Of a stretch of 64,000 bases of DNA, positions 1 to 64,000 are shown in pieces. Source of the DNA: Octopus sinensis (taxonomy: Eukaryota). The stretch covers positions 38,192,001-38,256,000 of the forward strand of contig NC_043007.1 of NCBI RefSeq assembly GCF_006345805.1. Reading direction: 5' to 3'. The notes under the pieces are model-generated. The model searched no databases. It had not been told where the DNA came from and worked only from the letters and a program-made list of their open reading frames with translations. The translations under genes and the position numbers were made by a program. How positions within the stretch are numbered: the first letter of the stretch is position 1; every line of letters begins with the position of its first letter.

Positions 1-270
1 CAGTTTCGATTCCTAGACCGGGCGTTGTGAGTGTTTATTGAGCAAAAACATCTAAAGCTCCACGAGTCTCCGGCAGAGGGTGGTGGCGATCCCTGCTGTA
101 CTCTTTCACCACAACTTTCTCTCACTCTTTCTTCTGTTGGCCTGCTCGCTTAGCCAGCGGGGTGGCTTCATTTTGGAGGCTAAAACAATGCAAAGCGCAT
201 TGTGACCAGCGATGTGTAACGACATCTGATAGCCTGGTCGGTCACAGTGATGTATGTATGTATGTATATG
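1..270 (+). mobile_element. tRNA-derived SINE (family E), 5'-cut by window edge
   Basis: B-box-like GTTTCGATTCC at 3-13 and (TATG)n tail. A homologous copy lies on the - strand at about 49150-49320. Confidence 0.55.
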
Positions 271-299
271 ATGGACTCTCCCATTGGTTTCGATGTATG

Positions 300-2385
300 A
301 GGCTCCAACAATGTACTCTTTCTCTGTCAGTCATAATGCTTATGTTGAATGTGACATTTAAGTCCCATCGACGATTTGCAAAGGAGGCCATGGGTGTTGC
401 AAGTATGAGGATTACAGATCAGTGCAGGTGATATATTTGCAGCCACTTTTCTCCTTTTCCTTGCACACCAAAGCCTGTTAATGTTGGTTGCAGCAAAATT
501 TTTAATACCATTTTGACACAATCTCTATTTTGTTCATTCCAAGGCTGCTTGCTCAAAAGTGTTGTGAGCTATCTTCATCTCTAAGAGGTTAGTCTTCAGC
601 TTACTTATATATTTAAGCCATGGTCAACCAACAATCTTGTGCCCACTCTCAAGCTGGCTGTACATGAGGACTTTGGGTATTCTTTTGACACTTATTCTGA
701 TGACATGGCCAGCCCAGTGTGATTGTGATTGTATAAGGAAGCTCTCAATTCCCCCAATCTTACACTTACTAAACAGATCGCCATTAGAAACTTTGTCTTT
801 TAGTGAATAACCACAGATTGTCCTCAGATAGTCTTTGTGGAAGATGTCTAGTTGGTTAATGTGTCATCTATAGGGTATCCACGATTCTGAGCTATACAAG
901 AGAGTAGTAAGAATGGTTGCTTTATAGACCTGTTCTTTGGTGTCAAGTTTGATGCTCCTTTCATTCCATAGGTGATGACAGAGTTTGCCAAATGCATTGG
1001 TTGCCTTTGCAAGACGGTTGATGGTTTCATCATCGTGGGAAGCACTCAAATTCACTTTACTACCAAGATGACTTCACATAATTTAGGCTTTTCACATTAA
1101 CCTGTATAGGAGTGTTAGGAAAATTGTGAACCAGTAGCCTCTAGTTGACCCCTCGAATTTGTTTAGGAGTAGGGCAAGGTTTGTGATTTACTTCTATCTT
1201 CTTTGACTATCTGCTGATGGTCAAACCAAAGGCTTTATGTGCAGCAGAAAACCGGTCTAGAAGTTTCTGAGCTTCGTCTAAAGAGGTCGCTACTGGTGCA
1301 GCAGCATCTGCAAAAAGTAGATCACAAATGATACTGGTGCATAGCACTGATCTGGCTTTGAAACACTGATGATTGAATAGTCCACCACTTGTTCGAAACT
1401 GGAATTTAATACCATTTTTTTTTGTCACCAAAAGCAAACCTCAGCATCACTGAAAAGAAGAGAGTATAAACAAAATAGGGGCCATAACACAACCTTGCTT
1501 TGTGCTGTTTGTAACATTGAAGGAAGTCAAAGATTCCCTACTGTCTTCATTCCCTCATGAAAGGAGATGATAACATTCAATACCTTGTCAGGTATACCAA
1601 GCTTTTTCAGAACTTTCCATAGTGCTTGCTGGTTAACAGTGTCAACAGCCTTAGTAAGGTCAACGAATATCAAGAACAACACTTGATTTTTCTCACATAC
1701 CTTCTCCATGACCTGTCAGAGAGAAAAGATCATGTTGATAGTGCCATGACCAGAGTGAAATCTGCACAGTGATTCTGGATAGATATCATTTACAACATGT
1801 TCGATGATCCTGTCAAGAATGAGTCAAGCAAGAATCTTACCAGCAATAGACAGAAGTAATATTCCATGATGATTATCACAGACACTTCGGTTTCCTTTGT
1901 TCTTATAAAGATGCTGATTTGAGGCATCCTTGAAGTCCTGTGGTACATAGCCTACCATCTAAATGTTTATGAAGAGGTCATGCAGTTTCTTAGAAAACTT
2001 CTGTCCACCATGAATTAAAATTTCAGGAATGATAGCATCCCTGCCAGAAGAGGTCTGTTTAATAGAGTTTACCACTTCCAGGAAGATTGGCTCCAGAGAC
2101 AGTTCTGGTATTTCAGAGTGCTGTGAAACAGACATTATGACATCAGCATTAGTGACTGAGGTGGAGTTCAACACGGCTTCAATGTGATCTTTCCCTCATT
2201 TCAGGATGTCAGATTTGTCAGTCAACAGTGTCTCTCTATCTGATGAAAAAAATAGGAGTAACACCATGCTCTTGAAGACCATACACTTTCTTGAAACCAT
2301 CATAAAAGGCTTTAGAATCCTTTCTGTCTGCAGCTTCTTAAAGTTCAGTAACCTTGAAAGACCTCAAAGCCATCTTCATATTGTA
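300..2385 (-). mobile_element. Decayed RTE-clade non-LTR retrotransposon (RT plus C-terminal C2H2-like motif)
   Basis: Frameshifted fragments: AADRKDSKAFYDGFKKVYG, IFVDLTKAVDTVNQQALWKVL, FRTSGGLFN..DLLFAD, INRLAKATNAFGKL..TLLYSSESW, CKSSMGLKCHIQHKH. Confidence 0.88.
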
Positions 2386-2592
2386 TTCACCTCAATAGAC
2401 GTCATTGATTGGTTGAAATTGCCGAAATGCAAGAAATTAAACAACAAATAGCTTACAAACTACAGAATTTTCTCAAGAAAGCCAAGAGAAAAAGATGTTT
2501 TATATAACACACTACCAGTATACGAAGTTTAAAAGTGTTTAGTTACAAAGAAATTATTTTTAAAATCTGCCAGTCAAAGTGAAAAGATCCAT
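2385..2592 (-). mobile_element. Partial copy of the TIR element at 56937-57359
   Basis: Reverse complement matches GGATCTTTTC..TTTGA.TGGCAG and the internal sequence of the 56937 element. Confidence 0.6.
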
Positions 2593-3304
2593 GCTTGTAT
2601 CTGTTTGTATTCACATCATGTGATTGTAAAATCAATGTCATTCAATTCCAATATTTTGTGAAAACATGTTTGTCTATGCGGAATTATTACCTTGCTTAGA
2701 GACAACTGAGGGTTGGCTAATTTCACGTGATTATTTCCTCTTCTCATTCAGAGTTTGTCACAATCTTCACTAGGCGTTTGATTACCTTCTGAAGAAAAAA
2801 TAATTTCAATAAATCAAAAATTTATTTATTTCACAAATTCATGGCACTGGCTCATCTGAATTATTTCCCTTGGTTCATTTTCGTTTCATTTATGTAAATT
2901 ACCCTTGACCATAAATGTTTTCTACTCCTTTTTGACTATGTCTAAGTGTCTTATCTGCTGAAGATAAGGTAGGACAATTGCTGTGTTAATGATGCTTACT
3001 GAGACAGAAACACTTGTTGAGATCTGATTGTTCCCAGACAATCAGATTGTCTTTTCCTTAATGGCATGTCAATTTTAGAGTATTTTTTCATGAGATGGTT
3101 TCCTATTCTCAGTTGGAGTTGGTACTAATTGCCACCAAGTGATCGGTCTATCCTCTCTCGAAACGAAGGAAATTTGAATAATACTCTATCGAAATGAGGG
3201 TAATTTGAATAAATCAAGAATTTATCTTGTCGGTTATTTAATATAGCTTTACTCATCTTTGTTCAAATACATGCCATTTCTCAGTTTATTTTCATTTTAA
3301 TTTC

Positions 3305-3316
3305 GTGTGTGCGTGC

Positions 3317-3363
<47 letters not shown>

Positions 3364-3430
3364 CGTGCGTGTGTGTGCGTGCGTGCGTGTGTGTGTATGT
3401 ATGTGTGTGTGCGTGCGTGTGTGTGTGTGC
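3305..3430. repeat. Compound (GT)n/(GTGC)n microsatellite
   Basis: Seen directly; it produces the spurious ORFs 3292..3651 and 3307..3591. Confidence 0.95.
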
Positions 3431-3638
3431 CTGCGCGCATATGTAAGAAAGAGAACGAGAGAATAATTAATCTCCGAGAATATGCCTATATATATACACA
3501 CACACACACACAATTTTTTTCTATGCAGTTGAAATTGAACAGTGGCAAAATACCACACGCGCTCTTTTTTCTCTGTAAAATATATAAGTGAATAAATTAA
3601 AAACTGAAGAAATAAAACAAAGGAGTGAGATGCAACCC

Positions 3639-3760
3639 GGATTCGAACCATCCCGATGCAGATTCTAGATCCAATCCAAGTTTTACTGACAACAACAAGT
3701 GGGGGCGGTCAAAGGTAAACAAAATATGATATCATGTGACATTACTAAAATGGCCGTCTG
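3639..3760 (+). promoter_or_regulatory. Putative TATA-less promoter of ZFYVE26
   Basis: Locally CpG-richer patch upstream of the ATG. It contains CCAAT (3671-3675), GC box GGGGGCGG (3701-3708), M-box/CLEAR-like ATCATGTGAC (3731-3740) and YY1-like AAAATGGCCG (3747-3756). TSS not determinable. Confidence 0.4.
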
Positions 3761-3900
3761 TAACGAAAGTTGCGTGTCGGATATATGTAGTAGCGCTTCT
3801 ATGGCGTTAGAACATTCATCAATATTACAGTTTACTTTGTTTTCTACGGAGAAATAAAAACAATCTTGATATTACTTGCTACAGATTGCCTTCGTCAACA

Positions 3901-4127
3901 ATGAAGACTTCCAATCATGTGGCTGTTGCTTCTCAAGCCTTCCCGTTCGGTAACGAACTGAGAGAAAGTGTGCGCCTTCTGTTTAGGTTTTTCTGCAACA
4001 ACATCTATCTTGGACAGTTCGAGTTGGCTCGCGCATGTGTTCCTTATTTGGCGCAGCACGGGACCCATTATGGGGTCGACATCGGCCAAATCCTTAAGCA
4101 GATTGTGGAGTACCCGTATGGTCGTAG
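3901..4127 (+). CDS. ZFYVE26: Spastizin coding exon 1
   Basis: ATG at 3901, MKTSNHVAVASQAFPFGNELRES...EYPYGR; donor AG|gtaaga, phase 2. A possible acceptor (ttgctacag, ends 3884) suggests an upstream UTR exon. Confidence 0.88.
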
Positions 4128-7100
4128 GTAAGAAAGCGTGTTTATTATTATTTTTTCTTCTGTAAATGCAACATAGTTTGGTCTGATATGTATACGTTCG
4201 AAAATTCATTCCGTCGCTTCAAAACCGATATTATTTTTGTCACTTGGAGGATCGCACTTCGCGAAAAACTAAGGAATCATCAGCTTCGAACAAATACATA
4301 AACCCTACGACATGTTATGGAGTTCTCTTTCTTCCATATATACATGTGTGTTTGTCAGCATTACTTTGCCCAGACATGAGGTTCAATCGGTCGTTTGGTT
4401 GTCAATAATCCTTAATTTATGAAATTCTTTTTCTAGTATACGACAAACATATATCGAACTTTTCACACACACACATTGAGTTAAATTTATCTGGACATTC
4501 GCTCAGCCTACATGATTTTTGTTTTAGGCACCAAACTGAAACTAGCGCAAGAAATACTTTCTTATAATACAGAAGTAGTTTTTATTCCGAAAATAATCGA
4601 CCATTATAATATATATATATATATAAATAATTTGAATTGGATGTGTTCTTTACTTTCTACTATCAAAATCTAAGTCCATCGCAAAAGAAACTATAGCTTA
4701 CAAAAACTAGCTCTCAGAATTCTCTTACACGCCTTTTCCAGTAGACTAATTCTGGTAAATGCATTTTAATGTTTTAAGCCTATCTCCATTTACTGTAGTT
4801 TAGGAAATGTACTAACGAAGTAACAGAAATGTTAGAAATAGAAACCTAGTTTCCCTTTAATTATATCATACTCTCTTCAATGAATGATTGGATAAGTCGG
4901 TAAATTTTTACTGGTAAAAATCTACCGACTTAACTACATGTAAATACATTACTGCCCTATACCTTAGAGTGTATTTCTTTTACGGATAGACGACACACAA
5001 GACGGATGATCACGACCAGTGCGCCTCTGATTATACCTCTGCTTGATCAGGTCTGATTTGGTGCTAAATAACAACTGGCAAGTGTTGATTTGTCGTGTTT
5101 TCATAAACTGAATGAAACAAGTGCGACACATACACGATCCGTAAAGAGAAGTTGAAGACAAGTTGATATTTGATTCTCGCTGTATAATATTGCAGTTAAC
5201 TTTTTTTTTAATTAAAATGAATTATACTTATTTTACTTCGTAATCGCTTTTTTTTTTTTACCATTATTAACAATTATTTATTTAGCCTTCACTTTGATTA
5301 CATGCAATTTGTTTCAGTGCTCGCCATCTTATATGTCCAAAGTTCGAAAGATTTGTCTCATTCCCTTTTATGATACAACTATTAGTTTTAGGGCTGTAAT
5401 CTTGGAGATAGGACTGATTGTTAGGAAAAGAATGCGCCTAAGTGCCAATAAATTTGAGATAATGATTTCCCACACATGAAGAAAGAGAGCAACTGAAAAT
5501 GTGAGGAAAGAAATCATTAATTGATTATCATTAGTTAATTGAACTGTAGAACCATAGACCTCAACTTGATACACACACGTGACAGAGGAAGCCTTTACAT
5601 GCTTTCTGAACTGGCTAGAAATGACAGCCTAATATCCTTCACACTGCATTCTACTATCTTAAGTAAAGGATGGCACCACTTCAGCATGCAGTCTGCCAAG
5701 CTATTTACACTTTAGCATGCAGTCTAAACTTAATGCTAATCCTTAAATCTAATCCTAACCCAGATCACGTCATTTCACAGCATAGACTAGTGTGATAGAC
5801 TGCATGCAAAAGTAGCACCTAAAGGATATATCAGATAATTAATTCTACAAACTTTTGTGTTTAGAGTTATACCAGTCTCTGAACTGGGTCAATTCTACAA
5901 AGTCTTGAAAGGCCCTCAGCATTTCAATATCTTGCCAAAGAAATTGAGAATGCTCCTAAAGGTATAAATCATGGTGGGAATGCCTTTGGTCATGGAGTGA
6001 AGATTGTTTACCAACATAACATGGCAGTCCTGGTTTAGGATGAATGTTGCTGTAATTTAACCCCAGGAGACATTGTCTCCTGCTGGCTTTACGACATGAT
6101 CTGTGCCCTTATATTTTCGAACAAGGGAATCTAGCACCCCCACTCAGCTCAAAACTATATCTGTGTATCGCGATTTCCAGGTTATTTCCCTTCATCGGCA
6201 CAGAATAATTGTTCGGCTACAGGTGGTGCTGCCAAATTCCTGTTTGACATATACAGTTTTCAAAGTGACAACTAGTCACTGATCTATAAATTTGAAAATT
6301 ACTATTTGGACTGCCATGTTATGTTGGCAAACAATCTTCACTCAAAAGTACTGTTGCTGAATATCTCTTGTGAGATTTACAAATAGTAATTTCCTAAGCC
6401 TTTGGTCATAGTCTGCTGAGCCAGGAGAGATCATGAATGGAATGCTTTTGACCATAAATCCGTTTGGTCAGGACTGAACTGGGAATAAACAACTACATAA
6501 AATTATCTAACTTTAAAAAAAAGATGAAACTAAAAATCCTAGTGGCACTTTTTAGGGACAGTTAGTGTGAGGGCTTTATTTTTTCTATCTAAGAGTTAAA
6601 TGAATAGTATTCAGTACATCAAACTAACTTATCTATCTAAATTTATACTACTGGCCCATTTGAGTTATTTTCTTTGGTTGTTTTATTTTTCTAGTTATCT
6701 TAACTTGATTCTCTTTTAGAGCATGTAACAGATACCACCTGTTGATAGATATAATACCTACTCACACTGAATGTGTGAATTATATAAGTATGTAATTTTA
6801 CCTAGTAACGATGGTGATTTATTTCATAATAATAAACATCACAGGCATGACTGTGTGCTTCCCAACCACATGGTCTCAGATGAATTCAGTCTTCCACTCT
6901 AGCCTTGGGCCAACCAAAGCTTTGTGAATGGATTTGGTAGACAGAAACTGATAGAAGTCCATTGTATATTTTTTGTGTGCAAAAGACAACAAGCTGGCAG
7001 AATCATTTGCATGTTGGGCAAAATGCTTAGCAGCATTTTGTCTGTCTTTATGTTTAAGTTCAAATTCTATTGAGGCTGACTTTGCCTTTCATCCCTTAAG

Positions 7101-10040
7101 TTCAGTGCTGGGATTGATGTAATCAGCTTACCTCCTCCTCTGAACTTGCTGGCTTTGTACCAAAATTTGAAATCAGTATTTAGTTAGGACTTTATATATT
7201 CTGAGTTCAACTGCCATTGGAGTTAACATTGCCTTTCAACCTTCAGAGAAGTCAATCAAACAAAGTACCAGTGAAGTACTGAAGTTGATATAATCAACAT
7301 CATCCTCCATCAAAATGTACATTTTGTTCCTATATTAAAACTCATTCATATCAAGAAAATGTTGACAGAATTAGTTAAAATGTCAAAATACCTTGTGGTA
7401 TTTAGTTATGTAAAATCCCTCAAATTGTATCTTTCATTTCTCAAGGATTGATATCAAGTCAAGTACTGAGTTGATTTAAGCTATTGTTTTTTCCTCAAAA
7501 ATTTGATTTTATGCAAATGTACAAAATCAATCCCACTATTGTACTGGGTGGTAGGAAAATATGGCACAGTGGAACAAATGTCTTTGCAGTATTTAATTAT
7601 ATCCTTTTTAACATTTTGGGTTCAAATCCTGCTAAATGAATGTCTTCTTCACAATCTGTATTTGGGTCAGCTTCTTGGTTTAAGGATATCTCCTGCTTTG
7701 TCACTAGTCTTGGAGAACCTGTAGAGAGTCACAAGGACTGCTCTTCCTCGTTATTATAGATTTACAGAAGGGTCCACCACATCCCTGCCTGTTGGTGACC
7801 AGAAGGGTTGGTAACAGCAAGGGCATCTGAACATAAGACATAAAATACCAGACAAGCTGTGTTAGTATGGAAAAGTGATCATGAAACACTGATGAATGTT
7901 GATCTAAAAGAGAAACCAAATATAATTGTCACTGTCACCATCATCATATAAGAATTTTGTTATTAGAAGAATTTAGATCATGCTTCAAAAACGACACAAC
8001 TCTGTTTTTTTTCTATAAGGCCTGTTTGTAGTTGAAGGAGGACCTGGAGGGAAAATAATAGATGGCATTGTCAGAAATGTAGCTATGTATCTTATCTTTT
8101 ACTTGTTTTCACTTGTTGGACTGTGGTGTTATTGGGGAACTACCTTGGAGGGTTTAGCCACACATATTGACCCCACAACAGGGATGTAAATGAACCAACA
8201 CTGGTTGTCAGGTGGTACAGGAGAGTGGATGGAGGACTAACGCAAAGACACACATCACACGCACACACACACGCACACAGAGGAAGCGCTTCCATCTGCT
8301 AAATTCACTCGCAAGGCGTTGTTGGATCCAAAGCTATAATAGAAGACACCTAAGGTGCTGCACAGTGGAACTAGACCCAAAAAGTAACATGGTTGCAAAG
8401 TGAGCTTCTTAACAACACAGCTATGCCTATTAAACCCTAGTCCAAATACTTGCAACAGGACGAGCTTTCTAAAGACACTCATTGATAATATGGTGAAAGA
8501 GTTAGGTCTACATCTGCCTTCTACTTGGTCATTATTTACTATATAGTAGTCCTTAAAGTTGTGATACTAAACCTAAGGTGGCATGTAGAACTAAGTAATA
8601 TCATAAAACCATAGCCATCACCCACAAGTGGGTATGATCTGGTTAGCATGTACTATGTTTCCATTAATTGTAGTTATAAGCAGGCGTAGACACCCTCTTG
8701 GTCTTCCCACTTCTTGTCCCAGCAGAACATGGGTGATATAACAGCTGAAGAGAAAACAGTCTGGACCAGAATTAGGTTTGTGTTCATTTTTAGCTAAGTA
8801 GACTGAAATAATGGCAATTGAAGTGCTTTGCATCATCCAGTACAGGAATTGAAACCACAACTTTGTGATCATGGTCCAACGCCCTAACCATTAGCCCACA
8901 GTGTTCATGTCAATAACTAAGAAAAAACAGGGCAGCAGATTGTTAGAATATTTAGGTTGTTGGTCACAATGCTTTGTGGTATTCAGTTATGGCCATTTAC
9001 ATTATGAAGCCTTTCATCATTCCAGGTTCAATAAAATGAAGTACCAAGTACTTTATTTCATCAAATATTGGGGTAGATGTAATCAACTGTGGCCTTGTAT
9101 CAATGTTAGAAATCACTAATTTAAAAAAAGTTTTTTTATGTAATAGACATCGTTACTTTCCTTACACCATAAGAGGCCTTTAAGAGCTGGTGTTTAGCTG
9201 TAATTTTCATCATGTGAATCAAATGAATGATTTAAAAAAAAATATATATTCCTCTATGATAGGTTACCAGTCTCTCACAAGTAATGTTCCCAAATACTCA
9301 GATACATATTTGGCTACAGGCATGACCATGTTGTTAAAAAGTTCACTTTGAAAGGACATGTTTAATCCCAGTGTGCTGCACCTTGGGCAAGAGTCATCTA
9401 CTGTAGCCTTAGTTGTCCCAAGTCTTGTCAATGAAATTGGAAAGATGGATATTGTACAGAAGCTTGCTATATAGACTGTCACCCTTCTTGAGTCATAAAC
9501 TTAATTCATTGTTTGGATGGGTGACTACAATAGAAACCATTTTGTTGCAAGCATTTGGTCTAGATTTCATGCTGAGGATAAGCCATCAAGCATGTTTTTT
9601 TTTCTCTCTCTTTCCCTCACCAGTTGTGAAATCATAAAAAAAGTGTGACTACTCCTTCCTACTTAGCTATAAAAAATATTGCTGACATCTCATGAACAAA
9701 GTCTTGAGTCACGAGTTAGAAATCATCAACATCATTATTATAATCACCACTGTCATCATCATCACCAATCCCTGAATTCCAGATTGTTGGTCTTGTGCCC
9801 AAATTATTACTACAATTTTCTTTTATTAAAGCAGTGAGCTGGCAGAATTTTTGCTGTGTCAGGCAAAAATGCTGAGAAGCATTTTTTCTGGCTTTATGTT
9901 TTGAGTTTAAATGCCCCCAAGATCAGCTTTGCTTTTCATCTTTTGGAGGTCATTAAAATAAGTATCAGTTAGGTATTGGGGTCAGTATAATTCACTACCC
10001 CCTCCCCCAAATTTCAGGCCTTGTGCCTATAGTAGAAAGG

Positions 10041-10079
<39 letters not shown>

Positions 10080-13000
10080 TAGTCTTATTATTATCATGTG
10101 CTTTCATTGCACCACTGAGCGTAGCTCTGTGGGCCTTGGGTATGTGCTGTGATTTGTTGTGGTGTTCTTATTTTCACTGTTTTGAAAGTGCTTTATGTAG
10201 GACGTGCCCGGTGCCTAGTAGTGCTATTTGTAAGTCCTGGTGTTTTGGTTATGTATTTTTCTTTATTTTTTTTTTTTAATCATACCTAATGCACCTATTA
10301 TTATTATAGGGATTGTTTCTGTTTTTAGGCTCCACATTCAGGTTACCTCTATTCTTTAAAATTATTATTATGGCAGTGGTGATGAGCTGGCAGAATCATT
10401 AGAGTATTGACAGAGAGTGTGAGATAGATTTGTTCATATCTATTTGTCTTTCTTAATCAATGTATATTTTGTTTGTATTTTCTATACAGTGTTGGTTCCA
10501 CTCAACTAAAATCACCGCACCATCTCTCCTGGATATGTCTGCTGGAGTACCTGAAACTTGAACCTTATGAACTGAAGGTATTTTTCATGAATTCTCTCCT
10601 TACAATTATACTACCACCTCAACCAATTTCTAGGTATTACTATGAATCGTCTCCTCCTTGATCCACACCTATTTTTTTTTTATCTTCCCCACAAACTGAG
10701 ATTAGCTACTCCCCCTCCCCCCGCCAACCACTACCACTACCAACCATGTTCACCATTCACTTCTGTCATCATCTCTATCTTCTGTCACCTTCCTTTCACA
10801 CTCCTGAAAACTGACCCGCCTAGCTATACTTGATTCTTTGTCCCTGTTCTTCCTTTATTCCTCTTCTTATACATTGAAGCTATGTCCTGATACCTCATCT
10901 CTACCACCCTTTTTCCTTTTCTGGTCAGAAAGAAATGATGTATCTCCTCTACAGCAAGACACCTGTTCCTGCCTCTCTATCATGCTTTAGTCTGTCAGTG
11001 CCTAGCTCAATGCTACCTCTCTCAGTACTGCATCCTGACTCTGTCAAGGGTCTGGTCTTGCCAATTACTTAGTAACCTCACTGCTGCTGGTGCTGTGAAG
11101 AAAAGCACCCAGTACACTCCGTAAACTGGTTGGTGTTAGGAAGGGCATTCAGTCATAAAAACCTTTCCAAAGCACACATTTGAGTTCAATGTAGTCCTCA
11201 GGTTCATTGGATTTTGTCAAACTGTCCAACCGATTCCAATTTGGAATATAAGCATTAAATGGTGATAATGATTATAACTATGTATATCAGATGACCAGAT
11301 AATGCTGTTTGAAGGTGCACTGGCTCAGCAGTTAGAGTGTTAGGCTCACAATCATGAGGTAGCAAGTTTGATTCCTGTACCTGGCTGTGTGTTGTGTTCT
11401 TGAGCAAGACACTTTATTTCATGTTGCTCCAGTTCACTCAGCTGTAGAAATGAGTTGTGACATCACTGGTGCCAAGCTTTATCGGCCTTTGCCTTTCTCT
11501 TGGATAACACTGGTGGCATAAAGAGGGGAGGTGGTATGCATGGCAACTGCTGGTCTTTCATAAACAACCTTGCCTAGACTTGTGCCTTGGAGGGTAATCT
11601 TCTAGGTGCAATCCCATGATCATTTGTGACCAAAAGGGGTCTTTACTCCAGATAATGCTATATAAAAACATGTTTTGGAGACATTTTGCAGGTTGGACAC
11701 TTGATATATCTGATATGTGTGTGTGTATATATAGGTATGTATGTATGTGAATATATGTATGCGTGTATATATGTATGTATATGTGTGTGTGTGTGTTTGT
11801 GTGTGTATATATGTATGTGTATATGTATGTGTGTGTGTATATATGTATGTATATAATCTTACTTGTTTCAATCATTGAACTGCAGCCATGCTGAGGCACT
11901 GCCTTGAAAGTGATTTAAATGACTAAGTACTTATTCTTTCTTTTAAGTTTTGGTACTTATTCTATCAGACACTTTTGTTGAACTGCTAAGTTACAGGGAG
12001 GTAAAAAAACACACATGCATATCAACACTCACTCACTCACACACATACCTACACATACACTCACACATCCATGCAGTGGGCATCCACACAATTTCCATCT
12101 ACCAAATTCTCTTACAAGGCATTGGTCAGCTTTGGGCTCTAATCAAAGACACCTGGGCAAGGTACCACACAGTGGGACTGAATCTGAAATGACATGGTTG
12201 CGAAGCGAGCTTCTTATCCACACAACCATGACTGCTAAAAAACAAGATTAAGTAAAGAAAGCCCAGTAAATAGTACAGAGTCTTTAATATGATATAACAC
12301 CATGGTTATAGTATTAACCTAACAGGAATTCAGTAATTCAGAAAGTGTATTTAAAGAATTGTTACTGAATGATCAAATGTCATTACTATCACTATCATCC
12401 TCAACATTGTCATCGTCATCATCATTGTCATTGCACCTGTGACTGTGTGGTTAGAAGCTTGTTTCTTAACCACATGGTTCTGGGTTCAGTCCCACTGCGT
12501 GGCACCTTGGGCAAGTGTCTTCTACTATAACCTCGGGCCGACCAAAGCCTTGTGAGTGGATTTGGTAGACGGAAACTGAAAGAAGCCTGTCGTGTATATA
12601 TATATATATATATATCTATGTGTGTGTGTCTTTGTGTCTGTGTTTGCCCCCCCCCACCACCACCACCACCATTTGACAACTGGTGTTGGTGTGTCTACAT
12701 CCTTGTAACTTAGAGGTCCAGTAAAAGAGACCAGTAGAATAAGTACCAGGCTTTTAAAATAAATAAATACTGGGGTTGATTCATTTGACTGAAAATTTAA
12801 GGTGGTGTCCCAGCATGGCCACGGTCTAATGACTGAAACAAGTAAAAAGAAAAAAAAAAGTCTATTGCCGTCATTGTCATCAACATTTTTTTCACATTGG
12901 CACACAGTCATAATATATTTGTGGTAAATATAGATCTTAATTTCAGTTGCATGGAAATTAGGCTAATTGAGCTATATGAAGTTAAATAAATGACAAGGGA

Positions 13001-15035
13001 ACAGGAAATTATTTACTAGCTTATTGCTTATTTTGCTATTAGATATAATGTATGCGGCTATGAGTGCATTGCTCTTATAACTGAAACAGCTGTAAGCTAA
13101 TGGAGTTCATTGCATAATTTCCTGCTCTCTTAAAATTTATTCAATTTCATATTATGCTCTGTACTTGACTAACATTTTATTCTGTATAATCAGTTCTAAC
13201 ATCAAGTGATTAGTATTGCTATGCTTAAAGGACCCCCCCACTTGAAAGTGGATATTGTTTTAGAACACAAAATACTCCGTTATTTACCATGAGAGAACCT
13301 CTCACATGAACTTGCGGTGCATACAAGCACTCATATTTATAATCGCTAACAGGTGATGGTCATCCACTGCTGCTGCCAGAACTACCAGATGATGTAAAAA
13401 CGATGATGATGATACATATTTGTATGTGTTTCACCTTGTCTTGACATCATATAATGGTTGTAAATAAGCTTCACTGTCACACAAGTGGTGCTGTTCATTT
13501 TCAGTCTTCTATAAAAATTACATCTGGATATGGGTAAATATTACCTTGTTTGGAAACAAGGGAAGGTTGGTGACAAGAAGGACAGTTAACCACTAAAAAT
13601 CTGCCTCAACAAATTCTGTGTGACCCATGCAAACATGGAAAAGTGAATATTAAATGATGATGAGAATAATGCATTGCTTGTTGCTGTATGTACGAAAAGA
13701 AAACTATACAGCAGGCATAGGAGTGGCTGTGTGGTAAGTAGCTTGCTTACAAACCACATGATTCCGGGTTCAGTCCCACTGTGTGGTACCTTGGGTAAGT
13801 GTCTTCTACTATAGCCTCGGGCCGACCAAAGCCTTGTGAGTGGATTTGGTAGACGGAAACTGAAAGAAGCTCGTTGTATATATGTATATATACTCTTTTA
13901 CTTGTTTCAGTCATTTGACTGTGGCCATGCTGGAGCACTGCCTTTAGTCGAGCAAATCAACCCCTAGACTTATTCTTTGTAAGCCCAGTACTTATTCTAT
14001 CGGTCTCTTTTGACGAAGCGCTAAGTGACGGGGACGTAAACACACCAGCATCAGTTGTCAAGCAATGCTAGGGGGACAAACACAGACATACAAACACACA
14101 CACACATACATATATGTATATATACATATATACGACAAGCTTCTTTCAGTTTCCATCTACCAAATCCACTCACAAGGCATTGGTCGGCCCGGGGCTATAG
14201 CAGAAGACACTTGCCCAAGATACCGCGCAGTGGGACTGAACCCGGAACAATGTGGTTGGTTAGCAAGCTACTTACCACACAGGCACTCCTGTGCCTATAT
14301 ATAATATATATATACACGTATGTATGTATGTGTGTGTTTGTGTTTGTCCCCCCAGCATCGCTTGACAATCGATGCTGGTGTGTTTACGTCCCCGTAACTT
14401 AGCGGTTCGGCAAAAAAGAGACCGATAGAATAAGTACTAGGCTTACAAAGAATAAGTCCTGGGGTCGATTTGCTCAACTAAAGGCGGTGCTCCACCATGG
14501 CCACAGTCATATAACTGAAACAAGTAAAAGAGTAAAGAGAGCTTTTGTTGCAGTATCATCTGGTATTGCCATGACATTATTGAAGCAAGACAGCAATGCA
14601 CACACATGATTGGAGATCCCAGTATTTTCAAATTCAAACTCAAGATGCAAAGTATCTCCACTTGATGTTGCTTGGCATTTACTTCGTGATGCTTGCTTAT
14701 TTACGATGAGTCACTTATGTATCAACAACATCTCTTTAAAGCACTCGACTGAATGGTGAAGGATGTGCTGAATAATAATAGATTATTTGATGGCAAATTG
14801 CTTATTCACGGGGAAGTTTATCAGTAATATGCAAAGCACAGCAGTCTTCCTTTATTTGCACATGCTTGAAAAGAAATTCTTGCATTTGAAACTCTTTTGA
14901 AGCTTTGTGGTAAGCAGTTTGCCTCTGTCTTGGTTTAGTCCACTGCATGGCACATTGGGCAGGTGTCTTCTACTGTAAATTCAGGCCAACCAAAGCCTTG
15001 TGAGTGCATTTGGTAGATAGAAACTGAAAGAAGGT

Positions 15036-15066
<31 letters not shown>

Positions 15067-15388
15067 GGCACAGGAGTGGCTGTGTGGTAAGAAGCTTGCT
15101 TTCCAAACACATAGTAAGGGGTTCAGTCGCACTACATGACACATTGGACAAGTGAATTCTACTTTAGCCTTGTGCTGACCAAGCCTTGTGAGTGGATTTG
15201 GTGGATGGAAACTGAAAGAAACCCATCATATGTGTTTGTCTCCCCACCATCACTTGGCATCTTAGTGGTTTTGCAAAAGAGACTGATAGAATAAGTACTA
15301 GGCTTACAAAGAATAAGTCTTGGGGTTGATTTGTTGAACTAAAGGCAGTGCTCCAGCATGGCCACAGTCAAATGACTGAAACAAGTAG

Positions 15389-15434
<46 letters not shown>

Positions 15435-18400
15435 TTACATATATGCACATATATCTGTGTGTGTCTCTGTGTCTGTATTTGTCCCTCATCAACTTAGCAG
15501 TTCGGCAAAGGAAAACCAATAGAATAGATAACAGGCTTAAAATGAAAATAAGTATTGGGGTGAATTTGTTTGACTAAAATTCTTCAAGGTGGTGCCCCAG
15601 CATGGCCACAAGTAAAAAATAAAAGATAAAAATACTAAAATGCAAGTTCTGTATCATCATCATCATTTTAACATCCACATTTCCATGCTTGCACGGGTGA
15701 GAAAGATGCCATTGTACTAGATTTGCTATGGCCAGATGTTCTTCCTGTTGCCAAGCTTCTTTTTTAAAGTAAGATAATATTTTCCAATGGCCAGACATGT
15801 TTTTCTTAGAAGACTGGAAATGTACAACACCACTTGTATGATGGTGGTGCTCATTTACAATTATCACATGATTTCAATACACACATACTCACACACATGA
15901 TTACTTTCTTTCAGTTTCTGTCTACCAAATTCACTCACAAGGCTTTGGTCAGTCTAGGGCTACAATAAAAGACACCAAGATGCCATATAGTGGGACTGAA
16001 CCCAAAACCATATGGTTGGGAAGCGAACTTCTTAACCACACAGCCACACATGCCCTTTATTGATAATATTCTGCCTCATGCTTGACTTGTATATCATACT
16101 GAAAGGTTGTTGCTAATTGGTGATGGCAGAATTTCTAATGTTCTTTATAACCTGTAATATGAAAATTCCTTCTCATTTCCATGTTGAAGCAAGGAAAATT
16201 TAATTTGACTTGTAGAAAATTAATTTCACAATGTATAATGGCTATCATCAAAAGCTATTTTAACTACAAAAATAAAAAAATAATTAATATATAAAAAGAT
16301 GTTGACAAACTGTTGTGGCGGATGCCACCAGGTGAGAAGTGGGCTGGTCCACTACTAATAAATAGTGAACTGACTCAGTCAGTAAGGTCAGTCAGGTATG
16401 CTGTTTGGGCCAGTGCCACAGAGACAACGAAATACGTCATCATAATGCGGGGACATAACAGTGGCAATGAGGATTCGTAGCTCATACAGCCACTGATATG
16501 TAGTAGCAGGACATAACAGGGGCATACAAGAGGATTCGTAGCTCCCACTTTATAACGGTGACCTTTATAATAGTGGTAATGAGGTTATGAACACTCGTAA
16601 GAGTTAGTTAGTTAGTTAGTTAATTTGGCTCAAAAGCAAATAGCAAGGCCATGTAGGGGGACATGGTGTTAAGTACAGGGTGGTGTTCATGTAAAGAGTT
16701 CAGGCCACTTGAAGTCCAGGGAGGCTTTGAACAAAGCGGTTGTCGGCATCTTCACCATCTCGTCTGGCAGCTTGTTCCACGGATCCGTAACCCGGACGGA
16801 GAAAGCTCCTCTCCTTCGATTGAGATGAAATCGTCGCAGGTAGAGCTTTTCGGAATGACCCTGCAGCCGACGCTCCGGAGCAGGAGTGAAGAACAGCTCT
16901 TTCGAGAGGTTACACTTCCCGCTTATGATGTTGTGGGCGAGAATGAGATCACCACGGTGGCGGCGTTTTTCAAGAGAATAAAGGTCGAGCGTCCTCAGCC
17001 TTTCTTCGTAGGACAAATTTTTGAGACCATGAACCATGCGGGTAGCCAGCCTCTGGACTCTTTCGAGATGCTGTATGTCTTTGAGGAGATAAGGAGAAGA
17101 GGCTTGAATCCCATACTCCAATATGGGTCTCACCAGCGTGACATAGAGTGGCAGGAATATGGCTGCTGTGAGCATTCCGAATGACCGTCGAATCAAAAAC
17201 AGAATTCCGCGCGCTTTGTTGGCAGCATGGACGCACTGGGCCGAAGGCGAAAAGGAGGAATCCACCAAGATACCCAGGTCCTTTACCTGATCGGTCCTCT
17301 CCAGCAGCAGACGACCCGGCTCGAAATCAAGTTGAGTTGCAGGAGTAGAGCCGACAGGCAGATGACAGCACTTTGACACGTTCAGACACAGGTCCCAATC
17401 GTTAGACCACCTCCAAATTTGGTGGAGGCATCGACGAAGATCCTCTATACTACCGCGAGGAGCGACCAGTTTGATATCGTCGGCAAAAAGAAGGGTGTGT
17501 TGCGTGAGGTCGTCGGGCAAGTCATTTATGAAGACTAAGAACAACAAGGGCCCAAGCACTGAACCAAGAACAATGAAAGAAAGTTTGAAGGATTCAAACT
17601 CTAGCACACAACTGAACTTAACAGAGTGGAAAGTAATATACACACTGTGAAAAATATATATAAAAAGATTCTAAGGTAAAAAAAACACTAACACTAAATT
17701 GAACTACACACGGTGAAAAGTAATATACACACAGTGGAAAATATATATATAAAAAAAGATCCTGAAGAAAAAAAATGTCTGATAAAACTGGAACTCTACA
17801 CAGATCTGAACTACACACGGTGAAAAATAATTCTATGTGGAAAAAATGATAATAATAATAATAAGTCCATTCAAAGGATTTATAAGTCAGATTACTATAT
17901 GTAGTAGCGCTACCAGTAATAATGTAGATTTGGTACTGTGTTGACTACCTGTGGCATTTTGAAAAAAGAAAATAAACTATGGTTCTGTGTGGAACAAAAA
18001 ATAAAAATAATAATTACAAGTACGTTTGAAGGATTTATAAGTCAGGTCACTATGTTGTAGCACTACCAGTATTAATGTAGACTTGGTACTACCTGCGGCA
18101 TTTTGAAAAAAAAATGGTTCCGTGTGGAACAAGAAATAATAATAATAATAAGTCCATTCAAAGGATTTAATAATTCTGTGTGGAACAAAAAACAATTCTG
18201 GTTAGAAGGAAAAAAAAAATTAAAAAGAATTAACGATACATTTAAAGTGATGCCCTCAGTTGATCTAACAAATGGAGTTAAGAAAGGACAGTGATATACA
18301 AAACACTGAAGGTATCGACAAGGAAAATCGAAATAGCTATGATAGAAGATATTGAGAAGTGTTTAAAAGAGGTCAAAAGAGTGGGTGCTCCTACCAACAT

Positions 18401-21400
18401 ACTGTGGCAAGCAAGTCGTCAGAGTGAGGGTGAGAAAAGTGCCACTGGAGTTGAATTAAACATGGTTAGTTGCTGCAGTCATGTAAAATATGGAGGAGGA
18501 TGCAAAAATCATGAGAGGAACAAGAATAAAAAGAGTGAACTGTTGGGGATACGGAATTGAGATGGCAGTACAAGCAAGTGTGAGTGATATGTATAAAATT
18601 CTGGAAGAAATTATTCTACTTGAAGATATGAGATTGAGAATGGTAGTGGAGGGTAGGCCTCCCATATGCTACCTGTGTGGTGAGAAAGGCCACATGAAGG
18701 TGAGATGCCCCTAGAGAGAAAAGAAGAAACAACAGATGGAACAGTCTGAGGAGCAGGAGAGAGTGAATGATGTGGTGCAGGAAGATAAGAAGGAGACAAC
18801 AGGAATAGAGGAGGAATTTGAAGTGGTTAAAACGAAAGAGGAAAGAAAGTGTGGGCTCTCCACTGGAGACACAAAAAGAAAAAAGAAGCAGATAAAGAGG
18901 TGGAGAAGGAAGTTGTAAAGGAGGTTGAAAAGGAAGTCGTAAAGGATGTTGAAAAGGAGGTTATGGAGGAGGAGGAGATAGAAACAAGCACACTAGAGAA
19001 TTTTTTAGGAGAGCAATGAGAAGAAACAGCAATACTAACCAGGATGGAGGCAGTCTTGCCAAGAGTGGAACATGGCAAACAAGCAAGAAGGCCGAGAAAA
19101 CATAGCTGGAATTTCGTGACGTATGCTATGTAAAAACATAAATATCGAAAAAATGATAGCCAAACTTAAATCTGTTATAAGCGTTAAGTTGCCCAAGGAG
19201 ATGTACAGTGAAAATGTAAAAGCTATTTTAATCGATAAAGAAAAATATAACAAGTTGAAGGAAAAGTGTCAAATTGAGCAGCCAGGATTTGTGGTGGAGT
19301 TCGACAAACTTCTGCCAATAGTAAAATTAAGTGAACTAGAGCCATGCATAAGATATTAAAAAAAGAGAGTAAAATTGTATTTTTTTTAAAAAGAAAAAAA
19401 GAGTAAACAAAATTATGCTAATAGTGAAAAAACAGGAAAAAAAGAAAAAGATTTTAAACTGAAAGTGAGAATGTTCAAATGGTACTGCATGTGAATGGGG
19501 CGCATGCAGCCATTTCATCACCATCGATTTCATCGTACATTTTTCCATTTTCCATTCATTTTATGTTTTTGTCCCCACTGTGGTGTTCTGTCTGTCCTTG
19601 TTTTGTCCCCCCTCTATGTTAATGGCCTGGGTGCCAAATAAAGAAAAGCAGTCAGCGAGGTACTTTTATTAGTGTTAAATTACTTTTGATTCTGGTTGAC
19701 GTAAGTCATGTTATACTTTGTTGTATCTTTGTTAATGGTTCTCCCCCACATGGGTGAACCATGTTTTGTTGAATTTGTTAAATACTGTTGCTGTTTTGCC
19801 TGCAGGCCTGTTAAATTTTGTGTTTGTCTTCTTCCCCATTTTGGGACAGAGTAAATAAAAAAAAGGAAAAAATGGAGTGTGAACCAGTTCCAGCACATCC
19901 TGGGAGTTATGCTTCAGCAGTTGGGAAAGGTGCAGATTCGCTAGAAGTGCGAGAAATTAAAATTGAACAAAGGAAGCTAAAGGAACACTACAGGCTGATT
20001 CAGAAGGAGGGATCTAGTTTAAGGCTGACCTCTCCAGAAGAAGCGACAACCAGTACAAAGAACAGTGGTTTACATAACTCTGTCGACAACCACAAAGAAA
20101 ACAGAGATAGCTACGGAAGAAGCAATTGAAGAATGTCTGAAGGAAATTAAGCACCTGACAACATTCTATACAAGAGGCAGAAAATACGGCACAGTGGAGG
20201 TGAGATTTGCCAATGAACAGGAGGCATTAAGTCACTAAAATGGGTACTCCTGCCTACCTACTGTGGCAAAAGGGTCGCCAGAATGAGAATAGGCAAGGTG
20301 CCACTAGAAATCAAAGAAGCGTGGCTGGTGGCAGCTGTAATGCATAAAACTGAAGAGGATGCCAAAATTCTAAAAGTGACAAGGACAAAGAAGGTAAATT
20401 AGTGGGTTACGGACTAGAAATGATCATTCAGGCTGGACAAAAAGATTTGAACGAAATCACTGAGGTGATTTTACTGGAAGACATAAGGTTGAGAGTGGTG
20501 GTGGAAGGAAGACCACCAACCTGCTATCAATGTGGAGAGAAGGGACACATTAGAATAAAGTGTCCCCAGAGAGAAAGTAAAAACAAGGAAAGCCAACAAG
20601 AGCAGAATGGCGGACCTAGGAAATGAAAAATGCATGGAAGAAGCGGAAGGATCATTTATGGAGATAACCAAAAGAAAAAGGAAAGAACTAGTGAACTCAC
20701 TTCCGAAGAGTCCAAAAAAGAAAAAAAGGAGAGTGAAATAGACATTGCACAGCTCGTGCAGCATACACTTCCAGCAGCATCACCAACAAAAGGAAACCTA
20801 CCCAGACAACCCAAGTTCACCACAGAAACAAATAGTCAAAGAGCCCAGGAAAAATAAATGGTATATGGTAAATAACCAAATTCAAATTTGTAATTAGAGT
20901 AAAATTACCAGTGGAGCTTTACACAGAAAATACAAAAGGCATAGTAATAGACCAAGAGCGGTATGGAAAATAAAAAAATGGTTTGGAACCAACATAGACC
21001 CATTGGGAGTGGAGATAGAGTTCAACGACCTACTGTCTGTTGTAGATTATGTAGATTTGATGTCATACATGAACATGTAAAGCATGAGTAAACTTTTAAA
21101 ATTTTGTTAGAAGAGACTACACATACAATGCTAAAAAGGTAAAAAAAGAGAAAAAAATTATATAAAAACTTTTTATGAAAACAGTTAAATGGTACTGCTT
21201 GAGAGTGGGGTTCAAGTAACCATTACATCCTCATTAATTATTATCCATCTCTCATTTATTCATTTTATGTTTTTTGTCCCCACTGTGGTGTTCTGTCTGT
21301 CCATTTGCCAAATAAAGAAAAGCAGTCAACGAGGTACGCTGTTCAGGCTGGTCTCACAGAGACAATGAAACACGTCATAATGTGGGACATAATATAAACT

Positions 21401-24400
21401 AAGCAGTGATAGATGAGTGGTTAAGAAGTTTTCTTCACAACCATCTGGTTTTGGGTTCAGTCCCACTGTGCAGAATCTTGAGCAAGTTTTTTTTTATACT
21501 ATACCCTAGACTGCCTTGTGAGAAAAATTTGGTTCACAGAAACTGTGTGTCTTTGTATATGTATCTGTCGTATAATGAATGAAAGACAAATGAATATATG
21601 TGTGTGTGTGTGAATCAATGAATATATATCTTTCTATGTCATTCTGATGTAATCTTGTTGATTCTTTTTTGCAGCCATCTGATGTAGAAACACTGAAACG
21701 TGATGTTGAGTTTCGTATACTTCTTTCTGATGCATCCAGCGCTACTGATTCAAACACAATACAGGTCTGGCCCATGATTTTCTTCTTATTTTAACATTTT
21801 CTTTCTTTCTTTTTATCAATTTACAAGAGAGAGAGAGAGAGAGAGCAAAGATTGAGAAATATTTGCTCTCTATGTACCTCATGCCATATCATAGAATATG
21901 TGTACAAATATCAAGAGAGACCTACAATAGGACAGTGCTGCTGCTATACACATTAACATCCCACACGTTGTTCAGGCCTCACTCATCAATAGAATTCACT
22001 CTGTAACCCACAGTAACACCGTCTCTTCATCCTGCCAATGGTCTCTACTTCTCAGAACTAGCTAGATACATACCACTTCCAACTTGTCCTTTAACCACAT
22101 TCATCTCATCTCCTCTGATCACCAGTTCTGTAAGTCTCTTTCCAAGCCCCTCACTAACCACTTATCCCATCCTTCCTTCCCAAAACAATAACTGTCCAGA
22201 AATTCTTTGCTACCCACATTCATTTTTTTGCAGTCATTGACTTAATATGTTCCAATATCAAGTACATAAATCTCACATATCATAGATGATCTACAAAAGT
22301 CATAGGCATTGTGCCTTTCTTCTGAGTAAACCTAAAAGAACACACACACACACACATGCATATTTCCCCTATCAACATTCCAGAGGAAGTTTGGATATTT
22401 GAGTGGAGAAACACTTTATTATTCTTACCATTTTTGTAGACTCATTTCCTTTAATGTTCTGACCTTTCCAAGAATGGTTAAGTAGACATCAAAAAAACAA
22501 GTTTATTTTTAAGACTAGCAGAAAGATTGCCCTCTGGGCAGTTTTCTGCTAGTCAAACCTGGAATGTGTGTGTATTTATATTACAGAGACAGTGTGTGTG
22601 TTTATATCAGAGAGACCATGTGTGTGTGAGAAAAAGAGAGAGAGAGAGAACATTGAAAACAATGAATGAAATAAACATGAAATGAGAAAATCATATAAAT
22701 AAAAGCTCGTTAAAAACTATTGTTATCTTGTACTGAATATTTAAATTTGTGAACTTGAACTATTCAATAATAAAAGGTTCAGAAAGTAAATTTTCCTGAA
22801 AACTTCAATTTATAAAAAATCTCACTTGGTTAGTAAATATTTCTTTCAGTAATTTATCGTAGTTGTAATATATCTGTAATTTAAAGAAACTTCAAGGTAA
22901 CCCTAGCACATTTAACATGCTAGAAATAGCAGCAATCACATTGTTATTATTGTAAGGCTTATAGCATTCCAAACAGCCATGCCAACAAAATCACTTCTTA
23001 ATTTTTTTTTTAATTATACCAATATACTTTATCATGGAAGCCTCAAAGTTATAAGGTTATTTTGTGTAATAGCATTGATTCATTCAATAAGTAATTTTTT
23101 TACATTACATATATAGAATAAACTATGGGTTTTGCAAGTAACAAATTAAAACTTGAAAGGAAAACATTGAAATGAATATATATCAAATTATTAATGAAAA
23201 TAGAGGCGAGTGAGAGTGGGAGACTGTTGCCAATGAAAACAGAAAATTTCGCCTGCAACAAGTTAATATTGTTTATTAAATCTACTCTGTAGTGAATGCA
23301 ACAAATATTTAAATTAGGGAAAAACTTCTTGTTCAAATATTCAATAAACCTCAGAAATCGAAATTACAGGAAATTTCTTAGAGCATAAATTTATAAAAAA
23401 ATTTCCAGACAGTCAAGCCTTTTATAATTGTTTTCTTTTAGTAACTATTACATACCTAATTAATCAACAACTTTCTCCATTATATTATACTAGCACTATG
23501 ACCTGGCAACGCCGGGTCATAGTGCTAGTGCATGCATATACAGCTGCATGCGTGCGCACATACACGCGAGTACTGTCCAAATCTCTGACCAATCACATAC
23601 ACCTAGCTGGCATTCAATTGGCGTATCAAGTTTCGGGCATTTTGATTGGGTTTTGGATAGAAAATTCACAAAAAAGTCACTTCTATTGATTTTTTAATGG
23701 CTTTGCGGGGTGACTGGGAAAATGTATAGATGTGCATGACTACCCTTAGACGGTTTTGAATGACCATGGAAAGTGCGAGCCCTCTAACTGAAAAATTGTG
23801 GATTTGTATAAAGGACACACGCACAGACATTTTGCCGTTTGTATATATAGATATGTTACTGTTAAATTGATATAATTTTTTTTTTATTGTGTGCAATAAA
23901 CAATATTGTTATGCAAGTCCACTTTTTCATTATCTTTTGTAGTGAAAAATGGAAATGGTGAACTGGTAAAATGGGGAAATGCATGAAAAAGGCTAAGAAA
24001 CACTGGGCTAAAGAGATATTAGATCATGATAGTTTAGTTCCTTTCCATATTTTTGTTACAGGTTTGTCAGGAGAAAAGGGTCAGTGCTTTTTGTAGCCTC
24101 TCACTGACTTCTGAAACTAATTTTGTTAACGTTTGGCTTGAGTATCTTTTGGTCATTTGTTTGTTCATTTGTCACTGTTTGTGAGGCAGAGTTAAGGAGT
24201 TCTAGAGTACTGTAGTTCTGGGGAGAAATAAACATGTATCATGTTTCATGCAGCACTTGGGGAGGTGAGACACAATAATGGTGATAGGAGTGGGAGAAGA
24301 AGAAGATTATGCAGTTAACTAGTTCTGAAGAGCAGAAGCTGTAAAAGGAGCAGGGAGAGGGGACAGTTGCATTTGTGAGCCAGTGGTTGCAAAGTGATGG

Positions 24401-27400
24401 TGAAGGAATCATAAACAATCATTTGGATGGCTTTCTATTGAATGCAGTGGAGTAAATTTATCTGTAACAGCAGCACTGTCACAGATATAGGAGAGCATTC
24501 CATTATGGGTCTTACTTGAGCCTTTTAAAAGATCAGCAGATAATCATGATTGAAGTATTTTTTGATATTAAACAAGAATTTTAGTTTTTGTAATATAGTT
24601 TTGGCAGTGTTTTATATGAAGATCTGCCATCTGAGTTCACCATGGTATGCAAGGTTTAGCTTTGTAGTAACTTGAAGTTTTTTTTTAATGAATTATTCAT
24701 GATTATAAAAGGTGGCTTAGGCAAAAAGGGCTTGAAGGAGGGCTGGCTTCTAGACATGTGTCACACAGGCTGACCAGTATGTAGACATGCTCTGATGTCA
24801 TATGAACCAGTCCTTCTGTTTGAAGATGAAATAGGCCCTGTATCTCAAGGGGTAACTTGGGAGAGCTGGAGACAAGCAGAATGAATTAAACAAATCAATA
24901 GAGATCAACAGGAAACCACCAGTGTATCTTTCCTAAGAAATTATCATGAATCCTTAGACTAGGGTATGTAGGCCCATGATCACTGATGTCAGTTAGTAAG
25001 AAACATGGGGGAGAGAGAAAGAAAGATATAAGCCTGATCCCTTGGTATGTGTAATGATTGTGTCTTTGTGCTGTTGAAGGAGAGTAAATTGTTATGGTAC
25101 TTTTGAAGAATGATCATATGCTTTCGTTAATTTAGTTTTTAATTCAAAACAGTTTTTTGCAGTGAGACTAATTATGTTTATATATATGTAATAGTTTCTA
25201 TCATAATTCTAATTATGTCTTTTGCCATCAATCAACATATAGGAGCTGTACATATTCCACAAACTCATACCAAACAGTGAAGATGAACGGATGTCAAATG
25301 ATGGAATTAGTCAGACTTTGTCTCAGAGGACATGTAACTTCCTCAAGGAACTGCTGCTTACCAAACCAGAACTGGGCAGTGCTATAATCAACCACCTGAA
25401 ATGCCCAAACAAACCAAACCTCAAACTTCACCAAACAATGATGGAACAGGTGTACATATCCTGTATCAACCGGTGTATTTCAGCTGTGTATTCCGAAGAC
25501 TCACTTCTCAGTCAGGTGGATAAGTGCGATCAGGTGTACACGATATTGTCACTTTTCAATCCTGACAATGAGGCAACAGTGTTGAACCTGAATCAGACAA
25601 TTTCTGGCCTTGTTGATCTCTGCCAAAGAGGATTGGTTCCTGAGGACCGCATCCTTTCACTAATGGCCAGCAAAAAGAAACCATTTCTCTTGACACAGTT
25701 AAGTGATGAGCTAGCCTCTTCACACATGAACCAATTGATAACCGGTGATAAGTCCATCTCAAAACACAGTGAGCTAAATGATAACTTGAGGCAACTGCTT
25801 ACCCTGTCAAAGTGCACAGACCGTTCATCGAGTTGGCCACAGCTCTATTTCAAATGCATGAAAGACAACCAGCATTTTTTGGAAAGCTATGTGGTAAGAA
25901 ACCAACAATTGCATTATTTAATTCTTCCTTTCATTTAAAAATTTATTTTCTTATTCACTCGTGGGTTTATGGTTTTACTCTACAATTTTTTGGTATATTG
26001 GGAGTTGCATTTATTTATTCTGCTTTCACTAATTTTACTTTGCTGTTAGGGATAAACAGCACCCCTTTCAAAGTGTCACATTTCTTTGCTGTATAGAGGA
26101 GTCTTGGTCTTTGTCAATTTAGGCAATGTTATATATGCAGGGATAACATACGGTTGTGAAACCCTGCATTTGTAGGGATTTTGAAGCTCTAATTCCTTTA
26201 TGAGGGTCTGAATACTCATTGCAAACATACATGGCTGGTGTCAATGTTGCTCCTGTTCCATTGCATAAAGTTAAGCAGGAAGGGCTGTATATACCATATT
26301 TATGTAAGCTGATGTGTATGTCTATACTCACTCATGTCTACATATAATCTTTTCTAGTAAAAGTAAAAGCATATTGTCCAATATATTTTGACTCCTTTTG
26401 GTTACATAGACAGTTGATAAATGAATGTATATCGATTCTTTTAAAATCTATATGCACACACATTCTCTGTTCTAGTAAAAACAAAAGTAGCATGCCCAAT
26501 ATATTTGTAGTCAATTTTTATTTATTCCTGTTTAGTTGATAAATGAATGTATACTCTTTATTCTTTTACTTGTTTCAGTCATTTGACTGTAGCCATGCTG
26601 GAGCACTGCCTTTAGTTGAGCAAATCGACCCCAGAGCTTATTCTTTGTAAGCCTAGTACTTATTCTATCGGTCTCTTTTGCCGAACCGCTAAGTTACGGG
26701 GACGTAAACACACCAGCATCGGTTGTCAAGCAATGTTGGGGGGACAAACACAGACACTCAAACATATGCACCAGATTGTTTGCCTTGGTTAACCTTTTCT
26801 ATTAACCGGCAAAATTTTACTAAACATGTTCTCTTCTAAAAGCATTGAATAATCCTTCAGTTTAATTTTAAACTGTTTTTATGTATAAACACACACACAC
26901 ACACATGCACACACATTATGAAGGCAAGCAAGTCAAAGCTTTGAAGTCACTGTCAAGCTTTTTCTTGTAAAATGTTTAATAAACATGTGCTCTACTAAAA
27001 ATTTTGAGTAATCCTTCAGTATAATGTTAGACTGTTTTTATATATAATTTGACCTAAAAATAAAACATTAATGTTTTAAATAAACGTATATCAATTCTTA
27101 AAAAAAATTTTACTTATTTTCTTCATAGTATTATTACATTTACAAAATTTATTTTTCTAATTCTTTACACAGGAAGCTGCCATTAGCTTGATCAGTTCAG
27201 GGAGATTTGATGAATTAAAAGAGCTCTTTGAACCAGAAGAACTGCAACCACTGAAATCTTTGGTACTTCTTGTTGGATGGCCTTACTGTTACACCTGTGC
27301 TAATGCAACCTGCTTACTAGAGATCTTATTGGAATCTAAGGTAAGATGTCTGATTTGAATGGTATTTATATTGCCACTATAGTGTTACCCATTTTTTGCT

Positions 27401-29456
27401 GGCTAACTTTAGAAGTATATTTTTGCCACCATGGATAATACCAGAAAATATGGCACACATACAATAATAATAGTCAAATAATTTTTATCAAATTTCTTGG
27501 TGCTTATAAAAAATATGGAATGAATACAAAGTTTTAAAAGAAAAATATTTATTACCTTAAAATAAAATTGAATAAGTCAAATTTCCCATTTGTATAACTA
27601 CTCTGTCATTTACTCCCTTTTCTCTTTTTCCCATGTGTCTATGATGCTTTATCACTAGGTGAATGTATAACATTCTTTTACATTGCCTGTCACCAAGCCT
27701 TGTATGTGGACTCATCCTCCATCTTCTATATTATATTAATTCTGTATCTTTTATTCTCTCTCCCTTACATTTCTATACGTGACTGGAGAAATCAAACGAC
27801 AAACCAACCAACATTTGTACCAGCTATTATTATATAGAGATTTTGAGAGATAAAACTGGTCACTTCTCTGATATAGTCACTAGATGAGACCATAAATTTT
27901 TCAGAACTCAGCGAACAGCTTGGGGCTTGCTCTTTATTTTGCTAGGATTCAGTTCATCTCTCATCTGAAAGGTAAAATTGATATAGAGATACAGTAGGAT
28001 AAATTGTCCATACTCACATTTTATAAAATGTCTCCAGTAAAGTATTGTATCTTGAGTGAAAACACTTGAAATCTCTGTGACCAAGTTCATGTGCATCTAC
28101 TTGCCTTAATATGGTATGGCACTTATCTCTCTACCTGTGTTGTTGTTTAGCCCCGTGTCAGCACAGATTGAACCAGCCTATAGGTATTACATTTATGACC
28201 TTCCCGTCTTTATCTTTTTTATTCTAGGCATACTGTATCTAGGACTAATTTACTCAATGTGTCCTTCCTTTTTTAAGACATAGGATGTCATATGAGAGAG
28301 ATTTGGCTTCTATTTCTAACAAATCAAACAGTCATGGAGAAGCTCTCTTATTGGCTTGGATTTATGTGTGTTTATTAGTGTGGAACACATATCTTGCTAA
28401 TAGTTATGAACAATATGAATTCTGTAAGCTGGCAGAATCGTTAGTGTGTTAGACATTATGTTTAGTGAGATTTCTTCAGGCTCTTTATAATCTGTCTTCG
28501 GGCCTTTCATCCTTTCAGGGTTGATAAAACAAGGACTAGTTTCAGGCTTTGTATTAGGATTATTATTTTTATTAATACTTTTAAGTTAGCAAGCTGGCAG
28601 AATCATGACTGTACCACACAAAATGCTTTGTACTATTTTTAAGTTCAAATTCTGCTGAGATCAACTTTGTCTTTAATATTTTTGGGATCAATAAAATAAG
28701 TACCAGTCAGACTCTGGTAATTGATAACCCCACCGTACCTATAGTAGAGAGAATTGTTTCTATTATTTTTAGATTCTTAATGTTTGTCTTTCTGGATGCT
28801 GAAGTGGATAGAAATTAATTATGAAAAAATATTAAAAATTTTTTCTCAAACAATTTTGAAGAATATTATTTTATGAGAGAACATGTTGGTTTAAAAAATA
28901 CCATAGAAATTGCAAAACTGATTTGAGACAAATGTAGAAATACTTTCTTATAGAGAAGAATTAATTTTTCTATGTTGTTTTGTAACTCTGTTCTACAGAC
29001 ACCATGTCAGCACCCAGCATTGGACAAGGGCTGCCAAAAACTTCAACATCAGATAAATCTGATTCGGTGGTGTTTGGAAAAATCCAGGTTGGTGTTTGGC
29101 ATTTTTTTTTATAATTCTTTAATTTTTTTCTCTTTTTGTTCTTAATTTATTAGTTTACCAATGTGGCCTTATGAGTCTTGCTTACATAAGGGAAAAATGT
29201 TTGAACTGTTGCAGGGTTGTTGTAGCTGTTGTTTAGCCCCAAGTCATTTCTAGCCTTGACTATCTATAGAGAAGTGTTTTGTTTGCTATTTCTAGCAGAT
29301 TAAATGAACATTAGAGGCTCCTTCATTAGCACATATGTTGCAAGGTTCATATACCTTGTGTACATATTGTGTGCACGTATCTTTTGTGTCTGTATTTATA
29401 TTTTGAAATCTTTTACATCTATATTTCCATACTTTCCTGGAAATAGCAGTCCTTCA

Positions 29457-29490
<34 letters not shown>

Positions 29491-30013
29491 ACAACAAAGG
29501 GTAAAATTAATTAATTAAGAAGTAATCAATAATTTCACCAAGTAGAATTCGGCATGAAAAAAGGACCATTTCATGGTAATCTTAAGTAATACTTAATAAT
29601 TAGGGTTCAGCAAAGATTTGCTTTCCCATATACCGAAGTTTAGAAATAGCAGCCAAAAAACGTTAGCTATTTCTTCTACTTTAAAAAGGGACTCCCAGAA
29701 AACCAAAATACTTGAAAACAATCCACACAGGCAGAGAGGAAAAGTAACGAAAATCAATCAATATCTGGTCACCTATGGACGCGCGTTTCGGAATTAGATT
29801 GGAATAAAGAATATAGAATTATACTTTACCAACCATTTTCCTCATCAGCATAGGACTCCGGCAATAATTAAATATTGAAATATTAAATTCGAAGGTACTG
29901 GAATAATTGAACATATCTCTCCACCTAACGGTATCAAACAGATCATATTCGTTTTTTGGCTGCTATTTCTAAACTTCGGTATGTGGTAAAGCAAATCTTT
30001 GCTGAACCCTAAT

Positions 30014-30051
<38 letters not shown>

Positions 30052-33000
30052 TTTTTTTTCCGTAATGAGATAAAAAAACCAAGGCTGCATAAATTTTAGA
30101 ACATAAATATTTATAAATGTTCTAAAATCTACACAGCCATGGTTTTTTTTATCTCATTACGGAAAATTTTTTTTATGCACACACTGATATATGACCTACA
30201 TTGGACCCCTTATTCACATAATCACCAAACCTGGAACTTAACTGTGGTCTATCCATAGCATTTATTCAACATTACCTGACATCTTTGGGTCTCATTGACA
30301 CCATTACCTCTCATAACCTCCATATATATATATATATTCCTCTTTCATGAACTATACTTACCTTTCACACCCTAATCCTGTCTCCTTGGCCCTATTTCAT
30401 TGTATCATTATTATATGGTAGCCTTCTCCCCACTACCTCTATATACCCAAGTTTTCACCCCTCATTACATTCTCCTTCTCTGCTCTCTACTCACACTTCT
30501 TTGGCAATGTCCTGCCACTTTGACACTCAAGATTATGCCCTGGCACTTGCCACAATCTATCTCTCTCTTACTTGACTATCCCACTTATAGTCCAATCCCC
30601 ATCCCTTGTTAGTGTGCCTGGCATTTTACCACTATCTCCCTCCGGCTCTCTCTTGTACTCTTGCTGTCTCCCACTCTCTGTCCTTCTCCTGCTCTTCTCT
30701 CAGGCTGGGTAACTACGTTTCTCCTTTAAGGCTGCACACCTATATTTGTCCTCATTCCTGATCTCTCTCTCTCCAGCCAGGTAACCTTGTACCTCCTCTA
30801 CAGCAAGACACCTTTTTCTGTCTCTCTGTTGCCATTCATCATCTGACTCAAGATCACCTCCTCCAATGCCCTCTCCCTTTCAAAGTTCCTTATCTTGCAA
30901 AGTTACTTGGTGACCCTGTCAGTGTGGGTGTTACTTAAAAAGCATCCAGTTCACACTGTAAAATGGTTGGCATTTTGAAGGGCATCCAGCTGTAAAAACC
31001 TTGCCAAAACTGATCTTGTCTGTGCTTGTGCCATGTAAAAAGTGCTCAGTCCACTCTGCTGGTGCTGGGTGGTTGGTGTTAGGAAGGGCATCCAGCTGTA
31101 AAAACCCTGCAAAAACAGACACAGAAGTCTGGTGCAGGCTTATGTCTGGCCAGCTCCTGTCAGACTGCCCAACCCATGCCAGCATAGAAGGTGGACATTA
31201 AACGATGATGATGATGATATATATATATATATATATATATCTACTACATATGTGGAAAATTGGTGTGTGTTTGTTTGTGGCATTGTTAGCCACATTGTTT
31301 TATTGCTTTTGCTGAAACTTGACACGTGAGTAGAACTCATGTCTGGAGACCTCATGACATACTTAGATTGTTGAAAAAAGTCAATAATATGGCCACTAGA
31401 AGGGACCTTTATATCTACCTCGTATAACTAATTTTTTTTAAACACCCAAGGGAAATAACCCATAGCACCTGTACAATATTTTTTTAAATACTTAAGGGAA
31501 ATAACCAATTTCATTGTTTATCTTCAATTACTTTGAATATTGATTTTTTTGTGTGTCCTATTTCTAATTAGAGCAGATAATATCACTTTTATACTTTATT
31601 TGATATGTGAGTAGCACTCCTGTCTGAAAACCTCGTGACATACTTAGATTGTTGAAAAAATTGATAACAGGGCCCTTCCAATGGATCCTTCTATCTACTA
31701 CATATTACTAATATTTTATTTAAACAACCCAAGGGAAATAACCCATACCAGCATTATGGTATTAGGAAGGGCACCCAGCCATAAAAACCCTGCCAAAACA
31801 GACACAGAAGTATGGTGCAGGCTTATGTCTGGCTAGCTCCTGTCAAACTGTCCAAACCATGCCAGCATGGAAGGTGGACATTAAACGATGATGATGATGA
31901 TATATATATATATATATATCTACTACATATGGGAAAAATAGGTGTGTGTTTGTTTGTGGTGATGGTGGTGGAAGAGGAGGAGAAGGACTGGAATAACATG
32001 AAATAAAGTGTCTTGCTCAAGAACACAAGGAATTGAACTCATGACCTTTCGATTGTGTGTGTGTGTGCATTATCATCATTATACTTTAACTGGCATGGGT
32101 TAGCTGGTTCAAAAGGATTTGAGTCAGAAGATTGCTTGGAGCTCCAGTGTTTGCTTTGGTATGGCTTTTATGGTTGGATGCCCTTCCTGATGCCAGTCAC
32201 TTTACAGAGTATACTGGATGTTTTTTTTTGTGATGCCCGTACTAGTGAGGTTGCCAAGTAACTCAGAAGACAAATAAAAAGGGAACCCCCCCCTGCTGAC
32301 TAAGTGGGGGTGTAGTAGAGAGTGAGGTGGTTTTATACCAGACAGCGAGAGATTAAAGTGTGATAGAAGGATAGGAACAGGTGTCTTGCTGTAGAGAAGG
32401 TTCATGACTGCCATGCATTATATAAAGATGGGAGTTGATGGGAAGAGAGATGAGTTTGGTGGTGATAAGTTGTCAGTGCATACTCTCAAGCTACAGGGTG
32501 AGTGTACGAGAGATTAGGGACAGAGAACGAGGAAGGGTGAGCATGTTTTACCCCCTGGCTGATATGGCTCTAAAATATGAATAAGTTATTGGTGGAAATA
32601 TGTCAACAGAGGTGTCTGAAGAAAATCAGGCACATTGTAGCCACACAGGCATGGCTGTGTTGTTGAGAAGCTTACTTTCCAACATTGTGATCTTGTGTTT
32701 TTTCCCACTGTGTAGCACCTGGGGTTAGTGTCTTCTACTTAGACTTAGGCACACCAAAGCCTTTGATGGGTGGATTTGGGAGACAGAAACTGAAAGAAGT
32801 CTATATAGACATGTGTGTGTAAGTGTTTGTGTGTACCTCATATGATAGTTATTAAATGAGTTTCATTTTAGTATAAGCAAGGTTGTTCATTTTAAATCTT
32901 CTGTGAAAAACAGGTCTCACTATTAGAAAATACCTTGCTTGGAAACAGGTGAGGATTAGTGACAAGAAGGTCATCTTGTAGAAAATCTACTTTTAACAAA

Positions 33001-36000
33001 TTTTGACCCATGCAAACATGGAAAAGTGAATGTTAGATGATGATGATGATCTAGTGGCTGAGCAGATAGTAGGGTGGCCCTTTGCATGAACAAACCAATA
33101 TCTCCTGCCTGTAAAACTGAGTATAACTATCAGCTTCAATAGTCTGATCAGGTTGTGGAAATACCAGGCAATTGGTTGCTCAAATAATTGAATTACTCTC
33201 AGCTGAATGAAATGAAAGGCATGTAAGGCAAACAAAGGAAGCAGTTGAAAGTTGTATTTTTCGAAATTTGAGAAAGTGTATCATTGATGTGAATTTACAA
33301 GTGGCAGTTGTTGACAAGTAACCACCACAAGTAGAAACATCCTGTTGTTTTCATACATAGTGTATTTAAAGTTACATTATGTGTCCTTTTTCAGACAGGA
33401 GGGTGAGTTTTCAGGGAATTTGATTGCTATTTATTTAGGAGTGATTACATAGTGGCTGCTTGGTTTGAAGGGTATTCAGCACTTATGTCCTTTCTAGACA
33501 GCTCTCTTAAACCAAAGAATGTATGAGGCCCAACATTCGAAGGTCATGCTTCACCACTTCATCCCATGTCTTCCTGGGTCTCCCTCTTCCACGGGTCCCT
33601 CCACTGTTTGGGAGTGACACATCTTCAAACAGCTCTCCTCATCCATATGCAGCACATGACCATACTAGCGCAGTCATCTCTCTTGCACACCACATCTGAT
33701 GCTTCTTATGTCCAACTTTTCTCTCAGAGCACTTACACTCTGTCGTGTGTGCACACTGACATTACACATCCAGCGGATCACACTAGCTTCATTTCTTTCA
33801 AGCCTACACATGTCTTCAGCAGTCACAGCCCATGTTTCACTGCCATGTAGCATGGCAGTTCGCACACATGCATAATACCTTTGTCACCAGTAGTGGTAGG
33901 AACTTTCTGAACTTTACCCCAGCTATTCTTATTCTAGTGGCAGTGCTCTCCGAGCATCCACCCCTACTACAGACTTGGTCACCTAGGTAGCGGAAGCTAT
34001 CAACAACTTCAAGTTTCTCCCCTTGGCATGGGATGGAATCCATTTTCTGAGCATCTGTGGTGTTTATTGCCCCTGTGCCACTGCCACACACAAAAGCTAT
34101 CATCCCGGTTAACCTTTCTTTGATGTTGCTGCACTTCTTATGCGTCCATAGCTTACACTGGGTACATCTTATGGAGTTTCTACCTACACCTTTTGTATAG
34201 ATCGAGCAGGGCCATCTACCTGAAGGGGGTTGTGATGTGTTCGCCTTCCTACTTACTAGGACTTTGGTTTTTGCAACATTGATTCTAAGGCCCTTCGATT
34301 CTAAACCTTGCTTCCACAACTTAAAATTCTTCTCTAGTTCTGGTAGTGCTTCTGCTATGAGAGCAAGGTCATCAGCATAGAGGAGCTCTCAGGGGCAACC
34401 TGTTTTGAATTCCTCTGTTATTGCCTGGAGTTCTATGATGATCCTTGGTGAACCCCTACTTCTACCTGGAATTCTTCACTATACTAATTGCCAACCCATA
34501 CCTTACTAACAGCATCCCTCTACAGCTCTTATTAACCTTTTGTTAATCCCCAGTTTCTGCATTGCCCACCAAATATAGGATCGGGGGACCCTGTCAAAAG
34601 CTTTCTCCCATGTCAACAAAAGCCAGGTACAGAGGTCTCAGGATAATGCTTGACTACATATAGTGAGGATGACATTCCAAAGGCTGGAGCAGTTTGAATG
34701 GGAAACACTGCCACACCCACCATATTCGCCAGACATTGCCCCATCTGATTATTATTTATTCCATAGCCTTCAAAATCATTTAGACAGAAAAAAATATGAA
34801 TTCTGTAGACAAGGTCAGAACAGTACTAGAGGAGTATTTTTCATCATGGACAAGTGAATTTTAGAAGAAGGGCCTTGCAAATCTACTAGATAGATGGAAG
34901 AGCATTGTAGAAAATAGGGAGTATATTTTAGATTAAAAAAGAACTTTGTTTATCTTAATTTTGAAAGTATAAAAAGAAGTATAAAACATTCACATTATTT
35001 ATGGGATGACCCAATTTTGCTATTGTACACAATTACTTTAAAAAGTCAAAAAATTTTAAAGTAAAAATGTATGCCAAATGTATAAATGGTGAAATCTGTC
35101 GGACAATCTAAAAAGATAACTCTCATAGCTTTAGTTGTCTTCCAGAACACTCCATGTTAAAGTGATAATGGCTTCAGAACATATAGAGTGTTAAAGAAGA
35201 AAATTACAATGTTGACTGAGGGGTAAAATATTTAGGTAGTTATTGTTTAATACCAGCTCGGCCATGACAAACAGCAAAGCCATTCCAACTATACTACTTA
35301 ACTCTTTTTCCATCTATAGCGTTTTTGTTTGAATACATTTTCTACTGTCTCCTTTGTTTTTTGTAATATAGTAGAATGTAGTGTGAGGACAATTTGAGCT
35401 ACTGTTTTTAGCAATTCCAGTCACCATGTAGAGGCTCTCTCATTGTCTTGAATTAGTGTAGTTTTTTAACCACAGGCCATTCCTAAGATTAAACACATTC
35501 TAGTTATGATCATTGCATTTCTTTATAAGTATCTATACTACATTATCTGATGTGTTCTTCCTTTATTCTGAGACAGTAGGCTGTGATTTTTTGCAGGATG
35601 AGTGACCATTAAGTGAAGGTAACTTTTGGACTCATAACTATGTGACCAGTCATCCAGAACGTTAACCTCCCAGTCATTGTATTCATGTTATTTTATATTT
35701 TCTTTCTTCATTTATTGCAGATCCTTGGTCCATGTTACTGATGGCAAAGAAACCAACATCAACCCACATTGCCAAGCAACAAACATCTTCCAAGGACTAG
35801 TCAACCATTCAATGCTCTATGTCCTGCAGCAAGCTACACGCCTCGCTTCTCTCAGAGAACATGAAGTTTTAGACCTGTTGCAGAAGGTTTCCCTCACCAA
35901 AACTCCAGGTAACACCTGTACTTGCTTTCTTTTGGTTGGTCGTTTGGCCAGTTGTTGTTAAACCCCAGGACATCTCTGGTCAAGTGGGCCTTTGATTGAA

Positions 36001-38084
36001 GACATTTCATCTTTTTATTTTCCAAAGCATAATGCACTTAGGACAGCATTATCTAATATGTCCTTCTTGTGTGAGTTGAGGGAAATTTGGTTGCTATTTC
36101 AATATTAAAATATAGTGAATTGTAATAGTGGAAGCTATGTTGGCTGAAAACAGCAGAACATCTCCAACTGACAATAAGCTTCAATAAATTCAATGTTCTT
36201 CCTTTATAGATTTTTAAAGTTTCTCTCATTTAAACGTAACTTAAAACAATAAAACTGTACACTTCAACTCTTTCATATATGGATTGTTGGCACAAGTGTA
36301 GATAGGCATAGGTGTAGCTGTGTGGTAAGAGGTTTGCTTCTCAACCACAGTTTGAGGTTCAGTTCCACTGCATGAAACCTTGGACAAGTGTCTTCTACTA
36401 TAGCTCTGGGCCAAGCAAAGCCTTGTGAATGCATGTGGTAGATGACATTGAAACAAGCCCATTGTGTGCGTATGTGTGTTACTGTTTCCTTCCCTAGACG
36501 CCACTTGATAGTTGAATGTGAGTGTCACCATCATGCAAATGGTGTCCTTCCTTTCCAGTCTTCCACAAAAACCTGTCTGGTCATGAGAAAATAATATATT
36601 TTCTTGGAAACAGGTGAGGGTTAGTAACAGGAAGTGCATCTGGCCATAGAGAATCTGCCTTCATCTGACCCATGCAAGCCTGGAAAAGTGGACATTATAA
36701 CAATGATGATGGTTGTCATATTATCATGGTCTTCATCAGTTTTCATTTGCAGTTACTGCCCTCCTGGATGGGTTGGAAGACTTTGACTCACTTGTCTTTG
36801 CATAGTTCTTTGGCATAGTTCCTGTAGATGGATGTCCTTCTTAATCTCATCTCCTTCACAGAGTGTATTGGATTTATTTTTTATCATGCCAGGTTTATTG
36901 ATCCCATGATAATGTTGACGAAAAGCTGGTTTACTCATGAATGGAATAACTCTTGATCATAGGTTTGTTTTCACTGTTAGGGCTGACCTGACACTAAATC
37001 CCATCACTACCACTCACGTCAACTGATCCACATGATCATGAGTTCAAACCTTATTTAAGCCTGGGTAAAACATAAATTTTGTTGCCTTTAGTTTATGTGA
37101 CTGTCAAAACATATTCCACTGTTCCCCTACTTCATATGGCAGAGTTTCTATACAGCTGCATGACCTGCTTGAAATAGCAATCAAGTCTCCCTCAAATCAC
37201 ATATTGCTGTCTTAAAAAAAGTGAAAGGACACATTAAACAATGTAGTCAAGTCAGAATGATCATTATTAGAAAGTTTTCTATCTTAGCTTTGCTTGATCA
37301 GGGCCAACTAGGTGCTCAACAACAACAGACATGTACTTAGCAGGAGGAGTAGAGAAGCTAAGATATCCAGTTGTAGAAACAATTGCTCAAACAAAATTGA
37401 CCCCACCCATGATAACATGAACAAATGGGCGTAAACAGTTAAAAGCTGTTAGTCATCACATACAAATCTGGTATATTTGTTTACCTTTCCATTGAAAATA
37501 TTTCAAGTTTTATACAGAATGTTAGATATTTTCACATTGCTTTATTTAATTATGTAATTTTTAATTTTTTTATATTTTTGCATTCAAAATTTTTTCTTTC
37601 ACTGTCTGACTCTTTTTTTTATCTCTTTCTCTCTCTCTACACCTCTATTTATGTGTAATTATCTGCCCATACATCAACATATCTATGTAGCTGTATTTCT
37701 GTATATCCACCTGTCTATGTACGTACATCATCACCATTTGTCCAACCCATGCTAGCATGGAAAGCGGACGCTAAATGATGATGATGATCACCATCATTTT
37801 ACATGATGGTTTTGGTTGAAGGGGTTGTCATAGTCTGAGTAAATTTCCCTGGATGGGTTGGAGGACTACATCACACTTGTATGTTCCATCTTTGCCATAG
37901 TCTCTATAGTTGGATGCACTTCTTAATCTCAGTTACTTCACAGAGTATACTAGGTGCATTTTATCATGGCACCAGCACTGGAGAGGTTGTCATGTCTACA
38001 ATGAATTTAAAGAGTTCTCTCTGCCTGACATTGCCACTATTCATTTGTTAGCTATTTTACTGGAGTAATGTGTGTGTGTGTGTG

Positions 38085-38117
<33 letters not shown>

Positions 38118-40437
38118 GTCTATCTAAATATCTACCCACCTTTTCATATATCTATCTATCCAGTCTTCCTTCTTCCTCTCTATCCATCATCTGCATAGCT
38201 ATCCTTCCATCCATGTCTTACACCCACCCTTCTCTATATCTGCCCTCCCATCTATCTCTACATCTATTCTTCCATTCATCTGCCCTTCTCACCATCTGTT
38301 TGGTCTGTACTATTCATTCTTCTCGCTCTTTGTCTTTTGAACTTTCCTTCTTTTCAGTCATCTGTCTCTCTTTTGTTTTTGTTTTCTCTCATTAATGTTC
38401 TTTCTTTCTTTAGCCACTGATGAAAAGAAAGTAAAAACTGTGAGGTTTGAAGATCTTGAACAAGACGCCGACTCCGAAGAAGAACCTATCGGAATTGAGC
38501 AAGAACGAGATGTTGCTCTCTATCGCAGTTTCTGCATCTTAAAGAACGTGCAGGATGCCATTTTGTATGGAGCCCTGCATGCCCACTCCAGGCTGATGAA
38601 CCCAACATATTACAACATCCAGAGTTCCTCCCACAATTACAGCTGGAGCAAAGACAGTACACTGAGCGATGCTAGTGAGAGTGGCAGTCGCCTCTCTTCT
38701 GCTGCTGGTGAACGAACTTCAGGCTATCTACCTGTGTGGAATTCTGACTTTACTGCTGGTGATATCCAACAGCTCTACAACAAGAATGTCTTGCAAAAAC
38801 TTCAGAATGCCAAAAACCATCTGCGACAGCTTTATCCTCTGGCTTACCGTGTTGAGATTCTGGAAAATGTCTTCTCTTTATTGTTTGTCAGCCACAAAGA
38901 ACTTCAAGACACTTTCTTCACTACTGAGACCGATGACACGGATGACAGTGATGAGAAACAAAGTGTACATGACAGCAACGAGAACCTGATGAACATCAGT
39001 ATCCAATCTGAAGAGGAATCTATCTTGTCTGAAATAACACATACGTCTGAAGCAAGTCGTGATATTGGATCATTGCCTCTTGGGGCTGCTGAAAGTATTG
39101 AATATGATGTCCCATTTGTAGAGTACTCACCTGAAGAATTACCTAAGATAGAAGAAAGCAAGACCGAAGTTTCAGAGCCAGTTGTTGAAGTTAAAAAGCC
39201 ATTGCCCCAGCGCCAAGAATCCCACGTAAAAGAAGCAGAAATAAGAATTTCTCGTTTTAGTATGGACTTGAAAACTGAAAACCGTAATTCTAATACAAAA
39301 GTCACTTCCCAGTTTGGTAAGCCATTACAAATTGGTCTTTTGACCAACGAATACCTTGTACGAGACATTCTGGATTTGCTACAAGAAAGCTTACAGACTT
39401 TGAATGCAACAAATTTCCAATTATCAAACACAACTGTGATGAAAGAAGAGAATTTGAATATTCTCGACCTTGAGGAGAACCTACCACTCATTCTGCCAAT
39501 GAGCATCAACCAGTCATCTCTGAAAAGTCGCATCTCCAAACTGTCACAAGTTGTCAGTGAAGCCCAGTGGAGGTTTCAGCTTGTCTGCAATGACCAAATA
39601 CCACGGGAGGTCGGTAAGGTCTTGCTGCATGTGTACAATCCTTCTGTTGACTCCATCTGTGATGAAAGTGTACGTTTCAGTGATTGTGCCATGTCAAAGA
39701 AAAGCAACAAAATGTCCAGTTTATCAGAGATTTCCCTAACATGTGAGTAGACTTTTATCATTGAAATTAGGGACTTACTGGTTTGTTTCTATTATAAGAC
39801 TATTGTCAGTGAAATTAGGGAGCCACAGATCCTATTGCTCTGCAAACTGTGACTGTGTCTATTAGAAACTGGTTGGATTTAATTTTCAGCAGACTTTATA
39901 AATAATTGTTTGTCTCTTATAATCAATTATTCTTGGGTGGTAGACTTAATAATAATAAGGCGGTGAGCTGGCAGAAACGTTAGCACGCCAGGCAAAATGC
40001 GTAGCCGTATTTCGTCTGCCTTTATGTTCTGATTTCAAATTCCGCCGAGGTCGACTTTGCCTTTCATCCTTTCGGGGTCAATAAATTAAGTAGCAGTTAA
40101 ACACTGAGGTCGATGTAATTGACTTAATCCGTTTGTCTGTCCTTGTTTGTCCCCTCTGTGTTTAGCCCCTTGTGAGTAGTAAAGAAATAGGTAGACTTAA
40201 TAATAATAACAATAATAATTTCTATTATACTATTATAAGCACAAGGCCTGAAATTGAGCGGGGGGGGGGTTAGTTGATTATATCGACCCCAGTGTTTCAC
40301 TGGTACTCAATTTATCACCCCGAAAGGATGAAAGGCAAAGTCAGCCTTGGCAGAATTTGAACTCTGAATGTAGCGATGGACGAAATACCGCTAAGCATTT
40401 CATCCAACATGCTAATGTCTCTGCCAGATCCCCACCT

Positions 40438-40470
<33 letters not shown>

Positions 40471-42570
40471 CCTTTTTACTATAGGCACAAGGCCTAAAAT
40501 TTTAGGAGAGAGGGTTAGTTGATTACAACAACCCCAGAGTGATGAAAGGTAAAGTTAATCTAGGTAGTATTTAACTTCACTGATAATAATAATAAAATAA
40601 TAATAATAATAATAATGTTAATAATATGTTTGTTTTTCCTGTAGCTGGAGAAGATGGTGAAGTGTGGGATTCTCCAGGAATCTGTAGTGAAGGTGCTAGC
40701 TATATGAAATCCTCCTCTGCTACTGCATTGCCTTCATCAAAGAAAATATTAAAGAAACCTCGTTCCCGGTCACGTACACCCAGCATGTCCTCTGTGGCTT
40801 CTGTCAGTCGACGCCTTTCGTCAGGCATCATTCAAGATATGCTTCTTTCCAACCGTGCATTACTTGTGAAATGTTTGAAACAAGGAAAGTTCATTGAAGC
40901 CCACCAAGTCATCAAAGTAAGTAGAAGTTAAGATATATAAATACACACACATATATATACAGAGTTATTAGTGAGGGATTATCAATCCAGGCAAAATACT
41001 TTATCTCTCTGTTAGTACACCAGGCCAACCATATTGCTTAGATTAATAAAGAGCTCCTTGTATTCTTGTAGCAGTGTCTGAGGTTATACTTCATCGACAC
41101 ACACACACACATACACATGTATATGGATTAACATGGCAACCAAAATAGAGATGATTACCAGCACTCTCAAGTGGACTGCTTGAAGAGTTGTGGAAATTAA
41201 TGTGCATAAAATATATATATATTTATCCACTAAATGCAGTGTTGGGAACTAATTCTTGATATTGTGTGTGTGACTGTATGTATGTATGCACATACGTATA
41301 TATGCATGCATGTATGTATGTATACACAAGCATCCATTCATACTCATTTACCAGCATCGCCTTACTGGCACCTGTGCTAGTGGCATGTGTAAAAAGATTC
41401 GAGTGAGGTCGTTACCAGTACCACCTGACTGGCCCCCGTACCGGTGGCATGTAAAAAGCACCCACTACAGTCTCAGAGTACTTGGCATTAGGAAAGGCAT
41501 CCAGCTGTAGAAACTCTGCCAGATCAAGATAGGAGCCTGGTGCAGCCATCTGGTTTGCCAGCCCTCAGTCAAAATCGTCCAACCCATGCTAGCATGGAAA
41601 ATGTTAAATGATGATGATGATGATGATTATTTCAGTAACTTTCATAACTTTGCCATGGGGATTTTTTTTTAAAGAATATTTATTCTTATTTGTTTTTAAT
41701 GCAATTTTTCTGTTTACTAGTTGTTCAAGATGGAGGACTCTGCAGAAGTTGCTGAAGTGACTTTCCTAGAAGCCTTCCTCAAAGCTGTGAACCAAATACA
41801 AGCCTACTGCAAGCAGGCCCATAACCTCTCCTTGTCAGACTTCACATCTACCTCAAAAGACTCAATGAAACAACTTGCTAGTGTTGCTGCTGCTGGTGTT
41901 GCAACTGCCACCATTTCCTCATGTGCTGCTGAATTGCTCTCCATCTCTGTATATCCTCATCTTCCCACCCCACAGAACATTGCTAGTTTGGTGCCAAACT
42001 ATTCTGCCTTTTTCAGTGCTGATAATTTATCAGCTATGATACTCTTTGATCTAGCATGCAGTGCCTGCAAGACCTATGACACATCTAGCATGATTCTGGA
42101 GTCTATCAAAGCACATATGCATGCCAAGAAACGCACCTCATCTGGTTTGTCGAATAAGGACATGAATTTTGATTTTAGGCCATCAAAAGAGTGCAAGGTT
42201 TGTGCCATCTTCTTTTACTTTTTGTTCTTTCTTGGCCATTTTTCTTTTTTTTTCTCCTTTTTTTTTTTGCAAGTAATAAGAAATTATAATGTAATTAAAC
42301 CTTTCAATACCAATGTACCTGAGATCATCCCTGATTTCTTTAATGCAAAACTTCTTGATATCCCTCTCTCTCTTTTGGAGAGGCACAAGCACTTACACGC
42401 ACATGTACACACACGGCAGTAACTTCCACCTACCGAATTCAATCACAAAGCTCCGGTCGGCTCGGGGCTATAGCAGAAGACACCTACCCAAAGTGCCACG
42501 CAGTGGGACTGAACCCAAAGCCATGTAGCTAGGAAGCAAGCTCCCTAACCACACAGCCATGCCCGCGCCT

Positions 42571-42603
<33 letters not shown>

Positions 42604-45600
42604 CACCACCAAGTAAGTTAGGGGTTGTGGCCCAACCCACTAAGGGACAATACTTATCCAATATACTGTTGGTATAATACCCAAATTATTAATACACAAG
42701 TGTTTTTAATTGCAATGCAATAAGCTTACTTATTTTATTAAATGGATGAAGGTAAAGAAATATTTTACCATTAATTTATATTACAAATAAGAAAATGGAG
42801 AAGCACATTAGTTGGTTTATCAGCTTTTGGATATTAGAATGTTGACTTATTTATTTATCAAAACAACAACCCTAATAACATACATATATACAGTAAGGTT
42901 TTTTTTAATAACTACTTGTATTCTTATATGCATTGAATTTTATACTGTATATATGCATGTTATTATGGTTGTTGTTTTGATAAATAAATAAGTCAACATT
43001 CTAATATCCTAAAGCTGATAAACCAGCTAATTTGTTTCTCCATTTTCTTATTTGTAATATATATATATCTGTGTGTGTTTGTATGTATGTGTGTGTCATT
43101 GTTTTAGCATCCACTTTTCCATGCTTGCATAGCTTAGACACAATTTATTGAGACAGTTTTTCTACAACTAGATGCCCTTCTTTCAGCAACTCTCATTGGT
43201 TTCTAAGCAGGGTAATATTTCTCCATTGATTGTATGATTGTTTAGAACCATCAGATGATGACAAGACAAAGGTACACACAAACACATGCATGCACATACA
43301 TACATGATGGGATTCTTCATGGTCCTGTCTACCAGATCGATTTAAAGGTTTGAGCTTAAACTATAGTAGAATATACATGCTCACAAGGTGCCACACAGTG
43401 GCACTGAACCCTAGGTCACATGGTAGGCAAGCAAGCTTCTCAATCACACAACCATGCCTGCACCTGTGTCACACCTTCTCTTATACCACACCTGAGACAC
43501 ACTTACATATAGCTACAGTCTAACCAAATGATTAGGAAATATGGTTTACCACCACAAGGTCCCAAGTTCAATCCCACTGTGTGACATATTAGTGTCATTT
43601 TCTATAACCTAAGGTCAATCCATATGTCAAGTGAAATTGGCTGGGCAAAAATGGTATAGAAGTCCGTTGGATGGATTGTACCTGTAGTTCAAAAATATGG
43701 TCTTATAACATACTGTCAACTGTGTTTCTACTTCAGAATTATGTTAAGGATACATGTGTCTGAGGAATACTTAGCCATTTACTTGTTAATTCAATGAGCA
43801 GGTAATAACTGTATGTATGTATACACACACACACACATATATACCAAACTGCATCTCATCTTGTTTAATTCTATTCCCAATTAGTTGAGATATAACTCTC
43901 TCTGTAATTTTCATGACCTGATCCCGCAGTTTGATACCTCTGTAGTTGTTTCTATCTAAGGCACCACCTTTACCCATGTAGCAGCTGACTATAATACTGC
44001 TACACCAGTCTTTGGGTGACACCTTCCTGAATAACCTGATTAACTATGCAAGTGACTTGGTTGTATCGCACACTACCTGATATTTTAATCATCTCAGCAG
44101 TGATACCCGATGGTCCAGGGGCTTTCTCAGTCTTCATTTTCTTAATTGCCTTATCTATTATACAGCTATTCACTCTGATGGCTGGTCCCTCAATTGGTTC
44201 AATATTTGAAAGACTCTCCTTCTCCTAATCATTCTCCACGTTTAACAACCTTTCAGACTGGCATCTCCACACATCTTTCTTCTCTGAGTCACTAAGTGCA
44301 AGCATACCATTATCCATTCGCACACATTTCTCACCTTCCACATCTCTATTCTCTCTGAGACACTGCTTTGCAATCCTGAACACCTCATGCTTCATAACAC
44401 AGAAACCTGGACACTAAAGGGTTAAACACCTACTGGCAAAATTTCAAGACTATAAAAATGAACATGATTAATTCAAAACAATGTGAATAAATAAGCTTTA
44501 CATTTAACAGAGCAATTTGTATGCTGAAGGGTTAAGTGTCTAATTGAACTATTGGAAGTCAGCAGCAAATTCTAAATAACACACATGGTCAGTGGAACCT
44601 CAACATCCATAGAGATATGATAAAATGTATATGAATTCCTTTCAAGTCATTTACATAACATGTTATATCATTACTGTTTTCATTTCCCATCTCCACTAGA
44701 TACTTGGTTTCCCTGGTTTTCTTGACATGCTTGAGTGGCGTGTGCAACTATCAGACGATGTTGAGACCTGTCTTCTGCTTGAAACATCAAAGGCTCTTGC
44801 CAACGTATTTGCTGACAGTATCCAAACAATCTTGACGTCTTCCGAGTTTCCATTTCTTCCAAAGCGCTGTAAGCAGTACCTGGAAGCAAATAAGTCATTA
44901 CAGTTAGCAGTGGTGTCGACTTGGGAACAGTTTCTTGTGAACCAAAAGTACTTTGTCATGAAAAAGAAGATCTCCTGGAAACACAAGAATATCATCGCTT
45001 CTGAAACCGTGAAGAATTCTGACGGCCTCTATTCCATCTTTGAGATGCTGCTGATGACCATGGAGAAGCATCGAGAAAACATCGGAGTTTACAGTTTCTT
45101 AACTAGGTATGGAAAACTTTGTTACCTTTCTTTCTTTCTCTTTCACCACTTTTTATCATAGTCTCCCTGTCTTTATTTTTTTTACTTCTTCTTTACTTGT
45201 GTGTGTGTATGAGTGCATGTGTGTGTATGAGTGCAAGTGTGTGTGTGTATGAGTGCATGTGTGTGTGTGTGTGTAAACACTGCTTAGCGCAATTACTCCG
45301 ATATTTTTCTCAATCAGGTGATCTACTTGCGCAAATCAGTCAACGTGTTGGTTGAATTATATATAAAGCTATAAGCTTTATCAGTTTGTTCAGGTTTGCC
45401 TCTCTTAAGTACATCTCATTGACGAGAGTCAATAAACTCGAAACATCAATGTCTGAAATTCCCGCGAGAGGGTGACACTGAATGAAAGGGGTGTTTTCAC
45501 ACCATTTTACCATAAGAGAGATTTTTTTCTCCATGGATTTTTTTTCTCGTCTCTCTCTCTCTTTCTGTATATATATGTATGTATATACCTATATCTACAT

Positions 45601-47672
45601 CTATCTGTCTCTCTAGCACTCAATCACTCCTTTTTAAGTTATATTCACATTTATTAGCTTTTTCTAACTCTACATACTTTCAAAGCAAGAATATATGTTT
45701 TTTTTAATGTGAAATTCGTTATTAATTTCCATGTTAGTCACACCTTGCTCAGTATGATGTTGAAAGGACACTACTTAAAGACAATGACTTCATGTGGGCA
45801 GAGATTTTGCTAATTCTTCATTGCTTAATTGTTCACTAGCTATTTCAGATCATCTGGGAATCTTACATTTTTGTAATCCACTACCCATCATAGAGAAGAG
45901 GTGAAACTCATCTACTTGTCTCCAGAAACTTTACTTTGTCACGGGTCACCTAACAGTTGGGAGTAGTTGCTTGATCATCTAGGAATATTTGTGGTTATAG
46001 ACCTGCCCACCACAACAGAATTGAGATCCTAAAACCAAAGTGCCACATAAAACGCATTGGTGTGGATGCTGGTGCCACAGGAAAAGCACTGGTGATAGTC
46101 CCGCTTAAAAAGCATCCCAGTACACCATAAAGCAATAGGGTGGGCCTTGGTCCCCAAGTGGGTCACTGATGGCCTTGAGCCATTAAAAAATTTTTTTTGA
46201 ATATAACATTTTTGAGCCAATGAGCTGTTTATGACTCTTACATAGTTTTTTGTGTTAAGATTTGTTTAATTTTTGCTTTTATAAGCATTATCAGTGATGG
46301 AAATGGTGAGATAAAGAGGTGATATATTTTATATGTATGATATGCATATGTAAAAAAAAATTGATAATGAATAAATCAAACATGAGCTATTACAAAATTA
46401 AATTGCTGACTTCTACTCTCACTGACTTCTACTTGTCTGTTCCAGACAAATCTCATCTAATTCTTTGATAACCAACTACAAAAACTATTTGTTGAGTTTA
46501 TACAAGCACACACAGATTCTGGCAAACCTGCTCAATGATAATGAACCTAACAGTTCTGGTAAGCTTTGTTTCTCTTCTTGTTGTTATTTTAGAATTGTTA
46601 AAGTTGAAGTTTCCCCAAAATCATCATTACTTTCCATGCTGCTAATTGATATAACAATTTTGTGCATCTGTTTGCTTCTGCATGTCTTCATATCGATATC
46701 ATTTAATCAGTTGTGGCATTTGTTTACATCATCTGTAACAATGAATATTGTGATGACCAGTGGAATAAAAATATCTTACTTGAAAAAGCAAATAAAAATT
46801 GGTGACAGGAATGACATCCAGTCATAGAATACTGCTTCAACAAATCTTGTCCAACCCATGCCACTATGTAAAAGCAGATGTTAAAATGATGATAATGATA
46901 GTTCTGATGGATTTCTTATGTAAAAACTGAAAATAATAAACACACACATTATCCATAATGTGGAGTTGATAGATTTGTTAGAGCATTGGAAAAATACTTT
47001 ACAGGATTTGTTCTGAGTTCAAATCTGCTTTGAACTCAGCGTTGCCTTTCTTCTTTCCAAGGTCAATAAAATAAAGTACCAGTCAAGTACTGGGGTCAGT
47101 ATAATCAACTAGCCCTCTCCTCACAAATTTCAGGCTTTGTGCCAATATTAGAAACAGCTTTATGATTATCACTGTTTCTTCCCCATCAGAAACTGCTATA
47201 ATGAAGAATTACTTCAAAGTCTTGGATGAAGGTCCAGTTATCACCATTGGAAAAATGATGTTTGGCAAACGAATACCTCCCCACAAGTAAGTTGCTTTTT
47301 TATTTTTTATTTTTTCCACAACCAATGAACAATGTACAGCTGGTTTGAAGAGAGAGTTTGTACAGTAATGTCTGTCCTTGAGAAATATCTCAATTGAATT
47401 TTGTCATGAAGTTGTAGACCTGTGATGATGATAACAGATTTTTGCTACAAGCATTGTACACATCAACCTGAAGTGAACTTTTTTGTTTCTAAGTCACAGA
47501 CTGTGGACACTAAGTTCATTTTGTATCCATGTGGTCTTAATTTCTATCTCACTGTGTGGCACCTTGGACAAATATCATCTTCTGCAGCTTGGATTGAGAA
47601 ATGGCTGTGAGTGGAATTGGTGGATAAAACTTTATGTGTGTGTGTGTGTGTGCGCGAGTACATACATACATA

Positions 47673-47743
<71 letters not shown>

Positions 47744-47986
47744 CTTGGTGCATAATTATTGTGGCTTTTTTTTCAACAAATTTTATTCACCAAAAACAAT
47801 AACCACATGTAACAAAAACAATTTTAAATGATTATTCCAAAGCATATTCACCATCTACTTCAATTACTGTTTCCCATCTGCTTGGCAGATGGTCAGACCA
47901 TCATTTAAAGATGTTTTTGTTGAATATTGTTATTGTTTTTGTTGAATAAAATTTGTTGATAAAAGCCACAATAATTATGCGGCAAC

Positions 47987-48077
<91 letters not shown>

Positions 48078-51000
48078 CCAGGTAGAAAGATAAAAGAACT
48101 TAACTAAACAGTTAAGTATGGAAAAAAAATGGTAAGTGCTTATCTGAGAATGCCAGGCTTCACAGCATGGAAAAACATACTGTAAAGCAATGAATGCATT
48201 CAATATGGACTGATCTGACGTTTCATAACAACATTTTAAATAACATTTCAAATAATTATTTTCATCTGTTTCTCTTTTCTTTCGTCCATTCTTTATCAGA
48301 CTTGAGAAAGTTGCTGAAGATTTAAGCCTTAACCTTACTCATGTCATTGTCCACAACTGCTGTCCCAAAATTCTCAGCAAACATCAGTCGTCAGGTGAAA
48401 TAAAGTTGCCATGTCATGGTAAGTGTTATCTTTGAATATCAAATCAATTTTAGGAGTTTAAAAAAGATTTTGCTTCTTTCTTCAATCTCTCATCTGTATG
48501 CAGTGATGATGATGATGGGAGTAGCAACACTGAGGAGAGGATGGAAGTGATAAATGTTTTACTGCTTCTCACATATTACTTATACTTTTATCGACTTTGG
48601 TTATTTTACCTTTAATGTAAGGTTACATTTCTGTATTTCTCAAATGAGAAATTATTGAAAAGGCATGTTTGTATGGTTGAGAAATTTGCTTCACAACCAT
48701 ATAGTTCAGACTCAGTCCCACTACACATTACTTTTGGCTTGTGTCTTCAACTATAGCACTGGGTCGATTAAAGCTTTACAAGTCGATTAGTGGATTTGAT
48801 AGACTGAAATTGAAAGAAGTCTATCTTGTGTGTGGGGGGGGGGGGGGTGCACCCTTTGTCTTGGCATAATGTAATGTTTGTAAATGAGCATCTGCCATTT
48901 CCAGTCTTCCATGGAAGACATATCTGATCACATGTCTTGCTTGGTAACAGGTGAGAGTTAGTGATGGGCAAGGCATCTGGCCATAGAAAATCTGCCTCAT
49001 TGAATTCCACATGACCCTCAAGCGTCAAAAGTGGACATTGTATGATGATAATGATGATGCCACCAATGTAGTAGTAGTAATAGTAGTAGTAGTAGTAGTA
49101 TATATGCTCAGGCAGATGACTTTATATAAAACGACCATCGTTTTCTATAATGTACCTAGCTGTTAGAAATAGGTAACATGCGATCACATGACCAACCAGA
49201 CTATCAGATATTGTTACACATTGCTGGTCACAATGCACTTTGCATCATTTAAGCCTTCAAATGACGCCACCCCTCTGGCTAGGCGAGTGGGCCAACATAC
49301 CCCCAGATTGAAGGAGGGCCTGGAGCAGGGAACTCCTCTGACCTATATGAGCATGAAAAGTGGACATTAAGAAATGATGATGAAATCAATGTGTGTGTGT
49401 TTGTGTTTGAAATAAATGAAAAAGAATGTCTGTGTTTATACCCTGTAACTTAGCAATTCAGTGAGCAGCAATTGCTAATTAAGTACTTGACTTAAAAATA
49501 ATTTGTGGGGTCAATATGATTGACTGAAACATTTCAAGGCAGTGCCCCAGCATGGCCACAGTCTAATAACTGAAACAAGAGTAGTAGTTGCTTGTTTTTT
49601 TTTTTGGCTTTTTTGGTTCAAATGTATTTTGATGTGTCTAGAGAGAGTCATTGTTTTGTTAGCCTGATTTTGTTGAATATTTACTAATTTGTTTTATTTG
49701 AAATTCTCATAACTATTGCAAATTTGCAATGTTCTAGATCTTTCTGGAAATTCCTTTGGAGGAGTGATTGTTTTGAACAACAAAGGTGCTTCAACATCAT
49801 CAAGTAATGCCGAGAAAGATGTAAGGACAATACTTACAAATTTGGTTCACGCTATGAAAGGTATGTAGTCATTAAGTTAGCATTACTACTGTACATTTAC
49901 TATTTATCATTCTAAATCAAATATTAAAAATTTCTTATGTTTAAATTTTGGTGTAGGTTTTGTATATGTCCCCATAACTTAGCAGTGTGGCGAAAAAGAC
50001 AATTTTATTGGTCTCTTTTGCTGAACCACTAACCTATGGAGACATAAAGAAATGAATGCTAATTATCAAGCAGTGGGGAGGAGGACACAAACACAAGCAC
50101 AAAGACACCCACAAATACTTACATGCATATATACAAAGCAATACCCAAAAGTAACTGGAAATGTTCTCTGTGGTTCAAGCCTATTGTAGTTCAAGCTTTC
50201 ACCACTAGAAGACACTAAGGCATCAGTCCACCGACTGGCATCTTGCCGTGAGGTCATACTGCCAAGTGGTGTGTCTGTTTTACAGTGCTTCTCCCCTGAA
50301 GTTTTAAAAGAAAAAGTTATGAGTGTTTGTTTCTCAAATTTGAGGGTGATAATATAGTTCTATACTTCTTTATGAATATAGTTCTGTGCTAGTGGCACGT
50401 AAAAAGCACCATCCGAATGTGGCCGATGCCAGTACCCCATGACTGGCCCCCATGCCAATGGCATGTAAAAAGGACTATCTGAACATGATCGATGCCAGGC
50501 TCATCTGACTGGCTCCTGTGCTGGTGGCATGTAAAAAGCACCCACTACACTCTCGGAGTGGTTGACATTAGGAAGGGCATCCAGCTGTAGAAACATTGCC
50601 AGATCAGATTGGAGCCTGGTGCAGCCTCTGGCTCTCCAGACCTCAGTAAAACCATCCAACCCATGCCAGCATAGAAAGCAAACATTAAATGATGATAAGG
50701 GGGACTTTTAATATGTGTCACCAGTATCATTGAGGTAATTTTCACTATGGTAAAATCTTAAATTATTATTTGACACATTATTAATTAGCATAATAACATA
50801 GCCTGGCCAAAACATGGATTACATGGAAAAATGTGAGCAAGAGAAATGATATTTTTAAGATTATAAACTTGGTAAAGTACAGAACAAGAAAATTTTCACT
50901 TAAAATATTGCAGCTAAGGATAAAATTTGAATATTAAAAATTATTTGATTTTAATTCACAAAATAACATTATAATTAAAAACGGTACCATCATTTTGTGA

Positions 51001-54000
51001 AAATACTGACACACTAGAATACTTAGAAAATGAAAGCCAGAAGTACCAACATGGTTAAAGGTTTATGCAAAGTAGAATAGTATATATGGTAGGCAAATTC
51101 ATTATGTAAAAGATTGGTATTGGGTCAAGACTAAAAATGTGAAGACTTAGCAATAACTTAGGCAGTAACTCAAGCAAATTTTACTGTGAATTTATTGTTA
51201 TAGATAGATTTTACTATAATATATAACTAATTTTTGTGTTATTCTATTTATTTTACCAACTAATTATGTACTTCTATTATTTTTTATAACCTACTTTCAA
51301 ATTTTTTATTATTAATTAATAATTAAAAAAAATTAATCTTTTTAAAGTGCAAAAATATTTGAATTGCGTTATTTTTAATTTTTAATAGAAGTAACAAGTA
51401 ATAACAAATAGAAGTAATAACTTATAATTAAATTTTTAGTTTTAATAAAAGCTAATATTTTCTAGATCTAAATATTTTATTTGAAATTTTATCCTTAGCT
51501 GCAATATCTTAAGTAAAAAATTTCTTGTTCTGTACTTTACCAGGTGTAATAAATTGTCCTGAACTCTTCCAAGTGAAATAATAATAATAACTTGTCCTGT
51601 ACTTTTCCAGGTTTATAATCTTAAGAATATTATTTCTCTTGCTCGCATTTTTCCATGTAATGTGTGTGTGTGTGTGCGCACGTGCGTGCATGCGTGCGTC
51701 TGTCTGTCTGTCACTTTCAAGTTTATCTCTATAGACTTCCTATAGAATTCAGAGCCAGTACTGCAAGTTACAATGTTTCATAACCAAATATGTCTATGTA
51801 AAAAATGTGATCAAAAAAATTATATGAAACATTGTAACTTAGAGTGCTGGCTCTGAATTCTATTGAAAATCTGTGGAGATTTCACTGCTAACACAACATT
51901 CTGTCTACAAAACTCACTCACAAACCATTGGTTGGCCTGGAGCTTTAGTAGAAGACACTTGCCCAAGGTGCCATTTAGTGGGACTGAACTTGAAACTGCA
52001 TGATTGAAAAGTGAACTTCTTAACCTCACAGCCATACCCGTACCTATATGTATGTTTTATTTTTACTCATTTCAGCCTATAAGCCGTAGGTATATTGGGG
52101 CACCACCATTACTGTATATAAATACATATATACATATATATATGAAACAAGGGATTAAATATCAGATACTCTTTAAAATAGCCTTTACATAATATTTTGA
52201 GAACAATAACCAGAACAACAACAAAAATTATAGCCAGTTTTTATGTTTTCCAAAATTTTCTTTCAGAATTATTTTTTCATTTTTAAATTGTCAAATTGTT
52301 TACTCCCATCTTCTTTAGATTTGTCTCCAAAACATAGCGGCAAGAATGGTTTCAATGCAGACTGTTTACAAGAGGCAGTGAAGTCCACCCGTATCAGCAA
52401 GACATTGGACAAAACTGTCAACTTCCGCGATATTGATCTGAGCCAGCTAAATCAGATAGAGCTCACCTGTTTTCTAACCAACCTTGTCAATGTTCTTATC
52501 ATCCACAGTTACATGTATATTGCTATTCAAGCTGTAAGTAAATCATCCCTTTTATGTTATTTTGTTTGTTTTATTTAGCTTTTTTGCTTTATTTTAGTTT
52601 ATTTTTTTATGGTTTCATTTGGGAGGAAGGGACTCTGTTCAAGTCTTTCACAGGATTCCCAAGATCTGATGGATCTTGCGAATCCTTTAGTTGCAAACCT
52701 ATGCTTGTTGAAAAACCATTGACAAGAAAGAAATCTCAGGCAGTAGACATTTGGGGAAGAATTACTGAGTGTGATGGTTAGTGCAGGTCCAGGGAGCAGA
52801 TCCTTGTTTCTATTTTACTACATTTTCAAGGGTTTTTCTTCATAGTTTAACCATTTTGTGAATATATATCTGAAGAAATACATTGTCGGTGTGTTTCAGT
52901 TAATTCTGAAAATAATCAAGAATTTGAAGGGATTTAGTAAAATTTATTAACTTTTTTAATTTGTATTATGATATTAAAATTTTTAAACAGAAATAGTTTT
53001 AATTTAAAAGTTTTAAAATGAGAGGTTCTGTATTAAAGAACCAGAGGTGTGATTTTATCTGAATTGCTGTGATTATACCTCATCCTTAACACCCTCTCAT
53101 ATCTGCTGTCATTCTCAACACCCTCTCATATCTGTCATCAAAAACCTCCATCTCCAGTGGTTTTCTAATAAGGATAGGTTTGCAACCAAAGGATTCGCAA
53201 GATCCATCAGACCTTGAGAACCCTGTGAAGGATTTGAACAGAGTCCCTTCCTCCCAAATGTCACTCTTTCATACCTCTGATGGCTATCTCTGTCATTGTG
53301 CATGTCTTTATTTTTCTTTCTCATCCATCACTCTCCCACCTTGCACATCATCTCTATTTTCTGATCTATCTACAGATTTATTGTACTTCTACTCTCTAGC
53401 CTTCCTGTACTGCCCTTTATCACCTCCTGTTTCCTAAGCCACTCCTATATCTTTCACCTTTCCCCACTTTACTAATACTTACCATTGATCACACTTTTTC
53501 CTTGTTCATCATTCCCTACATCCATCTATAGCTATCTGTCAGTCTCCTCACATGTCCTTGTGAACTTACCCACCTGCCCATCCCAATTTTCTGTACATAT
53601 TCTCTCTTATACTCTCTTGTATCTTGGGTGCATGCCTTGATCCCTCATTGTCGCCATCTTCTTTCCAGCTGCTCCCATTTTTATATAATGCAGAGTAGCC
53701 ATGTATCTTCTCTGTAGCATGACACCAATGCCTTTTCTTCTATCATACTTTAGTCTCCCACTGCCTGTATAAAATCACTTCTCTTTCTATCACAATTTCA
53801 ATCAGTTGAGGGTTCTTTTTCTTTGTCTTGTAAGTTACTTGGTGACCTCACTGGTGTTGGTTGTGTACTCTTTTATAGAGCATGACACCAGTGCTTGTTC
53901 CTCTATTATACGTTAGTCTTTCAACACCTTGTATAAAGCTGTCATAAAAAAAGCATCCAGTATGTACCGAATGTGTACATAGTCCATAGCTAATATCTTA

Positions 54001-55892
54001 CACTATATCAAACATTCTTTGAATATTTAATACTAACACTGATAAAAAAAAAGTGATACACATTAGTGAAAAACGCTCCCTGTAAAATGTACTGCCTTAT
54101 AAACCAACCTATAGAGTAAGATGTTCTTGATACAAGATGAAAATAGCTGGTATTTTGTAGCATCGCACCAAAATCTTGAATGTCATCTTAGTGTTATTCT
54201 TGATTATTGCAATTTGTCACCTATTTAGATTTTATTTAAACTCATGATAATAATAATAAACATTGTGTACAGTGCTCAGATGCACTACAACTCATCGAAA
54301 GTGTATATATAATCAGGTGTAGTTTCGACGGATTTCGGAAAGCATGAGGGCCTTAAAGGATGCAGTGTCATGGCAGTCAACAACTGACGCAGACAGTTTA
54401 TTCCATGCCTCAGCAACTCTGAGTGTGAAGAAATGTTTCCGAAAGTCATGGGAGCTGTGTTGTTTTCTGACTTTGTAGGCATGTCCACGTGTGTTAGACA
54501 CATGGAGATCAAAAAGGTGTTCAGTGTTGTTATTGGTGAGGTGGTTGACAACTTTGCGGGCGTTTACCAAGTCCGTCGCCAGACGCCGGAGCTTCAGTGA
54601 ATCCATGCCCAGGGAAACAAGGCGCTCAGAATATGGTAGGTGTCTGATGGAGGGTATGCGTTTGGTTGCACGTCTCTGAACAGATTCCAGGAGGTCAATG
54701 TTCTGAGCAAGATGCGTCTAGTTCTGTAGATAGGCATTCTAACCTGTAATTTGCCTGTCAATATGATTTAAGTTTTTTATTTTCTAGAGCCTTTCTCACT
54801 CCACCTGTAATGATTTTTATTTATATTTTTTGTAAATTCTAGGAGCAGCAACAATGCTGGGACACCTTGAAAGAAATGTTGCATGCTGGGAGTCATTCTG
54901 GTCTATGGAGTGACAACAACAGTATTGATCGTATCATCTGGCTGAGTCGATATGGTTATCAAGTTGGGCAACTAGGAATTGTCAGGTAAGACCAAAACAC
55001 TTTCATCTTCCTTCACATAGCTTCATTAAATTGAATTTACTCTTGTGGCTCACTGTTAGAATTTTCCATGTAAAATTTTTATCAGAGATTGAAAGAATTT
55101 CACTGTGTTCTTGTAAAAAGTTTCTCTCTCTAAAAAGGGTAGCTTTATTTGTTATTATTTCATTGGATGAGGAGAGGCTGTGATCATGACATACACAAAC
55201 CCTCCCAAATAGGTGAGGTTGGTACAGTTGTTGTTCTGTTTGAATGTCTGCAGACAGAGAATTACCGAGGGTTGTAATCTGGGTAGGAATGATTGATAAA
55301 GAGTTTTGTGGTGTTTAGGGATGATGAAAAGAGAGGCAGGAGCAATAGTTAGCTGATAGAGGTGGTGTATAATTGATAATAGTTGATAATAGAAACTATT
55401 GTTGTTGTTATTGTTGTAGTAGTAGTAGTACTGGTGTTGGTGGTGGTGGAGGAGGAGTAGGAGGAGATATGACTTACAGACACACTGTAAATCTGTTGTA
55501 GTCTTTAGCAATTAGATAGATAACTATTTTTTTTTTAAAGTACAGCTTACGAAATTTGTGTATGCATGTGTGTGTGCTTGTGCATGCATGTATGTAGCAG
55601 CAGTATTGACCTAGATATGAGAATTGTATTCCAGTGTGAACCACACCTGAACTTTGAAGACAGTTGCCATGAAATGTGCTGAACATGTATAATGCAGTGT
55701 GATTGTTAGTTATTAGCATTAAATGTGGAAGATCTGCAGAGATTGGAGAGAAATGAGTTGAATATGATGCATTGGATGTGTAATGTTAACTTCTGTAAAA
55801 CCATGAATGGGCTGAAAGAGAGAGAGAGAGAACAGTTGAGAACATTAATATATTAAATGATGTGTGAAACTAATAGATGAAAACAGCACAGA

Positions 55893-55931
<39 letters not shown>

Positions 55932-58694
55932 TGTGTGCTTGTTTCTGTGTGTCGGCATCATCACTGTCTGAACAAAAATAGTGACGCTCATTCACATCTT
56001 TAACAGTACATCCTGTTCATGACTGTGCTAGCATAACTGATACCTGCTGTGAATAGATAACATATATATACACACTAATATGTACACTTCCACATACATG
56101 TATAAGGTTTAAGACATGTTTTTATTTAACGAAGCAAAATTGGAATCGAAATGGTCTTGCCTTTCCCATTAGTCAGTCATGTGAGAGAGGAGAGAATTAC
56201 ATCAACAAGGTAACAAAGTGGTTATAGTGTTGGCTTGATAGAAGCTTATATTTTGTTCCTTTATACTAACCCTTTCGTTACTGTATTTATTTTGAGATGC
56301 TCTGTGTTTCTTTCAATTACTTTAAATATAACAAAGAATTTAGTAAAATAACTTAGTCATCATTCAGCTAGTGTTAGGAACATAAATTGTGACTAAGGTT
56401 TGCTGGAAGATTTTAATTCAAGACTTATGAAAACAAGACCGGGTTGGTAACGAAAGGGTTAAGATACTGAGACTTATCTAATAGCCAATGAAAAATGCCA
56501 GCTGTAACACATGACATCACACCACAACATACTACACTGCATTCCACCTGTCAATCACAATAGACCTATCACATTAATTATCATATATGTCCATGTATAA
56601 TATGCTATCATATATCATACACATCTTGCTATTGTTGGGGGCCTAAACTGTTGTGTATAATATACGGTGTTGCTTAACTGCTTCAAGAGTAGATAATCCT
56701 CCTATATGTAAAATACCAATATATTCATTTTTAATATTTACTTTTACATAAAATATTTTATGTAATTAAATATAATCTGAAAAATAATAAAATATTATTA
56801 CCTTGTTATCCTATATCATTATGAAAGTGAATGTGAACTATATCATTTAATAATATATATTATGCACATCTTGCATAATTAATTTTAATCTTGGTTCTGG
56901 TGAAAAATGTGTATATTATACATGGAGTTTTATGGGATCTTTTCGGTTTGAATGGCAGTTTTTTAAAATAATTTCCACGTAACTAAACACTTTTAAACTT
57001 CCTATACTGGTAGAATGTGTTTATAAAACATCTTTTTCTCTTGGCTTTATTGAGAAAATTCTATAGTTTGTAAGATATTTGTTGTTTTTTTTCATCAATT
57101 TCTACAATTTCAACCAATCAATGATGTGTATTGAGGTGAAAACATTCTGTGTCATATGAATATGTCCCTCGTTTAAGAAACAGATTGAGTTTATTTACAT
57201 TTCTGAAGAAAAAAGATACCCTCCCCCCACCCCTAACCCTAACTAACCCTAATCCTAAAACAGATTGAAATGCAATAGATAGATACTAGGGTCATAATTA
57301 TGGGTGACAATTTCATATGACACCACTAGAAAAAACTGCCGTTCAAACCGAAAAGATCTGTTTTATGTTGAATCTAACCAACCAGCCAACTAACAACCCA
57401 ACCAACAACCAACCACTTTAAGTTATTTAGTTTTTATATTGTTTGTTTTATTTTAATTTTGTTTTGTAGTATTTTCGATTTGAGATACATTCTCTTAAGA
57501 AATGGTCTGCCACGCCCTGGTCTATTAGGAGGGCTTTTGGAGGATCGTATTGATGGTAAGTGCTTTCTTCATTCTACTGTCTCTCCCTCTGTCTCCTACC
57601 ATCCATATTCACAATAACTGGAATGCAATAAAGTGCCAACTATTCTCAGGTGATGCTCTATTTTGTCAAACTATGACAAAATTGCTTTCTTCTGTTACCT
57701 GCTTCAGTCTAGCTTGCTGCAAATTGGGTACCATGGAGTTCATATGGACAATGGTTTATAGTAATGAATATTCATTGTTCTTGAGGTTGGTTAACAAATA
57801 GACTTACCTAAGTCTTGTGCGTGAATTTGATAGACATTAACTGAAAGAAGCTTGTTGTATATAAGTATGTGTGTGTTTGTACCTCCTTATCATCTTCACC
57901 ATTAACACCATTGTTGACTCCATGGAAATTTCTGTTTTTGACCCTTGATCTATTGCCAGGGAAAATCTTGGCATTGATGAGAATCAGCTGGCTGATCTAT
58001 TCCAGAGAACTTTCTGGCCTGGCTGTGCTACCAGTGGGCATTGCCAGTTCAAGGCAAACTCTATAGGCATGGAAGTGCCATCAACCAGGCCTTCCTGAGA
58101 TGAGCACAGAACAACAAAACTGTGCCTGAATTACAGATCATTATTCTTGTTTTTGTTGCTGTTGTTGACATGACAAATTCTCTAGTTGTGGTACCTAGAT
58201 AAGATGCACCCAGTACACTCTATTAAGTGGTTGGTGATAAGAGGGACATCTGGCCATAGAAAATTAAACTTACATGACAGGTGGACAATAACTTCAACTA
58301 AAAGTTATTTCATTTTTACCCAAAATGCTGTTGCTGATGATGATGATGGTGAATGTGGTAGTGGTAGTAGTGGCTCTACTACCACCACTGCCACTGTTGT
58401 TGTTGTTCCACTATATATTCATTACCTTTCAGATGTAAGATATCAATTTATGAGACTATTTTTTTCTTGACAGCCCTTGATATCTGTGACCCATGGTCTA
58501 TGTTCACACCTCGGCCTGACTACAGAATCACGTTTGTCATCTCCAATGGCTACACATCTTCACCTCCACTGCAGGTAATGTATCTTCCTTCTCTTATGTC
58601 AACAACACTGTCTTGTATAGGAACACAACTACTGTTTAGATTATTATTAATGCTTGTCATTGTTGTAACATAAGCTTACCGTTTTTACCATTAT

Positions 58695-58733
<39 letters not shown>

Positions 58734-61700
58734 GGTATGAGGCCTTGGGTCAGATATCCCCTTGCACCTCTCAAGTATCTTATCTCTCTTCTTCCTTTCA
58801 GTGTGCACATATACACTCACTTATACACACTTTTTCTCACATATACACTTGCATACATACATATACATACAGTCTCATGCACACACACTCTTATTTACGC
58901 TCACTCATACTGACATATATGATCAAATACATGCACGCACATGTTTACTCAACCACAACACATGTATACAAAATACAAAATTTATACTGGTGAAATGGTG
59001 TCGGCTGCATGAAAGCCGACCTACCATAATGGATTATGAGAGACTAAAAAGAAAAATTCAATTGTAATTTTTGTGATATTCATTTATGAAAGAAGGAAAA
59101 AAAAATTACGGAGATGTACTTGCATAGCAAGTGACCTGATCTGATATCATGTGCTGGAACGAAAACAATTGCAGCATGGAAGGTGTTTATAAGCCATTTA
59201 AGAAGCACACAAAACCATTAGATTTACTTCAACATTTAAATTTAATTTGTCAAAATACTTTCGTCACTTTGAGACCGCGACCTGTTCACTGACAAAGCTT
59301 CACTTGACTTCGGGGGTCGAATGGGCATTGCTCCTCATTTATATCTTTTCATATTTTCATTCGTTTAAAAAATTTTTTTCATCTTAATTCATCTTTTTGT
59401 ATTTTAAGTTCCCCGAGTTTATGTTTGTCTTGTTTGTATTGTCCCATTCTATGTATAGCCCCTTGTGGGTAATAAAAAATCAAACATTTATACAAAATGA
59501 CAGCTACCACAAAAACAAGAGATGTAAAAGCAGGTGTAACTGACTACATAATGCCAACATGTTATTTACAGGTATTAACACCAGAACTGCTGTCTCACCA
59601 GTTGGAGATTGCTGAGAGGTCATACCTGAGTAATACAGTTAGTGTTAATGTCTCCTCAGCTGGACACAGCACAGTAAGTCTCCAATTTATTTCCTCTTCC
59701 CCTTACTTAACCGATATTTCTTATCATGATTTCCTCTCTCACACTTGTTGCTTCACCTTTTTGTTGCTCAAACACCTCGCTTTAACTCTGCCTAATGTCA
59801 TTCACCTCTAACTTTAATCTAACTTTGCTACGCCTCATCTCATCTAATTCTGTCTCACCTCACCTTTTTTTAGATCTTGCCTGTTTCACCTCTAGTTCTC
59901 ACTCCTCATTTCAGTTTAGCTCTTCCGCACTTCAATCCAGCTCTTCCTCACCTCAGTCTAGCTCTTCCTTACCACATCTTGGCTCAGTCTAGTTCTGCAT
60001 CACATCACCTTACTCTATCTCGTCTCACATCTTTTCAACACTCCTCACTTTATCTCACGATAGTTCTACTACCACTTCACTTTACATCCACTCTACATCA
60101 CCCGACCTCACTTCGTTCTACTTCACTCCAACTCAGTTCATCTCACATCATATTATCTGTCAAGCTTTATCACATCTCACCTCTCCTTATCTCATTGTAG
60201 CTCTAACCTCACTTCCCTTAGTTCTGCCTTTCTTCACCTTGCTTCTCGTCACTGTTCTCATCATCATTCATTACTAGTATTAGTATTAAAGCAGTAAGCT
60301 GGCAGAATCATTAGCCTGCTGGGCAAAATGCTTAGTGACATTTCATTCATCATTACATTCTGAGTTCAAATTCTGCCAGGGTTGACTTTGCCTTTCAATC
60401 TTTTGGGGGTCGATAAAATATGTACTAGTTGAACACTGTGGTCAATGTAATCAACTTAGCCACATACCCCAAACCTGTTAACCTTGTGCTAAAACTTGAA
60501 ACCATTATTATTATTATTATTATTATTATTGTTAACACAGTGAGTTAGCAGCATCATTAGTATGTTGAACAAAATACATAAATATACCCAGGCCTATTCC
60601 CCATTTTTTTTAGGATGGGGTAGCCACAACAAGACACACACCAAGCATTTCATCCATTTCCAGCTCAAAGGGGTGGGCCCCATTCTATGCTCGGGTTAAG
60701 GCATAGAACACAACCTGCAATATCAGTAGTGGGGCCCAACAGCCTATGCTGGTTTACCCCTGTCACATCATGCTGGTTCCGTACCCCTTTGAGCAACACC
60801 AAAAATCATCCGTCCATAAACCCTCTCCAAGCTTTCCTATCATTTATAAACTCTCTTGCCTCTCTCATTCTGACACCTCTCACCACCAAAGCTTTCCTCA
60901 CTCCATCCATCCACAAAAAACGAGGTCTGCCTCTGGTTCTGCTGGTTCTCTGGTTCAGCCTTCATCACCTTCCTTACCATCTGCTCCTCATCCATCCTTA
61001 GTGGCAATTCTTCTGGCAGTGTGTGGGTTTGTCCTGTCATCACATAATAATTATAAATGGACACTAGAATAAGGATTATGATGAATATGATGGTGGTGGC
61101 AGCAGCACATCCTTGCATGCATAAGTACAGCCCTTTTTGTTGCCAACAAGAAAGGCATTTGGTCATAAAATGCTGCTTTAAAAATTCTATCCTAGACATG
61201 TCAGTATGGAAAAGTGGATGTAAAATGATGAGGAGGACTGATCCAATATTATTTTAATTCTTCATTATCAAATAATAAGGCGTAGGAGTAGCTGTGTGGT
61301 AAGTAGCTTGCTTACTAACTACATGGTTCCTGGTTCAGTCCCACTGTGTGGCACCTTGGGCAAGTGTCTTCTACTATAGCCTCGGGCTGACCAATGCCTT
61401 GTGAGTGGATTTGGTAGATTGAAACTGAAAGAAGCCCGTCATATATATGCATATATATATGTATGTGTGTGTATATGTTTGTGTGTCTGTGTTTGTCCCC
61501 CCCAACCGATGCTGGTGTGTTTACGTCCCTGTAACTTAGCGGTTCGGCAAAAGAGACCGATAGAATAAGTACTAGGCTTACAAAGGATAAGTCCTGGGGT
61601 CGATTTGCTCGACTAAAGGCGGTGCTCCAGCATGGCCACAGTCAAAATACTGAAACAAGTACAAGAGTATATAGTTCATGTAATTTGCAAAATTTTCCAA

Positions 61701-62222
61701 GAAAGAAAAAAGGCAGAGGAAAAGAAAAATCTTGATATAGAGAAAATAATGTTACAAAGAATAAGATAGCCAAAAGGAAAAGTGGTTTGGTGTTTTGGGG
61801 TGACTTGAACTGACAGTTTTGATATTGATTCAATGATTTATGTGCTGTGTACAGGTATTGGTTCCTGACCTTCTGTGTGAGTACCAACATGATTTCCCCA
61901 GCTCGGAGGAAGCCAAAGTCTACTATAACTCCCCATGGGAGGAACTGTTGCTGTACATTAGGGACCATGCTGATACTGAACTTGCAACCAAGTTAACTGA
62001 TTTTCTTGAAAGTAAGTAACATGAGTTTCTTTAGCTTCTGCTTCCCTTTACTGCCCCCCTCCCTACACAACTCTCTGCTCTCTCCATCTCTCTTTCTCTC
62101 TCTCTCACCATTTCTTTCCCCATATTCTCTTTTTTTTCTCTCTTGTATTTCCTTTTCTTTTCTTCTATCACTATCTTTTTTTTCTCCTTCACTATCCTTT
62201 TCTTCTCTCCTTCTTCCTCTAT

Positions 62223-62269
<47 letters not shown>

Positions 62270-63657
62270 ACCTCACACCTCTAATCTCTCTCCCCCAACT
62301 TCTCACCTCTCTCTTCCACTTATCATTTCTTTTTCCATTTCTCACTCTTCCCCTTCCCCCACCTATCTCTTCACCTCTCACCTCCTCTCGTCTTCTCCCC
62401 TACCTCTTGTCCTCTCCCCTACCTCTTATCCTCTCCCCACCTCCTACCTGTCTCCACATCTCTTAACCCTCTCCTCTGCCCACCTGTTGCCCCACCTTTA
62501 TCTTCTGACTCCTCAGCTTCTTCCAACTCTGCTCCTCTCTATACCTGCCTACTCCCTGCTTTCCTCTTCTCTATGCCCACCCTCTCCCTGCTCTGCCCCT
62601 CGTCATACCCTCCCTCTCCCCAAACTTGATCTTTACCCCACATTTTACCATCACCCTTTCTCCTCCCCATCTCTTACCTCTCTTCACATGTATTTCAGAC
62701 CCCACTACTGATCGAGATTCAAGCCTGAAAGTGCTGCCCCAGACTAATGATACCAAATTCTTGTACATATTTGATCCGAGTCATTTGAAGAAAGTGATGG
62801 AGAAGTCTGAAAGATCCCATACGGTGAGCTTGAACCATGAGCAGAACATTAAGTACAATGCTTCTTCCTCCAAACTTGAAGCAGACTACTCAATGTTCAA
62901 ACTGACCAGCAATGCCCTGGAATACATCAAATCTGAATCTCCACTTGTTGCCACATTGGTCAGTCTTGTGTGCCATGACGACCTTGATAGCAACAGCCAG
63001 GAGGACAGTCTTGAAGAGGATGAACAAGCAAATGATGACGAGTCCTGGATGAAGTCCAAATCTTCAGTATCTGATATAAGCCTGGTTGATATCAAAAGCT
63101 ACCGCTACCAAAAACTGTCTGTTGACTTCCCTGTCCTGAAACAACGCTTGCTGCAAAACATAATACCCCTGGTTCAAACAGAACACTCGGATGTAAATTT
63201 TGGAGATGAAGCCCTGTTGAAGTTTATGTCTTCGGAAATTTCCTGTGATATCAAAATGGCCATTCTCAGCTTGCCAGACAGCAAGAAATACTTATCGGTG
63301 GTTTCTCGTTTACTCAATGAATGCATACATTCCAGAAAATGGCTGCAAGCATTGAACATCATAGACAGTCTACCGGTGACTCTGAAACAAGAGAATGGTG
63401 ATTTCATCCTGCTCCATGATTTCGTTCTATGTTGCCTTGCCAAAAAAGCGTGTGATGAAGAAGACAAAAAACTAGAGGCTTATGCCAAGATGTTCTACAA
63501 CAGTGAAATCCAAGTGCGGACCATTTTGAATATTGTAAGGGGCCTTCCGTTGAAGAAAGGGATTGAACTTTTGGAAGCGTGTCTTTCCAAAGAACTTTCT
63601 GTACAACTTCGTTCAGCTGTGATTTCCAAATTAAAGCAACTCAAGATATTTTGTAAG
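3901..63657 (+). CDS. ZFYVE26: Spastizin / zinc finger FYVE domain-containing protein 26, joined CDS of 22 exons, 3'-incomplete
   Basis: Exons join in frame via GT-AG introns (6201 nt, 2067 codons, no stop). Collinear motif matches to human spastizin as recalled: PFGNE..LFRFFC..GQFELARACVP ~ PFGKE..LFGFFC..GEWELAQACVP; HSMLYVLQQATRLASLREHEVLDLLQKV ~ HSVLYTLHHLTNLPALREEDVLKLLQKV; LKSRISKLSQVVSEAQWR ~ LQSRLHRLSKVVSEAQWR; AMILFDLACS ~ AMAAFDLACS; LTSNALEYIKSESPLVATL ~ LTSSALAFLKSRSKLLATV. Confidence 0.95.
10490..10577 (+). CDS. ZFYVE26: Spastizin coding exon 2
   Basis: tatacag|T; (S)VGSTQLKSPHHLSWICLLEYLKLEPYELK; AAG|gtattt; phase 2 to 0. Confidence 0.88.
11313..11640 (+). mobile_element. tRNA-derived SINE (family F)
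   Basis: A-box-like TGGCTCAGCAGTTAG, B-box-like GTTTGATTCC, then TTGAGCAAGACACTT and CACTCAGCTGTAGAAATGAG typical of SINE bodies. Confidence 0.55.
12433..12850 (+). mobile_element. SINE family A, full-length copy
   Basis: Head TGTGTGGTTAG..GGGTTCAGTCCCACTGCGTGGCACCTTGGGCAAGTGTCTTC, internal (TA)/(TG) microsatellite, tail ..CAGCATGGCC..TGACTGAAACAAGTAAAAAGA. Other copies at about 11860-12240(-), 14900-15610, 15900-16050(-), 21400-21560, 26560-26770(-), 32640-32810, 36305-36480, 42410-42570(-), 43300-43465(-), 48660-48830, 51890-52050(-). Confidence 0.85.
13430..13665 (+). repeat. Interspersed repeat family D ending GGAAAAGTGGAC(A/G)TTAAATGATGATGA
   Basis: Homologous copies at about 2625-2745, 15655-15870(-), 32820-33050, 36500-36715, 46690-46900, 48850-49065. 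Confidence 0.65.
13714..14537. mobile_element. SINE family A copy (-, 13893-14295) nested inside another family A copy (+, head 13714-13880, tail about 14325-14537)
   Basis: Head and tail of the + copy are separated by a complete reverse-complement copy inserted in the TA-rich linker. Confidence 0.85.
14544..14910 (+). pseudogene. Helitron-type PIF1 helicase relic
   Basis: FVAVSSGIAMTLLKQDSNAHT*LEIP...LLRDACLF, frameshift, IYDESLMYQQHLFKALD*MVKDVLNNNRLFDGKLLIHG. Compare the Helitron consensus AVASSGIAATLL.GGRTAHS.FKIP and IIWDEAPM..AVDR.LRD....PFGGK. Confidence 0.8.
16311..16474 (+). mobile_element. LTR-like repeat (TGTTG...CATAACA, 16311-16460) followed by PBS-like TGGCAATGAGGAT
   Basis: TG..CA ends and internal AATAAA. 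16462-16474 differs by two CpG-type transitions from TGGCGACGAGGAT, the complement of the tRNA-Ser(GCT) 3' end as recalled. The last ~60 bp recur at 21334-21394. Confidence 0.45.
16602..17570 (-). mobile_element. 5'-truncated CR1-type LINE with uninterrupted RT C-terminal frame
   Basis: GSVLGPLLFLVFINDLP..LLFADDIK..KDLGILVD..LVRPILEY..LERVQRLATR..RRHRGDLI..WNKLP, about 294 codons without a stop. 3'UTR hairpin CCATGT-CCCCCT-ACATGG; (TAAC)n tail at 16602-16622. Confidence 0.93.
17835..18195. repeat. Imperfect tandem repeat, unit about 150-160 bp, about 2.3 copies
   Basis: Recurring AAGGATTTATAAGTCAG..CACTA..GTAG..CTACCAGTA.TAATGTAGA.TTGGTACT and TGTGGAACAA. Confidence 0.75.
18230..19663 (+). 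mobile_element. Decayed ORF1-only retroelement, unit 1 (L1/Tx1-type ORF1 with CCHC knuckle)
   Basis: GYGIEMAVQA..LRMVVEGRPPICYLCGEKGHMKVRCP (knuckle 18667-18708), E/K-rich linker, no RT or endonuclease remnants, conserved 3' end 19556-19663. Confidence 0.7.
19860..21337 (+). mobile_element. Decayed ORF1-only retroelement, unit 2
   Basis: RGRKYGTVEVRFANEQEA, RIGKVPLEIKEAWLVAAV, LRVVVEGRPPTCYQCGEKGHIRIKCP (knuckle 20522-20563); 3' end 21260-21337 nearly identical to that of unit 1. Confidence 0.7.
21675..21764 (+). CDS. ZFYVE26: Spastizin coding exon 3
   Basis: tttgcag|CCA; PSDVETLKRDVEFRILLSDASSATDSNTIQ (cf. human RRKLEFLLLSED); CAG|gtctgg; phase 0 to 0. Confidence 0.85.
23490..23851 (-). 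mobile_element. Non-autonomous Helitron, 362 bp
   Basis: On the - strand: A|TCTATATATAC... to ...GGTCATAGTGCTAG|T. This gives 5'-TC, 3'-CTAG, insertion between A and T and no TSD, with a terminal 19-bp-stem hairpin at 23489-23529. Confidence 0.8.
24200..24560 (-). mobile_element. Highly decayed CR1/Jockey-type LINE 3' fragment
   Basis: Reverse strand reads KAQVRPIMEC.. and ..TLQPLAH, resembling YKAQVRP.MEY..LQPL.HRR. Confidence 0.45.
25243..25893 (+). CDS. ZFYVE26: Spastizin coding exon 4
   Basis: catatag|GAG; ELYIFHKL...WPQLYFKCMKDNQHFLESYV (cf. AWKVAYFYCLSNNKHFLEQIL); GTG|gtaaga; 217 codons. Confidence 0.92.
27173..27340 (+). CDS. ZFYVE26: Spastizin coding exon 5
   Basis: tacacag|GAA; EAAISLISSGRFDEL...LKSLVLLVGWPYC...LLESK (cf. 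LSCLLVLLGWTHC); AAG|gtaaga; phase 0 to 0. Confidence 0.92.
28999..29087 (+). CDS. ZFYVE26: Spastizin coding exon 6
   Basis: ttctacag|ACA; TPCQHPALDKGCQKLQHQINLIRWCLEKS (cf. ACDGLWAHLEVLEWCIQQS); AG|gttggt; phase 0 to 2. Confidence 0.9.
29594..30018. mobile_element. MITE-like element with 69-bp terminal inverted repeats
   Basis: 29594-29662 is the reverse complement of 29950-30018 with 2 mismatches; abuts (TA)n. Confidence 0.75.
30056..30166. repeat. Near-perfect palindrome, arms about 48 bp
   Basis: TTTCCGTAATGAGATAAAAAAACC..TTTTAGAACAT / ATGTTCTAAAA..GGTTTTTTTTATCTCATTACGGAAA with a loop of about 12 nt. Confidence 0.85.
33515..34640 (-). mobile_element. RTE-type LINE 3' part with Cys/His-rich insert in the RT region
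   Basis: LYLAFVD..KAFDRVPR, LLYADDLAL, WKQGLESKGLRINVAKTK, CSIYTKGVGRNSIRCTQCKLWTHKKC, SFRYLGD, LHGSETW, RGRPRKTWDEVVK. Confidence 0.88.
34640..35014 (+). mobile_element. Mariner transposon 3' fragment
   Basis: DNA.., WETLPHPPYSPDIAPSDYYLFHSLQNHL, ..LLDRWKSIVEN; ends in TIR-like TTATGGGATGACCCAAT. Confidence 0.88.
35721..35908 (+). CDS. ZFYVE26: Spastizin coding exon 7
   Basis: attgcag|A; ...LVNHSMLYVLQQATRLASLREHEVLDLLQKVSLTKTP; G|gtaaca; phase 2 to 1. Confidence 0.92.
38414..39742 (+). CDS. ZFYVE26: Spastizin coding exon 8 (1329 nt)
   Basis: ttctttag|CC; LYRSFCILKNVQDAIL, VEILENVFSLLFVS, GLLTNEYLVRDILDLLQESL, VVSEAQWRFQLV; T|gtgagt; phase 1 to 1. Confidence 0.95.
39958..40439. mobile_element. 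Inverted (tail-to-tail) pair of SINE family B copies: + 39958-40192, - 40215-40439
   Basis: GGCGGTGAGCTGGCAGAA..TCAAATTCCGCCGAGGTCGACTTTGCCTTTCATCCTTTCGGGGTC and its reverse complement. Other copies at about 6990-7185, 9830-10040, 28588-28750, 46965-47155, 60290-60500. Confidence 0.85.
40645..40916 (+). CDS. ZFYVE26: Spastizin coding exon 9
   Basis: cctgtag|CT; Ser/Arg-rich stretch, then DMLLSNRALLVKCLKQGKFIEAHQVIK (cf. SLLASCILRGNFAEAHQVL); AAA|gtaagt; phase 1 to 0. Confidence 0.93.
41350..41626 (+). repeat. Interspersed repeat family C (SINE-like) ending CATGCTAGCATGGAA..TTAAATGATGATGAT
   Basis: Homologous copies at about 11090-11280, 30925-31218, 31755-31898, 50385-50697 and reverse copies near 32090-32260, 36730-36900, 37830-37990. 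Confidence 0.75.
41721..42197 (+). CDS. ZFYVE26: Spastizin coding exon 10
   Basis: ttactag|TTG; LFKMEDSAEVAEVTFLE...QLASVAAAGV...AMILFDLACSAC...ECK; AAG|gtttgt; phase 0 to 0. Confidence 0.9.
42777..43061. repeat. Long inverted repeat, 119-bp arms, 47-bp spacer
   Basis: 42777-42895 versus reverse complement of 42943-43061, only a handful of mismatches. Confidence 0.9.
43845..44395 (-). mobile_element. RTE-type LINE internal fragment, probably the same family as 33515-34640
   Basis: KAIKKMKTEKAPGPSGITAEMIK..KGGALDRNNYRGIKL.DQVMKITERVI..DEMQFG. Confidence 0.85.
44700..45106 (+). CDS. ZFYVE26: Spastizin coding exon 11
   Basis: ccactag|ATA; ILGFPGFLDML (cf. GIRGFPVVL)...YSFLT; AG|gtatgg; phase 0 to 2. 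Confidence 0.9.
46446..46558 (+). CDS. ZFYVE26: Spastizin coding exon 12
   Basis: gttccag|A; QISSNSLITNYKNYLLSLYKHTQILANLLNDNEPNSS; G|gtaagc; phase 2 to 1. Confidence 0.88.
47190..47286 (+). CDS. ZFYVE26: Spastizin coding exon 13
   Basis: ccatcag|AA; TAIMKNYFKVLDEGPVITIGKMMFGKRIPPH (cf. NPFVLL..LLFERQVPPE); AA|gtaagt; phase 1 to 2. Not in the ORF track. Confidence 0.9.
47740..47991. mobile_element. Mariner-derived MITE in a (TA)n array
   Basis: Arms of about 93 bp (47740-47832 / 47900-47991) begin TTGG(C/G)TTG..GCATAATTATTGTGGCTTTT. The internal - strand reads LPSRWETVIEVDGEYALE*, a mariner C-terminus. Confidence 0.82.
48300..48418 (+). CDS. ZFYVE26: Spastizin coding exon 14
   Basis: ttatcag|A; LEKVAEDLSLNLTHVIVHNCCPKI (cf. 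LSLSVPQVIVSCCCEP); G|gtaagt; phase 2 to 1. Confidence 0.92.
49738..49860 (+). CDS. ZFYVE26: Spastizin coding exon 15 (start of insert absent from vertebrate protein as recalled)
   Basis: gttctag|AT; DLSGNSFGGVIVLNNKGASTSSSNAEKDVRTILTNLVHAMK; G|gtatgt; phase 1 to 1. Confidence 0.8.
50818..51661. repeat. Inverted repeat with arms of about 120 bp around an extremely AT-rich core
   Basis: TTACATGGAAAAATG.GAGCAAGAGAAAT..TTGCAGCTAAGGATAAAATTT at 50818-50935 versus reverse complement at about 51485-51661; the right arm carries an internal duplication. Confidence 0.75.
52319..52533 (+). CDS. ZFYVE26: Spastizin coding exon 16 (DUF547-like, N-terminal motif)
   Basis: tctttag|AT; ...FRDIDLSQLNQIELTCFLTNLVNVLIIHSYMYIAIQA; GCT|gtaagt; phase 1 to 0. 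Confidence 0.88.
52617..53259. repeat. Inverted repeat / foldback element with arms of about 105 bp
   Basis: ATTTGGGAGGAAGGGACTCTGTTCAA..GATGGATCTTGCGAATCCTTT.GTTGCAAACCTAT at 52617-52721 versus reverse complement of 53155-53259. Confidence 0.82.
54245..54712 (-). mobile_element. Short 5'-truncated CR1-type LINE
   Basis: QNIDLLESVQRRATKRIP..LPYSERLVSLGMDSLKLRRLATDL..NTRGHAYK..HFFTLRVAEAWNKL, open to the stop at 54313; (TTA)n-like tail. Confidence 0.88.
54843..54985 (+). CDS. ZFYVE26: Spastizin coding exon 17 (DUF547-like)
   Basis: attctag|GAG; EQQQCWDTLKEML...SIDRIIWLSRYGYQVGQLGIV; AG|gtaaga; phase 0 to 2. Confidence 0.86.
56270..56458. mobile_element. piggyBac-type MITE, 189 bp
   Basis: CCCTTTCGTTAC...GTAACGAAAGGG termini, flanked by CTAA on the left (one mismatch to TTAA) and TTAA on the right. 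Confidence 0.75.
56937..57359. mobile_element. Non-autonomous TIR element containing telomere-like repeats
   Basis: GATCTTTTCGGTTTGAATGGCAGTTTTTT versus AAAAAACTGCCGTTCAAACCGAAAAGATC (1 mismatch); internal CCCTAACCCTAACTAACCCTAATCC. Confidence 0.75.
57470..57555 (+). CDS. ZFYVE26: Spastizin coding exon 18 (DUF547-like)
   Basis: ttttgtag|T; (S)IFDLRYILLRNGLPRPGLLGGLLEDRID; G|gtaagt; phase 2 to 1. Confidence 0.86.
58474..58574 (+). CDS. ZFYVE26: Spastizin coding exon 19 (DUF547-like core motif)
   Basis: ttcttgacag|CC; (A)LDICDPWSMFTPRPDYRITFVISNGYTSSPPLQ; CAG|gtaatg; phase 1 to 0. Confidence 0.86.
59572..59673 (+). CDS. ZFYVE26: Spastizin coding exon 20 (DUF547-like)
   Basis: atttacag|GTA; VLTPELLSHQLEIAERSYLSNTVSVNVSSAGHST; ACA|gtaagt; phase 0 to 0. 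Confidence 0.86.
60780..61000 (-). mobile_element. RTE-like LINE extreme 3' coding relic
   Basis: Reverse strand reads RTRGRPRFLWMDGVRKAL..AREFINDRKAWRGFM. Confidence 0.6.
61279..61666 (+). mobile_element. SINE family A, young full-length copy
   Basis: Highly similar to the 13714-14537 copies over both head and tail. Confidence 0.88.
61855..62011 (+). CDS. ZFYVE26: Spastizin coding exon 21 (DUF547-like C-terminal part)
   Basis: gtgtacag|GTA; VLVPDLLCEYQHDFPSSEEAKVYYNSPWEELLLYIRDHADTELATKLTDFLE; A|gtaagt; phase 0 to 1. Confidence 0.86.
62030..62690 (+). repeat. Polypyrimidine low-complexity tract including (CT)n
   Basis: Seen directly; it generates several spurious L/S/F-rich ORFs. Confidence 0.9.
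62699..63657 (+). CDS. ZFYVE26: Spastizin coding exon 22
   Basis: atttcag|AC; returns to spastizin homology at LTSNALEYIKSESPLVATLVSL and ends SKLKQLKIFCK (cf. RKLAELQVYQK); AAG|gtattt; phase 1 to 0. Confidence 0.93.
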
Positions 63658-64000
63658 GTATTTCAATTTGCTTTCCTTTCATTTTTTTAGATATTTTGAT
63701 TTATTTTATTCTCTTTTCTGCATTTTTCTTCGTTTATGTCCCCTTTTCATATAACATACACACTAGGGATTTTCAACCTGAACTGCAACAAAGAGGGAAA
63801 CTATGTGATTGATTAAAATCACTTTTCAGAATAAATCGTTAATTTTCTCCCAAAAATATCTCTATTAATCCACAGTATAGTCTTTGGCTGACCAATGCCT
63901 TGTGAACGAAATTTGCTAGATGGATGCTGTCTGGAAGGTGTTGTGAATGTTTGTACATTTATGTGGGTGCATATGTATGTATGTATGTATGTATGTATGT

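What the first reader, a model, noticed from the sequence alone, without database searches (positions are those of the whole stretch)
49738..62780. Spastizin carries an internal multi-exon DUF547-like domain not seen in vertebrate ZFYVE26
Seen: exons 15-21 (309 codons) splice in frame between VIVHNCCP (exon 14) and LTSNALEYIKSESP (exon 22). In human spastizin as I recall it, these anchors are only about 65 residues apart. The insert reproduces the DUF547 motifs in order: RDIDLSQLNQIELTCFLTNLVNVLIIH ~ VDL..LS.EEKLAFFINLYNALVIH; RYGYQVGQLGIVSIFDLRYILLRNG ~ Y.IGG..YSL.DIE.GILRGN; PDYRITFVISNGYTSSPPLQVLTPELLSHQLEIAERSYL ~ DPRIHFAL.CG..SCPP...Y....L..EL..AA..FL; VLVPDLLCEYQHDF ~ V.LSKIF.WY..DF; ELLLYIRDH ~ LL.FI..YL. 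Established: spastizin works with spatacsin and AP-5 in endolysosomal sorting and autophagic lysosome reformation. DUF547 has unknown function and occurs in bacteria, in plants and in glutaredoxin-DEP-DUF547 proteins. Inference: this lineage has an extra folded module on the AP-5/SPG11/SPG15 coat. That links DUF547 to membrane trafficking and implies either a lineage-specific gain or a loss in vertebrates. I am not aware of a description of this fusion, but it may exist unannotated in other invertebrates.
Basis: partly seen in the sequence, partly recalled or inferred. Interest (0 to 1): 0.9.

Follow-up and report, generated by a model that had tools for sequence, protein, structure and literature searches.

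The report
Ancestral DUF547 domain inside octopus spastizin
The octopus version of the spastic-paraplegia protein spastizin (ZFYVE26/SPG15) really does carry a folded ~300-residue DUF547 domain in its middle; this is the old animal-wide form of the protein (choanoflagellate to amphioxus), and vertebrates, beetles and a mosquito have lost it, which is probably why it has not been discussed.

Summary
Confirmed. The window (Octopus sinensis, chromosome contig C11) holds exons 1-22 of ZFYVE26-like (XP_036363256.1). Exons 15-21 (927 nt, 309 codons, all GT-AG) join in frame between the anchors VIVHNCCP and LTSNALEYIK. The joined peptide hits Pfam DUF547 over the whole model (E 3e-11, 43.8 bits, cut-off 27).

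The anchors are 394 residues apart in octopus and 277-445 in about 90 invertebrate orthologues. They are 61-94 apart in vertebrates (66 in human 8YAD chain C), 19-25 in beetles and 16 in Culex. A family HMM of the block finds no remnant in those short forms.

The block is present in amphioxus, hemichordates, echinoderms, molluscs, a nemertean, a rotifer, arthropods, cnidarians and a choanoflagellate. So it is ancestral, not a cephalopod gain. It was lost on the vertebrate stem and again in some insects. A 9,992-nt cephalopod transcript carries DUF547, FYVE and the C-terminal TPR in one ORF.

AlphaFold gives a confident globular module on disordered tethers, and no solved structure resembles it. 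The family's signature residues are kept.

The function is inferred, not shown. The closest DUF547 relatives sit beside DEP, PTEN-C2, RasGAP, PH, GRAM and DENN domains. That suggests a second membrane- or ligand-sensing module alongside FYVE. Pfam hits for it are already stored for about 90 database orthologues, but I found no paper describing it.

The parts
48300..48418 (+). Exon 14 of ZFYVE26-like. It ends the upstream alpha-solenoid and holds the N-terminal anchor VIVHNCCP (48343-48366). It is followed by a phase-1 intron.
   Evidence: The anchor is conserved in 118 orthologues, including vertebrates.
49738..49860 (+). Exon 15 (123 nt). It encodes the disordered N-terminal tether, the short strand VIVLNN and the start of the first long helix of the module.
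   Evidence: In the AF2 model, residues 24-43 of the fragment have pLDDT below 50.
52319..52533 (+). Exon 16 (215 nt). It encodes the helices before the Pfam core and the core's first signature, F-x2-N-x2-N-x4-H (FLTNLVNVLIIH, within 52426-52506).
   Evidence: N1534 and H1542 are 100% conserved in 118 spastizin-type sequences and 98% conserved in 58 other DUF547 sequences.
54843..54985 (+). Exon 17 (143 nt). It encodes a variable loop and then the RYGYQVGQLG motif (Y1590, G1593).
57470..57555 (+). Exon 18 (86 nt). It encodes the SIFDLRYILLRNG helix.
58474..58574 (+). Exon 19 (101 nt). It encodes DPW...PDYRITFVISNGYTSSPPLQ, including the conserved F1648 and P1658.
59572..59673 (+). Exon 20 (102 nt). 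It encodes the helix VLTPELLSHQLEIAERSYL and marks the end of the Pfam core (residue 1680).
61855..62011 (+). Exon 21 (157 nt). It encodes VLVPDLLCEYQHDF...ELLLYIRDH, the C-terminal part of the extended DUF547 module. It is followed by a phase-1 intron.
   Evidence: Other DUF547 proteins match the block profile up to about position 360 of 419.
62699..63658 (+). Exon 22 (960 nt). Its first ~67 codons encode a small beta/alpha extension and the disordered C-terminal tether. The C-terminal anchor LTSNALEYIKSESP (62902-62943) follows, and the alpha-solenoid resumes.
   Evidence: Fragment residues 388-414 have pLDDT below 50.
62025..62698 (+). A C/T-rich low-complexity tract of about 670 nt, containing (TC)n and 19-37-nt repeats, that runs up to the exon 22 acceptor.
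   Evidence: Open-frame translations; tandem repeats; C-rich skew.

Best explanation
Shown:
- The window encodes the N-terminal two thirds of the Octopus sinensis spastizin orthologue (ZFYVE26/SPG15).
- Between two conserved solenoid helices (anchors at residues 1414-1421 and 1816-1825) lies a 394-residue block. It is encoded by the tail of exon 14, exons 15-21 and the head of exon 22.
- The block is a complete DUF547 domain of the extended, ~300-residue kind. It folds as one globular alpha/beta unit (about residues 1445-1760) and hangs on two poorly conserved, disordered tethers.
- The block is the ancestral state. It predates animals, since a choanoflagellate has it, and it was kept in cnidarians, protostomes, echinoderms, hemichordates and amphioxus.
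- In vertebrates it is replaced by a 61-94-residue Ser/Pro-rich linker, and in beetles and Culex by 16-25 residues.
- Exons 15-21 form a symmetric phase 1-1 cassette of 927 nt, so removing them keeps the frame.

Inferred:
- The module is functional, because it is as conserved as the solenoid and keeps the residues that are near-invariant across the DUF547 family (F1531, N1534, N1537, H1542, Y1590, G1593, F1648, P1658).
- It acts as a second tethered sensing or binding head of the SPG11-SPG15 scaffold, next to the similarly tethered PI3P-binding FYVE domain. It probably recognises a membrane lipid or a membrane-bound partner at the endolysosome.
For: Gene model and Pfam hit.

Collinear orthology to human ZFYVE26: 8yad_C, 712 bits, with FYVE and TPR_ZFYVE26 present.

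Spacing between the anchors in 116 orthologues. Human spacing of 66 residues.

No remnant in the short forms: a block HMM scores 2 bits or less in vertebrate, beetle and Culex proteins, against 64-348 bits in proteins that Pfam had missed.

Taxa with the block:
- amphioxus P0150, 341 bits, with all three Pfam domains
- cnidarians Sanderia and Hydractinia
- choanoflagellate Acanthoeca P0288, with both anchors, DUF547 at 31.9 bits and TPR_ZFYVE26 at 88.5 bits
- crustaceans, a centipede, a rotifer and hemipteroid insects

Single mRNA: Logan contig L014 from SRR25158156 is 9,992 nt with one uninterrupted 3,169-codon ORF holding DUF547, FYVE and TPR.

Fold: mean pLDDT 77.8, pTM 0.76, with low-confidence tethers.

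Conservation: identity of octopus to bivalve, hemichordate and amphioxus orthologues is 36-39% in the Pfam core, 29-31% in the N-terminal solenoid and 12-25% in the tether.

Signature residues are shared with 58 other DUF547 proteins.

Company DUF547 keeps in those 58 closest relatives: DEP 23, PTEN-C2 7, glutaredoxin 7, RasGAP 4, kinase 3, plus PH, GRAM, DENN, PRELI and TLDc.

Partner genes are present in the octopus genome: SPG11 and AP5Z1.

In human SPG15 the FYVE domain is likewise held on long invisible linkers (bioRxiv 10.1101/2024.06.14.598999).

A plant DUF547 protein with no transmembrane segment is polar at the plasma membrane (bioRxiv 10.64898/2026.08.17.745151).
Against: - No function is known for any DUF547 protein. 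The mechanism therefore rests only on guilt by association and on conservation.
- Foldseek found no solved structure like it (best E 0.65), so the fold gives no functional hint.
- Vertebrates, beetles and a mosquito do without the module, so it is not essential for the core SPG11-SPG15/AP-5 function.
- I had no RNA-seq reads from O. sinensis itself. The NCBI model is a prediction, and the transcript evidence comes from another cephalopod (63-77% identical by region).
- In a quick tree of the domain core, the choanoflagellate sequence did not group with the animal ones. Its common origin rests on the shared anchors and position.
Confidence: 0.8

Rival explanations
1. The module is a lineage-specific gain: a DUF547 gene was captured into ZFYVE26 in cephalopods or molluscs.
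For: The first search, made with the poorly conserved N-terminal part, returned only cephalopods, an oyster and one unnamed protein.
Against: The same block lies between the same anchors in about 90 orthologues from at least eight animal phyla and in a choanoflagellate.
Confidence: 0.01
2. It is an artefact. Exons 15-21 belong to a separate gene nested in a ZFYVE26 intron, or to a rare alternative transcript, and gene predictors have fused them.
For: XP_036363256.1 is a computed model. The cassette is phase-symmetric, so an isoform that skips it would also be in frame.
Against: - Every splice phase fits, and there is no start or stop inside the cassette.
- An assembled cephalopod mRNA holds everything in one ORF, and the identical protein was seen on up to 23 contigs of about 10 kb.
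- Independent annotations in dozens of species agree.
- The block is conserved at the same level as the rest of the protein.
Confidence: 0.02
3. The module is a catalytic domain (for instance acting on a lipid head group or a thiol substrate), not a binding or sensing head.
For: A polar cluster (N-x2-N-x4-H, plus Y) is near-invariant in both spastizin-type and other DUF547 proteins. DUF547 is often fused to glutaredoxin or PTEN-type phosphatase domains.
Against: The two cysteines of the C-G-x-S-x-C-P stretch, the obvious redox candidates, are present in only about 30% of the other DUF547 proteins and are replaced in spastizin. No enzymatic fold was matched.
Confidence: 0.2
4. The module is an inert structural bulge of the solenoid with no interaction of its own. 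It is retained by inertia and was therefore lost easily, at least twice.
For: It was lost independently in vertebrates and in beetles and Culex while the rest of the protein was kept.
Against: It has been retained since before animals arose. Its core is more conserved than the flanking solenoid, and the family's signature residues are kept. An inert insert would be expected to drift as its tethers do (12-25% identity).
Confidence: 0.12

Closest known systems
Human spastizin ZFYVE26/SPG15 (PDB 8YAD chain C; AP5:SPG11-SPG15 complex, bioRxiv 10.1101/2024.06.14.598999)
   Same: It is a collinear orthologue (712 bits). It has an alpha-solenoid, a FYVE domain on long linkers, a further solenoid and the C-terminal TPR_ZFYVE26. 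Both anchors are conserved.
   Different: The human protein has 66 residues of Ser/Pro-rich linker where octopus has 394 residues including a folded DUF547 module. The octopus protein is 3,193 aa against 2,539 aa.
Invertebrate ZFYVE26 orthologues in public databases (e.g. Branchiostoma XP_019625924.1, Haliotis, Acanthaster, Hymenoptera 'Sptz')
   Same: They share the architecture DUF547 + FYVE + TPR_ZFYVE26, with the block between the same anchors.
   Different: Nothing essential differs. Arthropod blocks are shorter (277-409 aa). The octopus gene is one more member of this group.
Glutaredoxin-DEP-DUF547 proteins (plant class IV GRX-like; octopus copy at G000:C2:189.48 Mb)
   Same: They carry the same extended DUF547 module and the same signature residues.
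   Different: The DUF547 is C-terminal in a small (~480-630 aa) protein next to GRX and DEP, not inserted in a 3,000-aa solenoid. The octopus copy scores 133.7 bits against Pfam, versus 43 bits for the spastizin module. These proteins are also uncharacterised (PMC13621322).
PTEN-C2-DUF547 (Entamoeba EhPTEN-type), RasGAP-DEP-DUF547, DENN-GRAM-DUF547, PRELI-PH-DUF547, MIP1-zipper-DUF547 (plant UCHIGAWA)
   Same: DUF547 is combined with phosphoinositide-, membrane- or small-GTPase-related domains, as it is with FYVE in spastizin.
   Different: The partners are different and none is a coat scaffold. No function has been assigned to the DUF547 part in any of them.

Membership tests
DUF547 (Pfam PF04784) | Match to the Pfam model above its gathering score, over the whole model | tested here: met
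   43.8 and 42.6 bits against a cut-off of 27; profile positions 2-125 of 125.
DUF547 (Pfam PF04784) | Family-wide conserved residues: F-x2-N-x2-N-x4-H, Y-x2-G, F...P | tested here: met
   F1531, N1534, N1537, H1542, Y1590, G1593, F1648 and P1658 are at 95-100% in 118 spastizin-type sequences and at 76-98% in 58 other DUF547 sequences.
DUF547 (Pfam PF04784) | Homology extends over the whole ~300-residue module, not only the 125-position Pfam core | tested here: met
   Other DUF547 proteins match block-profile positions ~45-360 of 419 at E 1e-26 to 1e-33.
DUF547 (Pfam PF04784) | Characteristic fold | not testable with these tools
   No solved DUF547 structure turned up (Foldseek against PDB, best E 0.65). 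The model itself is confident (pLDDT 77.8).
Spastizin / ZFYVE26 / SPG15 orthologue | Collinear similarity to human ZFYVE26 along the protein | tested here: met
   8yad_C: E 1e-212, 712 bits, six ordered segments.
Spastizin / ZFYVE26 / SPG15 orthologue | FYVE zinc finger and C-terminal TPR_ZFYVE26 domain | tested here: met
   FYVE at 2406-2467 (51 bits); TPR_ZFYVE26 at 3062-3188 (117 bits). Both are encoded downstream of the window.
Spastizin / ZFYVE26 / SPG15 orthologue | Partner genes SPG11 and AP-5 present in the same genome | tested here: met
   Spatacsin_C exons at C17:24.776-24.790 Mb. SPG48 (AP5Z1) exons at C5:49.135-49.139 Mb.
Spastizin / ZFYVE26 / SPG15 orthologue | Forms the SPG11-SPG15 heterodimer, binds AP-5 and binds PI3P membranes | not testable with these tools
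   Needs biochemistry or complex modelling.

The most novel reading that the evidence does not exclude
The ancestral AP-5/SPG11/SPG15 coat had two tethered membrane-reading heads: FYVE for PI3P, and DUF547 for a second lipid or membrane-bound ligand. Vertebrates, beetles and flies simplified this to FYVE alone. Invertebrate spastizin would then be the first setting in which a function can be assigned to the large, uncharacterised DUF547 family. It would also show that the human disease protein is a reduced form.
Probability: 0.3. Interest if true: 0.7.

Novelty: new variant of a known kind. Interest (0 to 1): 0.5.

Why it matters
Work on spastizin has mostly used human cells, mouse, zebrafish and Drosophila (my own knowledge). 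The vertebrates sampled here lack this module, as does the one dipteran sampled (Culex). The structural description of human SPG15 is simply 'solenoid-FYVE-solenoid'.

The ancestral protein carries a conserved extra globular domain. This has three consequences:
- It changes the picture of what the original AP-5-associated scaffold looked like.
- It gives a clean natural experiment, because there are at least two independent losses.
- It places DUF547 in a defined cell-biological context where it can be tested. DUF547 is an uncharacterised family: 4,608 representatives, each standing for a cluster at 50% identity, match this block at E ≤ 0.001.

It is not a new kind of system. Both families are known, and the combination is already visible in automated domain annotation.

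Tried and rejected
- **Structural neighbours.** Foldseek of the AF2 model against the PDB found nothing below E 0.65, including 8yad_C.
- **Degenerate remnant in vertebrates.** MAFFT placed the vertebrate 'LTNISSLAHLHAY' under the octopus 'LTNLVNVLIIHSY'. A block HMM run with all filters off gave 2 bits or less for every vertebrate, beetle and Culex protein. I treat the MAFFT placement as chance.
- **Redox idea.** The canonical C-G-A-S-G-C-P of the octopus GRX-DEP-DUF547 is N-G-Y-T-S-S-P in spastizin, which looked like a lost active site. However, those cysteines are present in only 27-30% of the other DUF547 proteins, so nothing can be concluded from them.
- **Possible protist orthologues.** The AT-rich metagenome contigs (P0196, P0178, P0185; 24-30% GC, intron-poor) looked like protists, but in the domain tree they group with a bdelloid-type rotifer. 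They are not evidence for a deeper origin.
- **Searches for non-holozoan SPG15** (plants, Amoebozoa). The word-indexed searches returned only animals. The full HMMER scan's top 150 held no recognisable non-holozoan spastizin.
- **P0001.** This is a rough concatenate of window exons that I made only to pass the length filter of the homology search. It is not a gene model.
- **Ten downstream 10-kb pieces** (L002-L011) were fetched but not needed once the NCBI protein was found.
- **A Pfam call on five full proteins** exceeded the size limit.
Full report
**What is there**

The window is Octopus sinensis contig C11:38,192,001-38,256,000, + strand. A tblastn of the NCBI protein XP_036363256.1 ('zinc finger FYVE domain-containing protein 26-like', 3,193 aa, P0002) places 22 exons in the window, covering residues 1-2068. 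The first is at 3901 and the last ends at 63658.

I rebuilt the exons from the raw sequence before I had seen the database protein:
- exon 14: 48300-48418
- exon 15: 49738-49860
- exon 16: 52319-52533
- exon 17: 54843-54985
- exon 18: 57470-57555
- exon 19: 58474-58574
- exon 20: 59572-59673
- exon 21: 61855-62011
- exon 22: from 62699

All have AG...GT borders and matching phases. The product is identical to P0002.

Introns 14 and 21 are both phase 1, so the seven exons form a symmetric cassette.

**Is it DUF547?**

Yes. The joined peptide matches Pfam PF04784 at E 3e-11 with 43.8 bits (gathering score 27), over profile positions 2-125 of 125. In the whole protein the hit covers residues 1521-1680. 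FYVE is at 2406-2467 and TPR_ZFYVE26 at 3062-3188.

A profile of the whole inter-anchor block (alignment A1, 25 orthologues) was run against 1.84 billion representative proteins. It gave 4,608 hits at E ≤ 0.001 and 92 at E ≤ 1e-30. Ordinary DUF547 proteins match profile positions ~45-360 of 419. The inserted unit is therefore a full ~300-residue DUF547 module, of which Pfam models only the core.

The residues that are near-invariant in 58 other DUF547 proteins are equally invariant in 118 spastizin-type sequences: F1531, N1534, N1537, H1542, Y1590, G1593, F1648 and P1658. The two cysteines seen in the canonical octopus GRX-DEP-DUF547 are not a family constant.

**Is it absent from vertebrates?**

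Yes. phmmer of P0002 against PDB sequences finds human ZFYVE26 (8yad_C, 712 bits) in ordered segments. The strong alignments stop near octopus 1423 / human 1235 and resume at octopus 1934 / human 1399.

Using a lizard sequence as a bridge, the human anchors are VIVSCCCE at 1226-1233 and LTSSALAFLK at 1300-1309, 66 residues apart.

I counted the residues between the two anchor columns in an alignment of 116 orthologues:

| Group | Residues between anchors |
|---|---|
| Octopus | 394 |
| Molluscs, nemertean, echinoderms, hemichordate, cnidarian | 380-445 |
| Hymenoptera, Orthoptera, Odonata, ticks | 277-409 |
| Lamprey, reptiles, teleosts | 61-94 |
| Coleoptera | 19-25 |
| Culex | 16 |

An HMM of the block alone, with all filters off, scores 2 bits or less in the short forms. 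It scores 64-348 bits in three proteins that precomputed Pfam had not flagged. No remnant is detectable.

**How old is it?**

The block lies between the same anchors in all of the following:
- amphioxus (P0150, 341 bits, with all three Pfam domains)
- two hemichordates and echinoderms, including crinoids
- gastropods, bivalves and cephalopods
- a nemertean and a rotifer
- crustaceans, a centipede, ticks and many insect orders
- the cnidarians Sanderia and Hydractinia
- the choanoflagellate Acanthoeca spectabilis (P0288: both anchors aligned, DUF547 at 31.9 bits, TPR_ZFYVE26 at 88.5 bits)

The module therefore predates animals. It was lost after cephalochordates split off and before the lamprey-gnathostome split, and it was lost independently in beetles and in at least one dipteran. 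Tunicates, Lepidoptera, Drosophila, sponges and non-holozoan eukaryotes were not reached.

**Is it one transcript?**

I had no octopus reads. A Logan assembly from run SRR25158156 (L014, 9,992 nt) carries a single uninterrupted ORF of 3,169 codons, with UTRs on both sides, encoding DUF547, FYVE and TPR_ZFYVE26. By region it is 63-77% identical to the octopus protein. Identical or near-identical proteins were assembled on dozens of ~10-kb contigs. Independent gene models in dozens of species agree.

**Structure**

AlphaFold2 on residues 1400-1835 with the 25-sequence alignment gave mean pLDDT 77.8 and pTM 0.76. The model has these parts:
- the two anchor regions are helical
- fragment residues 24-43 and 388-414 have pLDDT below 50
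- between them lies a confident mixed alpha/beta unit

The tethers are also the least conserved part, at 12-25% identity between phyla. The Pfam core is at 36-39% and the N-terminal solenoid at 29-31%.

Foldseek against the PDB found nothing (best E 0.65). Human SPG15 is described as solenoid-FYVE-solenoid, with the FYVE domain on long linkers that are invisible in the map. The DUF547 module looks like a second head tethered in the same manner.

**Mechanism (inferred)**

No DUF547 protein has a known function.

The 58 non-spastizin proteins closest to this module are eukaryotic multidomain proteins. Their partner domains, by number of proteins, are:
- DEP: 23
- PTEN-type C2 with phosphatase: 7
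- glutaredoxin: 7
- RasGAP: 4
- protein kinase: 3
- PH, GRAM, DENN, PRELI and TLDc: one or two each

Nearly all these partners are membrane-, phosphoinositide- or small-GTPase-related.

A plant DUF547 protein without a transmembrane segment is polar at the plasma membrane.

The octopus genome has SPG11 and AP5Z1.

My best reading is that the module is a functional binding or sensing head. It would give the ancestral SPG11-SPG15 scaffold a second input besides PI3P. A catalytic role and an inert structural role are the rivals.

**Novelty**

Precomputed Pfam hits already flag the combination in about 90 public proteins. This is therefore not hidden sequence, and the octopus gene is an ordinary member of the invertebrate form.

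No paper in the searchable library mentions DUF547 together with ZFYVE26 or FYVE in this sense. The structural paper on the human complex does not mention it either.

I rate it a real, previously undiscussed ancestral variant of a known protein. It is of moderate interest.

Noticed in passing
window 49738-62011 (exons 15-21): The seven exons form a phase 1-1 symmetric cassette of exactly 927 nt. Skipping or deleting them would leave exon 14 joined in frame to exon 22, giving a vertebrate-like short form. I saw no isoform of that kind among database proteins.
   Followed up: partly
window 18487-18711 and 20354-20623 (+), within intron 2: Two related ORFs end in a CCHC zinc knuckle (Pfam zf-CCHC, 23-24 bits): '...VVEGRPP.CY.CGEKGH...CP'. 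They look like gag-like retroelement remnants. They lie in a stretch with strong G and A excess at 16-22 kb.
   Followed up: partly
window 54313-54717 (-): A 134-aa open frame by eye resembles the C-terminal end of a LINE-type reverse transcriptase. It lies 125 nt upstream of exon 17, on the other strand. It has no Pfam hit.
   Followed up: partly
window 62025-62698: About 670 nt of C/T-rich low-complexity DNA, with (TC)22 and 19-37-nt repeats, runs right up to the exon 22 acceptor. This is an unusually long pyrimidine tract.
   Followed up: partly
window 11982-12248, 14040-14399, 42295-42525 (+) and 61315-61641 (-): A recurring open-frame fragment ('...LPKVP(H/R)SGTEP...') appears in several introns on both strands. 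It looks like copies of an interspersed repeat (SINE-like).
   Followed up: no
L012 = G000:C2:189481762-189482136 (-): The octopus genome has an apparently intronless 478-codon glutaredoxin-DEP-DUF547 gene with a strong canonical DUF547 (133.7 bits).
   Followed up: partly
L013 = G000:C11:22410312-22410470 (+): This is an exon of a third DUF547-containing gene (39.6 bits, profile positions 16-66). It is on the same chromosome, about 15.8 Mb upstream of the window.
   Followed up: no
P0288 (Acanthoeca spectabilis, EukProt EP00035_P004432): The choanoflagellate orthologue has DUF547 and TPR_ZFYVE26 but no Pfam FYVE hit at E ≤ 0.01.
   Followed up: no
L015 (ENA ERZ19566080 scaffold_1525), gene at 3862-10698: An AT-rich (24-30% GC) metagenome contig encodes a spastizin-like protein as a 2,278-codon uninterrupted ORF, with asparagine-rich insertions inside the DUF547 block. 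A separate downstream ORF carries TPR_ZFYVE26. In a quick tree it groups with a rotifer.
   Followed up: partly
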